NCBI GenBank assembly: GCA_964548075.1
Contig: CAZJQQ010000004.1
Location: forward strand, 115,872-179,871
Length of the DNA: 64,000 nt
DNA from: an uncultured Clostridia bacterium
Lineage (GTDB): Bacteria > Acidobacteriota > Blastocatellia > UBA7656
Direction of reading: 5' to 3'
Shown: piece after piece, positions 1 through 64,000 of the stretch
Numbering within the stretch: the stretch's first letter is position 1
Layout of the letters: each line of letters starts with the position of its first letter
Program-made: the position numbers and the translations under genes
The notes under the pieces: generated by a model
What the model was told of the DNA's origin: nothing
What the model saw: only the letters and a program-made list of their open reading frames with translations
The model's database searches: none

Positions 1-939
1 CCAGCGCGTGCGAAGCGCTTTCAGGACGCCTGCAGGATGTCGCAGGTAAGTTGCCATAGGCGGCAGATAGGACAACGGCGGGTATCGCTCCGGAAAGGGC
101 CGGTCCCAGTTCTTCATCACATCGCGCACCAGCCATCGCGGCAGGCGTTTCGCTCTGTGCGCCGCCGGCGTGTCATCGACTCGAGCTTCCAGCAACTGGT
201 GCGCGAGACCGATCGCACATGCGACCCAGTCCGCCTGACGCTGGTCGCTTCCAAGGCACCGCTCCCAGTCGAAGCTCGCGGACCGCGACTCAACCGCTGC
301 CGCAATATCACAAAGCCACATCGGCCGCCACGCGCTATGCCGCAAGAAGTGCGTGCACAGGATGCGAAGCTGGTCTTCCGAACCCAACAAACGAAACTCT
401 GCTTCGCCAAGCCGCGCAGGCTCGGACCGCGTCATCAATTCATCCAGGCTCAGATCGTCCAGCTTGCCGAATCCCTCGTGCACGTCAACACTGTACTTTC
501 TTGCATCGGGACTCCGGAGTACCGAAACCGCCTTCTGATACTGGTCAGGCGAGAAGCACAAGTCTATGTCACCGTAAGGCCGCAGTCCCTCCTCCGGATA
601 CAAGCGCGCAACCGCCCAGCCTTTCACCAGCACCGGCTCCACTCCGGCTGAGTTCAGCAGCAAGATGACTTCTTCGATTTCGGTCTTGTGAATTGCGGCC
701 TGGAGGGAATGAAGTTGATACGCGGATCTCAATTGGTCCGCAGCCTCGCACTCGCTCAAGCTGCTGTCGCGAATACGCCACCAGCCAAGCGCCGCCGCGC
801 CTGACTGCAAGAGTAGCGGCGCGATTAGCTCAAGTTCTTCGGCAGAAATGTTCGGATCGGGAGAGACCGCGCGCCAACTGCCCGCGAGAAAGTTCGCAAC
901 GACACGGCCGAGCGATTGAGTTGCGTCTGTCTCAGTCAT
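1..939 (-). CDS. Nucleotidyltransferase family protein (NTP_transf_5-like), 5'-partial at window edge; start ATG at 939
   Basis: Minus-strand frame reads MTETDATQSLGRVVANFLAGSW...VEPVLVKGWAVARLYPEEGLRPYGDIDLCF..., which matches the uncharacterised nucleotidyltransferase family motif (PxLxKG...YP....R...DIDLxx). It is open to the window start. The plus-strand ORFs 37..651 and 219..668 are Arg-rich antisense artefacts. Confidence 0.6.
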   Translation of the reverse strand, partial: MTETDATQSLGRVVANFLAGSWRAVSPDPNISAEELELIAPLLLQSGAAALGWWRIRDSSLSECEAADQLRSAYQLHSLQAAIHKTEIEEVILLLNSAGVEPVLVKGWAVARLYPEEGLRPYGDIDLCFSPDQYQKAVSVLRSPDARKYSVDVHEGFGKLDDLSLDELMTRSEPARLGEAEFRLLGSEDQLRILCTHFLRHSAWRPMWLCDIAAAVESRSASFDWERCLGSDQRQADWVACAIGLAHQLLEARVDDTPAAHRAKRLPRWLVRDVMKNWDRPFPERYPPLSYLPPMATYLRHPAGVLKALRTRW

Positions 940-970
940 TGCACTTGTGCAGCCAGGGTTCTGCGTCCAG

Positions 971-1019
971 GCTCAACGCTAAAAGAAAACGGGCTGAGGT
1001 TCAGATGATAACTGAACCT
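971..1019 (-). terminator. Rho-independent terminator for the 1053..5957 gene
   Basis: Perfect hairpin gggctgaggttcag/ctgaacctcagccc at 984..1019. On the minus strand it is followed by GTTTTCTTTTAGC. Confidence 0.5.
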
Positions 1020-1052
1020 CAGCCCGCCAGTCAGGACGTGGTTACGGCGATG

Positions 1053-4000
1053 CTATTTGAGTCTCATCGCCGGATCGCCGAACAAGATCCACGAACGACG
1101 CACATCCGCATCAGTAACAGCTAGCTTCGCTCGCGCCGCCGCCTCGCCAACAGTGATCGAGCCGCCGCCGAACAACAGCCGATACAACTCCTGGTTCAAC
1201 GTCTCCTGCTCCCCGGGCAAGCACTGCGCCGACGACGCCCACACCGCCGCCGCGCCCCCGTTCGCCTTGAGCAGCGATTCCGCCAGGCTATCCAGCACCG
1301 GATCGTCGAAGTAGCCGTTAAGGCACGTCATCATCACAAAGAACGCGAGCTTCTGGCTGTTGGTCATGCTCGCCGCATCGCCGTTGGTCAGAATGTTGCC
1401 GCGCCACTGGTTCACCGAACCGTGACCATTGTAGTTCACGATCGTCTTCCCCTGATTGATCGCCGCCAGTATCTGGCTCTTCACCGTTGCGTCATCGCCC
1501 GACCCCCGCACCACTTCCTGCACCTGCATCCCTCCAGGCACCAGCGGCCTCAACGCTGCCATGACACCCGCGAAGTTGTATCCGTCATTCAGGTCCGCTG
1601 TCAGCAGCACCGAGTTGGACCCCGTCGAGCTTTCGTAGCTCACGATCTTTCCGACTAGCGCCGCCGACTCAGCTGCATTACGCGCCGGCAACCGCCCGCT
1701 TGCTATATCCGGCAATCCCGTCCCCTGGAAGTCCACGAACCAGTCGTCGCTCGCCGCTTCCATGTACGCGCTGTCGTATAGCTTCGTCGGCACTAGATCG
1801 CTGTCCCCGTACCCCAGATAGTTCTTCGGGTCATAGCTCGAATCGCCCGCAAACACCACAAAGCGCGGCAGCCGCCTCCAGTTGTCCCGGGTGAACCTAA
1901 GGAAGTCCTTGATCGATTGTGGCGACTTATTGCCGTAGCTGAACTCGTCATACAGGTCTTCCACATCCACTACCGCCACCGACAACCCCTGGCTTTCCCT
2001 CAGCGCCTTCAGCGGTCCCAGGCTCCCCTTTAGTTCCTGCGTCGTGATCACAACGTAGTCGTGCTGCAGACCCTTCTCGTGCCAGTTCGACGGCGCGTTG
2101 GCCTTCGCCGTTGCGCTCATCGCCCTCGCCCCGGTGAACGCCAGCAGCGATCTCGTCCCAATGCCCGGCGGCGTCAGCGTGATGCTCGAATTGGACTTCG
2201 ACCCGCCGATCGTCCCGGTCAGTTCCTGCGGGCTACTCACGTCCGTAACATCCATGACCCGAACATCGGACGACGTGAATCCCCCGATGGTCACCGGCTG
2301 CCCGGCCTTAACCACCGCGCGCAACTGGTTGCTGTCAGCCGTCAGAGTATGCGTGTAAGAAACCCGCACCGTGTCCATCAGGCTGATGTCGGCGCTGCCC
2401 CCCTGCGCGATCAACTGCACAGTGTTCACTCCTTCGCGCAATTGCGACTGGGCGATCGGGAAGCTCGCCTTTCCGCGCTCCTGACCATTAAAGCTCACCG
2501 TGCCCACTGCGACTCCGTTGAGCGTCACTCGCGCCTGATGCGGCGTCAGCGTCACTCCTTGCAGGTACACGGCAAGCGTCGCCTGTGACAATGAGCTCGA
2601 TGCGACGTTGGTCAACGTCAACGACTGGTCCACCGCCGTGCTCCCAACCACTGGCCCAAAGAAGTTTTCCGCATCCCCGTTGCGCAATCCCGCGAAGTAC
2701 AACGTGCGGTCCTTGCGCTCGACTGCGGCGGCGAAACTCCCGGGCGCGTTTAGACCCCCCGCCGTCTTCGTTGCTTTGATGCGCGCGCCGTTTTGCCCTC
2801 CGGCCACCAGCCAGTAGACGTGGGTGCTGGTCGCCGCGCTGTTCAACCCTAAGCCGTAGAACTCGATGCTATCGCTAGGATCGAGCTTGCCGTCCAGCTC
2901 GCCGTTGACGATGATCGGCACTTGCGCGCCGTCGACATACAGTTGCAGGTTTCGCGCATCCACGTTTGCACTCAAGCCTGCGGCAACCAGGTCTTGCTGC
3001 TTGATGCGATACCAGCCCTCTTTGTTGACTCCAAGCTTGACGGCTTGCTGACCCGCCAGATCGGTCTGTTGTTTGATTGCTGCAGGCGTGAGGCTCGCGA
3101 TTTCTGCCTGACGCTCAACCACCGTCGAGCCTTGCCCGAGTGTCATCTGCGCCGAGGCTAGACCTATGCGGGTCAGCAAGACTGACTGCTCGACGCTCGG
3201 CGCCTTGCCGCCTTTCGCGTCGAGGCTGATGGGTCCAGTCCACGTGCTCTTGCCGCTGAGGTCAACGTCTTCGAGCCAGTAGCGCGTCCCCGCCTGTGTC
3301 AACTGGTCGCCCCACGCGTAGGACTTGCCGGCCGTGAGGGCAACCTTGGGTCCGGTCACAAGCGCGGACCCGGCGATCGTCTGCGGATTGATCTTCGTAC
3401 GCTGCCCGTTCGCCTCGCGATAGACGTTGTAGCCGAGGTTGTCTACTTCATAACCCGAGCTCCACCGCAACAGCACCCGCCCGTCATCGAAACCTTCGGC
3501 AGTGAATGTCTTCACCTTTGCCTCTGTGGGAGCGGTGCAAGAGGGAAACTTGAACGAGCCGATGCGCGTGTTCCAGTTCCTGGTCGCGTCGGCGCCGACG
3601 TTGGTGAAGTACATGCCGGCGTACCAGAAAGTGCAATCGTCGGCCGGGTCAACACTCATCGACGTGTAATCGCCCCAGCGATGAATGGGGGTGCCGCCGG
3701 CAGTAGTGGTTTGCGGGCCGGTGCCGGCGATCAGTTGGACTTCCGTCTGCGGCAAGTTATTGAGCGGATCGCCAACGAGACGCCCGGAATAGGCAATGCT
3801 CGGGAAGTTCGGGCTGGTTACGTTGGAGGTGCTGTAGCCGAGCGCCACGTTGCCAACGTGGTCGGCGGCGATACTCGCCATCCAGCGATAGAGGGTGGTA
3901 TCCGGGGCGTAAATCTGGGTTTGAACCATCGTCGTTGAAACGACGCCGCCGGTCACATTGAGTTGCGCCCACTGCGGGCGGGCCGTGGCGCCGGCAGACC

Positions 4001-5957
4001 GCGTCGTTTGCGTCACCCACAATGATTCGACGCCGCCGACGATGCGATATTGCACCTTTTGCATCAGTCGGTCGTCGAGCGTATCAAGATTATGTGACGC
4101 GGTCGCTGGCGGCGGCTGCGGCACCACATCCCCCAGGCTTAAGCCGTAGGCGGCTTGGGTGATAATGGTTGCCGCGCCAAGCGTGCCCCCGCCGGCACAA
4201 TTAGCGCCCGGTGTAAACTTTCTCACTTCGAATGCGAATATGCTTGTCGACTCTGATACAAAGTAGTTCGGAGTGTTGGCTGGGGGTACGTTGCCGACTC
4301 CTCTCGCGCCGCTGATGTTGCTGGGGATCATGGTAAAGATAGTGCTAGTAGGGATGAAGCCGATTGCCCCTCTGAGCACGGCGCCACTCTCCATATCCGA
4401 TTTGTTGAACGAGGCAAACAGCACGCCTGAGAACGCCGTGCCATTGGCGCCGAATTCGTTGGCCGCCATGTAAAGGCAGCCGTCGTTCCAGTTGCCAAAC
4501 TTGGGATAGTCGTTGAGCGTCGTCGCAGGGACTGCGCCGGTATCCATTTGCACGGCATAAAACCACCAGCCGCCGGCGACCGGATCGTTGGTCTTGGAAA
4601 TCGCGAAGCATTGATAATACGGCGCGATCGGATTGCCGCCGGACGTAGCAAAGGCAAAGTTGGTGAGAATCCAGCGATCCCCAAACTGATCGTAGACCAC
4701 CACCGGGTCGCCAAAATTATTGGCGTTGCACGGCGTCCCGATTCCTTGCCCGGCCCACAACGAATTCTCTGTAAAGCTCGCGAGCAGCGTGCCGGTCTTG
4801 CTGTAGATGGCAAAGGCATCGTTGACCGACAGGATGTAGTGGTTTAAGCCGACATCGCCGTTGACGTCCGGCGGCCAGCCCGCGCCTGCCTGTCCCCCCG
4901 TAACTGCACTGTTAAAGCTCAACCCCGCAAAGTTTTGAGTCGGACTGGGCATTGGGGCCAGCGGGATGTTGTTGGGAGTGTTGCTTACCGGAGCCGCTGC
5001 TCCTGCCGCGACCTTTTCGGGATTCAGCTCCTTTTCCACTTCGACTTCGATCTTTGGTATGGAAGGCACAGCGGGCAGGTCGCGCACATCGCCGTTATAT
5101 TCGGAGGGCCTGATGCCTGCTATGTCATAAGTGATGCCGTCCATACCCTTCGCTGCCAGCTCTTCTTTGGAAAGCCCTTTGATCTGCGGCTCCGGCGATG
5201 CAGTTGTCGCGGCAGCGCCGTTCAGTGTTCCGGCGGCCGCAAGCCTTCTTCTCTCTGCTCGCTCCTCGTGCTCGCGCGCTTCTTCCTTATTCGCATCGTG
5301 CGATTCGGCTGACGCCACTACCGCGCCTTTTGCCGTCTGTGCATTCGCGTCTGCCTTCGCCGATTCGGCAGCCGTTGGCGATGACGGCTTGACGACCTCC
5401 GGATTGCGGCGGATTGAGAACACCGGGTTCCTCTCCGGAGTCACAGGCGGCGGCAGAGGCGAGGGTCGGAAGACGCCCTGGCCTATCGCGAGTGCGTTCG
5501 CCGGGCTCTGACGCTGCGCTCTTTGCGCGAGCCCTTTGCGTCCCAGCAGCTTTGGCTTCGCGGTCCTTGCTAACTCGCGTATTCGCGAGCCGACGAGTTT
5601 ATTGCTCGCCCTGATTCCGGCGGCGGATTTCTGCGCGTCATGGCCGAGCACGTCAGCGGCCGGGCTGTTGGGCTTTGCCTCTTGCGAGCCGGGCGGTCCC
5701 GCAGCCGTGGACGCTGCTCCCGATGTTGGCGCTACGCTGCTTGCGGCCAGTGATGTCGCAGCGTGTTGCCCAGCAACAGTCGGTTGAGAAGATCTTTTCA
5801 TGAAGAGCAGACTAATGCCTGTTGCGAGGATGGCAAGGCATAGCGATACAAGCATCGCGCGCGAAAAGTTATTCTTGCGATTGCTCGATTCCCCCGGGAG
5901 GCCGGCCAATTTCGGGGCGTTCTTGATACTCATTGATGCTTCTCCTCTACTGCTCAC
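1053..5957 (-). CDS. Giant membrane-anchored surface protein (1634 aa) with a C-terminal peptidase C25 (gingipain-like) domain
   Basis: N-terminal signal-anchor (AMLVSLCLAILATGISLLF), then low-complexity A/S/P-rich linkers and a conserved beta-rich middle region. C-terminal about 400 aa resemble a C25 cysteine peptidase: ...VNYNGHGSVNQWRG (His) and FFVMMTCLNGYFDDP (Cys). Paralog of 6324..12509. Confidence 0.8.
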   Translation of the reverse strand: MSSRGEASMSIKNAPKLAGLPGESSNRKNNFSRAMLVSLCLAILATGISLLFMKRSSQPTVAGQHAATSLAASSVAPTSGAASTAAGPPGSQEAKPNSPAADVLGHDAQKSAAGIRASNKLVGSRIRELARTAKPKLLGRKGLAQRAQRQSPANALAIGQGVFRPSPLPPPVTPERNPVFSIRRNPEVVKPSSPTAAESAKADANAQTAKGAVVASAESHDANKEEAREHEERAERRRLAAAGTLNGAAATTASPEPQIKGLSKEELAAKGMDGITYDIAGIRPSEYNGDVRDLPAVPSIPKIEVEVEKELNPEKVAAGAAAPVSNTPNNIPLAPMPSPTQNFAGLSFNSAVTGGQAGAGWPPDVNGDVGLNHYILSVNDAFAIYSKTGTLLASFTENSLWAGQGIGTPCNANNFGDPVVVYDQFGDRWILTNFAFATSGGNPIAPYYQCFAISKTNDPVAGGWWFYAVQMDTGAVPATTLNDYPKFGNWNDGCLYMAANEFGANGTAFSGVLFASFNKSDMESGAVLRGAIGFIPTSTIFTMIPSNISGARGVGNVPPANTPNYFVSESTSIFAFEVRKFTPGANCAGGGTLGAATIITQAAYGLSLGDVVPQPPPATASHNLDTLDDRLMQKVQYRIVGGVESLWVTQTTRSAGATARPQWAQLNVTGGVVSTTMVQTQIYAPDTTLYRWMASIAADHVGNVALGYSTSNVTSPNFPSIAYSGRLVGDPLNNLPQTEVQLIAGTGPQTTTAGGTPIHRWGDYTSMSVDPADDCTFWYAGMYFTNVGADATRNWNTRIGSFKFPSCTAPTEAKVKTFTAEGFDDGRVLLRWSSGYEVDNLGYNVYREANGQRTKINPQTIAGSALVTGPKVALTAGKSYAWGDQLTQAGTRYWLEDVDLSGKSTWTGPISLDAKGGKAPSVEQSVLLTRIGLASAQMTLGQGSTVVERQAEIASLTPAAIKQQTDLAGQQAVKLGVNKEGWYRIKQQDLVAAGLSANVDARNLQLYVDGAQVPIIVNGELDGKLDPSDSIEFYGLGLNSAATSTHVYWLVAGGQNGARIKATKTAGGLNAPGSFAAAVERKDRTLYFAGLRNGDAENFFGPVVGSTAVDQSLTLTNVASSSLSQATLAVYLQGVTLTPHQARVTLNGVAVGTVSFNGQERGKASFPIAQSQLREGVNTVQLIAQGGSADISLMDTVRVSYTHTLTADSNQLRAVVKAGQPVTIGGFTSSDVRVMDVTDVSSPQELTGTIGGSKSNSSITLTPPGIGTRSLLAFTGARAMSATAKANAPSNWHEKGLQHDYVVITTQELKGSLGPLKALRESQGLSVAVVDVEDLYDEFSYGNKSPQSIKDFLRFTRDNWRRLPRFVVFAGDSSYDPKNYLGYGDSDLVPTKLYDSAYMEAASDDWFVDFQGTGLPDIASGRLPARNAAESAALVGKIVSYESSTGSNSVLLTADLNDGYNFAGVMAALRPLVPGGMQVQEVVRGSGDDATVKSQILAAINQGKTIVNYNGHGSVNQWRGNILTNGDAASMTNSQKLAFFVMMTCLNGYFDDPVLDSLAESLLKANGGAAAVWASSAQCLPGEQETLNQELYRLLFGGGSITVGEAAARAKLAVTDADVRRSWILFGDPAMRLK

Positions 5958-6094
5958 GCAAGCGCTAGTTCATCCAGCCCTGCGTGCATATTAAAGTGAC
6001 TGGTTCAATTTCGACCCGGGGGGAAGGTCTTTGCGGTATTAGTCATCTTCGGCGACCGCCGCGCTGATTGTTCTGCTTCCGATTAACCGCCCGC

Positions 6095-6123
6095 CATATT
6101 ATCCAGCTTTGACTTTGACATCA
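6095..6123 (-). promoter_or_regulatory. Sigma70-like promoter for the 1053..5957 gene: TTGATG, 17-nt spacer, TAATAT
   Basis: Minus strand reads TTGATGtcaaagtcaaagctggaTAATAT about 135 nt upstream of the start codon. The same arrangement is conserved upstream of the paralog. Confidence 0.4.
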
Positions 6124-6240
6124 AGAGTGTGGCGGGAAGAGCACGGAAGGGAAATCAGGAGTAGCGTGTCTGATCTCATTGTAAAGCGTTCTGCGACCAT
6201 GATAACGAATATAGCATCAGCTCATGAGCGGCGAAGAACG

Positions 6241-6270
6241 CGGGCCGGAGATCAATTGAATCCCCGGCCC
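6241..6270 (-). terminator. Possible terminator hairpin after the 6324..12509 gene
   Basis: gggccgg agatcaattgaatc ccggccc forms a 7-bp GC stem. There is no clear T-tract on the minus strand, so this is weak. Confidence 0.25.
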
Positions 6271-6323
6271 TCAGTAGTTCCTTTTTGCTGGGTGCGATCC
6301 AGCCGCACTACCAATCGCAGCAG

Positions 6324-9300
6324 CTACTTGAGCTTCATACTTGGATCTCCCAGCAGAATCCACGTTCGCCTCACGTCGCCGTTTGTGACCGCGGCCTTCG
6401 AACGCGCCGTCGCCTCGCCTATCGTTATCGGAGTTCCATTGAAGATCATCCCGAACACTTGCTGATTCAGAATCGCTTGAATGTCTGGCGTGGTCATCCC
6501 CGACGATCCCCACACCGCAACGGCTCCCCCATTGGCTTTCAGCAAGCTTTCGGCGAGACTGTCCAGCGCCGCGTCCTGAAAGTAGCCGTTCAAGCACGTC
6601 ATCATCACAAACATCGACAACTCACCGGCGTTAGTCAGCCCGGCGGCGTCCGCCGAAGTCAGGATGTTGCCTCGCCATTGATCCACCGACCCGTGACCGG
6701 TGTAGTTGACGATGATCTGCCCGCGATTGATCGCGTCGATCAGTCTCGCTTTCGCGGTCGCATCGTCCAGGTGAGCTCGATCCACTGTCTCGACTCGGAT
6801 GTTGGGCGGAATGAAGCCTCTCAACAGATTGCTCGCACTCCCAAAGTCGTAAGTGTCGTTGTGATCGTTCACCAACAGCAACGTGCCGGCTGACGGCTGG
6901 CCGTCGTAGCTGGCGATCTTGGTGGCAAGGCGCAACGCTTCGGTTGCCGAACGCGCCGGCAAGCGGCCAATAGCCATGTCCGGCAAGCCGTCGCCGTTGA
7001 AATCAACCAACCAGTCGTCGGAAGCCGTCTCCATGTACTGCGTGTCAATCAGTTTGGTCGGCACCAGATCCGAGTCGCCGAACCCCAGATAGTTCTTCGG
7101 ATCGAAGCTCGCATCGCCGGCCAGCATCACGAAGCGCGGCGCTTTCTTCCAGGTGGTGGCGGCATACGCCAGGAAGTCTTTCACTGCTTGCGTCGTCTTC
7201 TGACCGTAGCTGAACTCGTCGTAGACATCCTCTATGTCCACGACCGCCACCGAATATCCCTGCTTCTGCCTTAATGACACCAGCGAGCCGAGCGATGCGA
7301 AGAACTCGCGGCGAGTGAGTATCACGAGGTTCGCACCGTTGCCGGGCTGGCGCCACGACGATGGGCTGTTGGGCGCAAGGCTGACGGGTTTCGACATATC
7401 GCCCGCAATCGCCAGCAGCGTGCGCGGCTCCGCGCTTTGAGGGTTGAGCGACACCGCGTAGCCGCCGCTCTTCTGCTGTTGCACGGTCCCGATCAGTTCC
7501 TGCACCGCAGCGGGATTGGTGATGTCGAGCACGCGAATGGCAGGGCTGCTGAAGCCGTCAACCGTGACCATCTGTTTCCCGGCGACGGTGAACCGCAGCG
7601 CGTTGCCTTCAGCCGTGTAGCGATGCGGGTACGTCAGCCGAATATAGTCAACGAGACTGATATCGCTCGGTCCCCCTCGCGAAGTGAGGCGCAAGACATT
7701 TTGTCCTTCCCTCAACTGCGGCGCCTGAACGTTGAATCGTCCGACGCCTTCCGACTGGCTGTTGAAGGAAATCGTGCCCGCGTACGAACCGTTCAACTCG
7801 ACCGTGACATTGTGCGCGGCGGTAGTGACGCCTTGGAGAGCTACTTCCAGCGTTGCACCGTCGCTCGATCCCGTTTCGACCCGCGACAGCGACAGCGATT
7901 GATCCACCGGGTCGCGCGCTATGACCGAACCAAAGAAGTTCTCCTTGTCGCCGTTGCGCAACCCGGAGAAGTAGATAGAGTGGTCACGGCGCTCAACCGC
8001 GTACGGGAAGGTGCCGCCGGTGGCATCCGGACCCGCAGCATTGTTCTGACCGATGCGCTTGCCCGGTTGATCGCCGGCCGTGAGCCAGTACGTGCGCAAG
8101 TTCGTGTAAGCCGAATCTACGCCGATCCCGTAGAACTCGATGGCCGAGAGCCGGCCGTCTTTTTCGGTGACAACGTTGATAGGTTGTTCCTGCCCGTCCA
8201 CTGAAAGCCGCAGCAGGCGCGGGTCAACGCGCGAATCGAGTCCGGCTGCTGCCAGCTCGGATTGTGAGACTTGATACCATCCCTCCCGCTGCACTGAGAT
8301 TTTGACGGCTGACTGACCGGCGATGATCGCCTGACTCGCCAGTCCCGCGATGGTCATCGGTATCTGCGTGGTTCTCGGCTCGAGCGGCGAGGTTGTGCCG
8401 TCCGCGTCCGCGCTGCCAGTGAGTTCGCCTATCAGCTTCGACTGTGGTTCGACGTCGGCGGACGATAACTTCTTGACGCCACCGGTAGTCCCGCGCACAG
8501 GCCCGTACCATATGCTGGAGCCGTCGAGATCGATCGACTCAAGCCAGTACATCGAGTCGGCATTGCTGCCCTGCGAGTCGCGCCACACGTAAGACCGGCC
8601 CGCGCCAAGCACAGTCCTGGCGCCGACAAAGAGCGCCGAGCCGGCGACGAAGTCGGGCGTCACTCGAACGCGTTTGCCGGCGTCTTCGCGGTAGATGTGG
8701 AAGCCGAGGTTGGCGACCTCGTATCCGGTTTGCCATCGTAGGAGCACGCCGCCATTCGGACTGTTTGGAGTCGCGGCATAGCCGTCGGCTGTGAACCAGT
8801 TCAGCGTGGCGTCGGTCGGCGCGGTGTCGTCGAAGCAAACTGTTACATCATTGACGGTTGGCGTTACCGTGCTGTCGGTCGTGGACAGGTAAGCCTTGTA
8901 CTTCAGATAGCGATTGCCGTTGAACTGAGTGAGCGAAGCGCCGCTGGTGGTAAAGAAGGTCGCGGCGGTGCCGTCGGGGCCAACAAAGTTGAATGGGCCT
9001 ACATCGCTGGTGCTGGCCGCCACCTGGAACTGGAGGGTGGTGTTTGCCGGGACGGTGGCATTCCACGACAGCGTGGGCCAGGTGGGAACCAACCCGACGG
9101 CCGGGTTCGCGTCCTTCAGTGAGGAGACGAACGTGCCTGAAGGCGTCGTCATGAAAGTCCTGAAGCCAGCATCGGTTACAACGCCGCCAGTCAGGGGAAC
9201 GGTCCAGACCGTACCGCTCGTAGCTCCGTTGACCCGGTCACCGCCCGCGTAGAGGCTGGCGCCGGTCGTGGAACTGCCGGTACGGGTGATCGCGTAGGTT

Positions 9301-12300
9301 CCTAGGGAGGGGTTCGCGGTCGGACGTATTGCCAACGCGTACTGCGTGCCCGCCGTCAGCGTCGCCGGGCTGGCGAAGTTTCCGGTGTAGAAGATCGCGG
9401 CGCCGCTGGAGAAGCCCGTGATCGTCGCGGACGCGAGGTCGGCTCCCGTGGGCAGGCCACCGCTGGTCGCCCTCACCGAGAGCGTGAGGTTGGGCGTTGT
9501 GCCCGTGCAACCGCTACAGAACAGGTTGATGTCGGCCCTTGTGAGCTGACCTGTGACGGTCGGCGTGAACGTCTGTCCACCCCAGGTCGTGATGGTGATG
9601 CCAAGCCCGAAACCACCGATGGCCTCGTTCAGTTGGTCAAGGTTCTGCTTCGAGAGGAGAATGTTGCCCGCGCTGGTCGTGAGGTCGCACTTCGCCGGAG
9701 TTCCCACGGAGAAGTCAGCCTGCGAGGTATCCGTCAGGCACCCCGTCACAGCCGCCGCGGTGAGCGCGAAGTTGTTCGTCGACGTCCCGCCGTCGGGAAC
9801 AACAACGGGCGTGGTCGTAGCGGAGTTATAGCCCAGAGCGCTGGCCGAGATGCTCGGATACGTCCCTGCCGGTATGTTCGTGAAGGAATAAGTGCCGTTG
9901 ACAGCCGTCGTCGTCATCCGGCTGCCGAACGCGACGCTCGCACCGCTGATCGGCGAGCCGCCCGGAGTCACGGTCACTGTACCGGACACGGTTCCGTTGC
10001 CGATTGCAGTACACGAGGGAAACTTGAAGGAGCCGATCCGCGTCAGGTCATTCAGCCCGTCCGTGGCGTAATACTCCTGCGTATACCAGAAGGTGCACCC
10101 ATCGGTCGGATCGAGGGTCATTGCACTGTAGTCACCCCAGCGGGTACAGGTGCCACCGCACGTGCCCACTTGCGTACCAGTGCCTTGAATGAGATCGACC
10201 TCCGTCTGCGGAAGCGAGCTAAGCGCATCGCCGAACAATCGTCCCGCGTAACGGATCGCGGGTTTCATCGTGCTGTTCGAGGCACTGTAGCCGATCATCA
10301 TATCGCCCGCGCGATCAACTGCTAGACTGGGCATGAAGCGGCTCACGGTGCTGTCGGGGCTATGCGTGGAGACCTGCGTCGGAGCTGCCGCGATGGTACC
10401 GCCCGTGACAACGGTCTGGTACCAGCGGACCCCGGCTTGTCCAGCTACGCTGCCCAGGACGGTGTGCGAGTCCCAGAGCGACTCAACGCCGCCGATGTTC
10501 GTGTACTGGTTCTGCATCATCGACCTGGTGGGGAGCGTGTCGAGATTGTTGCCGCCCAGGGAAGGCACGGTAGCCGGGGGACCCACCCAGCTCGTGCCTG
10601 CAATCGAGGTCGTGACCCCGGTGAACGTCGAGAGAAAGACATTGTTCCAATCGACGTGGAACTTCCAGATTGCCAACGCATTGGTATATGTGCCGGTTCC
10701 GACGAAGTAGTTCGGTGTCCCGGCCGGCGGCGTGCCGGACTGGAGTCGGGCGTTGCTGGGAATAATCGTGAAGACTGTGCCTCCATTCTGGTCCAGCCTT
10801 GGCGCGTCGAACGAAACAATCTGCGGGTTTGCCGCCCCGGCATACATCTGCGCCTTGTTGAACGCCCACTGTCGACTGAAGATGAACGATCCGCTGGTCG
10901 CGCCGAATCCGAACATGTTCGCGTTCATATATATGCCGTCAGGCCAGACGCCCAACTTCGGATAGTCGTTCAGCGCGTCTGGGACTTGGATCGAGTAGAA
11001 GTTCCACCCGCCCACGACCGGGTCGCCGGTCTTCGAGACCGCGAAGCATTGGAACGCACCGGGCGGGTTCACCACGTTGCCTCCGCTAAGCTGGAATGCG
11101 AAGTCCGTGATAATCCAGCGATCCTCAAAGGTGTCGTACAGAACCACGGGATCGCCAAAGTTGTCAGTGTCGCACAAGTTTCCAAAGCTGCCCTGGCTCA
11201 TGAACGTGTTGAAGGTGAAAGCCGCCAACTGAGTACCGGTTTTGTTGTAGATACCAATTGACGTGTTGACCGTCTCAATGTAGTGGTTTGGACCCACGTC
11301 GCCGTTTGTATCTGGCGGGTGGCCGGCGCCCCAGGTGTTGAAATCGAGGCCGTCGAAGTTCGCGATCGGTGAAGGGGCCGGAGCGGCCGGTGCAACTTTC
11401 GGCGCGGCAGGCTTAGACGGCGTTGGGGGTTTCGGTCCTATGAAGAGCGGCTCAAACTCCGGGGCTTCCTTCTCGGGCCGCTCCTTCTTGACCGGTGGAG
11501 TCCTTGGCAAATCTCTAAGGTCGCCATTGAATTCTTTCGCCTTCACCAGATGTAATTCTTTGGGCTTGAGGTTAATGGTTTGGACCGTTGCACTAACTGC
11601 TCGCTCCTGCGTGGGCCCGACCGAACTTCCGTCTTTGGTCGGCGCGGCTGCAATTGCTGAACCTGCGGCAGGAGCAGGATTGAGTTTTCCATTAGCGGTT
11701 TTGGGGGTTGTATCGCCGTTTTCAGCGCTCAAAGTTATCTCACCGCCGGTACCCTCCGCGGATGCGAGCTTCTCTGCCGGCAGATTTTCTGCATCAGCGC
11801 GCTCTGCGGTCGCTGAGACAGGAAGGCCTGTTTGCTCAACTGAACTTCTTTCCGATCGCCCTTGCTGCGCATCAAGTGAAGTCGCGGATGATTGTAATCC
11901 CGTATCAGCCGATTCAGATGACGCTTGCTTGCTGGTTGGGTCCGGCTTGCGGAGGATTGAGAATACCGGGTTCCTTCGCAGGGGCAAAGGCGGCGGCAGG
12001 GGCGAGATTCGGAAGACGCCCTGGCCTACTCCCGGTGAAATGGCCGTGTTCTGACGCTGCGCACGAGGTATTTGCGCGAAACCTTTGCGTTCTAGCTGCT
12101 GTAGCTTCGCGGTTCTTGCCAACTCGCGTATTCGCGAGCCGAGGAGTTTAGCCCGCGCCCGGCGTGCGGCGGCGGATTTCTGTGCGCCATTGCCAAGTAT
12201 GCGTTGAAATGCAGTGGCCGGGCGAGGGGGTCTTGCCTCCTTCGAGCTAAGGGGTCCCACAACTGCAGGCGCAACGGCTGATCTCTGCTCTGCGCCGCTT

Positions 12301-12509
12301 GCTGCCGGTGAAGTCGCGGCGTCTGGCTGGGCACCGGGCAGTTGAGAAGATCTTTTTATGAAGAGCAGGCTGATGCCTGTTGCTAAGATGACAAGGCATA
12401 GCGATACAAGGATCGCTCGCGAGACGTTATTCGTTCGACGACTTGGCTCAGCCGGCGCGCCGGTGACATTCGGTGTGTTCTTAATAGTCATTGGTGCTTT
12501 CTCCTTCAC
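6324..12509 (-). CDS. Giant membrane-anchored surface protein (2061 aa) with a carboxypeptidase-regulatory-like beta-sandwich and a C-terminal peptidase C25 domain
   Basis: N-terminus is nearly identical in pattern to its paralog (TIKNTPNVTGAPAEPSRRTNNVSRAILVSLCLVILATGISLLFIKRSS). Contains GTYSFTNIPAGTY (CarboxypepD_reg-like). C-terminal C25 motifs: VNYTGHGSVDQWRG and MFVMMTCLNGYFQD. Ends ...WILLGDPSMKLK, compared with ...WILFGDPAMRLK in the paralog. Confidence 0.8.
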   Translation of the reverse strand: MKEKAPMTIKNTPNVTGAPAEPSRRTNNVSRAILVSLCLVILATGISLLFIKRSSQLPGAQPDAATSPAASGAEQRSAVAPAVVGPLSSKEARPPRPATAFQRILGNGAQKSAAARRARAKLLGSRIRELARTAKLQQLERKGFAQIPRAQRQNTAISPGVGQGVFRISPLPPPLPLRRNPVFSILRKPDPTSKQASSESADTGLQSSATSLDAQQGRSERSSVEQTGLPVSATAERADAENLPAEKLASAEGTGGEITLSAENGDTTPKTANGKLNPAPAAGSAIAAAPTKDGSSVGPTQERAVSATVQTINLKPKELHLVKAKEFNGDLRDLPRTPPVKKERPEKEAPEFEPLFIGPKPPTPSKPAAPKVAPAAPAPSPIANFDGLDFNTWGAGHPPDTNGDVGPNHYIETVNTSIGIYNKTGTQLAAFTFNTFMSQGSFGNLCDTDNFGDPVVLYDTFEDRWIITDFAFQLSGGNVVNPPGAFQCFAVSKTGDPVVGGWNFYSIQVPDALNDYPKLGVWPDGIYMNANMFGFGATSGSFIFSRQWAFNKAQMYAGAANPQIVSFDAPRLDQNGGTVFTIIPSNARLQSGTPPAGTPNYFVGTGTYTNALAIWKFHVDWNNVFLSTFTGVTTSIAGTSWVGPPATVPSLGGNNLDTLPTRSMMQNQYTNIGGVESLWDSHTVLGSVAGQAGVRWYQTVVTGGTIAAAPTQVSTHSPDSTVSRFMPSLAVDRAGDMMIGYSASNSTMKPAIRYAGRLFGDALSSLPQTEVDLIQGTGTQVGTCGGTCTRWGDYSAMTLDPTDGCTFWYTQEYYATDGLNDLTRIGSFKFPSCTAIGNGTVSGTVTVTPGGSPISGASVAFGSRMTTTAVNGTYSFTNIPAGTYPSISASALGYNSATTTPVVVPDGGTSTNNFALTAAAVTGCLTDTSQADFSVGTPAKCDLTTSAGNILLSKQNLDQLNEAIGGFGLGITITTWGGQTFTPTVTGQLTRADINLFCSGCTGTTPNLTLSVRATSGGLPTGADLASATITGFSSGAAIFYTGNFASPATLTAGTQYALAIRPTANPSLGTYAITRTGSSTTGASLYAGGDRVNGATSGTVWTVPLTGGVVTDAGFRTFMTTPSGTFVSSLKDANPAVGLVPTWPTLSWNATVPANTTLQFQVAASTSDVGPFNFVGPDGTAATFFTTSGASLTQFNGNRYLKYKAYLSTTDSTVTPTVNDVTVCFDDTAPTDATLNWFTADGYAATPNSPNGGVLLRWQTGYEVANLGFHIYREDAGKRVRVTPDFVAGSALFVGARTVLGAGRSYVWRDSQGSNADSMYWLESIDLDGSSIWYGPVRGTTGGVKKLSSADVEPQSKLIGELTGSADADGTTSPLEPRTTQIPMTIAGLASQAIIAGQSAVKISVQREGWYQVSQSELAAAGLDSRVDPRLLRLSVDGQEQPINVVTEKDGRLSAIEFYGIGVDSAYTNLRTYWLTAGDQPGKRIGQNNAAGPDATGGTFPYAVERRDHSIYFSGLRNGDKENFFGSVIARDPVDQSLSLSRVETGSSDGATLEVALQGVTTAAHNVTVELNGSYAGTISFNSQSEGVGRFNVQAPQLREGQNVLRLTSRGGPSDISLVDYIRLTYPHRYTAEGNALRFTVAGKQMVTVDGFSSPAIRVLDITNPAAVQELIGTVQQQKSGGYAVSLNPQSAEPRTLLAIAGDMSKPVSLAPNSPSSWRQPGNGANLVILTRREFFASLGSLVSLRQKQGYSVAVVDIEDVYDEFSYGQKTTQAVKDFLAYAATTWKKAPRFVMLAGDASFDPKNYLGFGDSDLVPTKLIDTQYMETASDDWLVDFNGDGLPDMAIGRLPARSATEALRLATKIASYDGQPSAGTLLLVNDHNDTYDFGSASNLLRGFIPPNIRVETVDRAHLDDATAKARLIDAINRGQIIVNYTGHGSVDQWRGNILTSADAAGLTNAGELSMFVMMTCLNGYFQDAALDSLAESLLKANGGAVAVWGSSGMTTPDIQAILNQQVFGMIFNGTPITIGEATARSKAAVTNGDVRRTWILLGDPSMKLK

Positions 12510-12649
12510 TGCTCAGGTAAGCCATAATCCATCCGGCCCTGCATGCATCTTGAGCGGCTGGTTTCAATTCGAACGGGGGCGCCGTCAACGTCTGTCAGAT
12601 ACTTCCCCGGCCGAAGTTTGATCGTTCTGCTTGTGAATTGCCGCCCGCA

Positions 12650-12678
12650 ATACTATCCACCTTTCACTTTGACATCAA
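12650..12678 (-). promoter_or_regulatory. Sigma70-like promoter for the 6324..12509 gene: TTGATG, 17-nt spacer, TAGTAT
   Basis: Minus strand reads TTGATGtcaaagtgaaaggtggaTAGTAT. It is a duplicate of the promoter and leader at 6095..6123. Confidence 0.4.
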
Positions 12679-12763
12679 GGGGAGGACGGGGAAATAAACG
12701 AAAGAGAATCGGGGAATATCGTGTCTGGATATGTTCACGAGCAGGAGGATGGCGGGAGACCGG

Positions 12764-13240
12764 CTAGATGAACACAAATCGATCCGCTAGAGCGAAATTG
12801 ACCAACGAGCAGAGGCCAATCGTGATCAGGTTCGCGGCATAAGGGTTGACCTTGAGCACGCTCACCAGTATGAACATAAGGGCTAGATTGCCAATCAGTG
12901 ACATCGCTCCGTTCGTTGCGTTGAACCGCAGCAGTGCAAGCGTGCCATGAGAACTTGCACGGTCAGCCCACGTCCATCTTCTGTGCCAAACGAAATTGTT
13001 CAGCACCGATGCCTCGACCGCCAATGCGGTCGCCATTAGATAGTGCATTCCTCCAACGCGCATCAGAACTGCGAGCGTCACCGTTTGCACGATGACGCCG
13101 CCAGCTCCGACCGCGCTGAACTTTGCGAACCGATGGAAGACTCCCTGTGAGCGCGCACGACCCGCTCGCCTTGCGACTTCATTCCGGGATATGTGCGCGC
13201 TCTCTTCGCGGGCTTCGGCAACCGGGTGAAAGCAGTCCAT
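12764..13240 (-). CDS. GtrA family membrane protein
   Basis: FAKFSAVGAGGVIVQTVTLAVLMRVGG...NNFVWHRRWTW...NFALADRFVF is the typical GtrA signature. The ATG overlaps the stop of the upstream gene by 1 nt (TGATG). Confidence 0.7.
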   Translation of the reverse strand: MDCFHPVAEAREESAHISRNEVARRAGRARSQGVFHRFAKFSAVGAGGVIVQTVTLAVLMRVGGMHYLMATALAVEASVLNNFVWHRRWTWADRASSHGTLALLRFNATNGAMSLIGNLALMFILVSVLKVNPYAANLITIGLCSLVNFALADRFVFI

Positions 13241-13950
13241 CAAACTCTCTCCGCGCGATACAGCGTTATCGTGTTTCGCGTGACGGACACCACCAGCACG
13301 ACTGTCATCAGCGCCATCGCGACAACTGCGCCGACATCGAAGAACAAGTACCGGTCGCCAAATGCGTGCGTGGCCGGATGTGACATTGCTCTGATATTGC
13401 CGATCGCGAGCAGTATCCTTAACTCGGTCGGACTGAACTTATAAAAAGAGAGCTTGAAAGTTCCAATCGTATAAGTCGCAAGGTAAACATCAATCGAGAT
13501 CATGAAATAAACCACCAGCACCGCGAGAGCGATCGTCCACGTCATGTAGCCCGACAGCGCCAAGCCGCAGATGATGAACAAAATGCCGAACGCGTCGATG
13601 ATGTGATCCACGTAGAACCCGTACCGAGGCCGCTGCTTGTTCCGCGTCCGGGCGAGCGTGCCGTCAAGGCTGTCGCCAAACCAGTTGATCGCCAGGCACA
13701 GGTTGACGATCAGAAGCGCCGGCGCCCACCACTTCGCGAGCGCGTAACACACGCCCGCCACGAACATCGCGCCGAAGCCGAGCAGTGTCAGGTGGTCTGG
13801 CTTGACCCACGGCGGCATGTTTCGCGCAAGCCAACTCAGACAGACCCGCTCGAGCGGCGCGAGCAGGCTTGTCTGCTGCCTGACCGCGCTCTTGAATTCC
13901 GGAGTCAGGATCGGCCCTACTGCGGGATTGCTAACGGATGTTTGGTTCAT
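13240..13950 (-). CDS. CDP-alcohol phosphatidyltransferase family protein
   Basis: Motif DHLTLLG....GDSLDGTLAR....D...D with multiple TM helices. Start chosen at MNQTSVSNP (ATG at 13950), which overlaps the upstream stop as ATGA. The longer ORF up to 14199 is Arg/Cys-rich and not protein-like. Confidence 0.75.
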   Translation of the reverse strand: MNQTSVSNPAVGPILTPEFKSAVRQQTSLLAPLERVCLSWLARNMPPWVKPDHLTLLGFGAMFVAGVCYALAKWWAPALLIVNLCLAINWFGDSLDGTLARTRNKQRPRYGFYVDHIIDAFGILFIICGLALSGYMTWTIALAVLVVYFMISIDVYLATYTIGTFKLSFYKFSPTELRILLAIGNIRAMSHPATHAFGDRYLFFDVGAVVAMALMTVVLVVSVTRNTITLYRAERV

Positions 13951-14384
13951 ACTTGCCTCGCCATATTCTTCACTGCAGCGTAAGCGTCGAGCGGTGACAG
14001 CAAAACGATGATCAACCAGATGGGAATCGAGATCAGGGCGAGGATCACTCGCTTGATAAAGGCGCTTTGATGTTCCGTCGAAGGCGCCGCCAGGGCGCCG
14101 GTGACCACAGCATTGACGAGCGGCCCCGAAATCCTGCGATACACATCCGTCCGGGCGCCGGCCGCTAGCGCTATGGTTGCAAACAACGCCGCGCTGCATG
14201 CGGCGGCTCCGGCCGGCAGATCCTGCATCGGATTAGGGCCTGCGCCCTCCTCGCCGGGCTGCCGCGCGCCGCACCTTCTGCAAAACTTGTCGCGTTCGAG
14301 CAGCCCCGAGTCGCACTCGGTGCAAGCCTTAACGGCAACCGTTCTCGCTTCTTGTTGCAGCTCATCCATAACAACCACCCGCAT
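13947..14384 (-). CDS. Zinc-ribbon domain membrane protein
   Basis: CTECDSGLLERDKFCRRCGARQ zinc ribbon followed by two or three TM segments. Translationally coupled (ATGA) to the CDP-alcohol phosphatidyltransferase gene. Confidence 0.45.
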   Translation of the reverse strand: MRVVVMDELQQEARTVAVKACTECDSGLLERDKFCRRCGARQPGEEGAGPNPMQDLPAGAAACSAALFATIALAAGARTDVYRRISGPLVNAVVTGALAAPSTEHQSAFIKRVILALISIPIWLIIVLLSPLDAYAAVKNMARQV

Positions 14385-14553
14385 CGAAGTGTTGTGCGTC
14401 CCCGATGCCTCAAGTCCACCGCCTGCAAGGGCAACCGTGATGCCACAAGCATTCTGTCAAAAGGGCGCCGAAAAACGGCCAGATTTGACAAAGACAGATG
14501 CGATGAGAGAAGAGCGAGCGCAGTAAAAATCTGACACTCGGCTCAGTCTGGTT

Positions 14554-14661
14554 GATGCGTGAGGCGTGATGCGTGATCCGTGAAACGTGATAGATGGTTG
14601 TTCGCGCCGCCTATTCTGGTCACGGATCTCGCATCACCCTTCACGGATCTCGCATCACGTC
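14554..14661. promoter_or_regulatory. Operator-like array: three copies of an 18-nt motif (one inverted, two direct) in a divergent promoter region
   Basis: gtgatgcgTgatccgtga at about 14567..14584. tcacggatctcgcatcac appears twice at about 14620..14637 and 14641..14658. It lies between the divergently transcribed 13947..14384 operon and the 14758 gene. Confidence 0.4.
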
Positions 14662-14757
14662 TTGATTATTGCCATTGCAAACAGCGGTTTGTTACTATCC
14701 TCGTTAGCTGAGGAGTCCGCAGCTACAGCTCCCGTATCCGTGCCGGAGGAAGAATCA

Positions 14758-15366
14758 ATGAAATCCTTGCCGCGCGCGCTGGTGATGATTGCACTGGCGC
14801 TCTCATTCATCGGTGTTGTTGCCTTTGCCCGAGAACTCGGCGCGCGTGAGGCCCGTGAGAAAATCGCGCAAGCGCTCGGGTTCGACAAGCCCGACAACGT
14901 GCACATCAAAAACATCAGCCGTGGCATGGGAAGCGAGACAATCGTCGAAGCTCAGTTCGAAGCGGCGTTCCGATTCACGACGGATAAAGATGGAAAGTGG
15001 CAAGCGGTCGAAGTCCGGGCTGGCGACCGCAACTGGGAATCGATCGAGCTGATACAGACCGCCCTTCGCAAAGAGAAGGCGTTGAGGACCGGCGCGGAGC
15101 TTCGCACGATTGCGACCGCGCTTGAAGCTTATCGCCGCGATAGCGGTTCCTATGTCGATGCAAATAGCGGTTCCGCGCTGATCGATCATCTTGCACCACG
15201 CTATATGAGTTCGATCATCAGGCTCGATGCCTGGTCCCGCGAGTTGACCTACAAGGGCTCGCCTGGCGGCTACCGGCTTTCGAGCCTCGGACCCGACGGA
15301 AAGCCGGACACAGATGACGACATCGTTTTCGAGAACGGCCGGTTGGTAAAGGGAGCCAATGAGTGA
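14758..15366 (+). CDS. Secreted protein with type II secretion GspG-like C-terminal domain (T2SSG fold), no prepilin leader
   Basis: Start ATG at 14758 with GGAGGA 8 nt upstream. Signal peptide MKSLPRALVMIALALSFIGVVAFA. C-terminal ...LEAYRRDSGSYVD...LDAWSRELTYKGSPGGYRLSSLGPDGKPDTDDDIVF matches the pseudopilin G C-terminal pattern. The upstream extension to 14587 translates the repeat array. Confidence 0.6.
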   Translation: MKSLPRALVMIALALSFIGVVAFARELGAREAREKIAQALGFDKPDNVHIKNISRGMGSETIVEAQFEAAFRFTTDKDGKWQAVEVRAGDRNWESIELIQTALRKEKALRTGAELRTIATALEAYRRDSGSYVDANSGSALIDHLAPRYMSSIIRLDAWSRELTYKGSPGGYRLSSLGPDGKPDTDDDIVFENGRLVKGANE

Positions 15367-15872
15367 CGCGAGACCCGGAAGAAACTCACAGCCGCGTTGC
15401 CGCTGCTCATCGAACCGCCCTCACGTTGGTGCTGGCTCTAGCGATGAGCATTGTGATCTACGCCGGCGTGGGGCTACTGATCCTGAATCTTCGGGGCGCC
15501 AGTACGCAAGCGCAGCTCCCGTACTCGTTCTACGCGGCAGCAGCCGTGCTCGCGATCGGTTCGATTCTGCTTCGACGCGCGCAGTTGCACAGGATGAAGC
15601 TGGAAGTCGTGGCCGGAACGCGCGGCGTCGAGGGGCTCATCAAGCATTTGCTGAACGCGACGATCCTGGCCGCCGCTATCGCAGAGGTGATTGGCGTGCT
15701 GGCGTTGGTGGTCGCCTTCTTTGGCGGCGATCAGAATGACGTGATAAGGCTCGGGGTTGTCGCCCTGGCGGTCTCGCTGTACAACTACCCGAGGCGGTCG
15801 GCGTGGCAGCGAGCAGTGGATTATTTCTCCGCGACAAACGCGGGCACGAGTGAGGGCAGGTTAGGCCTGTGA
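15363..15872 (+). CDS. Hypothetical integral membrane protein (4 TM)
   Basis: ATGA overlap with the upstream gene. Hydrophobic helices, for example LTLVLALAMSIVIYAGVGLLIL and VIGVLALVVAFFGG. Confidence 0.5.
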   Translation: MTRDPEETHSRVAAAHRTALTLVLALAMSIVIYAGVGLLILNLRGASTQAQLPYSFYAAAAVLAIGSILLRRAQLHRMKLEVVAGTRGVEGLIKHLLNATILAAAIAEVIGVLALVVAFFGGDQNDVIRLGVVALAVSLYNYPRRSAWQRAVDYFSATNAGTSEGRLGL

Positions 15873-15878
15873 CCGGAA

Positions 15879-15956
15879 GTAGCATAGACTTTAGTCTGTG
15901 TCCGGTGGATTATTCAGTCTATCGATATGACTGCCACAGACTAAAGTCTATGATAC
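15879..15956. repeat. Palindromic element family P1: 22-bp inverted arms gtagcatagactttagtctgtg with a 34-nt loop; second copy at 57402..57478
   Basis: catagactttagtctgtg ... cacagactaaagtctatg, followed by TTTT. It lies between the 15363..15872 gene and the TPR gene, 26 nt before the TPR start. Confidence 0.8.
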
Positions 15957-15981
15957 TTTTCGGCATAGAAAGGGAGCGATT

Positions 15982-18096
15982 TTGAGAAACAAAAAATTCA
16001 CAGCCAGCGCGGCTCTTGCTCTGGTGATGGCACTAGCAGGTGCCGCGAACGTGGAATCGGCCTCGGGAGCCGGTTTCAGGGCTCAAGAAAATTCGCAGTC
16101 AGCGAGCGCCGACAAACGCGCCGACGCGCTGAAGAAGTACCTCGAGGCAAAGCGGCTAGACGAGGCGGGCAACTATCCCGGCGCGGTCGCTGCGTACAAG
16201 GAGGCACTGGCGTTGGACCCGCAGTCCGTCGAGCTGAGAACGGCGCTCGGTTCGTTATTCCTGAAAAACCGCAACGTCATCGACGCCGAGGCCCAGGCGA
16301 AAGAGGCGATGAAGCTGGCACCCGATAGCATCGACGTGCGCAAGCTGCTGGCTCGCATCTATATTTCCCAGACCTTCGTTGGCACAACTCTGGTCAAAGA
16401 GAAGGCTCGCGCCGCGATAAAGGAGCTCGAGGAGATTGCTCGTCTCAGCCCGAACGCCAAGATCGAGGTGGGCGATCAGGAACAGGCTGTTCTGGCGATC
16501 ATCGGCGAGATGTACTGGACGCTCGACGAACAGGACAAGGCGCTCGACGCATTTAAGCGCGTTTCCGAGGGCAGCTCGACGGCCGATCGCGCGCACTATC
16601 AACTCGCGCAGCTCTACTCTCAGAAAAACAAGTTCCGCGAAGCCGCCACCGCGGCGCGCAAGGCTTATGACATTGATCCCAAGTCGCCTGCGTACGCGGG
16701 ACTGCTCGCCAGATCGCTGCTGCGCATCGGGCGCACGCAAGAAGCGTTGGATATTTACAAGAAAGCTATCGGGATCAAGGAAGTCGCGAGCAAGGACCCC
16801 AAGAAACCCGCCGAAACCGCGACGTCCGGGGACAAGGATGATGAAGAGACAGGGGTGCTCATCAACTCTCCGCTGCTGCTCGACTACTTGGAAGCGTTGG
16901 TGTACTCGGGCCGCTACGACGAAGCAAACAAGCGGCTTGATCCGTTGATCAAGGTCGTCCGCAAAGACACCCCTGCCTATTTGAATTTGATCAGGGTGAA
17001 GGGGGACGTGTTGAGGAGAACCGGCAAGCGCGAAGAGGCTGTGCAGTTGTTCGAAACCGCGCTCAAGGGACAGGACGTGTCCGACAGCCTGCAGGTCGTG
17101 TACGCGCTCGCGGAGACCTACGAAGAGATGCTCCAGTTTGATAAGGCGGTCTCAACGTATGAAGATGCGCTCACGTCGATCGTCAACCCTGATGGAACTG
17201 TGGGCGCGCGTGAAGGGGAGAAGCAAGCCGCCGAGGTCGTGCTTCAGCGAATAGCTCTCGCGTACCGCGTGGCCGGTAAACGCGACAAGGCGATGGAAAC
17301 CTTCGAGCGCATGAAAAAAGTCGTGGGCAAGGATCGGCCGCGCGCCGACCAGCTCATCGTGGACACATTGATCAACGAGGGCAAATACAAAGAGGCGCTC
17401 GCCGCTGCGACCGATGCCGCCGCGCGATTCCCTGACGAGCGCTCGTTCAAGCTCTATCGCGCGCAGTCCGCCGGCCGTCTCGGCGACGTGGCAACGGCTG
17501 ACGCGACGCTGAAGTCGTTGCTGAAGGACGGGCCCGAGGACGCTGACGTATACCTGTTCTGGTCAAGCGTGCAGCTCGAGGCTAACCAGGTGAAGGAAGC
17601 TGAAGAGAGCGCGCGCAAGGCCGTCGCGCTCGAGCCGAATGACGTCGGTCCGCTGGTTACTCTGGCGAGCGTGCAGGACAGAGAGAAAAAGTACAAAGAA
17701 TCTGAAGCCACCTTAAGGAAGGCGCTCGAGATTGACCCGGACAACGCCACGGTGTTGAACAACCTCGGCTACTTTCTTGCGGACCGGAACGAGCGGCTGG
17801 CTGAAGCGGAAGCGCTGATACGACGAGCGGTGAACATCGAGCCTACGAACGGGTCGTTCCTGGATTCGCTCGGATGGCTGCTGTACAGACAGGGCAAGCT
17901 CGCGGAAGCGCAAAAGTATTTGGAGCAAGCGGTCATCTATCAACAGCGTTCAAGTACGATCCACGATCATCTTGGCGATCTGTACAAGAAACAGGGACAG
18001 ATGGATAAGGCTCGCGCGAAGTGGGAAGACGCGCTGAGGCTCGCGACCGAGCCGGATGAGATAAAGAAGATCAAGGAGAAGCTGGGGAAGAAGTAG
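15982..18096 (+). CDS. Tetratricopeptide-repeat (TPR) protein, secreted
   Basis: TTG start with AGGGAG SD. Signal peptide [29 protein letters not shown]. Many TPR-like units ([33 protein letters not shown], ...). Confidence 0.85.
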
Positions 18097-18352
18097 AAGG
18101 CGGAAGGCAGAAGGCAGAAAGCAGAAGGCAGAAAGCGGAAGGCAGAAAGCAGAAGGCAGAAAGCGGAAGGCAGAAAGCAGAAGGCAGAAGGCAGAAAGCA
18201 GAAGGCAGAAGGCAGAAGGCAGAAGGCAGAAGGCAGAAGGCAGAGGTGAGAATATCTTGAGTTCCACGTATATCAAAAACCGTCAAACGACTGCCTTCTG
18301 CTTTCTGCCTTCTGCCTTCTGCCTTCTGCTTTCTGCCTTCTGCCTTCTGCCG
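18097..18352. repeat. Long simple-repeat hairpin: about 21 (GAAGGCA/GAAAGCG) units, about 45-nt loop, about 9 inverted (CTGCCTTCTG/CTTTCTG) units
   Basis: Begins at the TPR stop codon. Its inverted arm lies inside the 5' end of the next ORF. The same unit recurs after tRNA-Gln at 21039..21097. Confidence 0.8.
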
Positions 18353-18928
18353 TGGACGACTGAGCGTGTTTACTCGCAAGAAAAGGGCTCGGGAGTCGCC
18401 GGCGGCGGGCGAGTGGCCCGTGGAAAAAATGACAGTGCTCACGCTGCGAAGCCACGGGACTCGCGGCCCGATCCCGCCGCCTCGGTGGAGAACGAGTCGA
18501 GTGAGCGCGCTTCAAACCGGAGCATTCGCGAGATTGAATCCCTCGAGCAGCAGTGCCTGGATGAAGTTAACCGTGTGCGCCGGCGCAACCGGCTTCCTCA
18601 ACTCAGCATTTATGAAGAGCTGCTGCCGGTGGCTCGCGACTACAGCCGGCGAATGGCCGAACAGAATTTCTTCTCGCACAACGATCCCGAAGGGCGCACC
18701 GTTCGCGAGCGAGTGGAAGAGGCGGACATCAGATGGCGAATGGTGGGTGAGAACCTGGCTTATTCGAACGGCTACGTCAACCCGGTCGCGGCGAGCCTTC
18801 ACGGCTGGATGGATAGCCCGGGCCATCGCCGAAACATCCTCGATCCGGATTTCAGATTGACTGCGGTGGGCGTATGGATCAAGCCGGACGGAACGGTTTA
18901 CTTCACCGAGATTTTTCTCAAGCAGTGA
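18257..18928 (+). CDS. CAP/SCP (YkwD-like) domain protein
   Basis: [49 protein letters not shown]...GENLAY...[24 protein letters not shown] is the CAP domain signature. The only in-frame start is TTG at 18257, with AGGTGA 7 nt upstream. That would make the hydrophobic N-terminus [20 protein letters not shown] the signal peptide, encoded by the repeat arm. Start uncertain. Confidence 0.65.
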
Positions 18929-18980
18929 CATCCAAGAGTATTCTGCAATCTGAAACCCACGGATTGTGTGGGGAGAATCT

Positions 18981-19196
18981 ATGACCACAAAAGAACTCAT
19001 CAACACCGAGATTGAAAGACTTAGCGAAGACGAGTTGAAGAAAGAATACGGAGTTGTCCGTGGCCTGACTGAATCAAAAGCTGGCGAACAAAAACCCAGT
19101 TTCATGTCCAGACTCAAGCGTATCCAAATCGAAGCGCCAGAAGATTTCGCCGCCAATGTAGACCTCTACGTGAGCGGAGAAAAGCGTGTCGAGTAG
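18981..19196 (+). CDS. Putative antitoxin (VapB-like) of a type II TA pair
   Basis: Small acidic protein MTTKELINTEIERLSEDELKK... with GGGGAGA SD. Overlaps the downstream PIN gene by 11 nt. Confidence 0.5.
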   Translation: MTTKELINTEIERLSEDELKKEYGVVRGLTESKAGEQKPSFMSRLKRIQIEAPEDFAANVDLYVSGEKRVE

Positions 19197-19593
19197 AGTA
19201 TTTGTTGATACTTTGTTTGTGATCGCGTTGATAAACAAGCGGGATCAGTATCACGAACGAGCGGCCGAATTGGCCGATCAGCTTGAAGGCCAACCTTTGC
19301 TTGTTACGGACGCTGTACTGCTGGAGATTGGCAATGCCCTGGCGCGATACTTCAGACAGGAGGCAGTCGAAGTAATAGAGGAATTCTTTGCTTCGGCGGA
19401 AGTGGAAATAGTGAGACTCGATCCGGACCTCTTTGAGCGAGCCTTTGATACCTACAAAGGGCATCAAGACAAGGAATGGGGACTCGTTGATTGCGCCTCG
19501 TTCGTCGTTATGAAGGAGGCGAGTGTGTCGTCAGCTCTAACATTTGACCAGCACTTTGTGCAGGCCGGATCTAAGGCTTTGATGCGTGATTAG
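19186..19593 (+). CDS. vapC: PIN-domain toxin VapC
   Basis: VFVDTLFVIALINKRDQYHERA ... LLVTDAVLLEIGNAL ... DCASFVVMKEASVSSALTFDQHF carries the PIN acidic residues. Confidence 0.8.
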   Translation: MSSRVFVDTLFVIALINKRDQYHERAAELADQLEGQPLLVTDAVLLEIGNALARYFRQEAVEVIEEFFASAEVEIVRLDPDLFERAFDTYKGHQDKEWGLVDCASFVVMKEASVSSALTFDQHFVQAGSKALMRD

Positions 19594-19619
19594 CGGCGAA
19601 CGAGCGGGTCATTCTACGA

Positions 19620-19919
19620 ATGCCGCAAGGACCAACGATCCTCAAACGATACGGGATGGCAGAGTTGCTGCACGAGTTTTGGGAGGACGACGAACGCAGC
19701 ACGTTCTGCCTAGCTGGTCCGATGGGTGATGGGGCCCGCGAACTACTCGGTTCCGAGGCTAGGCTCCTCTGGACTGTAGAAGCCGAGAGCCACTTCGATG
19801 CGATGACAAAGTACTACGAATTCAGGAACTGGGGCGAGTACACAACGGAACATGAGTGGGACATGCAGCCGTACTCAGAGGAATGGCTGGAACTTCAATT
19901 GGCTCGAAAGCCCCACTAA
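19620..19919 (+). CDS. Hypothetical protein
   Basis: Protein-like composition (FWEDDERSTFCLAGPMGDGARE..., W/Y/E-rich) with no recognisable family. Lower GC than the surroundings. Confidence 0.35.
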   Translation: MPQGPTILKRYGMAELLHEFWEDDERSTFCLAGPMGDGARELLGSEARLLWTVEAESHFDAMTKYYEFRNWGEYTTEHEWDMQPYSEEWLELQLARKPH

Positions 19920-19947
19920 AGACCTGTAACTCACCAAACCGTTCTTC

Positions 19948-20820
19948 ATGCGAGTACGATCCTACGCAAAAATCAACTGGACGCTCGACGTGCTCTTCAA
20001 GCGCGACGACGGTTACCACGAGCTTCGAACCATCTATCAAACTGTTTCGCTTCACGACACCTTGATCATCACCGAGACCGCCCGCCCAATCGAGATTGTA
20101 TGCGATGACTCGCGAGTCCCGTGCGATGAATCGAATCTAGCGTTCAAGGCTGCCGCCGCGTTGCGCGAAGCGGTCTGCCTTTCAAAGGGCGCGCGCATCG
20201 AGATCGGGAAGCGCATACCGGTAGCGGCCGGGTTGGGCGGGGGATCTTCAAACGCTGCGGCGACGCTTCTCGCGCTGGTCAAACTGTGGCAGGTTGAGGT
20301 CGATGAACGAAGCCTCTTTCGAATCGCGGCGAGTCTTGGATCGGATGTACCTTTCTTTCTAATCGGAGGCACGGCGCTCGGCATCGGGCGAGGCGAAGAG
20401 GTCTCCCAGATCGAACAGGTGGACTGTCAGCATCTGCTCCTTGTTAATCCGGGCTTCGCAGTCTCAACACGCGACGCATACGAAAGGCTTTCACGGTTGA
20501 CAAGGCCAGAAGCGGCTAATAATATACCTTTTACTTTACTGGCCGCTAAAGGCGTCAGTGGGCTACCGCTCGTGGCGAGAAACGATCTGGAGAAGGCCGT
20601 GCTCGCCGCTCACCCAGAAATCGCGGAAGTCAAACGCAGGCTTCTAAGCCTTGGCGCGAGACACGCTCAGATGTCCGGCAGCGGCGCAACTGTCTTTGGG
20701 GTCTTTGATAATTCGCAGACGATCGAGCAAGCCGAGTCTGAAGTGCGCGCGGCCGGTTACTGGACGCAGAACGTGCGCACTGTTGACGCGCGCGAGTATC
20801 AGGCCACGATCTTCCAGTGA
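19948..20820 (+). CDS. ispE: 4-diphosphocytidyl-2-C-methyl-D-erythritol kinase
   Basis: AKINWTLDVLFKRDDGYHEL ... IPVAAGLGGGSSNAAATLLAL ... GSGATVFGVF are GHMP kinase IspE motifs. Confidence 0.9.
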   Translation: MRVRSYAKINWTLDVLFKRDDGYHELRTIYQTVSLHDTLIITETARPIEIVCDDSRVPCDESNLAFKAAAALREAVCLSKGARIEIGKRIPVAAGLGGGSSNAAATLLALVKLWQVEVDERSLFRIAASLGSDVPFFLIGGTALGIGRGEEVSQIEQVDCQHLLLVNPGFAVSTRDAYERLSRLTRPEAANNIPFTLLAAKGVSGLPLVARNDLEKAVLAAHPEIAEVKRRLLSLGARHAQMSGSGATVFGVFDNSQTIEQAESEVRAAGYWTQNVRTVDAREYQATIFQ

Positions 20821-20847
20821 GCAGCCCAACCTGGAGGATCGAAGGTG

Positions 20848-20882
20848 GAAGATCGAGGATCGATCCTCTATCTTCAATCTTC
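20848..20882 (+). terminator. Candidate terminator hairpin after ispE
   Basis: gaagatcgaggatcgatcctctatcttc contains the palindrome gaggatc/gatcctc. A weak T-rich tract follows. Confidence 0.3.
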
Positions 20883-20955
20883 GATTCTCTGTTCTGTGGT
20901 GGGCTGGTTAGTCTTTAACGCGGTGGATTCCAGTCTAATCTTATCAGCATAATAC

Positions 20956-21030
<75 letters not shown>

Positions 21031-21034
21031 ACGC

Positions 21035-21102
21035 AGTAAGCAGAAGGCAGAAGGCAGAAAGCAGCGGCTGCCTACCGCCTACTGCTTTCTGCCTTCTGTT
21101 TC
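21035..21102. repeat. Simple-repeat hairpin (GAAGGCA units) directly after tRNA-Gln, probable terminator
   Basis: cagaaggcagaaagcag ... ctgctttctgccttctg is a 17-bp perfect stem, followed by TTTCG. It uses the same repeat unit as 18097..18352. The prs SD (GGAGG at 21105) follows immediately. Confidence 0.7.
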
Positions 21103-21113
21103 GTGGAGGCAGT

Positions 21114-22052
21114 GTGAACATAAAAGTCTTTTCAGGAAACGCGAACCGGCCGCTCGCTGAAGAGATTTGCTATCACCTGGGGATCGAGATCGGCAAGGCC
21201 CAGACCGGGCGTTTCTCCGACGGCGAGTTCAACTTTCAGATCCTGGAGAACGTGCGCGGCGAAGACTGCTTCATCGTTCAACCGACATGTCCTCCAGTCG
21301 ATTCGAACGCGATGGAGCTGCTCATCATGCTGGACGCGTTTCGGCGCTCGTCGGCGAAGCGAATCACGGCGGTGATACCGTACTACGGTTACGCGCGCAA
21401 GGATCGCAAGGACCGGCCACGAGTTCCGATCTCGTCGAAGCTGATAGCTAATCTGATATCAGAAGCCGGCGCGGATCGCGTGCTGCTGTTCGATCTGCAC
21501 GCGGGTCAGATCCAGGGGTTCTTTGATATACCGGCCGACCACTTGTTTGCGGCACCGGTACTGGTCGGGCATTTTCAGGCGTTGGAGTTGCCGAACCTGA
21601 CTGTGGTTGCGCCCGACGCGGGAGGCGTCGAACGCGCGCGCGCTTATGCGAAACGCCTGGACGCAGAGCTGGCGATTATCGACAAACGCCGCGATTACGA
21701 GCGGCTGGGAGAAGTCGAGGTTCTTCACGTCATCGGCGAGGTTGAGGGACGCACGGCGCTGATCGTAGACGACATGGTCGATACTGCCGGAACGCTGGTG
21801 AAAGCGGCTGAGGCGCTTAGAGACAACGGCGCTAAGTCCGTGCTGGCATCGGCTACGCATGCGGTGCTTAGCGGACCGGCCGTTCAGCGAATCGAAGAGT
21901 CGCCGATCGAGCAACTGGTAGTGACTAACACTATTCCGGACGGCGTAGCTTGCGGGTCAGCGAAGATCAAGTGTTTGAGTGTGGCGAAGCTCCTCGCTGA
22001 AGCTATTCTGTCCATACACGACGAGACGTCGGTGAGCAGGCTGTTTATTTGA
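21114..22052 (+). CDS. prs: Ribose-phosphate pyrophosphokinase
   Basis: GTG start ([19 protein letters not shown]...), then [20 protein letters not shown], and the PRPP-binding site [13 protein letters not shown]. The track ORF from 20988 reads through the tRNA and the hairpin and is rejected as the start. Confidence 0.9.
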
Positions 22053-22056
22053 GAAT

Positions 22057-22133
22057 CCCTGGGAGCGCAGGCATCCCTGCCTGCTCTGGCGATGCGCGAA
22101 GGACAGGCAGGCAGGGATGCCTGCGCTCCCAGG
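22057..22133. repeat. REP pair (inverted REP core CCTGGGAGCGCAGGCATCCCTGCCTGC)
   Basis: Left copy at 22057..22084, inverted copy at about 22105..22133. Same element as at 25203, 26833 and 27569. Confidence 0.8.
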
Positions 22134-22149
22134 TAGGAGTTATTAAGAA

Positions 22150-22824
22150 ATGATCAAGGATCTAACAATCAACGCAAGCGCGCGTGAGGGAGTGGGCAAG
22201 GGTCCGACTCGCCGGCTGCGCGCGCAAGGGATGATTCCCGCTGCGGTCTATGGCGAAGGCGGGGACGCGGTTGCGGTTGCCGTCAGCGCCAAAGACATCG
22301 CAACCATACTTCGCTCGGGTTCGGGTCACAACACCATCTTCAAGCTTGCGCTCCCGCACGCCGACGGCGAACCCGCCAACGTGATCATCAAGGACTATCA
22401 AGTCGATCCGGTCAAGGGCCGCTTGCTGCACGCAGATTTGTTGCGGCTGTCGATGACCACGTTGACCCGCGTGAGCGTTTCGGTTGAAACAATCGGTGAG
22501 CCCCCCGGAGTAAAGAGCGAGGGCGGAATACTTGAGCTTCAACTTCGCGAGATCGAAGTCGAGTGCTTGCCGGGCGACATACCGGAGCACCTGAGGGTCG
22601 ACGTCTCGAACCTTCAGATTGGCGACCACGTGACGGTGGCCGACCTCGTCTATGATCGCGAAAAGGTCAAGTTGCTTGTTGCCGATGAACATCAGATCGT
22701 CGCCGGCGTGTTGGCTCCGCGAATGATCGAGGAAGTCGTTCCTGTTGCTGTGGTTCCTGAGGGTGAGGAGGGCGCAGCCGCCGAGCCCGAGGTGATCAAG
22801 AAGGGCAAGGCTGACGAAGAATAG
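22150..22824 (+). CDS. rplY: 50S ribosomal protein L25 / general stress protein Ctc
   Basis: MIKDLTINASAREGVGKGPTRRLRAQGMIPAAVYG... is a typical L25 N-domain, with an acidic C-terminal tail. Confidence 0.9.
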   Translation: MIKDLTINASAREGVGKGPTRRLRAQGMIPAAVYGEGGDAVAVAVSAKDIATILRSGSGHNTIFKLALPHADGEPANVIIKDYQVDPVKGRLLHADLLRLSMTTLTRVSVSVETIGEPPGVKSEGGILELQLREIEVECLPGDIPEHLRVDVSNLQIGDHVTVADLVYDREKVKLLVADEHQIVAGVLAPRMIEEVVPVAVVPEGEEGAAAEPEVIKKGKADEE

Positions 22825-22927
22825 TCCATCGTCCGTAGTCAGTAGTCAGTAGTCCGTAGCAATGAAGGACTAACAACTGGCTACGGACTACGGACTACGG
22901 ACTACGGACTACGGACTACGGACTATG
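22822..22927. repeat. Simple-repeat hairpin (GTAGTCA/GTAGTCC units versus GGACTAC units) filling the entire rplY-pth intergenic region
   Basis: Starts at the rplY TAG stop (aTAGTCC). Its last unit, ggactATG, supplies the pth start codon. Confidence 0.75.
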
Positions 22928-23512
22928 AAGCTAATAGTCGGGCTCGGGAATCCGGGGCGGGAATACGAAATGACCCGCCATAATCTCGGGTTCATGCTCA
23001 TTGACAGATTGCTTACGCGGGCCGGCGGACGCCGGTTTCGCTCCGAGTCCAGCGCAAAAGTGGCGGAGGTCGCGCTGGCAGGTCAGCGAGTGTTGCTCGC
23101 GAAGCCGCAGACGTACATGAATTTGAGCGGCGATGCGGTTCGTCCCTTGCTCGACCGGTACGGCGAAGGGAAGCCGGCAAACCTGCTCGTTGCGAGCGAT
23201 GATGTCGCGCTTCCATTCGGCATGATTCGCGTGCGGGAGCGAGGAAGCGCGGGTGGCCAGAAAGGCCTGAAGTCGATCATCGAACGGCTGGGCACCCAGG
23301 AGTTCGCGCGAGTGAGACTCGGTGTAAAGCCTGATCACCCGCTCGATGATCTCTCTAGATATGTGCTTTCGCCGATTCGCAACCGCGACCGTGAGCAGTT
23401 GGAAGAGACTCTCGAACGCGCCGTCGACGCCGTGACGGTGATTCTGAGCGAAGGCGTGGAACGGGCGATGGCCCGCTTCAACGAACGAGTGAAAAGTGAG
23501 AATGAAGCGTAG
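22925..23512 (+). CDS. pth: Peptidyl-tRNA hydrolase
   Basis: MKLIVGLGNPGREYEMTRHNLGFMLIDRL ... QTYMNLSGDAV is the Pth signature. Confidence 0.9.
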   Translation: MKLIVGLGNPGREYEMTRHNLGFMLIDRLLTRAGGRRFRSESSAKVAEVALAGQRVLLAKPQTYMNLSGDAVRPLLDRYGEGKPANLLVASDDVALPFGMIRVRERGSAGGQKGLKSIIERLGTQEFARVRLGVKPDHPLDDLSRYVLSPIRNRDREQLEETLERAVDAVTVILSEGVERAMARFNERVKSENEA

Positions 23513-23513
23513 C

Positions 23514-23597
23514 GAGTTCAGAGTTCAAGCTTTAGCTTGCCTTTAGCAGGCTTTATTTCGAATGACCGGAGCAAGCTAAAGCTTGTACTCTGAACTC
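23514..23597. repeat. Palindromic element family P2: 27-bp arms gagttcagagttcaagctttagcttgc with a 30-nt loop; second copy at 31511..31591
   Basis: Left arm 23514..23540, right arm 23571..23597, one mismatch. Begins 1 nt after the pth stop. Confidence 0.8.
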
Positions 23598-23768
23598 CCT
23601 GTTCTTTCTCAAGAGGTTCTAAAAGTGAATCTCCTTGCTCTGGCACAAGAGGCCAGGGCTTTAACCGAAGCGTCGCGGGCCGCGACCTGATCAACTCGAT
23701 CTCAGATTCGAGGTCGAGTATCCCGAGCGGCGGCGAGCGAAGTAATCCAAAAGGAGGATATCTCTCTG

Positions 23769-24206
23769 ATGAGAGTTTATGAAGTGCTGTTTATTGTCGC
23801 TCCCAACATCGAGGAGAGCGACATCGAAACCCTTGTCACTCAATTGAGTGACGTGGCAACCAACCAGGGGGCCCGCATCGCGAAGATCGATCGAATGGGC
23901 CGCCGCAGACTCGCCTATCCCATCGGGAAATTCAACGACGGTCACTACGTGGTGTTCACCATCGAGGGAAGCGGCGCTGAGATCGCCGAACTCGAACGGC
24001 GCATGCGAGTCACCGACGCAGTGATCCGCTATATCACAATCCGCATCGACGAAGATTTGAAGCGCGCCGAGAAGTTTCGCGCTCGACGCGTGGCGCACGC
24101 CGCTGCAAGCGCCGGTTCCAGGCGCGGCGGCAGCCGTCGCGCTGAACCCGTACTTCCCATAGGAGACGATGAGGAAGACGGGGACGAGGAGGAAGCAGAG
24201 CTATGA
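23769..24206 (+). CDS. rpsF: 30S ribosomal protein S6
   Basis: [23 protein letters not shown]...RRRLAYPI with an acidic C-terminal tail ([13 protein letters not shown]). SD is AAGGAGGA. Confidence 0.9.
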
Positions 24207-24496
24207 GCAGCGAACACAGAGAGCACGGACGCCGCGACGACAGAGGCGGCCGCCAGGGCGGCGGACAAGGCGGCGGGCGCCGATTCATACGCGCGCGCAA
24301 GTCGTGCCGCTTCTGCGCCGACAAGGTCGATTACATAGACTACAAAGACGGCCGGCTTCTCGGGAGCTACATCCCAGAGCGCGGCAAGATATTGCCTCGG
24401 CGAATATCCGGCACGTGCGCGCCACATCAGCGTATGCTTGCGACTGCGATCAAGCGAGCTCGCAACGCCGCGATTCTGCCGTTCACTTTGGATTAG
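24203..24496 (+). CDS. rpsR: 30S ribosomal protein S18
   Basis: [64 protein letters not shown] overlap with rpsF. Confidence 0.9.
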
Positions 24497-24590
24497 TCCG
24501 TAGTCCCTGGTCCGTAGTCCGTAGCAAATCCGGCTACTGACTACTGACTACTGACTACTGACTACTGACTACTGACTACTGACTGTTAGC
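24494..24590. repeat. Simple-repeat hairpin (GTAGTCC units versus CTACTGA units) between rpsR and rplI
   Basis: Starts at the rpsR TAG stop. Inverted arm is (ctactga)x7. Ends 14 nt before the rplI start. Arms mismatch at every 7th position. Confidence 0.75.
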
Positions 24591-24603
24591 GAGGACTTAT
24601 CAA

Positions 24604-25200
24604 ATGGCACACATGGATGTTCTGCTTTGTGAAGACGTCGATAACCTGGGACAGCGCGGGCAAGTCGTGAAAGTGCGCGCGGGTTACGGCAGAAACTACC
24701 TGCTGCCGCAGAAGCTGGCGATAAAAGCCAGCGCCGGCAACAAGAAAATGCTCGACGAGCAACGGCGCCTGCTCGCGAAACGCGAACAGCGCGAGCACCT
24801 GGCCGCTCGAAGCGAGTCCGACAAGTTGCAGGGAATCGAGCTGCGTTTCGAGCGCCGCGTGGGTGAGCACGGGATACTCTTTGGATCGGTGACCGCGCTG
24901 GACATAGCCGAAGCGCTCAAGGAACGCGGGCTGCCCGTCGAGCGCCGCAGGATCGCTTTGCGCGAGCACATCAAAGAAGTTGGCGACTACGATGTCACTA
25001 TCAAGCTGCACCGCGACGTGACCCCTTCGATCAAGGTGCTTGTTCGCAAGGAGGGCGCGGAAGAGGGAAAGGTGGAGGAAGAGGTGAAGACCGCGGAAGC
25101 GGCTCCAGCAGCCGATTCCACGCCACCAGAAACTGTCGACGCCGAGGCATCGCCGGATGCGCTCGCTTCCGAATCGGAAGCGGAAATCGCTACGGAATAG
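24604..25200 (+). CDS. rplI: 50S ribosomal protein L9
   Basis: MDVLLCEDVDNLGQRGQVVKVRAGYGRNYLLPQKLA... with an acidic C-terminal tail. Start could be ATG 24604 or 24613. Confidence 0.9.
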   Translation: MAHMDVLLCEDVDNLGQRGQVVKVRAGYGRNYLLPQKLAIKASAGNKKMLDEQRRLLAKREQREHLAARSESDKLQGIELRFERRVGEHGILFGSVTALDIAEALKERGLPVERRRIALREHIKEVGDYDVTIKLHRDVTPSIKVLVRKEGAEEGKVEEEVKTAEAAPAADSTPPETVDAEASPDALASESEAEIATE

Positions 25201-25202
25201 CT

Positions 25203-25300
25203 TGTATGGGCGGCCCTGGGAGCGCAGGCATCCCTGCCTGCTCGGGGTCGCGCAGGAAGAGGCAGGCAGGGATGCCTGCGCTCCCAGGGCCGTCCATACA
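25203..25300. repeat. REP pair with extended flanking palindrome
   Basis: tgtatgggcggccctgggagcgcaggcatccctgcctgc ... gcaggcagggatgcctgcgctcccagggccgtccataca. Confidence 0.8.
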
Positions 25301-25486
25301 TGTTGCTCGACGCACTTGAAGCTTCCTGTTATCATCGCCCGCGCGGAATCGCTGAAGGAGCAGCGTTCTGTTCGGCGTCGACCTTGCGACCCTCCTCTAC
25401 ACTTCGTTAACGCACCCGGGCGGGCCGTCTTGCCCACGACTTAAAGTAACAATCGCCGGCACGCTGGCAACAGGCGAACCTCACTT

Positions 25487-26830
25487 ATGACGCGAGCGGC
25501 AATGGGTGACCCTTTTTTCGATAAAGGCCTCCCGTCCAACGTCGAGGCCGAGCGCTCTATTCTGGGCGCGATCCTGCTGGATAACGCAGTCTGCAACCAG
25601 GCAATCGAGTTGCTGCGCCGCGACGATCTCTTCCTCGACTCCCACCGACGAATCTTCGACAAGATGATTGCGCTCACCGAGCGGCTCATGCCCATCGACT
25701 TGATCACTCTCAGCGATGAGCTGCGCCGCGCCGGCGAGTTCGAGCAGATCGGCGGCGCTACCTACATCGCATCGCTGATCGACGGCGTGCCGCGCACCGA
25801 CACCATCGAGCCTTACGCCAAGCTCGTCAAACAGAAGTCGATGCTGCGAAGACTGATCTCGGCCTCCCAACAAATCGTCTCGCTCGCATTCGAAGAAGAA
25901 GACGACGCCGACGTGATCATCGACAAGGCCGAACGTATGATCTTTGAGATAGCAGAAGATCGCGTTCGCCAGGGCTTTCAATACATCGGCGACGTCGCGC
26001 ATCGCAGGCTCGAGCAAATCGAGCAGATGGCCGGCCGGCCCGAGATGATCACCGGCGTGCCGACCGGCTTCACCGACTTCGATCGAATGACCTCCGGCCT
26101 CCAACGCCAGGAGCTGATCGTGATCGCCGCGAGGCCGTCCATGGGAAAGACGGCCCTGGCTTTGAATATGGCTCAGTACGCGGCCAAGAACGCAAACGTC
26201 GTCGGCATATTCAGCCTCGAGATGTCAGCCGAGCAACTAGTGTCGCGGCTGCTTTGCTCGGAAGCGCGGGTCGATGCTCACCGGCTGAGGACCGGGTATC
26301 TCAATCGCGAGGAATGGGCCCGGCTGGCGGATGCGTTGCGGCGCCTGTGCGAGACGAAAGTCTTTATTGACGACTCCGCCGCCGTCAGCGTTATGGAGAT
26401 GCGCGCGAAGTGCCGGAGGTTGAAGGCCGAGCACGGGCTGGACATGCTCATCGTCGATTATCTGCAACTTATGGCCGGCCGCGGACGAATCGAATCGCGC
26501 CAACAGGAAGTTTCTCAGATTTCGCGCGACCTCAAGGGACTGGCTAAGGAACTGGACATCCCAGTGGTCGCGCTGTCGCAGCTTTCGCGCGCGCCCGAAC
26601 AACGTAGCGAGCACAAACCGCAGTTGAGCGATTTGAGGGAAAGCGGCGCGATCGAACAAGACAGCGACGTGGTGTGCTTCATTTACCGGGAAGAACTCTA
26701 CAACCCGACGGATGAGAATCAAGGAACGGCCGAACTGATCATCGGCAAGCAGCGCAACGGCCCGACTGGAATGGTCCAGTTGGCTTTCCTCAAAGAGTTC
26801 ACCAGGTTCGAGAACATGTGGCGCGAGTGA
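25487..26830 (+). CDS. dnaB: Replicative DNA helicase
   Basis: N-domain [13 protein letters not shown] and Walker [13 protein letters not shown]. ...[13 protein letters not shown]..., ...LIVDYLQLM... and ...[12 protein letters not shown]... are RecA-fold DnaB motifs. Confidence 0.9.
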
Positions 26831-26832
26831 CA

Positions 26833-27672
26833 CCTGGGAGCGCAGGCATCCCTGCCTGCCTGACATTCGCGCGAGAAGCAACTTGGACTGAGAATTGCGC
26901 TCAATGGAAAGCGGCAGGCAGGGATGCCTGCGCTCCCAGGGCTCCCAGGTTATGCCTGACGATTGGCAAAAGCGCCCCCGCCTGCCGAAGAGCAATGCGC
27001 ACCCGACTGGGGTGCCGCAATGGTATTCGAGGGGCTACGTGCCGCATTTCGAGATGCCGGGCCTGACCCAGACGATGACCTTTCGCCTGATCGATTCCAT
27101 GCCGCAATCGGTGCTCGAACTCTGGCGCGAAGAACTCCGCCGCCTCCCGGAAAAGGAATCTGACCTCGAACGCCGCAAACGCATTGATGCTTATCTTGAT
27201 CAAGGACACGGCAGTTGCTATTTGAAAGACGAGCGGCTGGCGGGAATCGTCCAGAATGCGCTGCTTTATTACGACGGCCAACGATACTTACTGCACGCCT
27301 GGGTCGTCATGCCTAATCACGTTCACACTCTGTTTACTCCGGAAGCAGGCTGGACGTTGAGCAAGATCGCGCATTCGTGGAAATCCTACACCGCCAATGA
27401 ATGTAACCGGGTGCTGATGCGAAAAGGCGAGTTCTGGCAGCGGGAACCGTTTGATCGGTACATTCGCAATGAACAGCATTACGAGAACGTCGTGAGGTAC
27501 ATTGAACACAATCCGGTTAAGGCCGGATTGTGTGATAGACCTGAAGACTGGCGCTGGAGTAGTGCCTACCTGGGAGCGCAGGCATCCTTGCCTGCAGACC
27601 CTGCGGAAGGTCCTTCATAAACGAAAGAGGCGAGCTGCGAAAGCAAGCAGGCAGGATGCCTGCGCTCCCAGG
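26833..27672. mobile_element. REP-RAYT-REP unit (REP-associated tyrosine transposase flanked by inverted REP pairs)
   Basis: REP pairs at 26833..26949 and 27569..27672 flank the RAYT CDS. Identical REPs are dispersed at 22057 and 25203. Confidence 0.75.
26952..27620 (+). CDS. REP-associated tyrosine transposase (RAYT, IS200/IS605 HuH family)
   Basis: HuH motif YLLHAWVVMPNHVHTLF. Catalytic Tyr region RYIEHNPVKAGL ... WRWSS. Start ATG at 26952 immediately after the REP. The longer ORF from 26895 merely translates the REP. Confidence 0.8.
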   Translation: MPDDWQKRPRLPKSNAHPTGVPQWYSRGYVPHFEMPGLTQTMTFRLIDSMPQSVLELWREELRRLPEKESDLERRKRIDAYLDQGHGSCYLKDERLAGIVQNALLYYDGQRYLLHAWVVMPNHVHTLFTPEAGWTLSKIAHSWKSYTANECNRVLMRKGEFWQREPFDRYIRNEQHYENVVRYIEHNPVKAGLCDRPEDWRWSSAYLGAQASLPADPAEGPS

Positions 27673-27674
27673 TT

Positions 27675-28463
27675 ATGCCCGAACTTCCTGAAGTAGAAAC
27701 CCGGCTGCTCTATTTCCGGCGCACGGTCCTCGGCCAATGCGTCGAGCGCGTGATAATCACCGCTCCAAACATGATCAAGAGTCCCACCGCTCGAGCGTTC
27801 GCACGTGGGTTGCGAGGGCGGTGCTTCGTCGAAGCCTTCAGGCGCGGGAAGTATCTGATCGTTGCGCTCGACGATGGCCGCGCGCTGATTTTGCACTTCG
27901 GGATGGGCGGCGACCTCTGCTACTACGAACGCCCGAAGGAGCGTCCCGATTACACTCGCATCGAGTTCATTTTCAGGAATGGCTGGAGGCTTGCCTTCAC
28001 TTGCCCGCGGAAGATTTGCCGAGTGATGCTGGTGGATGACGCCACACAGGTTCCCGCTCTTCGAGAGATGGGCCCAGAGCCACTTGGCTCCGCGTTCAGC
28101 TTTGCTTTCCTCGAGCGATTGATCGGGGAGCGGCCGCGGCGTCAGATCAAGCCGCTGCTGATGGATCAGAAGATGATTGCCGGAGTGGGCAACATCTACG
28201 CCGACGAGATTCTCTTTGAAGCGCGAGTGCGGCCCGATCGCCCCGCGTCAAGCTTGACCGAAGAAGAGATCAAGCGCATTCACCGGGAGACGCGCCGCGT
28301 GCTGAGACGCGCGATGCGAACGGCGGGCGACGAAGAGTTCCCGTCGGACTTCCTGGTTTCACGGGACGCGCGCGGAGCCGTATGCAAAACCTGCGGTCAG
28401 CCGATAGAGAAGAAATCGATCGGCGGCCGCACCGCGAATTTCTGCTCGCACTGTCAGGTGTGA
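27675..28463 (+). CDS. mutM: Formamidopyrimidine-DNA glycosylase
   Basis: N-terminus MPELPEVE. H2TH region GVGNIYADEILF. C-terminal zinc finger CKTCGQPI...FCSHCQ. Confidence 0.9.
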   Translation: MPELPEVETRLLYFRRTVLGQCVERVIITAPNMIKSPTARAFARGLRGRCFVEAFRRGKYLIVALDDGRALILHFGMGGDLCYYERPKERPDYTRIEFIFRNGWRLAFTCPRKICRVMLVDDATQVPALREMGPEPLGSAFSFAFLERLIGERPRRQIKPLLMDQKMIAGVGNIYADEILFEARVRPDRPASSLTEEEIKRIHRETRRVLRRAMRTAGDEEFPSDFLVSRDARGAVCKTCGQPIEKKSIGGRTANFCSHCQV

Positions 28464-28683
28464 GCAACGAACTCGGTTTACTAAACCAACACCAGCTTCT
28501 TAGCGTTCTTTGCGTCTTGGCGGCTTTGCGCGAAAAAGTTTCTCGCGAACGGGTTTCTTGCGGAGGCGGCATTCCTGAGTTCTCACACCCGATTCGCAGA
28601 CTGGTTGCGAGCCGAGGGCGCATTGTGGTTCCGTAAATACCTCAAGTCTCCCAACACACTCGTTTGAACGGAGCAACGCTGAT

Positions 28684-29265
28684 ATGGACCCAAACATCTG
28701 GAGCCACCTGCTTCACCCTGACCTGTCGATACTCGAGAAGATAATCCGTCCGGTGATCGTCTACCTGTTTCTGGTAGTCGGTCTGAGGCTTGCCGGTAAA
28801 CGCGAACTCGCTCAACTGAACCCGTTTGATTTGATCGTGCTGCTGACGTTGTCCAACACTGTGCAGAACGCGATCATCGGCAACGACAACTCGGTAACTG
28901 GCGGGCTGATCGGCGCTACGACGCTGCTGGTCGTGAACTACATCGTTGTGCGATTTCTTTTCAAACACCGGAAGATTGATCGGCTTGTCGAGGGCGATTC
29001 CGACGTGTTGATCGAAGGAGGACAGATCAAACACAACCGGCTGAAAAAGGAGCTGATAACCTTGTCCGAACTTGAGTCGGCCGCGCACAAGCAAGGTTTT
29101 GGTTCGCTCGACGAAATCGACCAAGCGCAGATCGAACCTGGTGGAACATTCTCGTTCATCGGAAGGAAGCCCGCGCCCGAAGCCGAGCGCCACAGCGAGG
29201 TGCTCGCGCGTCTTGATCGGATAACGGGTGAGCTGGCAGAATTGCGCGCGGCGGTGCAGCGATGA
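28684..29265 (+). CDS. DUF421 (YetF-like) membrane protein
   Basis: ...RELAQLNPFDLIVLLTLSNTVQNAIIG..., two N-terminal TM segments, then a soluble C-domain. This is the typical DUF421 pattern. Confidence 0.7.
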   Translation: MDPNIWSHLLHPDLSILEKIIRPVIVYLFLVVGLRLAGKRELAQLNPFDLIVLLTLSNTVQNAIIGNDNSVTGGLIGATTLLVVNYIVVRFLFKHRKIDRLVEGDSDVLIEGGQIKHNRLKKELITLSELESAAHKQGFGSLDEIDQAQIEPGGTFSFIGRKPAPEAERHSEVLARLDRITGELAELRAAVQR

Positions 29266-29398
29266 ACCAAAGAGCAAAGAGGTAAGAGGTAAGGGGTAAG
29301 GGCGGCTTACGCTCATTGCTCTTTGCCCTTTGCCCTTTGCCCTTTGCCCTTTGCCCTTTGCCCTTTGCCCTTCGCTCTTTGCCCTTCGCTGCTACAGC
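29266..29398. repeat. Simple-repeat hairpin (GGTAAGG/GCAAAGG units versus CCCTTTG units) between convergent genes
   Basis: aaagagcaaagaggtaagaggtaaggggtaaggg ... ctctttg(ccctttg)n. My base count in this repeat disagrees with the ORF track by about 7 nt, so coordinates are approximate. Confidence 0.7.
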
Positions 29399-31203
29399 GC
29401 AAGCTTGCCTACGCTTCCCTTACCGACGCGCGGGCCGCGATTGTCACGGGCCGGCGCGTGATCCATATTCGCCGTCCGCATTCCAATCTCGTATGCGTAT
29501 TGCCCGATGCGCGCCATCTTCTCGTAGTTGATCTTCTCCGCACTGTCGGTGTTCGCGTGATAGTCGGGATGCAGGCCCGTCGTTAGGAAAACGATTGGCA
29601 CGCCCTTCAAGGCGTAGCTGTAGTGATCGCTCCGATAGTAAATCTGTTCGAGGTCCGTCGGATCGTTCATCTCATAATCGAGTTTCAACGGCTTCACGAG
29701 CGGGCCGTTCGCATCAACGGTGATGTTATGAAACTCGGTGCTTATGCGGTCCGACCCGACGATGTACACCGTGTTAGCTTCTTCAGCTTTGTTGTCGCGG
29801 TTGCGCCCGACCATGTCCATGTTGACCTGCGCGACGATCTTATCCATCGGCACCGTCGGATAGTCCGCGAAGAAGCGCGAGCCCCACAGTCCTTTTTCTT
29901 CGCCCGAGTGCCAAACGAAAACGAGCGACCGCCGAGGCTTCGGCCCCGTCGCGAACGCCTTCGCCATACCCATGATCGTCACTGTTCCCGAGCCGTCATC
30001 GTCGGCGCCGTTCCAGACTCGATCGTCGATTGCGCCTGCGGTCACTCGGCCGCGCGCGCCGCTGCGCAACGGTCCGCTTGCGCCTTGAGTGACTTCGCCT
30101 TCCGCGTAGCCGACGTGATCGTAGTGCGCTCCAAACGCAACATACGTGTCTTTGAGTTTTGGATCCGAGCCTTCGATTATGCCAACGACGTTGTGGGTGT
30201 ATTGGGTTCGCACGACCTGATACTTCGCATCGATGTTGAAAGTTATCCGAACATTCTTAAGCGTGAACCCCGGGAGCGGTTCACCTTTTGAAGCTTTGTC
30301 TTTCAACTCCGCGTATTTCACCTCGCTGCCGCTGAAGAGGAATTCGAAGAAGTAATCCTGGCCGGTGGCCGCCGGTGGAACTGCCGCGTCCAGCCTCTGG
30401 ACCGTTGTGAAGTCCGAACCGTCCGCCTGACCTCCGCCAAACTGACCGCCCGCAGGAGGGCCGCCCTGTCCTTGACCCTGGCCGCCTTGTCCCTGAGCAC
30501 CTTGCGCTTGGGCACCTTGTCCCTGAGCACCTTGTCCTTGACCGCCCTGTCCCTGAGCACCTTGCCCGCCGCCTCGTCGAAAGCCGCCCCCAACGCCTAT
30601 GCTTGCTACGGCGCCTTCTTGCTCAGTCGCGTAACGCGAACGGCCACCCAGTGCGCGGCGATACTGCGCTCCCTCCATACCCTTGGGCGGCGTGTTTCCG
30701 AGAAACACCACCGTCTTGCCTTTCACCTTCTTACCTTCGTAGTCGTTGTGCTTGGCAAGGGGCGCGTTCAGGCCGTATCCCACGAACTCGATCTGGTCGG
30801 ACGTGAGCGTTTGCTTGCCGCCGACATTAGAAGGAAAGCTGATTCCTTCTCGGTTCTTGAACGTGCGAGTCTGGCCGCCCGCTTCGGCGGTAATCGTTGA
30901 GTTGTTTTCGCTCTTGACGCCGAGCACTCCAACTCTCTGGAAGTAAGACCCGTTCGGGCCGCCCGGCTTGACACCCCACGACCGAAGGCGCTCGGCTATG
31001 TATCCGGCGGCGAGCCCGAGTCCTTCGGTGTAGGTGTTTCGACCCTCGAGCTCATCGGAGGCCAGGTAAGCCAACCACTCTTTCAGGTCTTCCTGGGTAA
31101 TCGCATCCCGGCCGTTGCCCTTTGCCGAGGCGGTCGAGAACGTGAAAGCGGCCACCAGAGCCAGTTGTGTGACGATGGCGGTGATTCTGCGAAAAGATGA
31201 CAT
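29392..31203 (-). CDS. M28 family zinc peptidase with PA domain and a (GQGAQ)n low-complexity insert
   Basis: Signal peptide. M28 metal ligands AFGAHYDHVGY, WNGADDDGSGT, HSGEEKGLWGS, NMDMVG, RSDHY. The insert GGQGAQGQGGQGQGAQGQGAQAQGAQGQGGQGQGQGG is encoded by a 15-nt simple repeat. Confidence 0.85.
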   Translation of the reverse strand: MSSFRRITAIVTQLALVAAFTFSTASAKGNGRDAITQEDLKEWLAYLASDELEGRNTYTEGLGLAAGYIAERLRSWGVKPGGPNGSYFQRVGVLGVKSENNSTITAEAGGQTRTFKNREGISFPSNVGGKQTLTSDQIEFVGYGLNAPLAKHNDYEGKKVKGKTVVFLGNTPPKGMEGAQYRRALGGRSRYATEQEGAVASIGVGGGFRRGGGQGAQGQGGQGQGAQGQGAQAQGAQGQGGQGQGQGGPPAGGQFGGGQADGSDFTTVQRLDAAVPPAATGQDYFFEFLFSGSEVKYAELKDKASKGEPLPGFTLKNVRITFNIDAKYQVVRTQYTHNVVGIIEGSDPKLKDTYVAFGAHYDHVGYAEGEVTQGASGPLRSGARGRVTAGAIDDRVWNGADDDGSGTVTIMGMAKAFATGPKPRRSLVFVWHSGEEKGLWGSRFFADYPTVPMDKIVAQVNMDMVGRNRDNKAEEANTVYIVGSDRISTEFHNITVDANGPLVKPLKLDYEMNDPTDLEQIYYRSDHYSYALKGVPIVFLTTGLHPDYHANTDSAEKINYEKMARIGQYAYEIGMRTANMDHAPARDNRGPRVGKGSVGKLAL

Positions 31204-31216
31204 GTTTTGCTCCTCT

Positions 31217-31323
31217 GAAGAAAGTTCGTAGTTCGGCCTTCAGGCGGAAGTTCGTAGCCCCCTTTTTAACGTGAACGTTCAGTTACGAACTTCCGCCTGA
31301 AGGCCGAACTACGAACTCTTCTT
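31217..31323. repeat. Long perfect palindrome (34-bp stem agttcgtagttcggccttcaggcggaagttcgta) in the 5' leader of the M28 peptidase gene
   Basis: Arms 31222..31255 and about 31286..31319. On the minus-strand mRNA the hairpin ends 4 nt before the SD GAGGAG. Confidence 0.75.
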
Positions 31324-31510
31324 TGCCGCAGACCCGGCAGTCCGCGGCACAAGTACTTCGCTAGACAGTTCAATACGCGCGATCGCTTCCAAAGGATACA
31401 AAGAAATAACGCAACGAGGACGCGCCTTCCGGGTTCAATCTCATGTCCGATTCGTGATCTAATACACTTGGACAGAACGCGCCGCTGCTCTATTAACCTT
31501 CAACCCAGGC

Positions 31511-31591
31511 GGGGTTCAGAGTTCAAGCTTCAGCTTGCGTGATTCGATCGGGTAAAGCCTGGAAGCAAGCTGAAGCTTGAACTCTGAACCC
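31511..31591. repeat. Palindromic element family P2 (copy 2): 27-bp perfect arms ggttcagagttcaagcttcagcttgc
   Basis: Arms 31511..31538 and 31565..31591. Ends 4 nt before the GAGGAG SD of the A2M gene. Confidence 0.8.
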
Positions 31592-31608
31592 ACGCGAGGA
31601 GCACTTGT

Positions 31609-34600
31609 ATGTCACCGCGTTTCAGAATCGCATTGTGCACCCTGTTAGCCTTGCTTCAGTCTCTCGGACTCTTTACTGCGCAAATCGCAACAGGTCAGAC
31701 AAGACGGGTCTCAACGGCGCGCGCGCAGGGAGGCGATGTGAAAACCGGATTGCAGCTCCGATTGAGTGAGGGAACCGCCGTCGTCCTTAATCAGCCGGTC
31801 GCTTCGACTGCGCCCGCTGCGCGGCTTTCCGAGGACGACGCGCAAAATGTTTTGAAGCGGCTTCAGCCTCTTAAAGCAGAGCTGAGCGACGAACAGGACA
31901 TTGCGTTGCGCGATCGCTCGCTGCCTCCGCCGCGCGCGGGTAAGACCATCACCGATTCGTTCCCGCCTGCGGCAAAACTCGATGCGCCGGATAAGCTAGC
32001 AATGGGTCCGCTCGAGGTGCTGCGCTATTCGCCGGAAGGCGACGTGCCGCTGGTTCCTCAACTCAGCGTGACTTTCTCTCAGCCAATGGTGGCGGTCACT
32101 TCGCATCAAGACACGCTCGCCGCAGGAGTGCCGGTCAAGCTCACGCCGCAGCCTCCGGGACACTGGCGATGGGTAGGCACGAAGACCCTGCTGTTTGAAA
32201 CCGAAGGCCATTTCCCAATGGCGACCGAGTACACGGCGGAAATCCCCGCCGGCGTGAAATCGGCCACGGGAGCCATTCTCGCGGCGACGAAGAGTTGGAA
32301 GTTCACGACCCCGCCGCCCGTGGTGAAGTCGTCGTATCCAAATGACGGCCCAACCGTGCGTGACCCGCTGATGTTCGTCGAGTTCGATCAAAGGGTGAGT
32401 CCTGCTTCCGTGGTTGGGACGATTCGCGTGCGATCAGGCAATCGCGAATGGAAAACACGTCTCGCCACGAGCGCGGAAGTCGCCGCCGACGATGCCGTGA
32501 GCAAGCTCGCCGCTCGGGCTACCAAAGATCGCTGGCTCGCGTTCCGCGTTGTCGATCCCGCTAACGAAACGTCGCGAGCGCCGCTGCCTGCCGGCTCATC
32601 CATCAACGTGTCGATCGGGCCGGGCACACCGTCGCTTGAAGGCCCGCGACGAACGGCGGCGCCGCAGAGTTTTGCTTTTCGCACGTACGGACCTTTGCAC
32701 GTGACGCAGCATCGGTGTGGCTATCGTGAACAGTGCTCCCCGTTTGACCAGTGGACCGTCCAGTTCACAAATCCGATTGACGCCTCGGCATTTGAGCAGT
32801 CTCAAGTGCGAGTCGAAGAGATCAGCGCCGCCGGTAAGAAGCCGCAAACCGTCAGCCTCAAGAGCGCGATCTACGGCAACACGCTCAGCATCAGCGGAAT
32901 CAAGCCGGGCCGCACGAGTTATCGAGTGACGCTCGATCCGGCGATGCGCGACCAGTTCGGACAAGCGCTCGGCGAAACCACACCGATCGTCTTCAACGTA
33001 GGTTCGGCGCCGGCCGCTCTCGCGGGACCGGACAAGCAGTTCGTCGTCCTGGACCCCGCGGCACCACCGCGATTCTCGGTCTACAGCATCAATCACAACA
33101 GTCTGAGAGTGCGCCTCTACTCGGTAGGCCCCGAGCATTGGAGCCAGTTCCTCGCGTACATGCGCAACCGCGACGACCGAACACCGCGAACGCCACCGGG
33201 CCGGCTGGCTCTTTCAAAAGACGTTAACGTCGCCGCCAAACCCGATGAGATGGCTGAGACTCGCATTGATCTCACCCCCGTGCTCGACGCAGGCGTCGGG
33301 CAGGTATTCGTCGTCGTCGAGCCGGCTGTTCCAACCGCCAGGCGTTATCGCGATTCGGTCGCCGTGTGGGCGCAGGTCACTCAGATCGGCCTCGATGCCT
33401 TCGTTGATAGCTCGGAGTTGATAGGCTGGGCCACGTCGCTCAAAGATGGCGGGCCGATAGACGGCGCGCGACTGTCGATCGAAGTAGCGCACGCTGCCAG
33501 CTTGCGAACTGACGCTGCGGCTACAACACGCACCGACGGCACCGCCAACCTGGCTCTGAAAGACACCGCCAGTGAAGGCGCGCGCATTCTCGTCGCTCGC
33601 AAGGGCCGCGACGTAGCAATTCTTCCCGAGACCGCCTACTGGAACGATCGCAGCGGCTGGGTCAGGAGAGATCGGGGCGATTCGCTGCGGTGGTTTGTCT
33701 TCGACGATCGCAAGATGTATCGCCCCGGCGAAGAAGTTCACGTCAAGGGATGGATTCGCCGCGTGGGCGACGCTAAAGGCGGCGACGTGAATCCGCTCGA
33801 CGCCGGCGCGGCCAAAGTCGAATACGTCGTAAAAGACTCGCGCGGCAACGACGTCCTGAAAGGCGAAGCAAGAATCAACGCTCTCGGCGGATTCGACACC
33901 GCGTTCAAGCTGCCGGCAACGATGAACCTCGGCTACGCCCAGTTGCACCTTGAAGCGTTCGCCAACTTGCCCTCCTCAAACCGCGAGTATTCGCACCGGT
34001 TTCAAGTTCAGGAATTTCGCCGACCCGAGTTCGAAGTCACCTCGCAAGCCTCTGAAGGCCCACACTTCGTCGGCAGCAGCGCAACTACGACGGTAAACGC
34101 CGCTTACTACGCGGGCGGCGGACTCAGCAATGCCGAGGTGACCTGGCGAGTGACCACATCCACGGCTCGCTTCACGCCACCCAATCGCGATGATTTCACT
34201 TTCGGAAAGTGGATTCCGTGGTGGATCGATCGAAGCTCTTACACAGAGAGAAAAGTCGAAACGTTCAACGGCCGAACCGACGCGGCGGGCAAGCACACAC
34301 TGCGCATGGATTTCACTTCGGTTGATCCGCCTCAGCCATCAACGGTCACTGCCGAAGCCAGCGTGACGGATGTGAACCGTCAGGCTTGGACTGCATCGGC
34401 GAATCTGCTCGTCCATCCGGCGGATCTCTACGTCGGCATGCGCAGTCCTCGCACGTTCGTGCAAAAAGGCGAGCCGCTCATCGTGCAGTCGATCGTCGCC
34501 GATCTCGATGGAAAACTGATCGCCGGACGAGAGATAAAGATCCGAGCCGTTTTGATGGATTGGGTCTTTGAAAAAGGCGAGTGGAAGCAGCAAGAGACTA

Positions 34601-37600
34601 ACCCGCAGGAATGCACGGTGAGGTCGGCTGCCGATCCGGTTCAATGCCGCTTCGAAACTAAAGAAGGCGGGCAGTATCGTGTGACCGCGACGATACAGGA
34701 CGACCGCGAACGCAAGAACGAAAGCGAGCTGACGCTGTGGGTCGCCGGCGGAAAGGTCGTACCGAAGCGAGACATCGAGCAGGAAGACGCTCAGATGATT
34801 CCCGATCGCAAGGAATACCGAGCGGGTGACACAGCAGAGATCCTTGTGCAAGCGCCGTTCTATCCGGCGGAAGGGGTGTTGACGCTGCGGCGTTCAGGCA
34901 TCGTGAGCACCGAGCGATTTGCGATGGACGGCCCGTCGCACACGTTGCGCATTCCGATCGAGGAAGGCTACACGCCGAACCTTCACGTGCAGGTTGATCT
35001 CGTGGGCGCGGCAATGCGCACCGACAACGAGGGCAAGCCTGCCGAGAAACTGCCTAAGCGTCCCGCGTTCGCAAAGGGAGAATTGAATCTGCAGATACCG
35101 CCGCTTGCGCGAGAGCTTGCGGTCGAGGCGAAGCCTCGCGACAAGACTCTCGAGCCGGGCGGCGAGACGACGGTTGACGTTGAAGTGCGAGACGCAGCAG
35201 GCAAGCCCGTCGCCGGAAGCGAGCTCGCGGTTGTTGTCGTTGATGAAGCGGTGCTTGCCTTGACCGGCTATCGCATCGGCGATCCGATCTCGACGTTCTA
35301 CGCTCAGCGCCGCCCCGAGGTGACCGATCACCATTCACGCGATGATGTTCTGCTTGCGGCCCCCGAAGACCTAGCGGAGAAGCTGCAACGGACGGGTTTC
35401 AACACGGGCGGCGGGGAGCCAAGGCTTGGTGGTGACGCCGCGGCACCTATGAGGGCGATGGCACCGCCAAAAAACGGGCGAGAGTTCCAAAAGGCTGAGC
35501 TTTTAGCGGAGTTGCAGCAAGACCAAATTCGTATGCGCCAAAACTTCGACGCGCTTGCAACATTCGCGCCTGTCGTGCCGACCGATGCTAACGGGCGCGC
35601 GAGCGTCAAAGTAAAACTCCCCGACAGTCTGACTCGCTATCGAGTGATGGCTATCGCGGTCGCCGGCGGCAAGCAGTTCGGCGCGAATGAATCAAACATA
35701 ACCGCCCGCCTCCCGTTGATGGTGCGTCCCTCCGCGCCGCGATTCCTTAACTTCGGCGACACTTTCGAGCTGCCCATCGTCGTGCAAAACCAAACGGACT
35801 CGCCGATGGATGTCGATGTCGCAGTCCGAGCCGGCAACGCCGAACTGACAGCAGGCGCCGGCCGCCGCGTGACTGTCCCGGCCAACGATCGAGTCGAAGT
35901 GCGTTTTCCAGTCTCAGCCTCGCGAGCGGGGTCTGCGCGGTTTCAAATCGCGGGCGTGTCGGGCAAGTGGGCCGACGCCGCCGAAATCGAATTGCCCGTG
36001 TGGACTCCGGCGACGACCGAAGCGTTTGCGACTTACGGCGAGATCGACGAAGGCGCGATCGCGCAACCGGTCAAAGCGCCGAGCGATGCGATCAGACAAT
36101 TCGGCGGACTCGAAATCTCGACATCATCAACCGAGCTTCAAGCACTGACCGACGGCGTGATCTATCTCGTAGCTTATCCGTTCGAGTGCTCGGAGCAACT
36201 GTCATCGAGAGTGCTGGCCGTCGCAGCGTTGAAAGACGTGCTTGCGGCTTTCAAGGCAAAGGGGCTGCCTGAGCCGAAAGAGATGATCGAGGCCGTCGCC
36301 CGGGACATCAAGCGGTTGGAGTCGCGTCAAAGCGACGACGGCGGCTTTGGGTTCTGGCGGCGAGGCGATCAGGCGTGGCCTTACGTGAGTATCCATGTGG
36401 CCCACGCGCTTCAGCGAGCGAAGGATAAAGGCTTCGAGGTTCCGGCTTCGATGCTCGACCGCTCAAAGAAGTACCTGCGCGAGATCGAGCGGCACATACC
36501 CAATCATTACGGTCCGTATGCCCGCCGCGCGCTTGTCGCCTATTCGCTCTACGTGCGAAACCTGATGGGCGACAAGGACTCAGCGAAGGCTCGGCGTTTG
36601 ATTGCCGAAGCGGGGCTCGAAGGCGTGTCGCTTGAAGCAATCGGCTGGCTGCTGTCGGTGCTGTCGGGCGATCCGGCTTCGCAGACTGACCTTGCCGCCA
36701 TCCGCAAACATCTTAACAACCGAGCCACGGAAGAGGCTGCCACAGCCCATTTCGTGACTTCGTACAAAGACGACGATTATCTGCTGATGCACTCGGATCG
36801 CCGCGCCGATGGGGTCATCCTCGAAGCTTTGATCAAAGACCAGCCGGCCAGCGACTTGATTCCCAAGGTCGTGCGCGGCCTGCTCGCGCATCGCAAACAA
36901 GGCAGATGGGAGAACACGCAGGAGAACGCTTTCGTGCTGCTCGCGCTTGATAAGTACTTTTCGACTTATGAAAAGGTCACACCGGACTTCGTCGCGCGCG
37001 CGTGGCTCGGGGAAGCTTACGCGGGCGGACACGAGTTCCGCGGGCGCACGACCGAGCGTCACAACGTAAATGTCCCGATGCGGGCGCTTGCTGAAACTGC
37101 GGCGTCGCAGAATCTAATCCTGAGCAAGGAGGGCCCGGGCCGGTTGTACTATCGCGTTGGTATGCAATACGCACCCGCGAGCCTCAAGCTCGATCCTTCA
37201 GAGCACGGCTTCACAGTCGAGCGCGTGTACGAAGCAGTTGACAAGGCTGACGACGTGCGTCGCGACCCGGACGGAAGCTGGCACATCAAAGCCGGCGCGC
37301 GTGTGCGAGTGAAGCTGACTATGCTCGTCGCGACGCGCCGATATCACGTCGCGCTGGTTGATCCGATACCGGCGGGGCTTGAAGCGTTGAACCCGGCGCT
37401 CGCGGTCACGGGCAGCGTCCCGCAAGACCCGAACGACAAGACGACTGATCGCTGGTGGTGGTGGCGACGGCCATGGTTCGAGCACCAGAACATGCGTGAC
37501 GAACGCGTCGAAGCGTTTGCGTCTTTGGTGTGGGAAGGCGTTCACACCTACTCCTACGTAGCTCGCGCGACGACTCCGGGAGTGTTCGTCGTCCCGCCAA

Positions 37601-37671
37601 CGAAAGCCGAAGAGATGTACCACCCCGAGACCTTCGGCCGCAGCGGAACTGATAGGGTGATTGTTGAGTGA
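31609..37671 (+). CDS. Bacterial alpha-2-macroglobulin family protein (2020 aa)
   Basis: Signal peptide followed by large MG-like beta-sandwich arrays. Thioester motif in YPFECSEQLSSRVLAV (C-x-E-Q). Confidence 0.8.
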   Translation: MSPRFRIALCTLLALLQSLGLFTAQIATGQTRRVSTARAQGGDVKTGLQLRLSEGTAVVLNQPVASTAPAARLSEDDAQNVLKRLQPLKAELSDEQDIALRDRSLPPPRAGKTITDSFPPAAKLDAPDKLAMGPLEVLRYSPEGDVPLVPQLSVTFSQPMVAVTSHQDTLAAGVPVKLTPQPPGHWRWVGTKTLLFETEGHFPMATEYTAEIPAGVKSATGAILAATKSWKFTTPPPVVKSSYPNDGPTVRDPLMFVEFDQRVSPASVVGTIRVRSGNREWKTRLATSAEVAADDAVSKLAARATKDRWLAFRVVDPANETSRAPLPAGSSINVSIGPGTPSLEGPRRTAAPQSFAFRTYGPLHVTQHRCGYREQCSPFDQWTVQFTNPIDASAFEQSQVRVEEISAAGKKPQTVSLKSAIYGNTLSISGIKPGRTSYRVTLDPAMRDQFGQALGETTPIVFNVGSAPAALAGPDKQFVVLDPAAPPRFSVYSINHNSLRVRLYSVGPEHWSQFLAYMRNRDDRTPRTPPGRLALSKDVNVAAKPDEMAETRIDLTPVLDAGVGQVFVVVEPAVPTARRYRDSVAVWAQVTQIGLDAFVDSSELIGWATSLKDGGPIDGARLSIEVAHAASLRTDAAATTRTDGTANLALKDTASEGARILVARKGRDVAILPETAYWNDRSGWVRRDRGDSLRWFVFDDRKMYRPGEEVHVKGWIRRVGDAKGGDVNPLDAGAAKVEYVVKDSRGNDVLKGEARINALGGFDTAFKLPATMNLGYAQLHLEAFANLPSSNREYSHRFQVQEFRRPEFEVTSQASEGPHFVGSSATTTVNAAYYAGGGLSNAEVTWRVTTSTARFTPPNRDDFTFGKWIPWWIDRSSYTERKVETFNGRTDAAGKHTLRMDFTSVDPPQPSTVTAEASVTDVNRQAWTASANLLVHPADLYVGMRSPRTFVQKGEPLIVQSIVADLDGKLIAGREIKIRAVLMDWVFEKGEWKQQETNPQECTVRSAADPVQCRFETKEGGQYRVTATIQDDRERKNESELTLWVAGGKVVPKRDIEQEDAQMIPDRKEYRAGDTAEILVQAPFYPAEGVLTLRRSGIVSTERFAMDGPSHTLRIPIEEGYTPNLHVQVDLVGAAMRTDNEGKPAEKLPKRPAFAKGELNLQIPPLARELAVEAKPRDKTLEPGGETTVDVEVRDAAGKPVAGSELAVVVVDEAVLALTGYRIGDPISTFYAQRRPEVTDHHSRDDVLLAAPEDLAEKLQRTGFNTGGGEPRLGGDAAAPMRAMAPPKNGREFQKAELLAELQQDQIRMRQNFDALATFAPVVPTDANGRASVKVKLPDSLTRYRVMAIAVAGGKQFGANESNITARLPLMVRPSAPRFLNFGDTFELPIVVQNQTDSPMDVDVAVRAGNAELTAGAGRRVTVPANDRVEVRFPVSASRAGSARFQIAGVSGKWADAAEIELPVWTPATTEAFATYGEIDEGAIAQPVKAPSDAIRQFGGLEISTSSTELQALTDGVIYLVAYPFECSEQLSSRVLAVAALKDVLAAFKAKGLPEPKEMIEAVARDIKRLESRQSDDGGFGFWRRGDQAWPYVSIHVAHALQRAKDKGFEVPASMLDRSKKYLREIERHIPNHYGPYARRALVAYSLYVRNLMGDKDSAKARRLIAEAGLEGVSLEAIGWLLSVLSGDPASQTDLAAIRKHLNNRATEEAATAHFVTSYKDDDYLLMHSDRRADGVILEALIKDQPASDLIPKVVRGLLAHRKQGRWENTQENAFVLLALDKYFSTYEKVTPDFVARAWLGEAYAGGHEFRGRTTERHNVNVPMRALAETAASQNLILSKEGPGRLYYRVGMQYAPASLKLDPSEHGFTVERVYEAVDKADDVRRDPDGSWHIKAGARVRVKLTMLVATRRYHVALVDPIPAGLEALNPALAVTGSVPQDPNDKTTDRWWWWRRPWFEHQNMRDERVEAFASLVWEGVHTYSYVARATTPGVFVVPPTKAEEMYHPETFGRSGTDRVIVE

Positions 37672-37804
37672 CGGCAAGAAGAGAACGTCGGAGATTCTTA
37701 ATCAACTGGCAAGCGTCTCGTTGTCCTAACAAACTTGGCTAGAGAATTGCGCGGCGAGGGTGGTCTTGCTCAGCTTGCCCTGTGTTTGGCAAAAGAGATA
37801 ACAA

Positions 37805-38872
37805 ATGCCTGTGAGTTCTGCACCCGGATCTGGCCGTCAGCGGGATGTCGACGAGATCGTTATGTATGAAAGAGCGGCTGAAGTTGGTCGCCTTCTCTTA
37901 GGTGACCTTAAAGGACCTATGCAGTGGATCTATTACGACCAGTATCTCGGCAAGCCCAGAAAAGAGTTGCAAGCTCGAAAGCATTCGATACGCGCTTACC
38001 TTGGAACTGAGATAGGAAAGTTCTGCCGGAGGAATTTCGAGGATGTGAAGCCCAGGGATCTCGCCCGCTTATATGAGCCGCTTTACGCGCGCGGTAGTGT
38101 CTGGCGGCTTCCTCTGAGCGACTTCATTGAAGAGCTTGGGGTGCCCAAGGAAGGCGTACTCAGAGGAGCGCCGCTTCATGCAACCGTCTCTATCTCGTAT
38201 CTATGGGGGTTACAAACAGAATACCCAGAAATGCACCTAGTTAGAGACCTGGCGCTTTCGCTCAATGCGGTTGTCGCTGCCGAAAGGGAGTTGGAGGAAT
38301 ATGAGCGAATCCCGAAGAGTGAGGCCAAACTCAAGCAGGCCGAACTCGCCGCGCTACAGGGTCACAGTGCTTTCAACAAAAGGATGTGCATTCTCTCCTG
38401 CTTCAACTTGGTAGAGGCCTACGTAAATGGGCTAGCTTGGGAATATGTTCACACCCATGACATCTCACTTGTCTCAAAGGGTGACCAAGAGGCACTCACG
38501 GAAAAAGACAAGAACGGCAAAGATAGACTCGTAAACATAATCGATAAACTCGTAAAGATTCCGAGAATCGTAGCTCACCAGCAATATGGTCCGTTAGACA
38601 AGATGCGCGAGCCCCTGAAAACCTTCATCGAAACTGTTAAGCCATACCGCGACTCTATCGTTCATGCATCTCCATTTTCTGCTCCAGAGAACTTTGGTGA
38701 TTATGACAAACTCTCAAAATTGTATGAGCTCAGTTTGGATACCGTTAAAAAGGCGGTGAGCAATACACTGGCTATCATTAGTCAGATTCACCAATTCACT
38801 GGAGCAAACAACAATCTGCCGGAATGGGTTTACGCTCAGAACGACGACGGGTCATTTGACATGGCGTCTTAA
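37805..38872 (+). CDS. Hypothetical protein on a low-GC islet; possible HEPN-like nuclease domain (R-x4-H motif RDSIVH)
   Basis: About 50% GC against about 62% in the flanks. C-terminal helical region ...MCILSCFNLVEAYVNGLAWEYVH...YRDSIVHASPF. Alternative start ATG at 37919 has a better SD (AAGGA). No confident family assignment. Confidence 0.5.
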   Translation: MPVSSAPGSGRQRDVDEIVMYERAAEVGRLLLGDLKGPMQWIYYDQYLGKPRKELQARKHSIRAYLGTEIGKFCRRNFEDVKPRDLARLYEPLYARGSVWRLPLSDFIEELGVPKEGVLRGAPLHATVSISYLWGLQTEYPEMHLVRDLALSLNAVVAAERELEEYERIPKSEAKLKQAELAALQGHSAFNKRMCILSCFNLVEAYVNGLAWEYVHTHDISLVSKGDQEALTEKDKNGKDRLVNIIDKLVKIPRIVAHQQYGPLDKMREPLKTFIETVKPYRDSIVHASPFSAPENFGDYDKLSKLYELSLDTVKKAVSNTLAIISQIHQFTGANNNLPEWVYAQNDDGSFDMAS

Positions 38873-38900
38873 TCGTCACGTAGCGGAATACCACTAAGAG

Positions 38901-39194
38901 TTAGATAACCTCGTCGAACCGGGGCACTCTGAACAGGACGATGTCCGGATAGCCGTTTGCCTCAGCATTGAGCTTAACCTCATACGCATCGTTGCCGCTG
39001 CCAACGATCGTTTGGCTGCGCTCTAGAATGGCCACCCACTTGTCTTCGTACTGGCCTAGCTGTTCTTGGAGTGGGCCTAGAAGTTCCATAAACCATCTCG
39101 CGCTTTTCTCAGTCTGGGTGATGCCTGGATGGTTCCATTCCAGGAGGAGATTGTCAATTGAGGGCCGCAAACGCGGCACCTTTTCCATTTGCAA
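38901..39194 (-). CDS. Hypothetical small protein
   Basis: ...KWVAILERSQTIVGSGNDAYEVKLNAEANGYPDIVLFRVP.... Low-GC islet. Alternative start MELLGP at 39089. Divergent from the 39216 gene, with only 21 bp between them. Confidence 0.35.
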   Translation of the reverse strand: MQMEKVPRLRPSIDNLLLEWNHPGITQTEKSARWFMELLGPLQEQLGQYEDKWVAILERSQTIVGSGNDAYEVKLNAEANGYPDIVLFRVPRFDEVI

Positions 39195-39215
39195 ACAGGT
39201 TGTACGTGATATATT

Positions 39216-39545
39216 TTGCGAACCATGTCCAGCACTAAACGATATACGAGACTTCTGGACTTTGATATGCGAGAACAGGTTCGTTTCTCGACGGACGGCA
39301 ACGACGTACTAGAATTCGTCGTTCAACTAGAAATCAAGATCGATGACTCTTGGGCTTGGATTCGGCGCTATGACACAATGAATGGGGTTGCTCATCTTGA
39401 CGTCAAGTACGGCGATGGAACTATTGACAAGCACCGAGCAATGAACCTACCGTTCAAAGAGGCTTTCACCGTGGCGCTCGCTGAAATAGGATCCAACTGG
39501 CAGAAGCATCGCACTTGGTATTTGGAGGGGAGACGAAAGCGATGA
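39216..39545 (+). CDS. Hypothetical small protein (first gene of a coupled pair)
   Basis: ...WAWIRRYDTMNGVAHLDVKYGDGTIDKHRAMNLPFKEAF.... Low GC. Its stop overlaps the next start as ATGA. Confidence 0.4.
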   Translation: MRTMSSTKRYTRLLDFDMREQVRFSTDGNDVLEFVVQLEIKIDDSWAWIRRYDTMNGVAHLDVKYGDGTIDKHRAMNLPFKEAFTVALAEIGSNWQKHRTWYLEGRRKR

Positions 39546-39889
39546 AATGGTGGCGCAGATTTCTCTTTACCAAACACTCGGCACGCAGTGAATCGGAGTT
39601 CGTAAGCCTAAATGCTACGCTCAGCGCCCAATTCAACGCTTTCGTCGTGGCCCACTTGCAGTGGGCCGCTGACGTTCTTCCCGACAATGCGGCGATCCTG
39701 GTTGAAGTGGACGGAGATCAAGAATTCAATGAATGGTCGCGCAAGTTAGTGCATTCCTCCGTCGAGCCGGGGCAGTCAATATTCCCCGTTCTCTTTCGCC
39801 GGCTCCCGCACGATGCCAGTCATATGGAGATTCACCCACGTATCCTCGAACGACGTTCCGAAAGAATCATGGCTGATCTAGCCTTCTAG
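39542..39889 (+). CDS. Hypothetical small protein (second gene of a coupled pair)
   Basis: MKWWRRFLFTKHSARSESEFVSLNATLSAQFNAFVVAHLQW.... ATGA-coupled to 39216..39545. Confidence 0.4.
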   Translation: MKWWRRFLFTKHSARSESEFVSLNATLSAQFNAFVVAHLQWAADVLPDNAAILVEVDGDQEFNEWSRKLVHSSVEPGQSIFPVLFRRLPHDASHMEIHPRILERRSERIMADLAF

Positions 39890-39910
39890 TGGGCCTACAA
39901 CTGAGCCCAC

Positions 39911-40849
39911 TCAAATCACGAGATGGCCTCGCTTATCGGCAATCGTGATCGTTGCTTGAGTTCCAGAGTTGAATGCAACAAAGTCGCTTTCGATTCCGTC
40001 GCTGAAGATCACTCCAACCTCGGGCGTCTGCGAGATCAGCTTCAACGGCCGCGCACTGGTGATCTTGCCAAACACCAGCGTCGCCGAAGACGTCTTGCTC
40101 GGGAACGGTTCCCGCACAGTGTAGTAGAGATAATCCGAGTCCCACGCGAATCCGCCCGGCGGTTCAACCTTGACTCTGCCGCCTGAGGCTTCGCTTGCGA
40201 CTTTCGCGGCGCCGGTCATCAAGCTTCTAAACCAACCGGTCGAACCCAGACCAGTCGATACGATGATTCCGCTCGATGAGTGTTGCTCGCTCTTCTCGCC
40301 GACGCTGATCGTGTACCGCGCCGAGACGTGCGAGCGAACGCCGATGAACAGATCGTTCACCGCGTAGAGCTTCTGGCCGTCGTTCAACTCGGCTTTGGCC
40401 ATTGTCACTTCTTTGATCGGGCGCCGGTGAGCGAAGACTTCGGGCAGGATCGTTTCGAGATCGTCAACCGCGAACGGAAGCAGCACTCCTTCCCAGCGCG
40501 CGGTGTCGGGATTGACGCCGACCACTTGCTGAGTCGTCGTGTACTTGACCGTGTTCGCGACCAGCCCGTCCTGGCCGAGCACCACTACCGTGTCGTCATT
40601 GCCGAAGATGAAATTCGGAAGAAACGATCTATCAAGCACGTGAAGCCGGCCGATACGTTCGAGCGTCGCAACCGCTCCGGAGACCGACGCGCGGTATTGT
40701 TCGTGCTCGTGAAGGTAATCGGAGAAATCGGCGCCCAGGTGTTCGACGTAGAACTTTGCCTGACTGACCGTGTTGAAGCGCGCGACCAGATCATCGAGCC
40801 GCGTGTGGCGCGTGACCAGAACGACTTTGTTCTCGGTCAACCGATTCAT
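39911..40849 (-). CDS. ATP-NAD kinase-like (NAD kinase/diacylglycerol-kinase fold) family protein
   Basis: VVVLGQDGLVANT is a degenerate GGDGT. ...GVNPDT..., ...AVNDLFI... and ...STGLGSTGWFRSLMTGA... match the NADK fold pattern but diverge from canonical NadK. Downstream of the SPFH gene in the same operon. Confidence 0.55.
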   Translation of the reverse strand: MNRLTENKVVLVTRHTRLDDLVARFNTVSQAKFYVEHLGADFSDYLHEHEQYRASVSGAVATLERIGRLHVLDRSFLPNFIFGNDDTVVVLGQDGLVANTVKYTTTQQVVGVNPDTARWEGVLLPFAVDDLETILPEVFAHRRPIKEVTMAKAELNDGQKLYAVNDLFIGVRSHVSARYTISVGEKSEQHSSSGIIVSTGLGSTGWFRSLMTGAAKVASEASGGRVKVEPPGGFAWDSDYLYYTVREPFPSKTSSATLVFGKITSARPLKLISQTPEVGVIFSDGIESDFVAFNSGTQATITIADKRGHLVI

Positions 40850-40865
40850 GATTTCACTTGAGCGC

Positions 40866-41888
40866 TCACTTGTTGGAATTGAGCGTGAGCAGCTCGCGGA
40901 GCAGATCAGGTGAGATGTTCAACTGGCCGATCTTGTCCGCGCGTTCGGCGAGGCCCTGGAACGCGAGCGCGACCAATTGATCGGGTTGCATGCCGACGCT
41001 TGCTAGCGCTTGCAGCACCTTTGAGTCGACGCCTTCGAGCGCCTTCATCGTAGCCGCAACGCCGTATGCTTTCGCGTCGGATTCGGCCTTCGTGTTCTCG
41101 GTGGAAAGCGTGACCAGTTGTTTGTTCTTTTCTTCGAGCGCGATGTTGGATTCCATCTCGGCGTCGCGAAGCTGGTGTTGCTTCTCCTGCACGGCGCGCT
41201 CGGCGTCCATCTGCGCTTCGCGAATCTGGCGCTTCTTGTTCTCGACGGCGATCTCGGTGTTCAACTCGTTCTCTCGAATCGCGCGCTCCTGTTCAACTGC
41301 GGAGTTGCGCCGCGCGTAGATCGCTTCGTCGGCCTCGCGAAGCAGTTGTTCGCGGGCTTCGGCCTCCAGCGCTCGGCCCGTTTCGGGATTGGGTTTGATC
41401 GCCAGGATCGAGAGACCGAGCACCTCGAGACCGAGCGATGATATTTCAGTTGAAGCCGCGAGGCCCTTCGTGACCTCCCGAACAAGCGCGTCGGATGCTC
41501 GTAGCGCGTCCCGAAGCGCGAGCGTCTGAAGCTCTTTGCGAGTGAGCACCTTGATCACGTTGATGACTCGCGCCGAGAGCTTTTGCGGATCATCCGAGAC
41601 GTAGGTGCGCGCCGACGCATCGAGTGTGAAGTTCAAGAGCTGAGACACTCGTTTCGGGTCGGTTATTCGGTAGGTGGCCTGGCCTTGAATGCTGATCTCC
41701 TGAAAGTCCGAGGTGACCTCGTTGAATATGAACGGCGCGTCGGTGCTTGCGATGGGCACGGCGACAAGCGAGGTCGTCGGCGCGTAGTAGAAGAATGAAA
41801 GGCCGGCGCCCTCACGAACGATCCGGCCTTTCTTGTACTGAAGCAGGTAGCTCGTAGGCTGCATCTTTATGAATCGGAGTCCCAGCAT
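40866..41888 (-). CDS. SPFH/Band-7 (flotillin/stomatin-like) domain protein
   Basis: Start MLGLRFIKMQPTSYLL with AAAGGAGGG SD. SPFH core then a long coiled-coil: EAEAREQLLREADEAIYARRNSAVEQERAIRENELNTEIAVENKKRQIREAQ.... Confidence 0.85.
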   Translation of the reverse strand: MLGLRFIKMQPTSYLLQYKKGRIVREGAGLSFFYYAPTTSLVAVPIASTDAPFIFNEVTSDFQEISIQGQATYRITDPKRVSQLLNFTLDASARTYVSDDPQKLSARVINVIKVLTRKELQTLALRDALRASDALVREVTKGLAASTEISSLGLEVLGLSILAIKPNPETGRALEAEAREQLLREADEAIYARRNSAVEQERAIRENELNTEIAVENKKRQIREAQMDAERAVQEKQHQLRDAEMESNIALEEKNKQLVTLSTENTKAESDAKAYGVAATMKALEGVDSKVLQALASVGMQPDQLVALAFQGLAERADKIGQLNISPDLLRELLTLNSNK

Positions 41889-42022
41889 TCGACCCTCCTT
41901 TTCAAACACAAAGACGTTTCAACCACAAAGACACGAAGCCATAAAGCAAGCCCCTCAGATGTGCGCGTTGTGTTCGTGTATTGTGTCTTATAGTCTTCGT
42001 GTCTTTGTGTTCAGCCCTTCAC

Positions 42023-43108
42023 CTAGCCGTGCGTTCGCTCGAACTCTCTCATGAACGCGACCAGCGCTTCAACGCCGTCTTTCGGGAATGCATTATAGAT
42101 CGACGCTCGAATGCCTCCTACCGAACGATGGCCTTTGAGTCCATCGAGCCCGGCCTTCGTGGCTTCGCCGACGAATTGCTTTTCGAGATCTTCGCTCGGA
42201 AGCCGGAACGTCACGTTCATCAGCGAGCGGCAGTCGGCCTTCGCGTGGCCGCGATAAAAGCTGCTCGCGTCAATCAGGTTGTAGAGGAGCCCGGCCTTCT
42301 CTTTGTTGCGCCGCTCAGCCGCCTCGAGACCGCCTTGCTCGATCAGCCACTTCATCACCAGACGCATCACGTAAATCGTAAACACAGGAGGCGTATTGTA
42401 GAGCGATTTGTTCTTAACGTGAGTGTTGTAGTCGAGCATCGTGTGCATGCCTTGAGGGGTGCGGGCGAGCATGTCGTCCCGAATGAAGACTAGCGTGACT
42501 CCCGCGGGCGCGAGGTTCTTCTGCGCGCCGGCGTAGATCAGCGCGTACTTCTTCACATCGATCGGACGCCCGAAGATGTCGGACGAAGCGTCGGCCACCA
42601 GAGGCACGCCGCCGGTGTCGGGGTCGTACTTCCACTCGACGCCATGAATCGTCTCGTTGGTTGTGATGTGAACATACGCGGCTTCCCGGTCAAGCTTGAG
42701 TTCCTCTTGTCGGGGAACACGCTTGAAGCCATCCGCTTCCGTGGAAGCGGCAACGTTCACCTGACCGACCTTCTGGGCTTCCTTGATCGCTTTCTTGGAC
42801 CATGAGCCGGTGCTGACGTAGTCCGCTTTCCCGCCGGCGGGCATAAGGTTCATCGGGACCATCGAGAACTGCATCGACGCACCGCCTTGCAGAAACAGCA
42901 CGTGATAGTTGTCGGGGATGCCGGCGAGCTTGCGGATGTCGGCTTCGCAGCCCAGGATCATCTCATCGAACGCCTTCGAGCGATGGCTGATCTCGAGCAC
43001 CGACATTCCAACACCCGGAAGCGCGACCAGATCGCGCTGGGCTTCTTCGAGCACCGCGAGAGGCAGCACTGCCGGACCCGCTGAAAAGTTGTAGATCCTC
43101 TGTGTCAT
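42023..43108 (-). CDS. serC: Phosphoserine aminotransferase
   Basis: MTQRIYNFSAGPAVLPLAVLEEAQRDL ... LIYAGAQKNLAPAGVTLVFIR carries the class V aminotransferase SerC motifs. Confidence 0.9.
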   Translation of the reverse strand: MTQRIYNFSAGPAVLPLAVLEEAQRDLVALPGVGMSVLEISHRSKAFDEMILGCEADIRKLAGIPDNYHVLFLQGGASMQFSMVPMNLMPAGGKADYVSTGSWSKKAIKEAQKVGQVNVAASTEADGFKRVPRQEELKLDREAAYVHITTNETIHGVEWKYDPDTGGVPLVADASSDIFGRPIDVKKYALIYAGAQKNLAPAGVTLVFIRDDMLARTPQGMHTMLDYNTHVKNKSLYNTPPVFTIYVMRLVMKWLIEQGGLEAAERRNKEKAGLLYNLIDASSFYRGHAKADCRSLMNVTFRLPSEDLEKQFVGEATKAGLDGLKGHRSVGGIRASIYNAFPKDGVEALVAFMREFERTHG

Positions 43109-43174
43109 GATTCCTCCGGAATGAGTGTTAGGGGTTGGCGGTCAGAGCCTGGGCCAGCCCCTAGCCCCCAACCC

Positions 43175-44377
43175 CTAAAGCTTAAGCAAGCTCAACTCAA
43201 TTATGTCGTGCGAGTTCGCCTTGATCGCCTCCAGCACCGCGTCGGAAGGCGCCGAGTCGAGGTGAATGCTAGCGATAGCGGCGACCGCTCCGTCGAAGAC
43301 GATGTTTTCGGTTTCCTCGACGTTGATGCCCGCCTCTTTGAGCTGGTCAAAGACGTTTGCAAGCACGCCCACGCGATCGAAGTGCCTAACGACAAGCAGA
43401 TGCGTCGCCGGCGTCTTCTTCGCCAGGTTGACGACGTTGGGCGCTCGGCCCGTTTCCTTGTATTCGCGGATGATTCGCACGGTCTCTTCAGCGATGGCTT
43501 GCTGAGCCTGGTCGGTTGAAGCGCCGATGTGATGAGTGCCAATCACTCCTTCGACTTTGAAAACGCCGTCTTCTACTGTCCCCACGCCGGCTGTCGGCTC
43601 GCCTGCAAAAACGTCCAGCCCCGCGCGCAGCCCCTTTTCTTTCACCGCGCGAACGAGCGCCGCCTGATCGACGACCTCAGCGCGCGACGTATTGATGAAA
43701 TACGAGCCGGGCTTCATCGCAGTGAAGAACTTCTCGTCGATCAAATTCTTTGTGTCGTTGTTGAGTGCAACGTGCACGCTGACTACGTCTGAAGCCGACG
43801 CGACTTCGATCGGTGACTGCTTCATCTCGATTCCCAGCTTCTCGGCTCGTTCCTGGGTTAGCGAACGGCTCCAGGCAACAACCGGCATGCCGAACGCTCG
43901 GGCGCGCGTGATCATCTCCTGTCCGATTCGCCCGACGCCGATCAGCCCAAGCGTTCGGCCGAAGACTCCGCGCGCTTTGCTGTACTCTTTCTTGTTCCAG
44001 CGGCCTTGCCTCAGATCACTGACATTGTCAGGTATCCGCCGGTCGAGCGACAACAGCAATCCGAACGCCAGCTCGGCCACCGCGATCGAGTTCTTGCCCG
44101 GACAGTTCGTAATGTAGATGCCGCGTGAGGACGCGGTCTTAACGTCGATCGTGTTGTAGCCGGCCCCCGCGCGAACGACAAGACTCAGCCGGCCGGCTTC
44201 AAGCATCTCGCCGGTCACTTTCGTGCCGCGGACAACCAGTATGTCAGCGCCGCTCGACTTGATCGCCGTCGTGAGCGCGTCGTCTTTCAAATCGGCGTCA
44301 TACACTATCTCGAAGCCTGCTTGAAGCAGCTCTGTTCGCCCGGCGTCCGGGAATCTGTCTGCGATGAGTATTCTCAT
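43175..44377 (-). CDS. serA: D-3-phosphoglycerate dehydrogenase with C-terminal ACT domain
   Basis: NAD-binding GLIGVGRIGQEM. Catalytic region ...HIGASTDQAQ.... C-terminal ACT domain HLLVVRHFDRVGVLANVF. Confidence 0.9.
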   Translation of the reverse strand: MRILIADRFPDAGRTELLQAGFEIVYDADLKDDALTTAIKSSGADILVVRGTKVTGEMLEAGRLSLVVRAGAGYNTIDVKTASSRGIYITNCPGKNSIAVAELAFGLLLSLDRRIPDNVSDLRQGRWNKKEYSKARGVFGRTLGLIGVGRIGQEMITRARAFGMPVVAWSRSLTQERAEKLGIEMKQSPIEVASASDVVSVHVALNNDTKNLIDEKFFTAMKPGSYFINTSRAEVVDQAALVRAVKEKGLRAGLDVFAGEPTAGVGTVEDGVFKVEGVIGTHHIGASTDQAQQAIAEETVRIIREYKETGRAPNVVNLAKKTPATHLLVVRHFDRVGVLANVFDQLKEAGINVEETENIVFDGAVAAIASIHLDSAPSDAVLEAIKANSHDIIELSLLKL

Positions 44378-44421
44378 TGGTGATGCTCCTTGTTCCTTCC
44401 AGCCGGATCAAAGTCTTAGAC

Positions 44422-45651
44422 TCAAATCAAATGGCTCAACAAGCCATCTCGCAGCTTCGGCTCGAACCACGTCGATTTGGGCGGCATGATCTCATTCGCA
44501 TCGGCGATAGCCATCAAGTCGTCGACGGTCACCGGGTACAAGGAGAACGCCACTGCCGCGCGCCCTTCGTTGACCATCTCCTCGAGCGCCGCCGTGCCGC
44601 GGATCCCACCTACAAAATCAACTCGCTTGTCGGTGCGGACGTCTGCGGTTCCGAGCAGCGGATCGAGCAATCGCTCCTGAAGCACGCTCACATCCAGCGA
44701 CGAAATCGGATCGATCGGATTGGTAGTGCCCGACGGCACCGTCAGACTATGCCACCGGCCTCCCAGGTACATGCATATCTCGGATTTCTGCGCGGGCGAT
44801 GGCGAGACCGCGTCGGCGATGTCGAACTTCTCGGACAGCGCGGCGAGGAACTTGCTCGCTGACATTCCGTTCAGGTCCTTGACCACTCGGTTGTAGGGTA
44901 GAATCTGAAGCTGATCGGCAGGGAACAATACCGTGAGAAAAAAGTTGTACTCTTCCCCGCCGTCGTGGTCAGGGTTGGTTCGAAGTTCGGCGCGCGCGCG
45001 GCTCGCGCTCGCAGCGCGGTGATGGCCGTCGGCAATGTAAACGAGCGGAACTGATTGAAACGCTTCGATCAGAAGATCGCGATCCGCCTGACCGACTCGC
45101 CAGATCGTGTGCGCTACGCCATCCGGCGCCGTGAAATCGTATAGCGGGTCCTCCTGCTGCGCGCGAATGACAAGATCGTTGATCTCGTCGCGCCCGCGAT
45201 AGTTTAGAAACACAGGCCCGGTTTGCGCGCGAAGCGTCAGCATGTGGCGCGTGCGGTCATCCTCTTTGTCCTTTCGGGTGCGTTCGTGCTTGCGAACGAT
45301 GTCCGAGTCGTACTCGTCAATCGAGCAGCACGCGGCAATGCCCGTTTGTGTGTGCTCGCCCATGCGAAGTCGATACACGTAAAGGCTGGGAGTGTCTTCT
45401 ATAAACAGCGGCGCCTCCGCTTTCAACTTTTCGAAGTTCTCGGCTGCTTTGGCGTAAACCTCGTCGGAATGAACATCAATACCGTCAGGCAAGTCTATCT
45501 CGGGCCGCGAAACGTGCAGGAAGCTAAGCGGGTTCCCGGCTGCGAGCGCGCGAGCTTCTGCCGTGTTGACTACGTCGTAGGGAACCGCTGACACGGCCGG
45601 CGCATTTTCACTCGTTGGGCGAAGCGCTCGAAAGGCTCGAATTGTCGCCAT
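44422..45651 (-). CDS. DUF1015 domain protein (conserved partner of serA/serC)
   Basis: MATIRAFRALRPTSENAP...PYDVV... is the DUF1015 N-terminal signature. Start at ATG 45651; the longer ORF to 45681 is an N-terminal extension. Confidence 0.75.
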   Translation of the reverse strand: MATIRAFRALRPTSENAPAVSAVPYDVVNTAEARALAAGNPLSFLHVSRPEIDLPDGIDVHSDEVYAKAAENFEKLKAEAPLFIEDTPSLYVYRLRMGEHTQTGIAACCSIDEYDSDIVRKHERTRKDKEDDRTRHMLTLRAQTGPVFLNYRGRDEINDLVIRAQQEDPLYDFTAPDGVAHTIWRVGQADRDLLIEAFQSVPLVYIADGHHRAASASRARAELRTNPDHDGGEEYNFFLTVLFPADQLQILPYNRVVKDLNGMSASKFLAALSEKFDIADAVSPSPAQKSEICMYLGGRWHSLTVPSGTTNPIDPISSLDVSVLQERLLDPLLGTADVRTDKRVDFVGGIRGTAALEEMVNEGRAAVAFSLYPVTVDDLMAIADANEIMPPKSTWFEPKLRDGLLSHLI

Positions 45652-45908
45652 TTGATCTCCTTGACCCGGACAGTCAAACAAAAGGTCCCTTTTGATGGTG
45701 ACGTTCGCGGTCGCAGAGAGATGCTAGGATGCGGACGAAGGGCTGTCAACTTGACGGCCGCCGCGCGCTTCATCGGAAGCAGGCCGGGAAGATTCCAGGT
45801 TGAGCGTCGTATGTTCGGTGACAATACATTTACCGCCTCCGCTCGCTGCTCTATGATACGCGAGTAGGACATATTTGTTGCTTCGAGTCAACGAGGAGGC
45901 TGCTACTG

Positions 45909-46694
45909 ATGACTAGTGCAAGACCGGAACCGCTCGTGTTGAGGCGGCGCGAGGGAGCCGTGCTGACGCTTACGCTCAACCGGCCCGGCAAGAGCAACTC
46001 GCTTCACCCGGATCTGGTCAAGCAACTATCGGCCGCGCTGAAGGGCGCCGAAGCCGACACCGCCCTCAGCGTTGTGGTGCTCACGGGCGCTGGTTCGAGC
46101 TTTTGCGCGGGGCTGGATCTAGAGTTGCTCGTGAGCTGGACGATTGAACAAAAGCTCGCCTACCTGGAGACCGTGACGAGGGTCTTTCGCCGTGTGTGGT
46201 CTTTGCCGCAACCGGTGATCGCGGCGGTGAACGGGCCGGCCATTGCGGGCGGATTCGATCTCGCGGCGTTCTGCGATATCCGGCTCGCGGCAAACGAGGC
46301 GATCTTCGGCCAGGCGGAGATCAACATAGGTCTTACTCAGATCATTCATCCGCTGTACAAATCAATCGGGCTTGCGCGAGCGAAAGAGCTGGCGATGACC
46401 GGGCAGAACATTTCCGCTGACGAAGCCTTTCGCATCGGGCTGGTCAACCACGTTTATCCGCGCGAAGAGTTGATGCCGCGTGCGATGGAATTGGCCGCCG
46501 TGCTGGCATCAAAACCGCAAGGCGCCCTGTTTGCAACTAAGCGTCTCACTCGGGAGCTTATCGATCTGGACACAAACACAGCGCTCGATGAAATAGGCAA
46601 GACGTTTCGGAGCTGCCTGGCATCCGGCGAGCATCAACGTCGAGTCGTCGAGGTGTTTGCGAGTCTGAAGAAACGAGACACACCAGAAGAGTAA
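45909..46694 (+). CDS. Enoyl-CoA hydratase/isomerase (crotonase) family protein
   Basis: LTLNRPGKSNSLHPDLVKQL...VVVLTGAGSSFCAGLDL is the crotonase oxyanion-hole motif. Confidence 0.85.
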   Translation: MTSARPEPLVLRRREGAVLTLTLNRPGKSNSLHPDLVKQLSAALKGAEADTALSVVVLTGAGSSFCAGLDLELLVSWTIEQKLAYLETVTRVFRRVWSLPQPVIAAVNGPAIAGGFDLAAFCDIRLAANEAIFGQAEINIGLTQIIHPLYKSIGLARAKELAMTGQNISADEAFRIGLVNHVYPREELMPRAMELAAVLASKPQGALFATKRLTRELIDLDTNTALDEIGKTFRSCLASGEHQRRVVEVFASLKKRDTPEE

Positions 46695-46698
46695 ACGA

Positions 46699-49600
46699 TT
46701 GGCCATCAACCTAACGCCTCTGACCCGCTACGCCGAAATCTTCGGACGCCTGTTTGAAAGCAGCGAGCTTGAGCAACTCGCATCTGAAATCAGAGCGGGC
46801 CGGCGCGTGGTCGTCGTGTCGGGTCTCGCCGGAAGCGCGCGCGCGTTGGTCGTGACCGCGCTCGAAAAGAAGCTCGCTCGCCGCGTCATATTTGTAGCCC
46901 GGTCCAACCGCGAGGTCGAAGAGTTTCAACCGGACGTCGACTTTTTCTTTTGCGCGATCAACGGCGTGAGCGCGAGCGATCAAAGCGTGCTCACGATACC
47001 CGCCGTTGAAGCCGATCCCTACGACGGCACATCCCCTCACGCCGAGGTGCTCGAACAACGCGCGCTCGCACTCTATCGCGCGACTCGAGGCGAGGCGCGG
47101 ATACTGCTCACGTCGGTAGGTGCGTTGGCCGAGCGAACCATCTCGCCCGATCTCCTCAAGGCTTCAAGCATCGCGCTTCGCGTAGGCGAAGAGATGCCGC
47201 CCGAGCTGATTGTCGATCTGCTGATCGCCGCCGGCTACGTGCGCGAAGAACCTGTCGGCGCCGTCGGAGAATTCAGCCTGCGCGGCGGGATACTCGATGT
47301 CTTTTCGCCCGCCCACGATACTCCTCATCGAATCGAGTTCTTCGGCGACGCAGTCGAATCGATTCGCGAGTTTGATCCGGACACGCAACGCTCGGTCGGC
47401 CGCGCTTCGGAATCGACCATCGTTCCGATGCGCGAGCTTTCGGTGCGCCGCGAAGAGTTTATGACGTGGGCCGAAGCAGCCGAGCGTCACTGGGAGGATG
47501 ACCGATTTCGCCGGGACCTCAGGGCGCGGCTCGCTCACGCAGAACGGGGCGAGCCGTTTCCGGGATGGGAGTATCTAATTCCACTCACGCGGCCGCTCAC
47601 ATCTTCGGCGTTCGATTATTTCAAAGATGCGGTCCTGGTTATCGACGAACCGGTCGAGATCGAGAAGCGAGCGGCTGATCTCTATCGTTACCTCGCCGAT
47701 CGTTTCTCGCTCGCTGATGACTCAGGCGAGTTGGCGCTGCCCCCGGAGAAACTGTTCCTGACTGCGGAGGAACTTCGAACGCGATTTGAAGCTGCGACCC
47801 GCATCGAGCTTCGATTGCTCGGCCGCGACGCTGCCGCCACCGATGAACAGTTCAGTATCGCAAGCGGCCCGCTTGCGAGTCCCGAGAGCGCGCCGATTAC
47901 TTCCTTGACGAGCCTCGCAAGCCAGCGGCCTGCGCCACTGTTCCTCTTCCCGATCGTGTCGTCGACTCCCGACATCGCAGCCATCTCGCAATCGCCTCGC
48001 CGGTATCACGGCCGCATCGCGGATATGGCTCACGATCTCGAATCGGAAACGCGCACCACGTTGTTCGTGATGCCAAGCCTCGGGTTAGCCGAGCGAGTCA
48101 CCGAAATGCTCGCGGAATACTCGACTACCGCTGAGCTGTTGCCGTCCATGAGTAAGACAGCGAGCACGAAAGCGCGAGAGGCGTCCGCGCTCGCCAGCAA
48201 TCGAATCGTCACCGTCGGCAAGCTCGCAAACGGGTTCGCGCTTCCTGCCGCTGAGCTGTCCGTGCTGACCGAGAGCGATGTCTTTGGCGACGTCGAACGC
48301 GCAGCCTCGCAACGCGTCGTCAAAAAGTCCCGCAAGAAGCGGACCGCCGCAGCGTTTCTGTCCGATCTCGGAGACTTGAAGGTTGGCGACTACGTCGTCC
48401 ACGTTGACCACGGCATCGGCCAGTTCCAGGGGCTCGATCAAATCGCGACCGCCGGCGGACCAACCGGGAACGTGGCCGCCGGGCTTGAGCGCGGACGCGG
48501 CGACACCCGTGAGTTCATGCTGCTCACCTACGCCGAAGGCGCGCGCTTGTTTGTTCCGGTCGAGCGTCTGGATCTTGTTCAGCGTTACTCGGCAAGCGAA
48601 GGGCGCCACCCTCAACTCGACAAGCTGGGCGGGCTCGGCTGGCAAAAGGCGAAAGCGCGGGCGCGCCGGGCGATGCGCGACATGGCCGAAGAGCTGTTGA
48701 AGCTGTACGCCGAGCGCAAGCTGGTTCAAGGTCACGCTTACGGCGCGGACACGCCGTGGCAGCACGAGTTTGAAGACGCGTTCGAGTATCAACTCACGCC
48801 CGATCAGGAAGCCGCCATCGAAGACGTGAAGGAAGGGATGCAAAGCGCCCAGCCGATGGACCGTTTGATCGTAGGCGATGTCGGCTACGGCAAGACAGAA
48901 GTGGCTATGAGAGCCGCTTTCAAGGCGGTGATGGAAGGCAAGCAGGTCGCGGTGCTCGCGCCTACGACGGTGCTGGTCCTTCAACACTACAAGACTTTTC
49001 AGCAGCGCTTCAGCCCATTCCCCGCGCGCATCGAAATGCTCTCGCGTTTTCGAAGCGCCAAAGAACTAAAGGAATCCGTTAAGGCGATCGAGGCCGGAAC
49101 GGTCGACGTCGTAATCGGAACGCACAGGCTGCTCTCAAGAGACATTCGCTTCAAAGATCTGGGCTTGCTGGTCGTCGACGAAGAGCAACGATTTGGCGTC
49201 GCCCACAAAGAACGAATCAAACAGATGCGCAAGAAGGTCGACGTGATCGCGATGTCGGCTACGCCGATTCCGCGCACGCTAAACATGTCGCTCGCCGGGC
49301 TGCGCGATATGTCGGTGATCGAAACGCCTCCGCGCGACCGCCTCGCCATTCAAACTCACGTGGTTCAGTTTTCGGATTCGGTCGTCCGCTCGTCCATCGA
49401 GCTCGAGCTTCAACGCAGAGGGCAAGTGTTCTTCGTTCACAACCGCGTCGAGACGATTTTCACGATCGCGGAACTGATCGCGCGGCTCGTTCCCCAGGCG
49501 CGGATCGGCGTGGGTCACGGACAGATGGCAGAAAAGGAGCTTGAAGATGTCATCCTCAGATTCATCCGTCACGACCTTGACGTTCTGGTGTGCACGACGA

Positions 49601-50403
49601 TCATCGAAAACGGCATCGACATACCGCTAGCGAACACGATCATCATCAACCGCGCGGATAAGTACGGGCTGGCGCAGCTCTATCAACTGCGTGGGCGAGT
49701 CGGGCGCTCGAACCGGCGAGCCTATTCGTATCTGCTGATCCCGGCGGAAGACACTTTGACTGACATCGCGCGCCGGCGCCTCGCTGCGATTAGAGAGTTC
49801 TCGGATCTCGGCGCAGGCTTCCGCATCGCCGCGCTCGACCTCGAGCTTCGAGGCGCGGGCAATCTGTTAGGCGCTCAGCAGTCGGGACAGATCGACGCGA
49901 TCGGGTTTGACCTTTATACGCAGATGCTCGAACGGACGGTGAGGGAACTCAAGGGCGAGCCGGTTGAAGACGAATTGTCGACGGCGATCAACCTGGGCGT
50001 AGACATTCGAATACCTGAAGACTACGTCTACGACATGAGCCAGCGGCTGCGGACTTACAAGCGAATCTCGTCGGCTGAGAGCGAAGGAGAGCTGGCGGAC
50101 GTACACGCGGAGATCGCGGACCGTTACGGCCCGATTCCCGAAACAGTCGAGAACCTCTTCGAGTACTCGCGCCTGCGCCGCGAAGCTTCGAAGTTAGGCA
50201 TCATTTCTATCGACCGCGAAGGCGACCGGCTCGCAGTGAAGTTCACTGAGCAAGCGAAGATCGACCCTGATAAGTTGATCGCAATGGTCTCCGAGGGCTC
50301 GGCAAGCTTCGCCCCAAGCGGCGTGTTGAAGATCAGCTTGGCCTCGCAGGATGACGCGGCATTGTTTGATGAAGTCAGAGGACTATTGAATCACCTCCGC
50401 TAA
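46699..50403 (+). CDS. mfd: Transcription-repair coupling factor
   Basis: UvrB-homology N-domain and RNAP-interacting domain. Superfamily-2 helicase motifs GDVGYGKTEVAMRAAF, DEEQRFG, SATPIPRT. TRG motif RGRVGRSNRRAYSYLL. Apparent TTG start, with no in-frame ATG nearby. Confidence 0.9.
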   Translation: MAINLTPLTRYAEIFGRLFESSELEQLASEIRAGRRVVVVSGLAGSARALVVTALEKKLARRVIFVARSNREVEEFQPDVDFFFCAINGVSASDQSVLTIPAVEADPYDGTSPHAEVLEQRALALYRATRGEARILLTSVGALAERTISPDLLKASSIALRVGEEMPPELIVDLLIAAGYVREEPVGAVGEFSLRGGILDVFSPAHDTPHRIEFFGDAVESIREFDPDTQRSVGRASESTIVPMRELSVRREEFMTWAEAAERHWEDDRFRRDLRARLAHAERGEPFPGWEYLIPLTRPLTSSAFDYFKDAVLVIDEPVEIEKRAADLYRYLADRFSLADDSGELALPPEKLFLTAEELRTRFEAATRIELRLLGRDAAATDEQFSIASGPLASPESAPITSLTSLASQRPAPLFLFPIVSSTPDIAAISQSPRRYHGRIADMAHDLESETRTTLFVMPSLGLAERVTEMLAEYSTTAELLPSMSKTASTKAREASALASNRIVTVGKLANGFALPAAELSVLTESDVFGDVERAASQRVVKKSRKKRTAAAFLSDLGDLKVGDYVVHVDHGIGQFQGLDQIATAGGPTGNVAAGLERGRGDTREFMLLTYAEGARLFVPVERLDLVQRYSASEGRHPQLDKLGGLGWQKAKARARRAMRDMAEELLKLYAERKLVQGHAYGADTPWQHEFEDAFEYQLTPDQEAAIEDVKEGMQSAQPMDRLIVGDVGYGKTEVAMRAAFKAVMEGKQVAVLAPTTVLVLQHYKTFQQRFSPFPARIEMLSRFRSAKELKESVKAIEAGTVDVVIGTHRLLSRDIRFKDLGLLVVDEEQRFGVAHKERIKQMRKKVDVIAMSATPIPRTLNMSLAGLRDMSVIETPPRDRLAIQTHVVQFSDSVVRSSIELELQRRGQVFFVHNRVETIFTIAELIARLVPQARIGVGHGQMAEKELEDVILRFIRHDLDVLVCTTIIENGIDIPLANTIIINRADKYGLAQLYQLRGRVGRSNRRAYSYLLIPAEDTLTDIARRRLAAIREFSDLGAGFRIAALDLELRGAGNLLGAQQSGQIDAIGFDLYTQMLERTVRELKGEPVEDELSTAINLGVDIRIPEDYVYDMSQRLRTYKRISSAESEGELADVHAEIADRYGPIPETVENLFEYSRLRREASKLGIISIDREGDRLAVKFTEQAKIDPDKLIAMVSEGSASFAPSGVLKISLASQDDAALFDEVRGLLNHLR

Positions 50404-50464
50404 ACGAACACGAGCTTTTTCGCTGGCTTCCCGATAACCGGGCAGGTATGCTCTCGCAAACGAG

Positions 50465-51655
50465 ATGATCACTAAGCTCATTGTCGAATCGTTCAAGTCG
50501 TTAGAGTCGGTCACGGTTGAACTCGGACAGGTTAACGTTTTCATCGGGGCCAACGGGAGCGGTAAGAGCAACCTGCTGGAAGCCCTTGGTGTTCTCGGGG
50601 CGGCAGCTTCTGGACGGGTCGACGACGAGTCGCTGCGAAGGCGTGGCGTTCGCCCCGGCGTGCCACAGCTCTACAAGTCAGCGTTTCCGCGCCGAAAGGG
50701 AGAAAAAGAAACCCCTCATATTCTCTTTGAAGCCAGGCAAAACGGTGCTAGATACAGGGTGTCGCTGTGCAATCCGATCAATGACCCAAATCCAGCCTGG
50801 CAGTTCGAGACTGAGCTACTGGAACGCGAGCCGGGTGACAAGATTGTCGAGCGATCTCCCGGAGATGCGCATCTGAATCCGGACCAGGGGTTTGCCGCTC
50901 TGAAGGTGGTTGAATTAAGCAACGGCGATCCGGCGCTAAGTCTATTCGACGATCTACGTGGCTACCGCATCTATTGCGCAAACACTCCTACGCTTCGCGG
51001 GGCGCCAGATCTGCAATCGCGCGAACCGCTGGGTCTCTCCGGTGGTCGACTGCCCGATGCTATCAGAGAAATCAGGGGGGCGCGGTCGGGCAACAAACGT
51101 CTGAGAGATGCCTTTCAGCAAGTGATTTCATTGATTGACTGGGCGAAGAACGTTGAGTCAGCGGCATCAGCCTCCGTTCCTCTCTCACCATCTGCAACGG
51201 CGTCAAAGCGGGTTGTTCAATTCACTGATCGCTTCATGGCGGAGAAACGAAATGTTCTGACCGGCTACGACGCGAGCGAGGGCGCGCTTTATATCCTTTT
51301 CGCTGCGGTTCTTGCTCTTCATCCAACGGCTCCGAGGTGTTTCGCTATCGACAACCTTGATCAAGCGTTGAATCCTAAGCTCTCAATGCGGCTTGCGGAG
51401 GCTCTTTGCAGATGGCTTCTTGATTCCGGCGAGTCGCGGCAGGTCCTTCTTACCGTACACAACCCTACAGCGCTCGATGGACTCCCTTTGACGGATGACC
51501 GTGTGCGGTTGTTCACTGTGGACCGCGACAATCGAGGTCACACGGTCGTGCGCAGGGTGGAGCTGACACTGAAGTTATTGGCGAAGGCGGCTGAGGGATG
51601 GACGCTATCACGTCTCTGGGTAAACGGCTTGATTGGTGGTGTTCCGAATGTCTGA
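50465..51655 (+). CDS. ABC-type/SMC-like AAA ATPase (AAA_15/AAA_21-like), candidate OLD-family or PARIS AriA-like ATPase
   Basis: Walker A VFIGANGSGKSNLLEAL. Q-loop and signature-like ASEGALYIL. Walker B/D-loop CFAIDNLDQALNP. H-loop LTVHNP. About 55% GC, lower than the flanks. Confidence 0.8.
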   Translation: MITKLIVESFKSLESVTVELGQVNVFIGANGSGKSNLLEALGVLGAAASGRVDDESLRRRGVRPGVPQLYKSAFPRRKGEKETPHILFEARQNGARYRVSLCNPINDPNPAWQFETELLEREPGDKIVERSPGDAHLNPDQGFAALKVVELSNGDPALSLFDDLRGYRIYCANTPTLRGAPDLQSREPLGLSGGRLPDAIREIRGARSGNKRLRDAFQQVISLIDWAKNVESAASASVPLSPSATASKRVVQFTDRFMAEKRNVLTGYDASEGALYILFAAVLALHPTAPRCFAIDNLDQALNPKLSMRLAEALCRWLLDSGESRQVLLTVHNPTALDGLPLTDDRVRLFTVDRDNRGHTVVRRVELTLKLLAKAAEGWTLSRLWVNGLIGGVPNV

Positions 51656-52376
51656 GCCTTTGAGACTAGCTCTCGTCGTTGAAGGACCAACCGACAAGGT
51701 GGTCATTGAAGCGGCGATTTCGTCCATGCTTGATGCCCGACCGTTCGTTCTTAACCAATTGCAGCCAGAGGCGTCACTAGCATTCGGCGTAAGTGTCGGA
51801 TTCGGTCCACATGGCGGAGGATGGGGAGGCGTTTACCGATGGTGTCGACAGGCAGCCGACCGCAGTGGAGGCTCCTTAGACGCTGATCCTTTGTTCGAGG
51901 GCCACGATGTTCTAATACTCCACCTCGATGCCGATGTTGCTGGCGAGAGGTATCGGAGCGCGAATATCCACGAGGACCGCGGGGATTTGCCATGCGCAGA
52001 ACCCTGTCCTCCAGCACAAGCGACCACTGATCGGCTAAGAGAAGTGCTTTTGCGATGGGTCGGCGAGCAAACGACCCCGGACCGTACGGTGCTCTGCACT
52101 CCTTCGAAGAGCACTGATGCTTGGGTTGTAGCCGCCCTCTTTCCAACCGATCCGGCGGTGCTCGACGGCAACCATGAATGTCGCTCACACGGACAACAGC
52201 CGCTGCGCATCAGGATTGACAAGAGTCAGTCCGAGTACGAGAACCACGGAGCGACGCTGAGTGAGGCTTGGCTGACCGTAACGGAAATCTGCACTGAAGC
52301 ACGGCGATTCAGCGATGACTTTCGCAGGGCCGTTCAAACGGTGGATGAAATAGCCGATGTCACAGACAGTTCCTAG
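51648..52376 (+). CDS. TOPRIM-like (DUF4276/DUF4435-like) protein, candidate nuclease partner of the upstream ATPase
   Basis: Overlaps the ATPase gene by 8 nt. N-terminal LALVVEGPTDKVVIEAAI supplies the conserved Glu. VLILHLDADVAGE supplies DxD. This is the OLD-type Toprim pattern. Confidence 0.55.
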   Translation: MSEPLRLALVVEGPTDKVVIEAAISSMLDARPFVLNQLQPEASLAFGVSVGFGPHGGGWGGVYRWCRQAADRSGGSLDADPLFEGHDVLILHLDADVAGERYRSANIHEDRGDLPCAEPCPPAQATTDRLREVLLRWVGEQTTPDRTVLCTPSKSTDAWVVAALFPTDPAVLDGNHECRSHGQQPLRIRIDKSQSEYENHGATLSEAWLTVTEICTEARRFSDDFRRAVQTVDEIADVTDSS

Positions 52377-52415
52377 TTGAGTCGTCCATTGCCGTTTGAC
52401 TAGAAACTGACCGTG

Positions 52416-53486
52416 TCACTTATTGAACCCGTGGTCTGCGAGCCTTATCAGTTCGTCAATCGAAGCCTCTGTGAATCCTCGCGAGCGCATTTTCTTAATG
52501 AACGCCGGTGTGACTCCGTGATCCCGCATCCGAACCAGTTGTTCGATCGGCAGATTCTGAAGCCCAACTTCCTTGAGTCCGTTGATGAACTCTCCGTTGA
52601 CTCCGTGGTCTCGCATTCTTACCAACTGCTCCAAAGGAGGACGACCGTAGCCGAGCGCCTCGACTTCTTTGATGAAGTTCGCGTTTACTCCGTGATCCAC
52701 TGTTCTGGTCAGTTGCTCGAGCGATAGCCCCGTATAGCCCGCGGCGCGAATCTCGTTGATGAAGCGCGGATTCACTCCGTGATCGACCGTTCTGATAAGC
52801 GTCTCGACCGGAAGGTCCTTGAAGCCCAAACCGTCCAGCTCTTTGATCACAGACGGATTCACACCGTGGTCCACCATCCGAGTCAACAGGTCGACGGACT
52901 GAACGGTGTAGCCCAGAGCCTTCAGCTCTCTCACGTATTCGAGCGTGACGCCGTGCTGACCCATTCGCACCAGTTGATCGACGGAAGGGCGCTCGTAACC
53001 TTGAGCGTTCAACTCGTCGATGAAAGCCAGGCTAACATCGTGCATCGCAAGCGAGAACTGCTGAGCTTCGGTGGGCGCCGCGTAGCCTCGCTTCTGAAGT
53101 TCCGAGGCATAGGCAGGACTCGCTGAAAAAACGAAGTGGCCCGAGCCCTTGCCGTCTTTGAACCAGCCTTCGCAGTTGAACGTGCCCGCATCGCGAACGA
53201 GCTGAAACTGAACCTGCAAGCCTGCCGACATGATTTGCGCGCCGGTCAGACCTTGCAGCCGGTCGGGCTCGATGCGAAACGAGGTCATACTGTTGCCGCG
53301 GCCCATCGTGTCTGAACGATAGTTGAGCGTGAGTTGATACTGATTCGTGCCGCGCTTGGTGTCGATTATCCATTGACCCGAGCGCGAGTCTTGCGCGCTA
53401 GTCCGAAATGCGAAGACGGCGGCTAGAACGGCGCACAAGCCGGAAACTATCAGAGCGTTCCTCCAGGACCGATTTAGGTTCGTCAT
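52416..53486 (-). CDS. Secreted protein with N-terminal beta-rich domain and 7 tandem ~29-aa repeats (consensus ..D/EQLVRMxDHGVxxxFIxELxxLGY)
   Basis: Start MTNLNRSWRNALIVSGLCAVLAAVFAF with AAAGGAGAT SD. Repeats include SVDQLVRMGQHGVTLEYVRELKALGY, PLEQLVRMRDHGVNGEFINGLKEVGL and PIEQLVRMRDHGVTPAFIKKMRSRGF. Paralog of 53646..54731. Confidence 0.6.
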   Translation of the reverse strand: MTNLNRSWRNALIVSGLCAVLAAVFAFRTSAQDSRSGQWIIDTKRGTNQYQLTLNYRSDTMGRGNSMTSFRIEPDRLQGLTGAQIMSAGLQVQFQLVRDAGTFNCEGWFKDGKGSGHFVFSASPAYASELQKRGYAAPTEAQQFSLAMHDVSLAFIDELNAQGYERPSVDQLVRMGQHGVTLEYVRELKALGYTVQSVDLLTRMVDHGVNPSVIKELDGLGFKDLPVETLIRTVDHGVNPRFINEIRAAGYTGLSLEQLTRTVDHGVNANFIKEVEALGYGRPPLEQLVRMRDHGVNGEFINGLKEVGLQNLPIEQLVRMRDHGVTPAFIKKMRSRGFTEASIDELIRLADHGFNK

Positions 53487-53645
53487 AACAAATCTCCTTT
53501 TGCAGCTTCGTTGGCGGCTTTGCGAGTCTTTGCGATCTTTGCGCGAAACGCACCTTGAGGAGTCGTTTCGCGCAAAGACGCTAAGATCCGCAAAGAACGC
53601 CAGGCAAAGAGTGCCAAGCAAACAGGGCAAGCGGGCGGCGAGCCG

Positions 53646-54731
53646 CTACTTGTCGAAACCGTGAATCTTCAGCTCGATCAGTTGGTCTATCGAAGCGTCA
53701 TTGAACCCGCGCGATTTCATCTTTTGAATGAATGCCGAACTCACGCCGTGAATTCGCATCGCTACAATCTGATCGGTCGATACTCGATCGAAGCCCAGCG
53801 TCTTGATCTCCTTGACGAACTCGGTGCTGACCCCGTGGATTCGCATCGCAACCAATTGATCGATCGGGATTCGTTCGTAGCCAAGCTCGCGCAGCTCTTT
53901 GATGAATTCGTTCTTCACGCCGTGAATCCGCATCGCCACCAGTTGATCGATCGGCGGCTGGCGGTAGCCCTGCTCCTGCAAGTCTTTCACGAACTCGGTG
54001 CTCACCCCGTGAATTCGCATCGCTACAAGCTGGTCGAGTGGCGGGTGTTCGTAGCCGAGCGATTTGAGTTCTCCGATGAACTCCGGTTTGACGCCGTGAA
54101 TACGCATCGCGACCAGGTTATCGACGGGCACCTGATCGTAGCCCTCGTCTTTTATCGCCTTGATGAATTGCGGACCGGCGCCGTGAATGCGCATCGCAAA
54201 GAGATTATCGGTCGTCAGATGATCGTACCCGAGCGCATTGAGCTCGCGTATGAAGGTGAGGCCGATGTCGTGCACCGCCATCGAGAACAACTTCTCGTCG
54301 GAGAGTTGTTCGTATCCCAGACCTTTCATCTCAGCGGCGAACCTTTGATTGGGCACAAAGGTGAAACTCCCGGAGCCCTTGCCCTCTTTGAACCATCCTT
54401 CGCAGTTCAACGTGCCGGCTTCTCGCATGACTTGAAAGCTGACGGCTGAACCGCTGCCCGAAGCTTGAGCGGCACTCAGTCCTTTCAGGCTGTCCGCCCG
54501 AATGTCCGAAGACGACGAGTGGGTGCCGCCTCTCTCACTCCGGCGATGAATCGAGAAATAGACGAAGTCCGTGCCGGGCTTCATCTCGATGATCCATTCC
54601 CCGGTCATCGAACCTTGAGCCGGCGTTCGCGACGCGGAAATGCTCGAAACGGACGCGTAACAGAGCAGCGACGCAAGAACGGCCACCGCCGCTGTCAGCA
54701 TGTACTTAGACAGACCAGTCCTGGTGTTCAT
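53646..54731 (-). CDS. Secreted tandem-repeat protein, paralog of 52416..53486
   Basis: Start MNTRTGLSKYMLTAAVAVLASLLCYASV with AAGGAGA SD. Shared N-domain ...NCEGWFKEGKGSG.F.F.... Six repeats: PVDNLVAMRIHGVKPEFIGELKSLGY, PLDQLVAMRIHGVSTEFVKDLQEQGY, PIDQLVAMRIHGVKNEFIKELRELGY, .... Confidence 0.6.
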   Translation of the reverse strand: MNTRTGLSKYMLTAAVAVLASLLCYASVSSISASRTPAQGSMTGEWIIEMKPGTDFVYFSIHRRSERGGTHSSSSDIRADSLKGLSAAQASGSGSAVSFQVMREAGTLNCEGWFKEGKGSGSFTFVPNQRFAAEMKGLGYEQLSDEKLFSMAVHDIGLTFIRELNALGYDHLTTDNLFAMRIHGAGPQFIKAIKDEGYDQVPVDNLVAMRIHGVKPEFIGELKSLGYEHPPLDQLVAMRIHGVSTEFVKDLQEQGYRQPPIDQLVAMRIHGVKNEFIKELRELGYERIPIDQLVAMRIHGVSTEFVKEIKTLGFDRVSTDQIVAMRIHGVSSAFIQKMKSRGFNDASIDQLIELKIHGFDK

Positions 54732-55083
54732 CGTGTCTCCTTGAGCGCACACCTTTCCCGTTGCAGCGCGCAATCGAGGGCGCTGGGTTGATTTGACGCC
54801 CTTTCCGCGTCAAGTCCGTTCTTCTTCGCGGGATTAGCTTTTACTGGTCTCAGGTGAATGACGCCTGCGATGCAATGGTTTCAAGTTTATGTCGATTCGG
54901 GGACGAACCTGAAACCTAGGCGGCCGGCCGCCTCATTGGGGTCGCTCTCTCCTGAACTCTTTTCTCTCCCGGCCTGGGCCGGAGGAACAGCTAGCGTTAC
55001 CGTTCAAGGCTTTCCTTTGACTCTAACACTGCGGTTCGTGTAGGAATGTGGGCGTCCGCAACAGAGACTTCAAAGGACGTGAG

Positions 55084-56427
55084 ATGGAAAACAAAATCGC
55101 CCTGTTATTGCCGCTTTGCTTAATGCTCGTTGTAGCGTTTCCTCAACCGCAAGCCGCGCAGACAACCGCTGATCCTCAGCTTGTCGCCGAGATCGCGAAG
55201 ATCAAAGCTATCGACAATCACGCGCACCCGTTGCGATTCGTCGCTGAAGGAGAAAAGCCAGACGACGAGTACGATGCGCTGCCGATCGAGGGGCTCGCGC
55301 CGTTCGCGCTGCCGCCGCGACTCAATCCCGCAAACCCCGAGTACATCGGCGCCTGGCGCGCGCTCTTCGGATACAAACACGACGATATGAGCGAAGCCCA
55401 CATCAAGGAGTTGATGGCGGTCAAACAACGGGTGATGCGCGAGCGCGGCGACGGCTATCCCGCGTGGGTGCTTGATCAGCTTGGCATCGAGACGATGTTT
55501 GCTAATCGTGTGGCCATGGGCCGAGGCCTCGCAGCGCCGCGTTATCGATGGGTTTCATTCGTTGACGCGCTGATGCTCCCTCTAAACAACAAACGCGCGG
55601 GCCGGTCGAATCCAGACGATAGAGTCTTCTATGCCGGCGAAGAGAAGTTGTTGAAGCGCTACCTGGCCGAATCAAAAGTGGCGACACTTCCAGCGACGCT
55701 CGATGATTACTCGAAGAAAGTCGTTACGGCGACGCTTGAACGGCAGAAACGCGACGGAGCCGTAGCGGTGAAGTTCGAAGCCGCATATCTGCGCCGGCTC
55801 GATTTTGATGACGCGAGGGCGAGCGAAGCCCGCCTGGTCTACGCGAAGTACATCAAGGGCGGCGAGCCCCGGAACCTCGAATACAAGGCGCTTCAGGACT
55901 ATCTCTTCCGCTACATCGCGCGCGAAGCGGGGCGTCTTGGAATGGCCGTCCACATTCACGCCATCGACGGCGCGGGCAGTTTCTACAAGCAGAGCGGCAG
56001 CGATCCTCTGCTTCTCGAATCGGCGTTCAACGATCCCGGCTTGCGAAAGACCAACTTCGTCATCGTGCACGGCGGTTATCCGTTCACGAAGCACACGGCC
56101 TCGCTGATGAGCAAATCGAATGTCTACGCCGACTTCTCGGCGCAGACCTTCCTGCTCTACCCGCGAGCGCTCAGCGAGGTGCTGCGCAACTGGCTCGAGT
56201 TCTATCCCGACAAGGTGCTGTTCGGCACCGATGCGTTTGCGTTCACGCCCGAGGTCGGGTGGGAAGAGGGAGGATGGCTGGCGATCACGACCGCGCGGCA
56301 GGCGCTCGCGCTTGCGCTGACCGGAATGATGAACGACGGCGAGATCACGCGCGACCGGGCGCTCGAGTTGGCTCGAATGGTGATGCGCGAAAACGCGTTG
56401 CAGCTTTACAATCTCAAATCGAAGTGA
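55084..56427 (+). CDS. Amidohydrolase-2 family metal-dependent hydrolase (periplasmic)
   Basis: Signal peptide MENKIALLLPLCLMLVVAF. Metal ligands KAIDNHAHP (HxH), MAVHIHAIDG, VIVHGGYPF, LFGTDAF. Confidence 0.75.
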   Translation: MENKIALLLPLCLMLVVAFPQPQAAQTTADPQLVAEIAKIKAIDNHAHPLRFVAEGEKPDDEYDALPIEGLAPFALPPRLNPANPEYIGAWRALFGYKHDDMSEAHIKELMAVKQRVMRERGDGYPAWVLDQLGIETMFANRVAMGRGLAAPRYRWVSFVDALMLPLNNKRAGRSNPDDRVFYAGEEKLLKRYLAESKVATLPATLDDYSKKVVTATLERQKRDGAVAVKFEAAYLRRLDFDDARASEARLVYAKYIKGGEPRNLEYKALQDYLFRYIAREAGRLGMAVHIHAIDGAGSFYKQSGSDPLLLESAFNDPGLRKTNFVIVHGGYPFTKHTASLMSKSNVYADFSAQTFLLYPRALSEVLRNWLEFYPDKVLFGTDAFAFTPEVGWEEGGWLAITTARQALALALTGMMNDGEITRDRALELARMVMRENALQLYNLKSK

Positions 56428-56450
56428 GCTGTCGAGGACCGGGCATCAAG

Positions 56451-57377
56451 GTGAAGCGTTTTGCGTTGGTTTACATTCTGTTGTTCGCCGGGTTGCCGGG
56501 CGGTTGCCGGGCGCGCGGCAATCATTCGCCGGTTATTGCTACATTGAATGCGCACGACATTCATCGCGATGAGTTCGACCAATTCCTTGCGTCGAAGATG
56601 GGTGACGTCGGCACCGCCGATGTTTCGGATTCCATTCGTAGCCAAATGCTCGACGAGTACCTCAAGCGCTGGCTGGTGCTCGACGAAGCGGCGCGCACGG
56701 GGCTCAACGTGACCAGCGCCGAGATCGAACAGAGCACCCAGGACAACCCGCGGATGAAGTCCTCGGTTGCAACCGCCGCTACTCGCGAAGAGATGGCCCG
56801 TGATCTGCTTGTCGAAAAGTACTACCGTCAAATCGCGCTGCGCGACGTGCGCGTCTCTCCTGAAGAGGTCCAGCAGTATATCGAAAAGAACCAGTCGCGT
56901 CTGACGGACCGGCCGGGTTTCCTGGTGCGCGAGATCCGCGTTCAGTATCGAGAAGAGGCTGACCGGTTGCACCGCGAAGTAACCGAAGGCCGGCGCGATT
57001 TCGCATCGGTAGCGCGGCTCCATTCCGACGCCCCCAACGCCGAGCAGAACGGGCTTACTCGCTACGATGAAGGCCAGCTCCCGGACGTGCTCGAAAAGGC
57101 CGTCCAACAGCTTCAGCCCGGGGATGTGAGCCCGGTGATCGAATCCAACTACGGCTTTCACATGTTCAAACTGGAGCAGCGGATTAAGCCTCACGGGGCC
57201 GAAGAGCGGCGCTCGCAGCTTGACGACCGCCGCGCGCAGTTGACCGAAGAGCTGATCGCGAGAAAGAACCAGCAGGCGGTTGATAAAGCGATCGAGCTGC
57301 TCATATCGCAGGCAAAGATCCAAATAGCCGACTCGGCGCTGGGCTTCCCATACACCGGACAGCTAAGGCATAATTGA
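56451..57377 (+). CDS. SurA/PpiC-type peptidyl-prolyl isomerase (parvulin domain) chaperone
   Basis: GTG start with signal-like VKRFALVYILLFAGLPGGC. Parvulin region ...FASVARLHSDAPNAEQNGLTRYDEGQLPDVLEKAVQQLQPGDVSPVIESNYGFHMFKL.... Confidence 0.65.
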   Translation: MKRFALVYILLFAGLPGGCRARGNHSPVIATLNAHDIHRDEFDQFLASKMGDVGTADVSDSIRSQMLDEYLKRWLVLDEAARTGLNVTSAEIEQSTQDNPRMKSSVATAATREEMARDLLVEKYYRQIALRDVRVSPEEVQQYIEKNQSRLTDRPGFLVREIRVQYREEADRLHREVTEGRRDFASVARLHSDAPNAEQNGLTRYDEGQLPDVLEKAVQQLQPGDVSPVIESNYGFHMFKLEQRIKPHGAEERRSQLDDRRAQLTEELIARKNQQAVDKAIELLISQAKIQIADSALGFPYTGQLRHN

Positions 57378-57401
57378 GCGTCAAACCAGCCCAAAAACTC
57401 G

Positions 57402-57478
57402 TAGCATAGACTTTAGTCTGTGTCCGACAGTCGCCACGCGACTGCCCGCCGCGACACAGACTAAAGTCTATGCTACTC
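57402..57478. repeat. Palindromic element family P1 (copy 2): 24-bp arms gtagcatagactttagtctgtgtc
   Basis: cgtagcatagactttagtctgtgtccg ... cgcgacacagactaaagtctatgctac. Lies between the two SurA-like genes, 20 nt before the 57498 start. Confidence 0.8.
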
Positions 57479-57497
57479 GCAAGAGAGGATGTGCCGT

Positions 57498-58532
57498 ATG
57501 AAGTTCATAGTAACGATTCTGGCGATCGGGTTCGTGCTCGTGTTAGCGACCCCCGCGCGCGCTCAGGAGCCCGAGCTGGTCAACGAGATCGTCGCACGAG
57601 TCAATAGCGATATCATCACGCGTGCCGACTACCTGGGCGCGCTGCGCGACTTCAAGGAACAGCTAGTCCGCGAGATGGCTGGCAAGCCGGAAGCTCAAAT
57701 CAACGCCGAGTACGAGCGCCTGAAGCCGACAGTCCTTGACTACATAATCGAAAACGTGCTGCTCGAGCAGAAGGCCAAAGAGTTGAACATCGATGTCGAG
57801 GCCGAAGTCAACCAGCGCATGAAAGAGATCGCTACCGAAAACGGATTGCCCAACGTGCTCGCTTTCGAGAACGAGTTGAAAAAGCAGGGCGTCGATCCCG
57901 AATCAGCGCGCGCGCAGATTCGCAAGGGACTCCAACAGCAGTACGTCATTCAGCGTGAAGTGCTGTCGCCGATCTTTCAGCGTTTGAGCGACAAGGATCG
58001 CCGCGACTTCTACGACAAGCACAAGGAGGGGTTCACTACTCCCGGTGAGGTGACGATCTCGGAAATCTTCCTGCCACTCGAAGGTCACACCGCTGATGAG
58101 GTTGATCAGCGAGCCAGGCGTCTCGTCGCGGAGCTTCGCGCGGGCAAGAGCTTCGCCGAGGCGGCACTGGAGACCTCACCTGCGAGCCGCGCTTCTCGCG
58201 CGCAGAAGGGGAAGCTCGGGACCTTCAAGCAAGGCGAGCTCAAAGAAGACATCACCGCTGCAATCTCGACGCTCAAACCCGGCGAGGTGACTGAGCCGAT
58301 AAGACTCCAGGACGGATTCCAGATAATTCGGCTGGACGATCGCAAGCCTGCCACGCTCCGGGCCTTTGAAGACGCAGACGTTCAAAACGCCATTGGCCGC
58401 GCGGCGACGATGGAACGGGCCGAAGACGCGCGAAAGAAATACATGAAGAAGCTGCGCGAAGATGCGTTCCTCGAGATCGCTCCGGGCTACGTCACCGCTC
58501 AAGTGAAACCGGAGAAGACGGAGAAGAAATAG
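57498..58532 (+). CDS. SurA-like periplasmic chaperone/peptidyl-prolyl isomerase
   Basis: Signal peptide MKFIVTILAIGFVLVLATPARA. SurA N-domain (EIVARVNSDIITRADY). Parvulin-like region ...SFAEAALETSPASRAS...LKPGEVTEPIRLQDGFQIIRL.... Confidence 0.8.
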   Translation: MKFIVTILAIGFVLVLATPARAQEPELVNEIVARVNSDIITRADYLGALRDFKEQLVREMAGKPEAQINAEYERLKPTVLDYIIENVLLEQKAKELNIDVEAEVNQRMKEIATENGLPNVLAFENELKKQGVDPESARAQIRKGLQQQYVIQREVLSPIFQRLSDKDRRDFYDKHKEGFTTPGEVTISEIFLPLEGHTADEVDQRARRLVAELRAGKSFAEAALETSPASRASRAQKGKLGTFKQGELKEDITAAISTLKPGEVTEPIRLQDGFQIIRLDDRKPATLRAFEDADVQNAIGRAATMERAEDARKKYMKKLREDAFLEIAPGYVTAQVKPEKTEKK

Positions 58533-58535
58533 CGG

Positions 58536-58817
58536 GAGAGTAGAGGGGCAGAGGAGTGGAGGAGCGGAGGGGCCGAGGAGCAGAGGGGCAGAGGAGCAGA
58601 GGGGCAGAGGGGCAGAGGGGCAGAGGGGCAGAGGGGCAGAGGAGCAGAGGGGCAGAGGAGCAGAAGAGTAGAGGGGCAGAGGGGCAGAGGTGAAAGGTAG
58701 AAGGCTGCCGTCGTCTCCCCCGGTAGCGTCAAGCATTTTGTCCCCCTTCTCCTCCGCTCCTCTTCTCCTCCGCTCCTCCGCTCCTCCGCTCCTCTGCTCC
58801 TCTGCTCCTCTGCTTCC
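58536..58817. repeat. Simple-repeat hairpin with 8-nt units (CAGAGGGG/CAGAGGAG, about 18 units) and inverted arm (GCTCCTCC/GCTCCTCT, about 9 units)
   Basis: Starts 4 nt after the SurA-like stop. The inverted arm ends 4 nt before the ATG of the S4-domain gene, with no SD outside the hairpin. Confidence 0.8.
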
Positions 58818-58821
58818 CATC

Positions 58822-59085
58822 ATGCGTCTCGACATCTTCCTTAAGCTGTCACGACTCGTGCCGCGCCGGACGCTGGCTCAGGAGATGTGCGAAGCAGGCG
58901 TGGTAAAGGTCAACGGCCTGCGGGCCAAGAGCGCCCACGAAGTGCGAGCAGCCGATCTGCTTTCAATTCGACAGCGTGGTCGAGTCACAACCGTTCGCGT
59001 CCTCAGCGTTCCGTCGAAACCTCCTTCGAAGCGTGAGGCTACGTCGCTGTACGAAACGATCGGCGTCGAATCGCTTGAGGCTTGA
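58822..59085 (+). CDS. RNA-binding S4 domain protein (Hsp15-like)
   Basis: MRLDIFLKLSRLVPRRTLAQEMCEAGVVKVNGLRAKSAHEVRAADLL matches the S4 fold pattern. The longer ORF from 58690 translates the hairpin arm. Confidence 0.7.
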   Translation: MRLDIFLKLSRLVPRRTLAQEMCEAGVVKVNGLRAKSAHEVRAADLLSIRQRGRVTTVRVLSVPSKPPSKREATSLYETIGVESLEA

Positions 59086-59232
59086 CATAGCGCCCGCATC
59101 CGGAAGTTCCGGTCCCTGATGCCGGAGTAACTCTTATCCTTAGTTTTCCCTAAGACGCGGCGCTCCCGTGCTAGAATGACGCGGCCGCGTTCCTCCCCGA
59201 CAATTACGAACCCTCTTGAGGGAGATCAGGAC

Positions 59233-60645
59233 ATGCAGACTGGTTATCTAGTCATAGCGAAGGACGGCAAAGAGTACGGGCCTCTGGACCGGGACACGAT
59301 TCAGCGGTGGTACTACGAAGGCCGGCTCGACCAGAAATCGAGAGTGTACGAGCCGGGCAAGCACAAGTTTCGCCTGAAAGAAATGTTCGATCTCACAGTG
59401 TGGAACAACCCGGCGCTGATCGCGCAGGCCGCGTCCGCGTCAACCGCCGAGCCTTCGTTCGTGCCAAGGATGATGAGCGAACTTTCCGGCGAAGAAGATC
59501 GGCAACCCACGCCGGGTATGTTCGCGGCAGGGATACTGCTCACCATTAACGGCGCGATGGGCCTGCTGATCATAGGCCTGATCATGACCGGACAGCTCAC
59601 CGGGCTCAATCACCCTCGCGGCTACATCGTGCCGATCATCGATCTGATAGTTGCGGTTGGTCTGATCCGCGGGAATGAGAAGTACAGGAAGTGGGGCCTG
59701 GTGCGCGCCGTGTTGGGCGGCGGATTCTTCCTTCTTGGCGCGTTGGCATCCACATTGCAATCGAACGTCCCAGCGTCCGCGATATCAGAGGTTTCTGTAG
59801 CGACGGCGGCGGGCTGGGTCGAGGTTATCTTCCAGTTGGTGTTTTGTGCGGGCATTGCTGCGCTATTGTGGGGCGATTGGCCTTCAAAGGTTAGAGTTGG
59901 CATCGGCGTCGCCGCAGTCTTAGTTGCCTGGTCCGGCATCATCACAACGAGCGTAGTTTCGGGATTCGTCGCCGGCTTCAAAGAACAGGCAGAGATCGCA
60001 AAGTACTCGGTCGCGAGCGCAACCTTTGAGGACAACCGCCTGGGGGTCAGCGCCAGACTGCCTGAGGGCTGGGCGCTTCTGACGAAAGAGAATCCGATCG
60101 TGCCCGTGCCGGATGCGACGATGATCGCGATTCACAGCCGGTCAGGTTGTTTTGCCATGCTTCTGGTTGAGCCCGACACTCTTGGCGGTACGTCGCCAGA
60201 CGGTTACTTGACACTTGTGTTGCAGAACCGCCAGAAGACCACCCCGGCGATGAAGGAGCTTGGCCGGATGGACGTCGATTTCGGCGGCCACCAGGGCCGG
60301 AGGCTCGATACGTCGTGGACCCTTGATGGAAAAAAGTTGCGAGGGTTCTCGACCGCGTGCAAAGCCGGCCACAGCTACTACCTGCTCACGGGCTGGTGTC
60401 TTGACGAATCATTCTCAAAAGCATTCGCCGCGTTTCAGTCGCTCGAGGGCGTATTCGAGGTTGGGCCGCGCGCTGCTACGGAGCCTCCTGAAATTGCGTC
60501 GGAGTCCGAGGAAGACTTCTACGAACTTGTCTTTTTTATTCAAGACCAGAAAAAGCTGTCGAACGGCGACCAAACTATTCTTGCGCGCGGAATGTATGAG
60601 GGCGCTGAGGTTGGCTTCGAGCTTTCGCTGGGGTCCACGTGGTAG
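59233..60645 (+). CDS. Membrane protein with N-terminal DUF4339 (GYF-like) domain
   Basis: Start MQTGYLVIAKDGKEYGPLDRDTIQRWYYEGRL with GAGGGA SD, then 6-7 TM helices and a soluble C-domain. Ends at a TAG that is in-frame with the next ORF. Confidence 0.6.
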   Translation: MQTGYLVIAKDGKEYGPLDRDTIQRWYYEGRLDQKSRVYEPGKHKFRLKEMFDLTVWNNPALIAQAASASTAEPSFVPRMMSELSGEEDRQPTPGMFAAGILLTINGAMGLLIIGLIMTGQLTGLNHPRGYIVPIIDLIVAVGLIRGNEKYRKWGLVRAVLGGGFFLLGALASTLQSNVPASAISEVSVATAAGWVEVIFQLVFCAGIAALLWGDWPSKVRVGIGVAAVLVAWSGIITTSVVSGFVAGFKEQAEIAKYSVASATFEDNRLGVSARLPEGWALLTKENPIVPVPDATMIAIHSRSGCFAMLLVEPDTLGGTSPDGYLTLVLQNRQKTTPAMKELGRMDVDFGGHQGRRLDTSWTLDGKKLRGFSTACKAGHSYYLLTGWCLDESFSKAFAAFQSLEGVFEVGPRAATEPPEIASESEEDFYELVFFIQDQKKLSNGDQTILARGMYEGAEVGFELSLGSTW

Positions 60646-60669
60646 GAAGGATCGTTTGCGCCGGACCTT

Positions 60670-60993
60670 GTGACTTACACCGGCACGGCGAGTTATCGTT
60701 CCTTTGGCGCTGAGAGTGACTCATTCCTTCAGGCCCTCGATCACCTTTTCGAAACCAAACAAGCTCCGAAGCAAATGAAAAGCGAGACCCGCTTTAGCGC
60801 GCTCACTTTGGAAGGAGACCCTCGCGATCTTGAGAAGGGGCCGGTTAAGCTAAAACTGTTCTTCGAGAGTTCGGCTGAAGATCGGTACGCCGAGCTCTTC
60901 ACAGACATCGACCTCAAGGCCCGCAGGCTCTATGTAAGCGAGAAGGACCCGGAATATCGCGGGGCGATCATTCGAGCCCTACAGGCGCGTTGA
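60670..60993 (+). CDS. Hypothetical protein or possible 3' continuation of the upstream gene across an in-frame TAG
   Basis: GTG start with no SD. Same reading frame as 59233..60645, separated only by one TAG at 60643..60645. Confidence 0.3.
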   Translation: MTYTGTASYRSFGAESDSFLQALDHLFETKQAPKQMKSETRFSALTLEGDPRDLEKGPVKLKLFFESSAEDRYAELFTDIDLKARRLYVSEKDPEYRGAIIRALQAR

Positions 60994-61065
60994 GTCCTTC
61001 ACCCCACGCCTCGACCACATTTGCAAGCAGTCGATAAGGGACGGTAATCTCGAGCGGTCGCCAAA

Positions 61066-61485
61066 ATGACCAAACGATTCATCATAGAAGAACACGTCCG
61101 CTGGTCGGACACCGACCGTGCCGGGATTATTTATTACGGTCAGTTTCTGAGGTTCTTCGAGATCGCGGAGACGGAACTCTTTCGATCGGTGGGCCTGCCT
61201 TATTCTGACGTCTTTGACCGGTTCGACATCTGGCTTCCGCGGGTGCAGATCCATTTCGACTTTCGCAAGCCGCTCCTGCTTGACGATCTGATCGAGGTGT
61301 CGGCTTATGTAGGTCGCTTCGGGAACAAATCGCTCACGCTGCGATTCGAAGTAAACAAGAAAGGCGAACCTGATCTGGCGGCAGAGGGCCACGTCGTGCT
61401 CGCCTGCGTCAGTCGTTCGACGTTCAGGTCTGTTCCGGTGCCCGCCGCGATCATCGAAGCTCTAAGGCCCTACCTCAAAGATTAA
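61066..61485 (+). CDS. Acyl-CoA thioesterase (hotdog fold, YbgC/4HBT-like)
   Basis: VRWSDTDRAGIIYYGQFLRFFEIAETELFR ... LTLRFEV carries the 4HBT active-site Asp pattern. Confidence 0.8.
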   Translation: MTKRFIIEEHVRWSDTDRAGIIYYGQFLRFFEIAETELFRSVGLPYSDVFDRFDIWLPRVQIHFDFRKPLLLDDLIEVSAYVGRFGNKSLTLRFEVNKKGEPDLAAEGHVVLACVSRSTFRSVPVPAAIIEALRPYLKD

Positions 61486-61628
61486 TATGCTACCGCTCTT
61501 GTCGAAGTAACCGCCGTGGCCAAGCCAAACGCGTCACCAGCAGCCGTACTCCCATTTGAGATCGTTTGTCCCGGTGGTGGCCTTGACGATAGGCTTGGGA
61601 CGGTCGAGCACGATTGAACGCGGCGGTG

Positions 61629-62219
61629 TTATTTGCTGGCGATTTCGCTACTAAGCAGATGAGAATACCTCGCCCAGCTTGTTGGCTTGAGCCAATCCAG
61701 GCCGTCTTGGACTTTGGTTATCTTCTTGGTTATCGGGTCGTAAAGGTACATGCCACCTCTGGTAATCGTGAACATCGGCACGCCAAACTTGTCCGCTATC
61801 AAAAGATCCGGCCCCTGGGGCTCCGGATTGGACTTATTCGGATGAGTGTGAACTATTGCGATAATGGCCTGGTTCCATTCAAAAGTGAATCGGTAGGCTT
61901 CATTCGTATGCCCTCCCGGAACTGCTTTGATGGAGCCATCGGGCATGCGAAAGATCAATACAAGGGCCTCGATCAATCGGATTCCGTGCTCTGATTTGTC
62001 CCAGGCGCGCTCGAATTCCCGCACGACTTGCTCATCAATTCTGGAGACCACAAAGCTGGCCCGGCTTCGTCTCATAGCGTGGTTTTGGTCTGTGGCAATC
62101 TGAGCGGCGTCATCCCTATTGTTCTCCCGGCCGGTAACGGAGTTAGACGTTTGGGCGTCGGAGATTGGTGCTGTAACGATCAGGAAAAAAACAACCAGAG
62201 AGAAGCGGTACATAGACAC
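61629..62219 (-). CDS. Hypothetical secreted protein with HxHP...P...D (JAB/RadC-like?) motif
   Basis: Signal peptide MSMYRFSLVVFFLIVTAPISDAQ. Motif AIIAIVHTHPNKSNPEPQGPDL. No confident family. Lower GC. Confidence 0.45.
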   Translation of the reverse strand: MSMYRFSLVVFFLIVTAPISDAQTSNSVTGRENNRDDAAQIATDQNHAMRRSRASFVVSRIDEQVVREFERAWDKSEHGIRLIEALVLIFRMPDGSIKAVPGGHTNEAYRFTFEWNQAIIAIVHTHPNKSNPEPQGPDLLIADKFGVPMFTITRGGMYLYDPITKKITKVQDGLDWLKPTSWARYSHLLSSEIASK

Positions 62220-62462
62220 CTCCGGCAGACGGCGTTTGAATGCTTCAGGGCTTAGGGCCAGGAGGTTCCGATCCCACCCTTAGCCCTGAAGAACCGCATT
62301 GCTCCGGCCGGAGGCTTGCAGTAGGATGGCCGCGGCACTTGAACTGATTCGCACTCAATTCTTCCAATGCCGGTCCACTCAAGCTCGAACATACTCTGAA
62401 CGTCGTTCAGATGTCCTTAGAGACGTGCATAGAGTTTCTTAGAAGTTCTTAGAGGGACGGCC

Positions 62463-64000
62463 GTGACCCAGAAAGCACAACAATTCTACGAGTTCGGATC
62501 TTTCCGCATTGATGCTGCAAAGCGTCAGTTGCTGCGGGAAGGGGATGCTGTGCCGCTCACTCCCAAATGCTTCGACATGCTGCTCGCGCTTGTGGAAGAG
62601 AGTGGACGGGTGGTCGAGAAACGCGCGTTGATGACCCGGGTCTGGCCCGACAGCTTCGTCGAGGAAGGCAATCTCTCCTATAACATTTCCATGCTCAGAA
62701 AGGCCCTGGGTGAGCGGGCGGGCGAGCATCAGTACATTGTTACGATTCCAGGTCGTGGCTACAAGTTTGTAGCAACAGTAAACGGGGCGCGGGATGGAAA
62801 TGGCGATGCGACGTCGGAAGGTCAAGTCAGATCAGCCCTGCCCATCGAAGGAGAAGGGAAACCGGACGCTAACGATGAAGCCACGGCTGTGCAAGCCTCA
62901 GAAAAGAGCTCTGATGACGCGAAGCGCCTTCTCAAAGGATGGCAGGTTCTAGTTCTGATTACATCTCTGATTGCGATGACTGGCATCGGCTACGGATTAT
63001 ACCGGCTCATAAACCAGCGCAAACCGATGTCGCCTCCGCAACCGTTGATAAGCAGGCTCTCTTTCAGCGGCAACGTGACAAGCGCAGCCATTTCGCCGGA
63101 CGGCAAATTCGTCGGTCAAGTAATTGACGAGCACGGAAAGCAAAGCCTCCTGGTTAAACAGGTGGCCACAACAAGCTACCAGGAGGTAGTCCCACCTGCT
63201 CGAGTTCAATATCTGGGACTGACCTTCTCGCAAGATGGTGACTATATCTATTACGTCAGAACGGAAGAAACGAACGCTTGGGCAGGTGTGCTCTATAAGG
63301 TGCCTGTACTGGGAGGCACTCCGATAAGACTGCTAGTAGATGTGACTAGCCCCGTCACTTTTTCTCCAGACGGCCAGCGGTTTGCCTTTGTGCGGGTTAC
63401 AGAACGTGACGGGGAAACCACATTGATGGTTGCAAACCAGGATGGCAGCGGAGAGCAAAAACTTGCCATACGCAAGGCGCCTGGCTACTTCTCTAATGAC
63501 GGGCCGGCGTGGTCGCCTGACGGAAGGACGATCGCCTGTGCTGACGAAGGCGGCGTGGTTGAGGTGGAGGTAGAAGGTGGAATCGAAAGACGGATCTTTT
63601 CTGACAGATGGGATGGCATTGGACAGCTTGCGTGGCTCTCAGATGGCACCGGCCTTTTGATGACTGCTAGGGCCCAAGAGTCAACGGTTTTTCAAATATG
63701 GCATCTCTCCTATCCCGGCGGGGTAGCGCGGAGGGTTACGTACGATGTTAACAACTACCACAATATCGGACTGCCGTCAGACTCAAGCGCTGTGGTTACT
63801 ATGCGGACTGATCGAAAGTCGAGCATATGGACTCAGCCATATCAAGATATGGGCGGTGCGAGACAGATAACATTCAGCAATTACTGCGGAGGCGGAGGCA
63901 TATCCTGGGCTCCCGATGGCAAGATCGTCTATCGATCCATAGATGTGGACGGCAATGGCGCAATCTGGGTAATGGATCCGGATGGGAGAAATGAAAGACA
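62463..64000 (+). CDS. CadC/OmpR-type winged-helix transcriptional regulator fused to TM helix and TolB-like beta-propeller, 3'-partial at window end
   Basis: GTG start with GAGGGA SD. wHTH region [76 protein letters not shown] helix [23 protein letters not shown]40-like repeats (SPDG..., WSPDGRTIA). Confidence 0.75.

Follow-up and report, generated by a model that had tools for sequence, protein, structure and literature searches.

The window (the whole 64,000-nucleotide stretch of DNA that was analysed) includes, close to its left end, two adjacent genes, named A and B, that code for large multi-domain proteins ending in a peptidase module of the C25 family, referred to below as the C25 cassette. 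The features of this locus and of its immediate surroundings are:

1..939, minus strand: partial NTP_transf_5 gene (Pfam PF14907, E 1e-27), next in the array and running off the window edge
988..1028, minus strand: intrinsic-terminator-like hairpin, 17-bp stem and T run, directly past the A stop codon
1053..5933, minus strand: gene A from its probable ATG, 1626 aa
1056..3533, minus strand: C25 cassette of A, aa 809-1634, with beta-sandwich domains first and the C25 catalytic domain last, at the C-terminus of the protein
1059..2057, minus strand: Peptidase_C25 domain of A, aa 1301-1633 (Pfam E 2.6e-79, 267.6 bits, model positions 1-374 of 374)
1422-1424 and 1323-1325, minus strand: codons of the A catalytic residues His1512 and Cys1545 (codons checked)
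3534..5144, minus strand: head domain of A, aa 272-808, predicted seven-bladed beta-propeller, ending in ...FKFPSCT
5145..5798, minus strand: low-complexity stalk of A, aa 54-271 (Ala 21%, Ser 10%, Pro 9%)
5799..5855, minus strand: putative signal-anchor of A, MLVSLCLAILATGISLLFM, aa 35-53
6096..6124, minus strand: promoter-like element upstream of A (TTGATG, 17 nt, TAATAT)
6324..12491, minus strand: gene B from its probable ATG, 2055 aa
6327..8825, minus strand: C25 cassette of B, aa 1229-2061, with the Pfam C25 domain at 6330-7325
6693-6695 and 6594-6596, minus strand: codons of the B catalytic residues His1939 and Cys1972
8826..9758, minus strand: B-specific 311-aa insert, aa 918-1228
9759..9992, minus strand: CarboxypepD_reg domain (PF13620) of B, aa 840-917
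10008..11546, minus strand: head propeller of B, located by tblastn
12357..12413, minus strand: putative signal-anchor of B, ILVSLCLVILATGISLLFI, aa 33-51
12650..12678, minus strand: second copy of this promoter-like element, ahead of B (aligned with the A copy)
12764-13243, minus strand: GtrA-like gene upstream of B (Pfam; context only)
13240-14199, minus strand: CDP-alcohol phosphatidyltransferase-like gene upstream of B (Pfam; context only)

The first-pass annotation had recognized A and B as adjacent paralogous ORFs of 1634 and 2061 aa. Both of these GTG-started ORFs are intact exactly as described (1053-5957 and 6324-12509, minus strand), and all the sequence patterns quoted for them (GDVG.NHY, FGDPVV.YD..DRW, RWGDY..M..DP.D.CTFWY, NY.GHGS and MMTCLNGYF) are found in A and B. 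Residue numbers of A are counted on the 1634-aa ORF. The ATG codons at 5933 (A) and 12491 (B) have GAGGAG and GAAGGAG, respectively, just before them and are the likely starts, giving proteins of 1626 and 2055 aa that agree with the database proteins P0001 (1626 aa) and P0017 (2055 aa), which match A and B at 100%. The DNA upstream of gene B between 12510 and 12690 is non-coding. In a BLASTP comparison the C-terminal 840 aa of the two proteins were 50% identical and the N-terminal 860 aa 44% identical. A chance finding can be dismissed; homologues with E = 0 number in the hundreds. Full-length orthologues of A show 59-74% identity, and B has orthologues of its own at 50-58% identity, which points to an old split; judged from these alignments A and B are anciently diverged paralogues, and a recent tandem duplication was rejected.

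The proposal that both proteins start with a hydrophobic signal-anchor is plausible. The hydrophobic segments have mean Kyte-Doolittle values of 2.4 (19-mer, A) and 2.8 (B), and 26 of 33 residues are alike between A and B when the flanks are included. In A the segment is preceded by about 26 residues, five of them Lys or Arg, counting from the probable start Met9. By hydropathy and sequence only, the N-side is Lys/Arg-rich and the sequence KRSSQ comes directly after the hydrophobic helix. This segment is plausibly a membrane anchor, and it might alternatively be a cleaved signal peptide. Taken alone, an N-terminal anchor in the inner membrane of a diderm would make a periplasmic protein unless the protein is released. 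Pfam searches with the stalk of A returned nothing beyond a weak hit to Talin_R4 (E 0.015) that, at 16 bits, stayed below the cut-off of 27.

What had been described as a long beta-rich central region is instead a domain in its own right (about 535 aa), predicted to be a seven-bladed beta-propeller, that belongs to a widespread separate family. The predicted fold consists of seven four-stranded blades closed by the N-terminal strand, and includes a conserved N-terminal hairpin (PSEYNGDVRDLP). Six Cys residues are invariant in the family, and the invariant positions in A also include D364, D417, D483/Y484, R638, R691, R760/D763 and Y764. The head of B is a diverged subtype with 43% identity to that of A; it retains 72 of the 87 family-invariant residues and has lost the counterparts of A Glu397, Arg638 and the Cys494/Cys587 pair. 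Invariant cysteines of which two are missing together in B are consistent with disulfides, and hence with export. At E≤1e-30 the propeller family comprises 3335 clusters from many phyla, Acidobacteriota, Chloroflexota, Verrucomicrobiota, Proteobacteria and Actinomycetota among them, with 40-60% identity across phyla. The domain matched no Pfam family at E≤10 and no NCBIfam model at E≤1, its family profile found no PDB sequence at E≤1, and when 40 members were searched at E≤1 the 25 commonest Pfam families included none of the propeller type. Structural comparison brought up WD40-type folds, virginiamycin B lyase and YncE as seven-bladed comparators and, more weakly, the propellers of GH43, sialidases and ulvan lyase. 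Known propellers have just 5-13% sequence identity with the head, which has about 200 additional residues located in loops and in the N-terminal hairpin. Although the Foldseek 3Di ranking favours propellers of the glycosidase and lyase types (E 6e-7 to 1e-4), TM-scores of the head with glycosidase propellers are low (0.25-0.37), and given these weak PDB matches a GH43, sialidase or ulvan-lyase function was not adopted for the head. Clustering of the ORFs in 80 loci from many phyla disclosed no conserved partner gene near the propeller, the sole recurring neighbours being further propeller paralogues.

Two regions of the second protein have no counterpart in the first. The extra CarboxypepD_reg domain ascribed to the second copy was indeed found in B alone (Pfam E 5.3e-12; the score of 46.4 bits exceeds the cut-off of 32.3). 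The 311-aa insert that follows it is common to the B-type orthologues P0018, P0026 and P0028; scanning of a 904-aa stretch gave at most weak sub-threshold Pfam matches for this insert (e.g., CBM-like, E 0.04), and neither an NCBIfam match nor a credible PDB relative was found.

The conserved C-terminal unit of both proteins is an 827-aa cassette, rather than the module of about 400 aa first delimited, and homologues share 46-85% identity with it over 100% of its length. The C25 domain with the His and Cys motifs of clan CD reported at its end was recovered in full by HMMER searches against PF01364, with significant matches in both A (coordinates and scores above) and B (aa 1729-2060, E 6.5e-76, 256.4 bits, model positions 2-374 of 374); the Pfam gathering cut-off is 23 bits. 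Alignments made with phmmer and with profiles place His1512 and Cys1545 of A on RgpB His211 and Cys244 and on the GHGG and TC motifs of PorU. The dyad is intact in A and B, and across 50 cassette homologues with 46-85% identity neither the His and Cys nor the G-H-G and C..G residues around them vary. An AF2 model of the cassette (pLDDT 91, pTM 0.90) retrieved PorU (6za2) as the top Foldseek match (E 1.9e-28, about 800 columns), together with RgpB, Kgp and the clan CD protein separase, and the predicted fold agreed with RgpB at a target-normalised TM-score of 0.66-0.67 and about 3 Å. The C-termini of A and B are members of family C25, clan CD, and, as far as the model goes, have a caspase-like fold, as had been anticipated. 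The invariance of the dyad and its flanks, and full-length C25 domains at 256-268 bits, make it highly improbable that the domain has been kept as a structural or binding module only, in a non-catalytic scaffold or adhesin, even though the heads and partner domains are adhesin-like.

The gingipains RgpB and Kgp (MEROPS C25; PDB 1CVR and 4RBM), taken at first as the reference relatives, belong to the same Pfam family as the cassette, and the predicted catalytic fold can be superposed on theirs (target-normalised TM-score 0.57-0.67). Beyond the catalytic domain the differences are extensive. A and B lack the Propeptide_C25 prodomain, the IgSF domain, the haemagglutinin/adhesin region and the CTD, and their C25 domain is found at the extreme C-terminus. 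The propeptide family PF08126, whose presence had been considered, had no match at E≤0.01 in either protein in Pfam searches. The Arg/Lys specificity of gingipains has been related to the acidic S1 residue, Asp163 in RgpB, and to the Trp284 lid (PMC4357240). In a moderately reliable stretch of the profile alignment, the counterpart of Asp163 is an Ala in A, a Leu in B and a Thr in PorU, and Trp284 falls within an insertion that is absent from the cassette. With prodomain, Asp163, Trp284, IgSF and CTD all absent, membership of A and B in the gingipain subfamily was rejected.

By sequence profile and predicted fold, the nearest characterised relative of the cassette is PorU, ahead of the gingipains, because the cassette family profile matches PorU with the better E value (1.7e-37, compared to 7e-21 for RgpB) and the Foldseek alignment with PorU extends over about 800 columns. 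The profile matches PorU residues 6-63, in the N-terminal domain, and 367-785, and the NCBIfam models of PorU and PorU2 align across the entire cassette, at model positions 2-733 of 1095. The scores for NF033707 (PorU; 253.7 bits for A and 230.2 bits for B) are under the curated equivalog cut-off of 420, and those for NF052324 (PorU2; 206.8 and 183.1 bits) are under the cut-off of 450. Orthology to PorU was rejected. The cassette is collinear with PorU from about residue 1 to 785, from the N-terminal beta-sandwich through the catalytic domain. The His/Cys dyad and an ADxNDG-type motif are common to both, and both lack an acidic residue where the gingipains have Asp163. The domain order, said to be reversed with respect to gingipains, must be seen in this light: the catalytic domain is in fact C-terminal, but this order is normal for the PorU-type branch of C25, since the PorU catalytic domain also comes after several beta-sandwich domains.

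The differences from PorU are also considerable. Identity with the cassette is just about 14% in the structural alignment, and A and B have no counterpart of the last 370 or so residues of PorU, among them the T9SS CTD that PorU retains (A1054-Q1158). Both proteins stop 1-2 residues past the catalytic domain (GDPAMRLK* and GDPSMKLK*), with no match of the T9SS CTD or Por_Secre_tail type in either one and nothing after the catalytic domain, in agreement with the earlier remark that they are not targeted to the T9SS; about 20 ORFs scanned in the window included no T9SS components. On the other hand, A and B have parts not found in PorU, namely a predicted membrane anchor at the N-terminus, a stalk and the propeller head, and the cassette family has many paralogues per genome. 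The host of A and B is read as a soil acidobacterium, whereas the T9SS to which PorU belongs is a Bacteroidota system, described as restricted to that phylum (PMC11611037, PMC10202324).

We favour, at a probability of about one half, the reading that A and B are exported, membrane-tethered, active endopeptidases of the PorU-type branch of C25 with a head that acts in targeting or as a second enzyme. These large proteins would be exported through Sec and seemingly tethered to the membrane by the N-terminus. From N- to C-terminus they would consist of the signal-anchor, a disordered Ala/Pro/Ser-rich stalk of 210-290 aa that may provide reach away from the membrane, an exchangeable head, and the constant 827-aa cassette. 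The latter would act outside the cytoplasm as a cysteine endopeptidase by means of His1512/Cys1545 in A and His1939/Cys1972 in B. Because the cassette is PorU-type rather than gingipain-type, Arg or Lys at P1 is probably not required, and cutting would probably be site-specific, in the manner of limited proteolysis. The head may be responsible for targeting or for a second, perhaps glycan-directed, activity.

A set of degradative enzymes would fit the many paralogues per genome at least as well as a dedicated processing enzyme. Judged from its homologues, the family is expanded in the Blastocatellia and Pyrinomonadaceae (Acidobacteriota), where proteins of the same family as A and B are found in MAGs under the automatic annotation 'C25 family cysteine peptidase' and differ from them in their heads (LTD, beta-helix, BNR-like, cohesin, Ig and others). 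Nothing of relevance turned up in the literature when C25, PorU-like or gingipain proteins were sought for Acidobacteria or Blastocatellia. The big paralogous expansion, the varied binding-type heads and the arrays are typical of secreted hydrolase families, the dyad is conserved, and cultured Blastocatellia favour proteinaceous substrates, all of which would suit a bulk nutritional protease, i.e., a broad-specificity extracellular or surface enzyme whose heads bind substrates or particles. We regard this as possible but somewhat doubtful: sequence, collinearity and fold all bring the cassette nearer to PorU than to the gingipains, the S1 Asp163, Trp284 lid, prodomain and IgSF domain of the gingipains are missing, and an N-terminal tether with no recognisable outer-membrane export signal argues against free secretion.

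Propeller and cassette recombine independently. The cassette is the C-terminal end of the protein in 114 of 119 homologues, preceded by heads of 0-607 aa that include LTD, BNR-like, beta-helix, cohesin, Ig, BACON and P_proprotein domains. The propeller, in turn, forms the N-terminal part of hundreds of proteins whose C-termini differ (SLH, DUF4214, DUF11, Calx-beta, Big and others), and in P0019-P0027 the anchor-stalk-propeller part, at 62-75% identity, is followed by C-terminal SLH domains that replace the cassette. Genes for the cassette occur in arrays of two to five at the loci L083 and L085-L088, so variable heads and multi-gene arrays bear out the initial impression of a diversifying family. 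A and B themselves belong to a longer array that runs off the left end of the window: in the near-identical contig L088 the gene after A is an identical NTP_transf_5 gene, and two more C25-cassette genes lie beyond it. As to the genes on the other side, GtrA likewise precedes the arrays of L083, L086 and L087, and CDP-OH_P_transf also has a weak match in L083. PMT and GT2 genes were seen in L083 and L086.

This organization can be read in another way, with the cassette cutting near the head-cassette junction, in cis or on array neighbours, after which the head is moved to an envelope glycolipid or polymer, as a sortase would do, or is simply released. The cassette would thus be an alternative to other C-terminal anchoring modules, as in the exchange with the cell-wall-binding SLH domains on the same anchor-stalk-propeller part, and its position at the extreme C-terminus after interchangeable heads is what would be expected. 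PorU itself is both a peptidase and a transpeptidase, which cuts after T, E, D or N and before G, A or S and joins its cargo to A-LPS (PMC10202324). The junction is ...PSCT followed by AP... in A and B alike, but a cut between T and A fits a very permissive motif. The GtrA-like genes beside the arrays in the window and three other loci, and the CDP-alcohol phosphatidyltransferase and PMT/GT2 genes, count in the same direction; the synteny, however, may reflect mere close kinship of the compared loci, and the supporting points are all circumstantial. It is hard to see why a protein with an N-terminal tether would have to be anchored again, and an 827-aa module used a single time would be costly. 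On balance we consider such self-processing unlikely. In its most specific form, which we hold to be quite unlikely, the cassette would be a T9SS-independent PorU-type sortase working in cis that transfers the head, maybe a glycan-active enzyme, to an envelope glycolipid or polymer or releases it; the products of the GtrA, CDP-alcohol phosphatidyltransferase, PMT and GT2 genes nearby might synthesise the acceptor. If this were true, the arrays of heads would provide Blastocatellia with a variable surface coat that is attached covalently, and a new protein-sorting principle would exist outside the Bacteroidota.

To our knowledge, what has been learned about C25 peptidases comes almost wholly from one oral pathogen, through its gingipains and PorU. 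The cassette family, previously known solely as automatic 'C25 family cysteine peptidase' annotations, is on sequence grounds real and has an intact dyad. It places a PorU-like multi-domain module in soil Acidobacteriota, with no T9SS signal, as a constant cassette behind swappable heads in arrays. If the cassette is active, as in the reading that we prefer, PorU-type enzymes would have a wider role, or else a major class of envelope proteases would exist in an abundant, poorly cultured soil lineage. The propeller family, with thousands of clusters and neither a Pfam or NCBIfam model nor a solved structure, is an annotation gap of its own.

Downstream of the promoter-like element there is a conserved leader of about 150 nt. 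A search of Rfam for cis-regulatory RNA in this leader gave nothing but a sub-threshold match to Ms1 on the terminator hairpin, and RNAalifold analysis of three sequences indicated weak structure with no useful covariation. The promoter-like 29-mer is present in two copies in the window, compared to 0 expected by chance, and also precedes the orthologues of A at L087 and L088.

The window includes two adjacent giant genes, A and B, transcribed from the minus strand, whose products share one layout from N- to C-terminus: a hydrophobic anchor, an Ala/Ser/Pro-rich stalk, a β-propeller head, and a C-terminal unit, the cassette, that contains a C25 peptidase catalytic domain. A and B can be considered exported proteins that the predicted N-terminal segment would tether in the envelope, where the PorU-type cassette would cleave as a cysteine endopeptidase and the head would supply targeting or a second activity; this is the reading best supported, and we give it a probability of about 0.5. 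The two genes and the elements around them are the following.

1-939, minus strand: partial gene (gene start) for an uncharacterised nucleotidyltransferase, NTP_transf_5 (PF14907; Pfam E 1e-27)
1028-988, minus strand: strong terminator-like hairpin (17-bp stem and T run), directly after A
1053-5957, minus strand: ORF A, 1634 aa counted from an upstream GTG
6096-6124, minus strand: promoter-like 29-mer upstream of A
6324-12509, minus strand: ORF B, 2061 aa counted from an upstream GTG
12650-12678, minus strand: promoter-like 29-mer upstream of B, nearly the same as that of A
12764-14199, minus strand: GtrA-like and CDP-alcohol phosphatidyltransferase-like genes, overlapping by 4 nt, directly upstream of B

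The paired ORFs of 1634 and 2061 aa described in the first-pass annotation were recovered, as were all the motifs quoted there, in A and B alike; the part of its span from 12510 to 12690 is non-coding and lies upstream of B. ATG codons at 5933 (A) and 12491 (B), with GAGGAG and GAAGGAG in front, give products of 1626 and 2055 aa, exactly as long as the database proteins identical to them, P0001 and P0017. The proposed paralogy is borne out by BLASTP identities of 50% in the last 840 residues and 44% in the first 860, and the N-terminal anchors, reported as near-identical, match at 26 of 33 positions when their flanks are included. The split between A and B is old, since B has orthologues of its own: P0018 (50% identity over its full length) and P0026 and P0028 (57-58%). 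The additional CarboxypepD_reg domain is indeed present in B only (Pfam, residues 840-917, E 5e-12).

In both proteins Pfam recognises Peptidase_C25 in full length as the very last domain (A 1301-1633, E 2.6e-79; B 1729-2060, E 6.5e-76), and the chain ends 1-2 residues past it. Residue-level alignment places A His1512 and Cys1545 on RgpB His211 and Cys244 and on the GHGG and TC motifs of PorU; the counterparts in B are His1939 and Cys1972, and both catalytic residues are invariant throughout an alignment of 50 cassette sequences. The resemblance to gingipains had to be revised, however, because PorU is closer in sequence than the gingipains and the gingipain hallmarks are absent. PorU (6ZA2) was the top phmmer match of protein A in the PDB (E 6.6e-9), with RgpB and Kgp behind it, and a profile of 50 homologues of the cassette gave E 1.7e-37 for PorU, 7e-21 for RgpB and 1.3e-12 for Kgp, matching also the PorU N-terminal domain (residues 6-63). 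AlphaFold2 predicts A residues 808-1634 with high confidence (pLDDT 91, pTM 0.90); Foldseek comparison with the PDB aligned the model to PorU over about 800 columns (E 1.9e-28) and to RgpB with a target-normalised TM-score of 0.66-0.67 at about 3 Å, and also returned Kgp and separase, a further clan-CD enzyme.

PorU, a Cys/His peptidase, cuts off T9SS C-terminal domains at T/E/D/N|G/A/S and then moves the cargo onto A-LPS by transpeptidation (PMC10202324; PMC11285876). Of the characterised enzymes this one is the nearest to the cassette, by sequence and fold as well as by the order of domains. The cassette differs in that A and B lack a T9SS C-terminal domain and in that the NCBIfam PorU and PorU2 models, which cover the C-terminal 540-670 residues or so of both, stay short of the curated thresholds (254 bits for A and 230 for B, where PorU requires 420). 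Gingipains have an S1 residue, Asp163, and a lid residue, Trp284 (PMC4357240). At the position aligned with Asp163, A has Ala, B has Leu and PorU has Thr, and Trp284 lies within an insertion that the cassette does not have; no Propeptide_C25 prodomain, IgSF domain or T9SS C-terminal domain was found in A or B.

While the first-pass annotation had delimited a C-terminal module of about 400 aa, homologue coverage defines a conserved unit of 827 residues. With A 808-1634 as query, 379 proteins were obtained at E<=0.001, the best 120 of which are 46-85% identical, mostly across all 827 residues. Nearly all the named proteins among these 120 are from Blastocatellia MAGs and are automatically annotated as 'C25 family cysteine peptidase', so the C25 call as such is not new. 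The cassette forms the protein C-terminus in 114 of 119 homologues, preceded by a segment of 0 to 607 residues, and the heads differ widely (LTD, BNR-like, beta-helix, cohesin, Ig, BACON, P_proprotein, Laminin_G_3). Limited, site-directed cleavage by the putative peptidase is favoured over gingipain-like bulk digestion, because its nearest characterised relative is a site-specific signal peptidase and sortase and because the gingipain S1 determinants are missing. Our confidence in this is only moderate, since a family of degradative enzymes would account about equally well for so many paralogues carrying binding-type heads. An inner-membrane tether alone would hold A and B in the periplasm of a diderm bacterium.

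The region previously described as a beta-rich middle is a distinct and widespread propeller domain. The BLASTP ends of 119 matches delimit it to about 535 residues, A 272-808. Hundreds of proteins have a domain 53-64% identical to it at the N-terminus, joined to C-terminal parts that have no relation to the cassette (SLH, DUF4214, DUF11, Calx-beta, Big_3_5, F5/8 type C, FG-GAP, fn3, HYR, TIG, PKD). No match was found for A 272-808 in Pfam at E<=10, for 40 family members in any propeller-type entry among their 25 most frequent Pfam families at E<=1, or for the domain in NCBIfam or, by sequence-profile search, in the PDB at E<=1. When 1.84 billion cluster representatives were searched exhaustively with HMMER, 3335 proteins matched at E<=1e-30 and 11757 did so at E<=0.001, and a one-genome-per-species scan confirmed at least 591 propeller stretches among 600 candidates. 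The best 80 of these loci come from many Acidobacteriota orders, Binatia, Verrucomicrobiota, Chloroflexota, Actinomycetota, Methylomirabilota, Beta- and Gammaproteobacteria (among them Tahibacter aquaticus DSM 21667, which is in culture) and one Syntrophobacteraceae MAG, and no neighbouring gene is conserved across them. Invariant Asp, Arg, Tyr and Glu residues stand at or just ahead of the first strand in most blades, and six invariant Cys suggest three disulfides. The propeller of B retains 72 of 87 family-invariant residues; it lacks counterparts of A Glu397 and Arg638 and of the Cys494/Cys587 pair, both members of which are gone together. The N-terminal position, strong conservation and trailing Ig-like, CBM-like or anchoring modules make a secreted catalytic or ligand-binding domain the candidate function.

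The Blastocatellia paralogues P0019-P0027 share stalk and propeller with A (62-75% identity), P0020 and P0024 also the anchor, and have C-terminal SLH domains in place of the cassette; by this comparison C-terminal modules are swapped on an otherwise conserved protein. That one and the same type of head can carry either the cassette or SLH anchoring modules would also fit a cis-acting self-sortase or self-processing module, as would the strictly C-terminal position of the cassette, a T|A junction in A and B, and the glycolipid-type genes close by, but these points are all circumstantial and we consider such a role unlikely beside that of a tethered endopeptidase. A link of the GtrA and CDP-alcohol phosphatidyltransferase genes to the peptidases is possible. 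GtrA also lies upstream of the cassette arrays in three homologous loci (L083, L086, L087), accompanied in L083 and L086 by PMT, YdjC, radical-SAM and GT2 genes. No T9SS component was found among about 20 other window ORFs scanned, which are mostly housekeeping genes.

Orthologues of A (59-74% identity) adjoin further cassette genes with different heads, as listed here.

L083: 1976-aa fn3-containing protein without propeller, cassette 58.6% identical to that of B
L085: 2403-aa beta-helix protein
L086: 1986-aa protein and a protein of >1323 aa
L087: four other cassette genes around the A orthologue

L088, a JGI contig near-identical to the window (B fragment 99.8% identical), has the order B, A, NTP_transf_5, a gene for a product of 2432 aa whose head is repetitive and beta-helix-like and whose cassette is 76.5% identical to that of B, and another C25 gene. 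Its NTP_transf_5 gene is the partial gene that leaves the window at the left end (1-939). Since NTP_transf_5 separates A, or its orthologue, from more C25-cassette genes in L088 and L087, the array continues to the left of the window. In the 2432-aa gene (L088 8667-16151) the C25 domain is incomplete (Pfam model positions 1-301 of 374) and a 58-aa ORF with the remainder follows; the gene is frameshifted or a pseudogene, unless the contig was misassembled here.

The promoter-like 29-mer TTGATGTCAAAGTSAAAGSTGGATARTAT (TTGATG-17 nt-TAATAT/TAGTAT), of which none is expected by chance, includes a direct repeat, GTCAAAG/GTSAAAG, and is also found upstream of the A orthologues in L087 and L088. After it comes a leader of some 150 nt, which in A and B extends to 5933 and 12491 and is conserved between them and in front of those two orthologues; for this leader there was no Rfam match and no covariation supporting an RNA structure. 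Between about -240 and +535, counted from the ATG, the DNA of the two genes is 73% identical, above the 66.6% of the last 940 nt or so of coding sequence, which includes the catalytic domain; this suggests gene conversion, or a constraint or regulatory site. The sole Rfam match over window positions 1-15000, Ms1 sRNA, overlaps the hairpin after A (region 988-1074, minus strand) and looks like chance: it scores 26 bits, where the gathering threshold is 162.

A full-text literature search found no paper on the PorU-like cassette, its arrays or the propeller family. What is new is a PorU-like cassette independent of T9SS hallmarks, its use as a constant C-terminal module with exchangeable heads in multi-gene arrays, and the membership of the A/B head in a very large, cross-phylum, wholly unannotated family of seven-bladed propellers.

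Just past the GtrA operon, the opposite strand encodes a pseudopilin-like T2SS-G domain protein (14587-15366), a TPR protein of 704 aa (15982-18096) and, at 18257-18928, a member of the CAP/cysteine-rich secretory family. A gene for a bacterial alpha-2-macroglobulin, a protease-inhibitor-type protein (31609-37671, plus strand; 2020 aa; MG2, bait region, A2M and bMG10 domains), lies some 19 kb away from the C25 genes, with an M28 peptidase gene (29392-31203, minus strand) as its neighbour. The stretch 38001-40849 has a G+C content of 0.50 against about 0.59 elsewhere, with two ORFs without Pfam match (37805-38872, plus strand; 39911-40849, minus strand), and may be foreign DNA. At 50465-52376 (plus strand), the gene for an AAA_21/AbiEii-like ATPase of 396 aa overlaps a 247-aa ORF behind it, and the two may form a small pair of the defence or toxin-antitoxin type.

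Follow-up and report, generated by a model that had tools for sequence, protein, structure and literature searches.

Long hairpins of inverted heptanucleotide tandem repeats between genes of a Blastocatellia clade

Introduction

In many bacteria, no long simple repeats are as over-represented as tandem repeats of heptanucleotides. The short tandemly repeated repetitive (STRR) heptanucleotides of cyanobacteria, which reportedly go back to Mazel and colleagues in 1990, are a few specific heptamers present in high copy across the genome of heterocystous cyanobacteria. As for long hairpins, REP hairpins stabilise the upstream mRNA and, in the early mRNA of phage T7, RNase III hairpins are processing sites between cistrons.

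Long simple-sequence repeats with units of 5-11 nt form the class of Mrazek (2007, as cited in PMC4679880 and PMC4692102), whose heptanucleotide members are head-to-tail 7-nt units in at least about three copies, with a preference for non-coding DNA; both properties are found in the arrays described here. In Xanthomonas, tandem GGGAATC heptamers are strongly intergenic and very often stand as close inverted pairs able to form stem-loops (Rehm et al., 2015, PLoS One, PMC4692102); they are under-represented between divergent genes and lie near ordinary housekeeping genes (PMC4692102). The arrays reported here resemble them in being intergenic tandem heptamers in convergent inverted pairs with housekeeping neighbours, and in recurring at corresponding intergenic positions of related species while their length and sequence vary. 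However, the Xanthomonas repeats have essentially one G-rich unit (GGGANTN) that could form quadruplexes, and their modal length is 4 units, whereas dozens of unrelated units occur here, most of them unable to form quadruplexes. Co-variation between arms, swaps of whole hairpins and stem bases that run from stop to start, all observed here, are undescribed for Xanthomonas.

The TAACTGA repeats of Beggiatoaceae include 1 inverted set among 170 (PMC4679880). Both these repeats and STRR are, like ours, intergenic tandem heptamers, often beside start codons and scattered over unrelated phyla, but they have one or few units per genome and mostly direct arrays, whereas here the inverted partner is the rule. 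The unit TTGGTCA, found in the genomes L005, L012 and L112, is presumably STRR2.

In Haemophilus influenzae, the (ATCTTTC)n repeat in the hmw1 5'-UTR forms a long RNA hairpin cleaved by RNase III (NAR 2025, PMC12721329), and both the hairpin and RNase III are needed for the repeat number to change (PMC12721329). This system is alike in that a heptamer repeat pairs with a complementary downstream arm, and for hmw1 the role of RNA has been shown experimentally. It differs in being a single phase-variable virulence locus in a 5'-UTR, where the right arm is a G-rich stretch and not an inverted array; the hairpins described here lie genome-wide between cistrons or at 3' ends, beside housekeeping genes. 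REPINs, finally, are extragenic palindromic doublets that a RAYT transposase moves and that exist in hundreds of near-identical copies (Bertels and Rainey, 2011, PMC3116915). Our hairpins share with REP/REPIN elements and with the T7 sites the position of long hairpins just after genes and inside operons, but many near-identical dispersed copies, as in REPINs, were found here only for separate non-tandem families.

A literature search linking Acidobacteria with heptamer tandem repeats returned no paper (Mrazek 2007 and Elhai 2008 being known to us at second hand), and tree-of-life surveys of tandem repeats and of hairpins make no mention of heptamer repeats in Acidobacteria. We describe here a lineage-wide form, in a clade of Blastocatellia, of the repeat class known from Xanthomonas and cyanobacteria.

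Heptamer hairpins in the analysed window

The window, by which we mean the whole stretch of 64,000 nt that was analysed, corresponds to positions 115,872-179,871 of the forward strand of contig CAZJQQ010000004.1 (assembly GCA_964548075.1), labelled as an uncultured Clostridia bacterium and placed by GTDB in Blastocatellia, UBA7656 (Acidobacteriota); the organism is an acidobacterium from soil. Coordinates count from its first letter. Arrays were delimited with Tandem Repeats Finder (TRF), neighbouring genes were assigned with Pfam where indicated, and RNA folding energies are accompanied by z-scores relative to dinucleotide shuffles. The hairpins with tandem arms are the following:

18095..18244, + strand: 5' array at the TPR site, (AGAAGGC/GAAGGCA) x21.4 (TRF, sequence)
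18245..18290, + strand: loop of the primary TPR-site hairpin, 46 nt, non-repetitive (sequence, folding)
18291..18351, + strand: 3' array at the TPR site, (CTGCCTT) x8.7, the reverse complement of the 5' unit (TRF, folding)
21035..21102, + strand: GCAGAAG-unit hairpin from the tRNA-Gln 3' end (21030) to the ribosome-binding site and GTG start of prs (TRF arrays 21040-21064 and 21077-21102; folding of 21031-21112, -42.9 kcal/mol, z -5.2)
22822..22927, + strand: GTAGTC(C/A)-unit hairpin that extends exactly from the L25 stop TAG up to the pth start ATG (TRF arrays 22831-22859 and 22881-22925, the latter CTACGGA x6.4; relatives; folding of 22822-22927, -58.6 kcal/mol, z -9.6)
24494..24590, + strand: hairpin from the S18 stop TAG to just short of the L9 ribosome-binding site (TRF arrays 24494-24524 and 24534-24584; relatives; folding of 24494-24590, -41.4 kcal/mol, z -6.9)
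29266..29398, no strand assigned: hairpin filling the gap between the convergent stops of a DUF421 gene (+) and an M28 peptidase gene (-) (Pfam; TRF arrays 29277-29300 and 29316-29386; folding of 29263-29394, -55.8 kcal/mol, z -4.6)
58536..58817, + strand: octamer hairpin, (GCAGAGGG/GCAGAGGA) x18.5, loop, (CTCCTCCG/CTCCTCTG) x8.2 (Pfam; TRF arrays 58542-58690 and 58749-58814, 8-nt units; folding of 58530-58825, -180.5 kcal/mol, z -7.2)
14553..14660, + strand: additional GTGATGC-type (GTGANNC) hairpin (TRF; folding z -4.9)
20834..20889, + strand: additional GGATCGA-type heptamer hairpin, from the stop of a GHMP-kinase gene to tRNA-Gln (TRF, Pfam; folding z -5.0)
43124..43178, - strand: short TTAGGGG/AGCCCCT-type hairpin, from a serA-like stop to a serC-like ribosome-binding site (TRF, Pfam; folding z -3.7)
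53507..53640, - strand: hairpin built of CTTTGCGAN units, 9-10 nt long, separating two co-directional genes on the minus strand (TRF; folding z -6.3)
41900..42010, - strand: weak, degenerate member with CACAAAGAC units, from a serC-like stop to the ribosome-binding site of a Band-7 gene (TRF; folding z -2.2, 5 of 200 shuffles folding equally well)

At the TPR site, the 5' array begins inside the TAG stop (18094-18096) of a gene for a 704-aa TPR protein and contains a 28-nt higher-order repeat (sequence, TRF); a CAP-domain gene lies downstream of the 3' array (both genes by Pfam). The arms at 18177-18236 and 18291-18350, 60 nt each, are 98% complementary, and the region 18094-18365 folds at -144.7 kcal/mol (z -11.5). 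The tRNA-Gln gene (20956-21030) is directly upstream of the hairpin at 21035. At L25/pth the stop codon itself pairs with a CTA that overlaps the ATG, and at S18/L9 a TAGTCCG-type 5' arm faces a pure (CTACTGA) x7.3 3' arm with one mismatch per unit. The arms between the convergent genes have diverged (AAGAGGT/AAGGGGT against TTGCCCT x10; TRF, x10.1). The octamer hairpin, with arms about 82% complementary, is flanked on one side by the stop of a SurA-like PPIase gene (58530-58532) and on the other by the ATG of an S4-domain gene (58822).

The initial annotation had listed six of these loci, at 18097, 21035, 22822, 24494, 29266 and 58536, and TRF recovers all of them. Their arms do pair, for example over the 60 nt just mentioned, with folding z-scores from -4.6 to -11.5 across the six. 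The description of the second arm as the reverse complement of the first is inexact at 24494 (GTAGTCC facing the complement of GTAGTCA, one mismatch per unit) and at 29266 and 58536, where complementarity is only about 80%. Hairpins placed immediately after stop codons had been proposed; the one at 21035 instead follows the tRNA-Gln gene. The list was incomplete, since the same design recurs at 14553-14660, 20834-20889, 43124-43178, 53507-53640 and, more weakly, 41900-42010, and the density of about one hairpin per 8 kb was too low and is corrected to about one per 3.5 kb. The units were said to differ between loci, but GAAGGCA is common to 18097 and 21035, and GTAGTC(C/A) to 22822 and 24494; a limited unit vocabulary recurs.

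Abundance, period and unit families

The heptamer hairpins are non-random. By a custom scan the window contains 18 long hairpins, whereas Markov-shuffled copies of it have 0-1; about 11 consist of tandem 7-nt units (rarely 8-10 nt) followed by an inverted array, and the window also holds about 9 long hairpins without tandem arms. In close relatives, 206 kb of sequence yielded 73 long hairpins, and the arms of 49 have period 7; in other phyla only 2 of the 62 long hairpins found in 889 kb have period 7. The window together with 14 relatives gave 113 arrays of three or more copies, 95 of which have period 7, and an inverted partner of the same unit lies within 200 nt of 85 of the 100 period-7/8 arrays, none of which has a direct partner. 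The hairpins are thus a standing, lineage-wide feature of this Blastocatellia clade.

We counted 40 distinct consensus units, and many unit families coexist in each genome. Several recur across loci and genomes (TAGTCCG, GTGATGC, GATTTTG, GGCAGTA/GGCAGAA, GGTTCNG and GGATCGA), and the GTGATGC-type family of 14553-14660 was found at other sites in relatives. The families have no motif in common, which makes a sequence-specific heptamer-binding protein, such as the cold-shock proteins speculated on in PMC4679880, unlikely. The idea that the units supply stop codons in all three frames holds for only about half of the families, as judged by reading rather than by a formal count.

Runs of at least four G occur only at 58542-58690 (GGGG runs) and 43124-43178 (TTAGGGG-like). 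Such units could form quadruplexes, as was proposed for Xanthomonas and Nostoc (PMC4692102), and, together with pairing statistics that are symmetric between strands, would suit elements acting on DNA itself, as cruciforms, G-quadruplexes or arrays of protein sites serving the nucleoid, replication or recombination. Nevertheless, most units (GTAGTCC, GAAGGCA, GTGATGC, GATTTTG) have no G-runs, so that quadruplexes account for at most 2 of the about 11 loci. There is also no shared motif for one binding protein, and because the hairpins are placed so strictly, from stop to ribosome-binding site, transcript or translation is a likelier level of action than chromosome architecture. We regard a role at the DNA level as scarcely credible.

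Other known element types were also considered. No conserved attC core (RYYYAAC / GTTRRRY) was seen at the hairpin ends on reading the spacers, and the neighbours are syntenic housekeeping genes, which argues against integrons. CRISPR arrays have 25-40-nt repeats with unique spacers, and here the units are 7-8 nt, contiguous and without spacers; both element types were rejected. An Rfam search of the whole window above gathering thresholds returned tRNA-Gln only, without a family match for any hairpin.

Position relative to genes and transcription

All arrays are intergenic, with genes called from codon-position GC content and homology, and they start at, or a few nucleotides from, stop codons. 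The 5' arm is biased to G (110 of 113), in the same direction as in long hairpins of other phyla. Predicted stems are 20-60 bp long by folding, the longest reaching 60 bp, and loops measure up to 84 nt.

An intrinsic terminator is a GC-rich stem of about 5-20 bp with a short loop, followed by a U-tract. The initial annotation had suggested strong terminators as one function of the hairpins, and U-tract-independent terminators, acting by the hairpin only or in both directions, could be imagined: the hairpins come right after stops, one lies between convergent genes (29266-29398) and one after a tRNA gene, and the G-rich bias of the 5' arm matches that of other phyla. A consensus scan for canonical hairpin plus T-run terminators gave 24 sites in comparison with 20.1 expected, none at the hairpin ends; since these are not enriched in the region, some other signal must end transcription, which also counts in favour of this interpretation. 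Yet no T-run follows any locus, the stems of 30-60 bp far exceed those of known intrinsic terminators, and L25/pth, S18/L9 and serA/serC are conserved operon junctions at which the hairpin leaves no space for a downstream promoter. Because U-tracts are missing and several hairpins fill entire gaps within operons without room for a promoter, they are not canonical Rho-independent terminators, for which stems of up to 60 bp and loops of up to 84 nt are also unsuited, and we consider non-canonical termination very improbable.

Conservation of sites and co-variation of arms

Independent assemblies, both short-read and long-contig, made with different assemblers and including contigs of 400-660 kb, agree in having the same hairpins at these sites. 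An assembly artefact, raised as a possible refutation by the initial annotation, is therefore rejected; contigs at times end within the arrays, but the arrays are not invented by assembly.

The flanking genes are syntenic housekeeping genes. At tRNA-Gln/prs, L25/pth and S18/L9, a hairpin is nearly always present in more than 40 related genomes, and each site has been occupied by at least 6-8 different unit families; at tRNA-Gln/prs the relatives have hairpins from families other than that of the window. Although the hairpin type changes, L25/pth is occupied in effectively 100% of the clade, and outgroup spacers measure only 29-30 nt. Loops and the order of variant units are specific to each locus and are vertically inherited across 73-96% Pth protein identity; between loci, heptamer hairpins share units but neither loops nor variant order. 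TAGTCCG-type hairpins at S18/L9 are 81-82% identical over 18 genomes, as compared with only 60% for flanking third codon positions, and their sequence is thus constrained above synonymous sites. S18/L9 is empty in L164, L007/L099 and L014, so hairpins are dispensable at some sites. The unit at the TPR site of the window is identical to the window's own variant at tRNA-Gln/prs, and other genomes have other units at the TPR site. In L002 two long arrays are present at the TPR site, without complementarity between them.

The two arms co-evolve across species. In 32 orthologous L25/pth spacers, aligned on a stem of 29 pairs, 84.9% of cells are paired and double-sided changes occur in 27 pairs. Cells with double changes number 105; shuffling gives 38.6 +/- 5.5, none of 500 shuffles attaining 105, and sliding the partner gives 16-34. 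No mirrored order of variant units was detected between arms (1503 matches versus 1506 +/- 5.7 permuted), a comparison of low power given that most arms have 4-5 units. Pairing is therefore kept at the level of the consensus unit and not unit by unit: what the arms have in common is a consensus unit, and neither is a recent copy of the other. Among stem mismatches, G.U is not in excess of A.C (74 versus 61, p = 0.30), a test that is not decisive because long stems tolerate mismatches. Strong RNA selection acting pair by pair should produce an excess of G.U, and the symmetry is weak evidence against it.

This symmetry would also be expected if the hairpins were a pure mutational by-product, in which polymerase slippage in steps of 7 nt and template switching at quasi-palindromes generate the arrays and selection only clears them from coding sequence. 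The 28-nt higher-order repeats of the 18095 array, the recently expanded pure arms at 22881-22925 and 24534-24584 (both 100% matches) and the different copy numbers of near-identical genomes agree with this explanation, as does the attribution of heptamer-repeat excess to polymerase slippage (Mrazek, 2007, as cited in PMC4692102 and PMC4679880). Nevertheless, it accounts neither for the deep-clade occupancy of the same sites, set against the 29-30-nt outgroup spacers, nor for hairpin alleles conserved above synonymous sites or the exchange of whole cassettes; moreover, recent copying from arm to arm predicts the mirrored variant order that was not seen. Mutation alone is, in our judgement, a decidedly unlikely explanation. 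The more general idea of the initial annotation, that some process generates or maintains the paired arrays, is borne out by the prevalence of period 7 (95/113) and of the inverted partner (85/100), by arm co-variation in the 32 spacers and by the shared sites.

Turnover between near-identical genomes

The relative L164, 98.9% identical to the window, precisely lacks the S18/L9 hairpin. In L160, about 95% identical, the sequence is different at all four intergenic gaps compared, three of which (L25/pth, pth/S6 and S18/L9) hold GTGATGC-type hairpins; the boundaries of the replacements are the stop codon (inside the stop at pth/S6) and the start region of the next gene. L161 and L165 differ only in copy number. 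By these patterns, gains, losses and swaps affect whole hairpins, as cassettes that extend from the stop codon to the next ribosome site or start. At S18/L9 the hairpin is flanked on both sides by TAG or TTAG in the window, and the empty site of L164 reads TAG/AGAGG, which is suggestive of a target-site duplication; the GTGATGC-type cassette of L160 can be parsed equally well without one.

Hairpin types are patchy on a crude clustering by protein distance, where ungapped distances are unreliable for loci with indels. In the one close pair examined, L085/L087, the coding sequence alongside differs as well as the hairpin, and homologous recombination is enough to account for the difference in hairpin.

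The window also contains non-tandem perfect hairpins (e.g. GGGAGCGCAGGCATCCCTGCCTGC) that resemble REPINs, including one dispersed family with 7 arms in the window at 0-1 mismatch. This family has replaced GTGATGC-type hairpins at prs/L25 and after dnaB. Replacement by unrelated dispersed hairpins fits equally a slot where any hairpin will do and selfish palindromes competing for safe sites.

The turnover is what would be expected of selfish or neutral palindromic mobile elements (REPIN- or MITE-like) that land harmlessly beside stops, acquire heptamers by secondary slippage and have no function for the host. Presence or absence at 98.9% identity, full replacement at 95% and sharp boundaries speak for this reading, as do the same unit families at different loci and in different genomes, the use of the same kind of site by dispersed perfect hairpins that have replaced GTGATGC-type ones, and the lack of a G.U excess. 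On the other hand, loops and variant order are locus-specific and vertically inherited, neither common ends nor a consistent target-site duplication was identified, and no transposase was recognised in this 64-kb window of the genome. The occupancy of about 100% at L25/pth and alleles conserved above synonymous sites suggest retention rather than random gain and loss. We consider mobile elements without host function possible, though unlikely. The statement of the initial annotation that the hairpins are not copies of one mobile element is accordingly supported, but it underplayed cassette-like mobility or recombination, given the swaps and losses between near-identical genomes.

A putative role as stem-loops of the transcript

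The interpretation to which we lean, with about even confidence, is that the hairpins are transcribed inter-cistron stem-loops with a role in processing, stability or translational coupling, shaped by slippage, co-evolution of arms and turnover of cassettes. The action would then be at the level of RNA. The slot runs from a stop codon (or a tRNA 3' end) to the next ribosome-binding site or start, and a polycistronic mRNA would include the hairpins, folding as RNA stems of 20-60 bp at the boundaries between cistrons. Such stems could be substrates for double-strand-specific processing (of the RNase III type), could stabilise the 3' end of the upstream cistron or, at L25/pth, could couple translation, the base of the stem setting the stop codon beside the following start. 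The hmw1 hairpin, which RNase III cleaves, is a precedent for such a role. The sequence patterns support three modes of change: array length varies by 7 nt or multiples thereof, consistent with slippage within an arm; complementarity is kept at the consensus unit, perhaps by selection for pairing or by copying between arms; and whole hairpins are gained, lost, replaced by other unit families, or copied between nearby sites, as cassettes.

By analogy with hmw1, for whose single locus the H. influenzae study made such a proposal, one may further conjecture that Blastocatellia, and perhaps some Gemmatimonadales, mark their operons with heptamer hairpins that renew themselves, the RNA hairpin, once transcribed, being required for the arrays to grow and to become homogeneous; we hold this extension to be doubtful and quite unlikely, but RNA-dependent renewal would explain why the arrays exist almost only as inverted pairs. 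If it were true, the hairpins would be general modules between cistrons, and at L25/pth, where the start has no ribosome-binding site, terminating ribosomes could re-initiate across the stem base. The exchange of cassettes between loci and strains would then represent a new kind of non-coding "allele" dynamics.

The question of the function of heptamer repeats dates from 1990 (STRR) and 2007 (Mrazek), and this clade offers an unusually clean natural experiment: unit families are many, sites number in the dozens, inverted pairing is close to obligatory, and there are clear co-variation between arms, conserved positions in ribosomal-protein operons, and polymorphisms of presence, absence and replacement among strains 95-99% identical. 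It makes testable whether such repeats act as structures of RNA or of DNA or are selfish elements, what keeps the step at 7 nt, and how widely the RNA-dependent repeat dynamics reported for H. influenzae hmw extend. In practical terms, the arrays break short-read assemblies of soil Acidobacteriota genomes; short-read contigs sometimes break inside them, as in L162 and L163.

Inverted heptamer arrays

Hairpins built from heptamer tandem repeats and their inverted copies form a real, lineage-wide class, with conserved sites and co-varying arms. The initial annotation had described at least six in the window, and all six are real: each consists of a run of 7-nt units (8-nt at 58542-58814) and, after it, a run of their reverse complement (Tandem Repeats Finder and sequence reading); the arms pair, with RNA fold energies of -41 to -181 kcal/mol (z -4.6 to -11.5 against dinucleotide shuffles). 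Six was nevertheless an under-count, as five more loci share the design.

Arrays of the primary locus, downstream of the TPR protein gene, and additional loci
18095-18244, primary locus, 5' array, (AGAAGGC) x21.4, Tandem Repeats Finder
18291-18351, primary locus, 3' array, (CTGCCTT) x8.7, Tandem Repeats Finder
14553-14660, additional locus of the same design
20834-20889, additional locus of the same design
43124-43178, additional locus of the same design
53507-53640, additional locus of the same design
41900-42010, additional locus of the same design, weak

On recheck, the arms of the primary locus (18177-18236 and 18291-18350) proved 98% complementary over 60 nt, but at the 24494, 29266 and 58536 loci complementarity is only ~80-86%; moreover, the units, said to differ between loci, are held in common within two locus pairs. 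A custom scan found 18 long inverted repeats in the window versus 0-1 in Markov-shuffled copies, and about nine other long hairpins in the window have non-tandem arms.

In the window and 14 relatives, 95 of 113 arrays (at least three copies) have period 7, and an inverted same-unit partner lies within 200 nt of 85/100 period-7/8 arrays, a direct partner of none; inversion and the 7-nt step are thus systematic and no accident of the window. The 5' arm contains more G than C in 110/113 tandem hairpins clade-wide (the window and loci L001-L117) and in 37/38 unit families (p ~3e-10). Since a palindrome is identical on both strands, this polarity belongs to the element itself, whichever strand is examined, and either transcript would have its G-rich arm first. 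The clade's non-tandem hairpins (60:15) and the long hairpins from other phyla (41:19) lean the same way, less strongly. Our guess is that the polarity might avoid a long unpaired C-rich stretch on which Rho could load ahead of second-arm synthesis.

Distribution and conserved sites

A Pth-based search, with one genome per species, placed the window in Blastocatellia (Acidobacteriota) and retrieved 15 syntenic metagenome-assembled genomes (Pth protein identity 66-96%); a metagenome scan added ~40 further loci.

Long hairpins by group
Close relatives, 206 kb: 73 long hairpins, 49 with period-7 arms
Other phyla, 889 kb: 62 long hairpins, 2 with period-7 arms

Period-7 arms are present in 4/5 hairpins of a Pyrinomonadaceae genome, and one heptamer-arm hairpin each was found in two Gemmatimonadales loci (L040, 9250-9321; L057, 12132-12286) and in an outgroup metagenome locus (L124, 6202-6271). 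As such hairpins occur beyond the immediate clade (L040, L057, L124 and, in Pyrinomonadaceae, L018), the phenomenon may extend more widely among soil bacteria.

In every clade genome with Pth identity of at least 73%, the spacer between L25 and pth is 75-116 nt long and contains a hairpin; in outgroups at ~53% identity it is 29 nt long, without hairpin. The unit family varies by genome, TAGTCCG/TAGTCAG being the commonest (others are GTGATGC, GTGACAA, TTGGTCA/TTTGTCA, GTGGTCA/GTGGCCA, GGGGCCG, GATGAAT, AGACTAG and GGCAGTN), and several units differ by one substitution, unit rotation allowed. The S18/L9 gap is of TAGTCCG, GATTTTG or GTGATGC type, or empty (29-30 nt, in relatives L007/L099 and L014), and the tRNA-Gln/prs gap of GGCAGTA/GGCAGAA, GGTTCNG, GGATCGA, GATGAAT, GAGATCA or GTGCTGA type. 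Variability is greatest at the site downstream of the TPR gene: the window has GAAGGCA, L007 has GATTCTG, L009 has GTTCAGG, and L003/L022 have a complex 50-bp hairpin. At this site (5876-6159), L002 (95% Pth protein identity) has adjacent (GAGGTCG) x23 and (TCGTAAA) x9.6 arrays, mutually non-complementary, which is a rare departure from inverted pairing.

Co-variation of the arms

In an alignment of 32 distinct L25/pth spacers, RNAalifold identified double-sided changes at 15/15 predicted pairs.

Co-variation in the 29-pair L25/pth stem (slid: partner moved 1-3 columns)
Cells with a standard pair: observed 84.9%; shuffled 72.8%; slid 24-43%
Pairs changed on both sides: observed 27; shuffled 15.5; slid 9-18
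Cells changed on both sides: observed 105; shuffled 38.6 +/- 5.5 (0/500 reach 105); slid 16-34

By these measures, the two arms co-evolve. Mirrored order of variant units between arms was not seen (1503 matches versus 1506 +/- 5.7 by permutation), nor was an excess of G.U over A.C among stem mismatches (74 versus 61, p = 0.30), which limits the interpretation: it is thus the consensus unit whose complementarity is kept, and the selected molecule may be RNA or DNA. The process that generates or maintains hairpins, put forward in the initial annotation, is partly supported, by period 7, inverted partners and arm co-variation.

Age and turnover

The 18 distinct TAGTCCG-type S18/L9 spacers show 81-82% mutual identity, and the flanking codons are 60% identical at third positions and 87% at first plus second; judged from these identities, the individual hairpin allele is old and constrained. 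Near-identical strains were found by exact S18 protein look-up in public assemblies. The contig of the same strain (L162, 100% identical) breaks within the S18/L9 array, and hairpins of this type fragment assemblies of this group; the short-read metagenome contigs L162 and L163 terminate at or inside this array.

Array lengths shift as slippage predicts, and entire hairpins come and go as cassettes. L161 and L165 share the hairpin type and differ in copy number (147 versus 132 nt); a 28-nt higher-order repeat in the primary array and 100%-pure arms (22881-22925 and 24534-24584) likewise indicate slippage in multiples of 7. In L164, with S6+S18 98.9% identical and an identical neighbouring pth/S6 hairpin, the S18/L9 hairpin is precisely absent (GGATTAG/AGAGGACTTATCAAATG). 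L160 is ~95% identical overall (genes 92-98%), and identity collapses at 4/4 intergenic gaps compared: L25/pth, pth/S6 and S18/L9 contain GTGATGC-type hairpins, and L9/dnaB has unrelated sequence with one additional called gene. The replacement borders are the stop codon (inside the stop at pth/S6, TAG versus TGA) and the start region of the next gene. Hairpin alleles are thus also swapped abruptly. At the TPR site, the GAAGGCA unit of the window is the same variant as at its own tRNA-Gln/prs site, 3 kb away, and the units of other genomes differ there, which suggests copying between loci.

The main rival explanation is that selfish palindromic elements compete for safe sites after stop codons, and both the cassette polymorphisms and co-resident REPIN-like families speak for it. 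A pure mutational by-product is less likely.

Position relative to genes and possible role

Genes in the window were called from codon-position GC content and homology. The hairpins occupy the non-coding slot between co-directional genes, ordinary housekeeping genes without shared function; one slot lies between convergent genes.

Hairpin slots
TPR gene and CAP-domain gene
tRNA-Gln and prs
L25 and pth
S18 and L9
SurA-like gene and S4-domain gene
serA-like gene and serC-like gene
29266, between convergent genes

The 5' border lies at the stop codon or a few nt away, TAG often being bases 1-3 of the first unit, and the 3' border directly upstream of the next ribosome-binding site or at the ATG. 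A position immediately after a stop codon, as initially described, does not apply to the 21035 hairpin, which is preceded by tRNA-Gln. At the base of the L25/pth stem, the stop UAG pairs with a CUA overlapping the pth AUG, and inspection by eye revealed no obvious ribosome-binding sequence for pth (22915-22927 and orthologues); with this arrangement at the stem base, terminating ribosomes would be well placed to re-initiate.

The proposal of strong terminators was not borne out: no hairpin has a downstream T-run, consensus terminators are not enriched (24 versus 20.1 expected), and at several sites the geometry of the operon would be incompatible with efficient termination. Terminators that dispense with a U-tract are less likely, as are roles at the DNA level. 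We infer instead that the hairpins would be transcribed together with the adjacent genes and work as intercistronic RNA stem-loops, with RNase III-type processing, 3'-end stabilisation and translational coupling across the stem base as candidate roles. The (ATCTTTC)n hairpin of H. influenzae hmw is an experimental precedent for exactly such a structure (PMC12721329).

An Rfam search of the window matched only tRNA, leaving the hairpins without family, and our literature search found no report of heptamer tandem repeats in Acidobacteria. Cyanobacterial STRR are heptamer arrays too, mostly direct, and use a single unit or a few. The same description applies to the Beggiatoaceae TAACTGA repeats (PMC4679880). 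The nearest described system is that of the Xanthomonas GGGAATC repeats, mostly convergent inverted pairs located between the same genes across related species, of unknown function (PMC4692102). New here are the many units that coexist in a single genome, the nearly obligatory inverted pairing, the demonstrated arm co-variation, the gain, loss and replacement of whole hairpins as cassettes and, at some sites, a stem whose limits are exactly the stop codon and the start codon. As a feature the hairpins are striking, regular and open to experiment, but their repeat class has already been noticed elsewhere, and the function given here for them is one that we infer.

Other repeats in the window

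Perfect long hairpins with the arm GGGAGCGCAGGCATCCCTGCCTGC form a dispersed family (seven arms in the window, at 0-1 mismatch); they begin 2-5 nt past stop codons (prs, L9, dnaB), are also present in L003 and look REPIN-like. The family occupies the prs/L25 and post-dnaB sites of the window, where most relatives have GTGATGC-type hairpins. Two further families were identified; GCATAGACTTTAGTCTGTGT is also found at the prs/L25 site of one relative, and GTTCAGAGTTCAAGCTTNAGCTTGC is possibly a decayed GTTCAGN heptamer array.

Dispersed hairpin families
22058-22133, 25203-25300, 26833-26940 and 27568-27673, GGGAGCGCAGGCATCCCTGCCTGC family
15877-15958 and 57401-57476, and L022 9153-9172, GCATAGACTTTAGTCTGTGT family, 24-bp stems
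23511-23600 and 31512-31591, GTTCAGAGTTCAAGCTTNAGCTTGC family, residual 7-nt periodicity

A separate perfect 34-bp hairpin (31223-31317) lies within a 405-nt gap between divergent genes, and the whole gap has a fold z of ~-25, but against only four mononucleotide shuffles. The longest of the repeats inside genes presumably encodes a repeated protein module.

Repeats inside genes and very large ORFs
53740-54145, tandem repeat of 87/174 nt, ~3.7 copies, 71-75% identity, inside minus-strand ORF 53646-54773
30470-30578, in-frame tandem repeat of 15/30 nt, inside the M28 peptidase gene
41152-41257, in-frame tandem repeat of 54 nt, inside the Band-7 gene
1053-5957, very large ORF, 1634 aa
6324-12509, very large ORF, 2061 aa
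31609-37671, very large ORF, 2020 aa
46699-50403, very large ORF, 1234 aa

What the first reader, a model, noticed from the sequence alone, without database searches (positions are those of the whole stretch)
37700..39910. Low-GC islet with a candidate HEPN-motif protein and translationally coupled small unknown genes
About 2.2 kb at roughly 50% GC is wedged between the A2M gene and the SPFH/NADK-like operon. It holds:
- a 355-aa protein whose helical C-terminus carries an R-x4-H motif (YRDSIVH), a HEPN-like RNase signature seen in abortive-infection and toxin proteins
- a small divergent gene (62-97 aa)
- two ATGA-coupled genes of 109 and 116 aa with no recognisable family

The composition and gene sizes look like a horizontally acquired toxin/immunity or Abi-type module.
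Basis: inference. Interest (0 to 1): 0.6.

Follow-up and report, generated by a model that had tools for sequence, protein, structure and literature searches.

The report
Variable islet with solo HEPN gene
The low-GC stretch is a real, strain-variable accessory islet in a soil Acidobacteriota genome, carrying a stand-alone predicted HEPN RNase of an undescribed family beside three unrelated small genes; it is interesting but not a surprise.

Summary
Bases 37673-39899 fill the whole spacer between the A2M and NADK-like stop codons. It is the lowest-GC 2.2 kb of the window (0.50 against 0.585).

The segment is accessory:
- Close relatives have an empty site.
- Others carry a methylase plus HNH pair, a DnaJ-PilZ gene, or a pP_pnuc_1 nuclease there.

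The 355-aa protein matches no Pfam, NCBIfam or PADLOC model, but the HEPN idea is supported:
- E204, R282 and H287 are the only invariant residues across 49 distant relatives.
- R-D-x3-H sits at the end of helix 3, where HEPN active sites lie.

The four-gene toxin/immunity reading is not supported:
- About 30 loci from many phyla encode this protein alone, without any of the three small genes.
- The small genes belong to Pfam families DUF5678, DUF7718 and DUF5647.
- The ATGA-coupled DUF7718-DUF5647 pair, or DUF5647 alone, sits at this locus in relatives that lack the HEPN gene.

Most likely the HEPN protein is a self-contained RNase effector, abortive-infection or toxin-like, parked in a cargo-swapping hotspot. 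Activity and role are inferred, not shown.

The parts
37673..39899 (.). Strain-variable low-GC accessory segment that fills the whole spacer between the A2M stop and the NADK-like stop
   Evidence: Homology to the empty-site relative L025 stops at 37672 and resumes at 39900. GC is 0.504, the minimum of the window. No flanking repeats, tRNA or integrase were found.
37805..38872 (+). Gene for a 355-aa stand-alone HEPN-domain protein of an undescribed family
   Evidence: No Pfam, NCBIfam or PADLOC hit. 252 homologues of about 348 aa and 571 cluster representatives. AF2 pLDDT 89.8. dN/dS is 0.13 against the L100 copy.
37805..38224 (+). N-terminal alpha/beta domain (residues 1-140) of unknown fold; candidate sensor or regulatory domain
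   Evidence: Secondary structure of the model. Conserved P123, H125, W134 and G135. No PDB or Pfam match. Distant relatives keep the HEPN half with undetectably similar N-terminal halves.
38225..38797 (+). HEPN domain (residues about 141-331): helices 141-167 and 178-217, an insert at 218-270, then helices 271-288 and 311-331
38414..38416 (+). Codon of E204, the invariant acidic residue in the CFNLxEAYxNG helix (putative HEPN helix 2)
   Evidence: Invariant in A1 and A2. A conserved acidic residue in helix 2 is described for HEPN domains.
38645..38665 (+). YRDSIVH: the R282-D283-x3-H287 predicted RNase active-site motif at the C-terminal end of helix 271-288
   Evidence: R282 and H287 are invariant and D283 and K279 at least 90% conserved over 49 sequences of 18-43% identity. 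The position matches 'end of helix-3'.
38901..39194 (-). Small DUF5678 gene, convergent with the HEPN gene and divergent from DUF7718. The start is uncertain: TTG 39194, ATG 39188 or ATG 39089.
   Evidence: PF18929, E 1.5e-5, 25.2 bits against a cut-off of 23.2. Conserved in L100 with dN/dS 0.2-0.3. Absent from all other HEPN-family loci.
39188..39215 (+). Promoter-like site TTTGCA-16-TATATT, with TG before the -10 element, just upstream of the DUF7718 ATG
   Evidence: Consensus scan. This is a pattern match only: 3 sites were found in the region against 1.8 expected.
39225..39545 (+). DUF7718 gene (106 aa from the ATG; the ORF from TTG 39216 gives 109 aa)
39542..39889 (+). DUF5647 gene (115 aa), overlapping DUF7718 by ATGA, with GGAGG 13 nt upstream
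   Evidence: PF18882, E 3.3e-9. Sequence read directly. It is the most persistent gene of the locus in relatives, with or without DUF7718.

Best explanation
The 2.2-kb segment is a mosaic accessory islet in a cargo-swapping hotspot at the 3' end of the A2M gene of a soil Acidobacteriota lineage. It is not one four-gene module. It has two independently varying pieces.

Piece 1 (about 37673-39113/39187) carries a stand-alone 355-aa protein of an undescribed family and a convergent small DUF5678 gene.
- Shown: residues about 141-331 of the protein form a HEPN four-helix domain, with invariant E204 and R282-D-x3-H287.
- Shown: the gene travels alone between phyla.
- Inferred from what is established for HEPN families: the protein dimerises through the HEPN domain. 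It then acts as a metal-independent endoribonuclease that leaves 2',3'-cyclic phosphate ends.
- Inferred: its own 140-residue N-terminal domain, not a separate antitoxin, keeps it silent until a trigger such as phage infection. RNA cleavage then arrests growth. That would make it a single-gene abortive-infection or toxin-type effector.

Piece 2 (39188-39899) is an ATGA-coupled DUF7718-DUF5647 operon that is resident at this locus in many relatives.
- Its function is unknown.
- A toxin (DUF7718) and antitoxin (DUF5647) pair is the best guess, but a weak one.
For: Variable hotspot
- L025 and L027 have 91-95% identical flanking proteins. In them the two stop codons lie only about 130-300 bp apart.
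- The same site holds an Eco57I/MmeI-like N6-methylase plus HNH endonuclease in L024, L026 and L099.
- It holds a DnaJ-PilZ gene in L086 and L052 and a pP_pnuc_1 nuclease in L094.
- L095 carries DUF7718-DUF5647 only. L096 and L097 carry DUF5647 with DUF7718 truncated or absent.
- The islet is the GC minimum of the window.
- Synonymous divergence from relatives is far lower inside the islet than in adjacent A2M: 0.15 against 0.54, and 0.05 against 0.73.

HEPN assignment
- The AF2 model has pLDDT 89.8 and pTM 0.84.
- E204, R282 and H287 are the only invariant residues among 49 distant members.
[quoted passage not shown] An acidic residue sits in the preceding long helix. This is how the superfamily is defined.
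- Distant members give weak hits to NTase_sub_bind, HEPN_RiboL-PSP, HEPN_Apea, AbiU2 and MAE_28990.

Solo and mobile
- No neighbour is conserved in the 23 genome loci clustered, no family recurs in more than two of the neighbours of 18 of them, and none of the three small proteins has a homologue in 25 loci.
- The gene has lower GC than its flanks in 16 of 18 genomes.
- It lies beside HicAB and MNT/HEPN toxin-antitoxin pairs in L104 and L105. In L108 it lies near a Rep_1 replication-initiator gene and two integrase genes.
- It is under purifying selection, dN/dS 0.13.
Against: - No RNase activity, toxicity or phage phenotype has been tested.
- No curated HEPN, Abi or defence model reaches threshold, and hhalign against two single HEPN sequences found nothing.
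- The role of the N-terminal domain is pure inference, because I could not inspect the model's coordinates.
- Association with defence genes is anecdotal, not a measured enrichment.
- The family is nearly absent from viral contigs, phages and plasmids.
- DUF5678 sits in the same piece as the HEPN gene in both copies seen (window and L100). A local partnership cannot be fully excluded.
- For DUF7718-DUF5647, the preferential loss of DUF7718 can be explained by its position next to the variable slot.
Confidence: 0.55

Rival explanations
1. One reading: the four genes form one horizontally acquired toxin/immunity or Abi module. The HEPN protein is the toxin, and one or more of the small proteins neutralise it.
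For: - All four genes lie in one low-GC segment.
- The same HEPN, DUF5678 and DUF7718 order recurs at 91% nucleotide identity in L100.
- Many HEPN toxins do have small partners. This rests on established knowledge, for example HepT-MntA (listing).
Against: - None of the three small proteins has a homologue in 25 loci that encode the HEPN family.
- No conserved neighbour of any kind was found.
- DUF7718-DUF5647, or DUF5647 alone, occurs at this locus without the HEPN gene. In L094 the pair sits next to a different nuclease.
- DUF5678 is convergent with the HEPN gene, so the two are not co-transcribed.
- L100 is a close relative and therefore not independent evidence.
Confidence: 0.1
2. The 355-aa protein is a HEPN-fold protein with a non-conflict role, such as RNA processing or turnover, or nucleotide or ligand binding. 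The islet is then ordinary accessory DNA.
For: - Some HEPN families are housekeeping or non-catalytic (PMC3710099).
- No defence model matches.
- The family is almost absent from phages and plasmids.
- Several neighbours are metabolic genes.
Against: - The catalytic R, H and E residues are the most conserved positions of the family.
- Distribution is patchy across at least ten phylum-level groups, with 45-58% identity that does not track taxonomy.
- The gene is compositionally foreign in 16 of 18 genomes.
- It is absent from 91-95% identical relatives.
- It sits beside toxin-antitoxin pairs or near replication-initiator and integrase genes in three of the four annotated contexts.
Confidence: 0.2
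3. DUF7718-DUF5647 is an independent type II-like toxin-antitoxin addiction pair. The upstream gene would be the toxin and the downstream gene the antitoxin. This would explain why it persists at the locus.
For: - Two small genes overlap by 4 bp, with a strong Shine-Dalgarno sequence for the second.
- Both are under purifying selection.
- The losses are asymmetric. DUF7718 is truncated or absent with DUF5647 intact in L071, L096, L097 and L098, and the reverse was never seen.
- dN/dS of DUF5647 rises to 0.42-0.50 in two loci that lack DUF7718.
Against: - No match to any known toxin or antitoxin family, PADLOC model or solved structure.
- The DUF7718 model is of low confidence and its fold hits are generic.
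- All examples are syntenic close relatives, so co-occurrence is not independent evidence.
- DUF7718 lies next to the variable slot, so positional deletion bias explains the asymmetry.
- L097 lacks DUF7718 yet shows dN/dS of 0.19.
Confidence: 0.3
4. The low GC is a local compositional quirk of a long intergenic or regulatory region, or of spurious ORFs, rather than acquired genes.
For: - No integrase, tRNA or flanking repeats mark the segment.
Against: - All four ORFs have homologues and dN/dS of 0.1-0.3.
- Three of them match Pfam families.
- Empty and alternatively filled sites exist in close relatives.
Confidence: 0.02

Closest known systems
HEPN superfamily RNase toxins (HepT/SO_3166 of HEPN-MNT systems; PDB 5yep, 7ae2, 8xdj)
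   Same: - Four-helix HEPN core.
- R-x4-H at the end of helix 3 with a polar residue after R.
   Different: - About 8-12% sequence identity, and no Pfam HepT or HEPN hit.
- 355 aa with an extra 140-residue N-terminal domain, against about 130 aa.
- No adjacent MNT nucleotidyltransferase here or in the homologue loci clustered. Where an MNT-HepT pair is nearby (L105), it is a separate complete pair.
Single-protein HEPN abortive-infection and defence effectors (AbiU2, AbiV, AbiA C-terminal HEPN, ApeA/HEPN_Apea, RiboL-PSP-HEPN)
   Same: - Stand-alone gene combining a HEPN domain with another domain.
- Accessory, patchy distribution.
- Distant family members give weak hits to HEPN_RiboL-PSP (5e-4), HEPN_Apea, AbiU2 and MAE_28990.
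   Different: - All those hits are below the curated thresholds and occur in only 1-2 of 49 members.
- The window protein itself hits none of them.
- The N-terminal domain is unrelated to anything found.
- No phage phenotype is known.
Defence or variable-gene hotspots between conserved core genes (for example the hotspots of phages and satellites, PMC9122126, title seen)
   Same: A fixed pair of conserved flanks (A2M on one side, NADK-like or serC on the other) holds alternative cargo. The cargo includes nuclease and methylase genes in different strains, and empty sites also exist.
   Different: - The hotspot is chromosomal, with no integrase, att repeats or tRNA.
- The cargo is not exclusively defence-like (DnaJ-PilZ, DUF genes).
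- Enrichment for defence genes was not measured.
Pfam DUF5678, DUF7718 and DUF5647
   Same: The three small proteins pass the curated Pfam thresholds.
   Different: These are families of unknown function. No paper mentions them in a relevant context. None has a solved structure detectable by sequence.

Membership tests
HEPN superfamily | [quoted passage not shown] | tested here: met
   [not shown]
HEPN superfamily | [quoted passage not shown] | tested here: met
   R282-x4-H287 closes helix 271-288 and is followed by a loop. R and H are invariant in 49 distant members. The definition is taken from PMC3710099.
HEPN superfamily | Polar residue (N, D or H) immediately after the conserved R | tested here: met
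   D283 is invariant in A1 and at least 90% conserved in A2.
HEPN superfamily | Conserved acidic residue in helix 2, positioned near the motif | tested here: inconclusive
   E204 is invariant and lies in the long helix 178-217, which precedes the insert. The context is E-x3-N, not the typical E-x3-[KR].
HEPN superfamily | Significant match to a curated HEPN sequence model | tested here: not met
   The window protein has no Pfam, NCBIfam or PADLOC hit at E <= 1. Only sub-threshold hits appear, in a few distant members. hhalign against two single HEPN sequences was negative.
HEPN superfamily | Metal-independent RNase activity dependent on R and H | not testable with these tools
   Needs biochemistry.
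HEPN-MNT (HepT-MntA) toxin-antitoxin | Adjacent minimal nucleotidyltransferase antitoxin gene | tested here: not met
   No nucleotidyltransferase gene lies in the islet, and none recurs next to the homologues.
Type II toxin-antitoxin module (the four genes as one unit) | Toxin and partner conserved as neighbours across independent genomes | tested here: not met
   Zero of 25 HEPN-family loci encode a homologue of any of the three small proteins.
Type II toxin-antitoxin module (DUF7718-DUF5647) | Co-transcribed pair conserved across independent genomes, with a recognisable toxin or antitoxin fold | tested here: inconclusive
   The pair, with its 4-bp overlap, is conserved in L094 and L095, but these are syntenic relatives. 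The searches reached only homologues of 66% identity or more. No fold could be assigned.
Known anti-phage defence systems (PADLOC-DB v2) | Match to a system's protein models | tested here: not met
   No hit at E <= 1 for any of the four proteins, nor for the SPFH and NADK-like proteins.
Genomic island acquired by site-specific integration | Integrase, tRNA or other att site, and flanking direct repeats | tested here: not met
   The only tRNA lies at 20956. No convincing flanking repeats were found, and there is no integrase ORF in the islet.
Strain-variable accessory region (hotspot) | Presence, absence and alternative cargo between the same conserved flanks in close relatives; atypical composition | tested here: met

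The most novel reading that the evidence does not exclude
The 355-aa family (about 570 clusters at 50% identity, with no Pfam, NCBIfam or PADLOC model) is a new single-gene anti-phage abortive-infection system. A previously undescribed N-terminal sensor domain would gate a HEPN RNase. The A2M-to-serC interval of these soil Acidobacteriota would be a chromosomal defence hotspot that swaps RM-like, nuclease and HEPN cargo without any integrase.
Probability: 0.35. Interest if true: 0.55.

Novelty: new variant of a known kind. Interest (0 to 1): 0.42.

Why it matters
If the prediction holds, this adds an uncatalogued HEPN family with a new accessory domain to the set of single-protein RNase effectors. 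It comes from phyla that are barely sampled for immunity: Acidobacteriota, Planctomycetota, Chloroflexota and Desulfobacterota. It also gives a concrete, easily tracked hotspot (A2M 3' end to serC) for mining accessory and defence cargo in soil Acidobacteriota.

The finding also carries a caution. Small genes packed beside a HEPN gene are not necessarily its partners. Here, comparison with relatives separates the islet into independent pieces.

Tried and rejected
- Pfam, NCBIfam, PADLOC and PHROGs scans of the 355-aa protein: nothing usable.
- Profile search against PDB sequences: only insignificant FIS hits, E about 0.7.
- hhalign of the family profile against single HepT and NTase_sub_bind sequences from neighbouring loci: no alignment.
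- Foldseek against viral structures (BFVD): no hit with E <= 0.001.
- The afdb50 library was unavailable, so the N-terminal domain stays unassigned.
- tblastn of the 355-aa protein against plasmids and phages, and of the DUF7718 and DUF5647 proteins against plasmids: no match.
- IMG/VR scan: only 2 loci.
- Homologue searches for DUF7718 and DUF5647 reached only close relatives (8 and 22 hits). Pair conservation in distant taxa could therefore not be tested.
- PDB sequence searches for the three small proteins: nothing credible.
- Literature searches for the DUF names and accessions, and for SPFH plus NAD kinase in defence: nothing relevant.
- Search for att-like repeats, tRNA, Rfam RNAs and terminators in or around the islet: nothing significant.
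- Frameshifted HEPN copies (L014, L015, L018) were considered as evidence of decay. I rejected this because all three come from long-read MFD MAGs, where frameshifts may be sequencing errors.
Full report
**1. Observation**

The features described are all present.
- GC in 400-nt windows drops to 0.44-0.54 between about 37.6 and 39.8 kb, against about 0.60 on either side.
- The segment 37673-39899 has GC 0.504. It is the lowest-GC 2.2-kb stretch of the whole window (mean 0.585, z = -3.6).
- GC3 of its genes is 0.53-0.64, against 0.69-0.75 for A2M, NADK-like, SPFH and serC.

The ORFs are as follows.

| Coordinates | Strand | Length | Note |
|---|---|---|---|
| 37805-38872 | + | 355 aa | YRDSIVH at residues 281-287 |
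| 38901-39194 | - | 97, 95 or 62 aa | depends on the start codon |
| 39216/39225-39545 | + | 109 or 106 aa | depends on the start codon |
| 39542-39889 | + | 115 aa | ATGA overlap, GGAGG 13 nt upstream |

One correction is needed. The three small proteins are not family-less. They pass the Pfam thresholds for DUF5678, DUF7718 and DUF5647. None of the four proteins matches NCBIfam, PADLOC or PHROGs.

**2. The segment is a strain-variable insertion site**

I fetched 70 metagenomic loci through the NADK-like protein and compared them with the window.
- **Empty sites.** In L025 and L027 the flanking proteins are 91-95% identical to the window's. The A2M and NADK-like stop codons lie only about 130-300 bp apart.
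- **Boundaries.** Nucleotide homology to the window stops at 37672 and resumes at 39900. The islet is therefore exactly the inter-stop spacer.
- **Other cargo.**
  - L024, L026 and L099 carry a 913-aa Eco57I/MmeI-like N6-methylase plus an HNH endonuclease.
  - L086, L052 and L099 carry a DnaJ-PilZ protein.
- **Relatives found through the small proteins.**
  - L094 has A2M, a pP_pnuc_1 nuclease, DUF7718, DUF5647 and serC.
  - L095 has A2M, DUF7718 and DUF5647.
  - L097 has A2M, DUF5647 and serC.
  - L096 and L071 have DUF5647 plus a DUF7718 remnant, with the identical junction 37672|39424.
- **Same arrangement.** Only L100, a 2.2-kb contig at 91% nucleotide identity, repeats the window's arrangement.
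- **Piece boundary.** Relative to L095 the window has an extra 37673-39187. Relative to L094, the stretch 37670-39113 is replaced.

The islet therefore has at least two pieces: HEPN plus DUF5678, and DUF7718 plus DUF5647.
- No tRNA, integrase or flanking repeats mark it.
- Synonymous divergence from relatives is much lower in the islet genes than in the adjacent A2M gene. HEPN shows 0.15 against 0.54 in L100, and DUF5647 shows 0.05 against 0.73 in L071.
- This suggests that the cargo was exchanged more recently than the flanks diverged.
- All four genes show dN/dS of 0.1-0.3, so they are real genes.

The host is an Acidobacteriota bacterium. This follows from L101, an Acidobacteriota MAG with 83-85% nucleotide identity in the shared parts.

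**3. The 355-aa protein**

*Family*
- It belongs to a compact family of about 348-aa proteins: 252 hits and 571 representatives at 50% identity. None carries a Pfam domain.
- In 30 members, KPxRDxxVHASPF and CFNLxEAxxNG are invariant.
- In 49 members of 18-43% identity, the only invariant residues are E204, R282 and H287. K279, D283, R193, P123, E142 and D148 are at least 90% conserved.

*Structure*
- The AlphaFold model is confident, with pLDDT 89.8 and pTM 0.84.
  - YutE
  - TTHA0636
- The reference survey of the superfamily (PMC3710099) lists four features:
  - the R-x4-6-H motif lies at the end of helix 3;
  - a polar N, D or H residue follows the R;
  - a conserved acidic residue lies in helix 2;
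  - an insert is frequent between helices 2 and 3.
- The model fits each point:
  - R282-D-x3-H287 closes helix 271-288;
  - E204 lies in helix 178-217;
  - residues 218-270 form a helical insert.
- Distant members give weak, sub-threshold hits to several HEPN Pfam families.

I therefore accept the HEPN assignment at about 0.85-0.9 probability. No curated sequence model reaches threshold, and I could not inspect the 3D proximity of the residues. Residues 1-140 form a conserved alpha/beta domain with no detectable relative.

**4. It is a solo, mobile gene**

- Twenty-three genome loci were found. They span these groups:
  - Alphaproteobacteria
  - Desulfobacteraceae
  - Acidobacteriaceae
  - Herpetosiphonaceae
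  - Scalindua
  - Methylomirabilis
  - Isosphaeraceae
  - Pirellulales
  - Sumerlaeota
  - Hydrogenedentota
  - others
- Identities of 45-58% do not track taxonomy.
- Clustering of all neighbouring ORFs in these loci found no conserved neighbour.
- Sensitive phmmer searches of the 23 genome loci and two viral-contig loci found no homologue of any of the three small proteins.
- Pfam and PADLOC scans of 124 neighbouring ORFs from 18 loci found no family in more than two of them. The list did include Uma2, IS200 transposase, integrase, PIN, SoFic and MTase hits.
- The gene has lower GC than its flanks in 16 of 18 genomes, by 6 points on average and up to 17.
- Annotated contexts:
  - in Syntrophus gentianae it sits beside HicB/HicA and NTase_sub_bind/MNT pairs;
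  - in an Anaerolineae MAG it sits beside MNT-HepT;
  - in L108 it lies near a Rep_1 replication-initiator gene, an excisionase-like HTH gene and two integrase genes;
  - one context is uninformative.
- It is nearly absent from IMG/VR (2 loci) and absent from the GenBank phage and PLSDB plasmid collections.
- Several distant relatives keep only the HEPN half, with an N-terminal half that is not detectably similar. That pattern is expected if the N-terminal domain is a swappable sensor or specificity module. This is inference.

**5. Mechanism proposed**

*Shown:* the fold, the motif, its conservation, the solo state and the accessory, foreign status.

*Inferred from established HEPN biology:*
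- The domain dimerises to build a composite, metal-independent RNase site from R282, D283, H287 and E204.
- It cleaves cellular or phage RNA, leaving 2',3'-cyclic phosphate ends.

*Inferred by analogy with single-protein HEPN Abi and ApeA-type effectors:*
- The N-terminal domain keeps the enzyme off until a trigger appears.
- The RNA damage then arrests growth.

My estimates are about 0.7 that it is an active RNase and about 0.5 that its role is defence or a toxin.

**6. The small genes**

*DUF7718-DUF5647*
- The pair is an ATGA-coupled operon with a promoter-like site just upstream.
- It is the resident element of the locus. DUF5647 is the most persistent gene.
- DUF7718 is truncated or absent in four relatives while DUF5647 stays intact, and never the reverse.
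- That pattern, together with a higher DUF5647 dN/dS in two such loci, is compatible with a toxin-then-antitoxin pair.
- However, DUF7718 lies next to the variable slot, so deletion bias explains the asymmetry equally well.
- No fold or family evidence supports a toxin. I give this reading about 0.3.

*DUF5678*
- It is a real small gene of unknown role.
- It travels with the HEPN piece in the two copies seen, but it is convergent with the HEPN gene and absent from every other HEPN-family locus.

**7. Comparison and verdict**

- The protein works like a HEPN RNase effector and meets the structural and motif criteria of the superfamily.
- It is not a member of any curated HEPN family, of HEPN-MNT, or of any PADLOC system.
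- The islet behaves like a variable hotspot, but it lacks the marks of site-specific integration.
The four-gene toxin/immunity module is not.
- The finding is a new variant of a known kind: an undescribed HEPN family with a new N-terminal domain, in a cargo-swapping site.
- Interest is moderate, because HEPN genes in variable islets are common and no function has been demonstrated.

Noticed in passing
window 39911-41909 (-), and loci L024-L093: The SPFH (Band_7) plus NADK-like two-gene operon next to the islet is itself accessory. It is missing in relatives L094, L095, L097, L098 and L101, where DUF5647 is followed directly by serC. Even so, the two genes are kept as neighbours in most of 70 metagenome loci, down to about 37-50% identity. 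It has no PADLOC hit, and no paper links the pair.
   Followed up: partly
window 37673-39899 compared with 36172-37668; loci L100, L071, L096: Synonymous divergence from relatives is several-fold lower in the islet genes than in the adjacent A2M 3' end (0.05-0.30 against 0.54-0.73). This suggests recent exchange of the cargo between lineages whose core genes had already diverged.
   Followed up: partly
L071 2116-2118 and L096 5881-5883 (window junction 37672|39424): Two contigs from different samples share exactly the same deletion junction. It joins the A2M stop to the middle of DUF7718 (residue about 68-70) and leaves DUF5647 intact.
   Followed up: no
L099 1913-7734: One relative stacks several of the alternative cargos in a single spacer. 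The order is A2M, N6-methylase, HNH, decayed DUF7718 and DUF5647, DnaJ-PilZ, then NADK-like and SPFH. The site therefore accumulates cassettes rather than only swapping them.
   Followed up: no
L094 5095-5832: Where the window has HEPN plus DUF5678, this relative has a 245-aa pP_pnuc_1 (predicted pPIWI-associated nuclease) gene. No Argonaute or PIWI gene is visible among the called neighbours.
   Followed up: no
L014, L015, L018 (HEPN-family matches): The HEPN-family matches in these loci are split over two or three reading frames. All three come from long-read MFD MAGs, so the breaks may be sequencing errors rather than pseudogenes.
   Followed up: no
window 39210-39227: The -10-like TATATT ends only 9 nt before the DUF7718 ATG, and no Shine-Dalgarno sequence is visible. 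The first gene of the pair may therefore be translated from a leaderless or very short-leader mRNA. The second gene has a strong GGAGG.
   Followed up: no
window about 17850-18950 and 61550-61750: Two further mild GC dips (about 0.54 in 2.2-kb windows) lie elsewhere in the window. Only ORF lists were inspected, and nothing was annotated.
   Followed up: no
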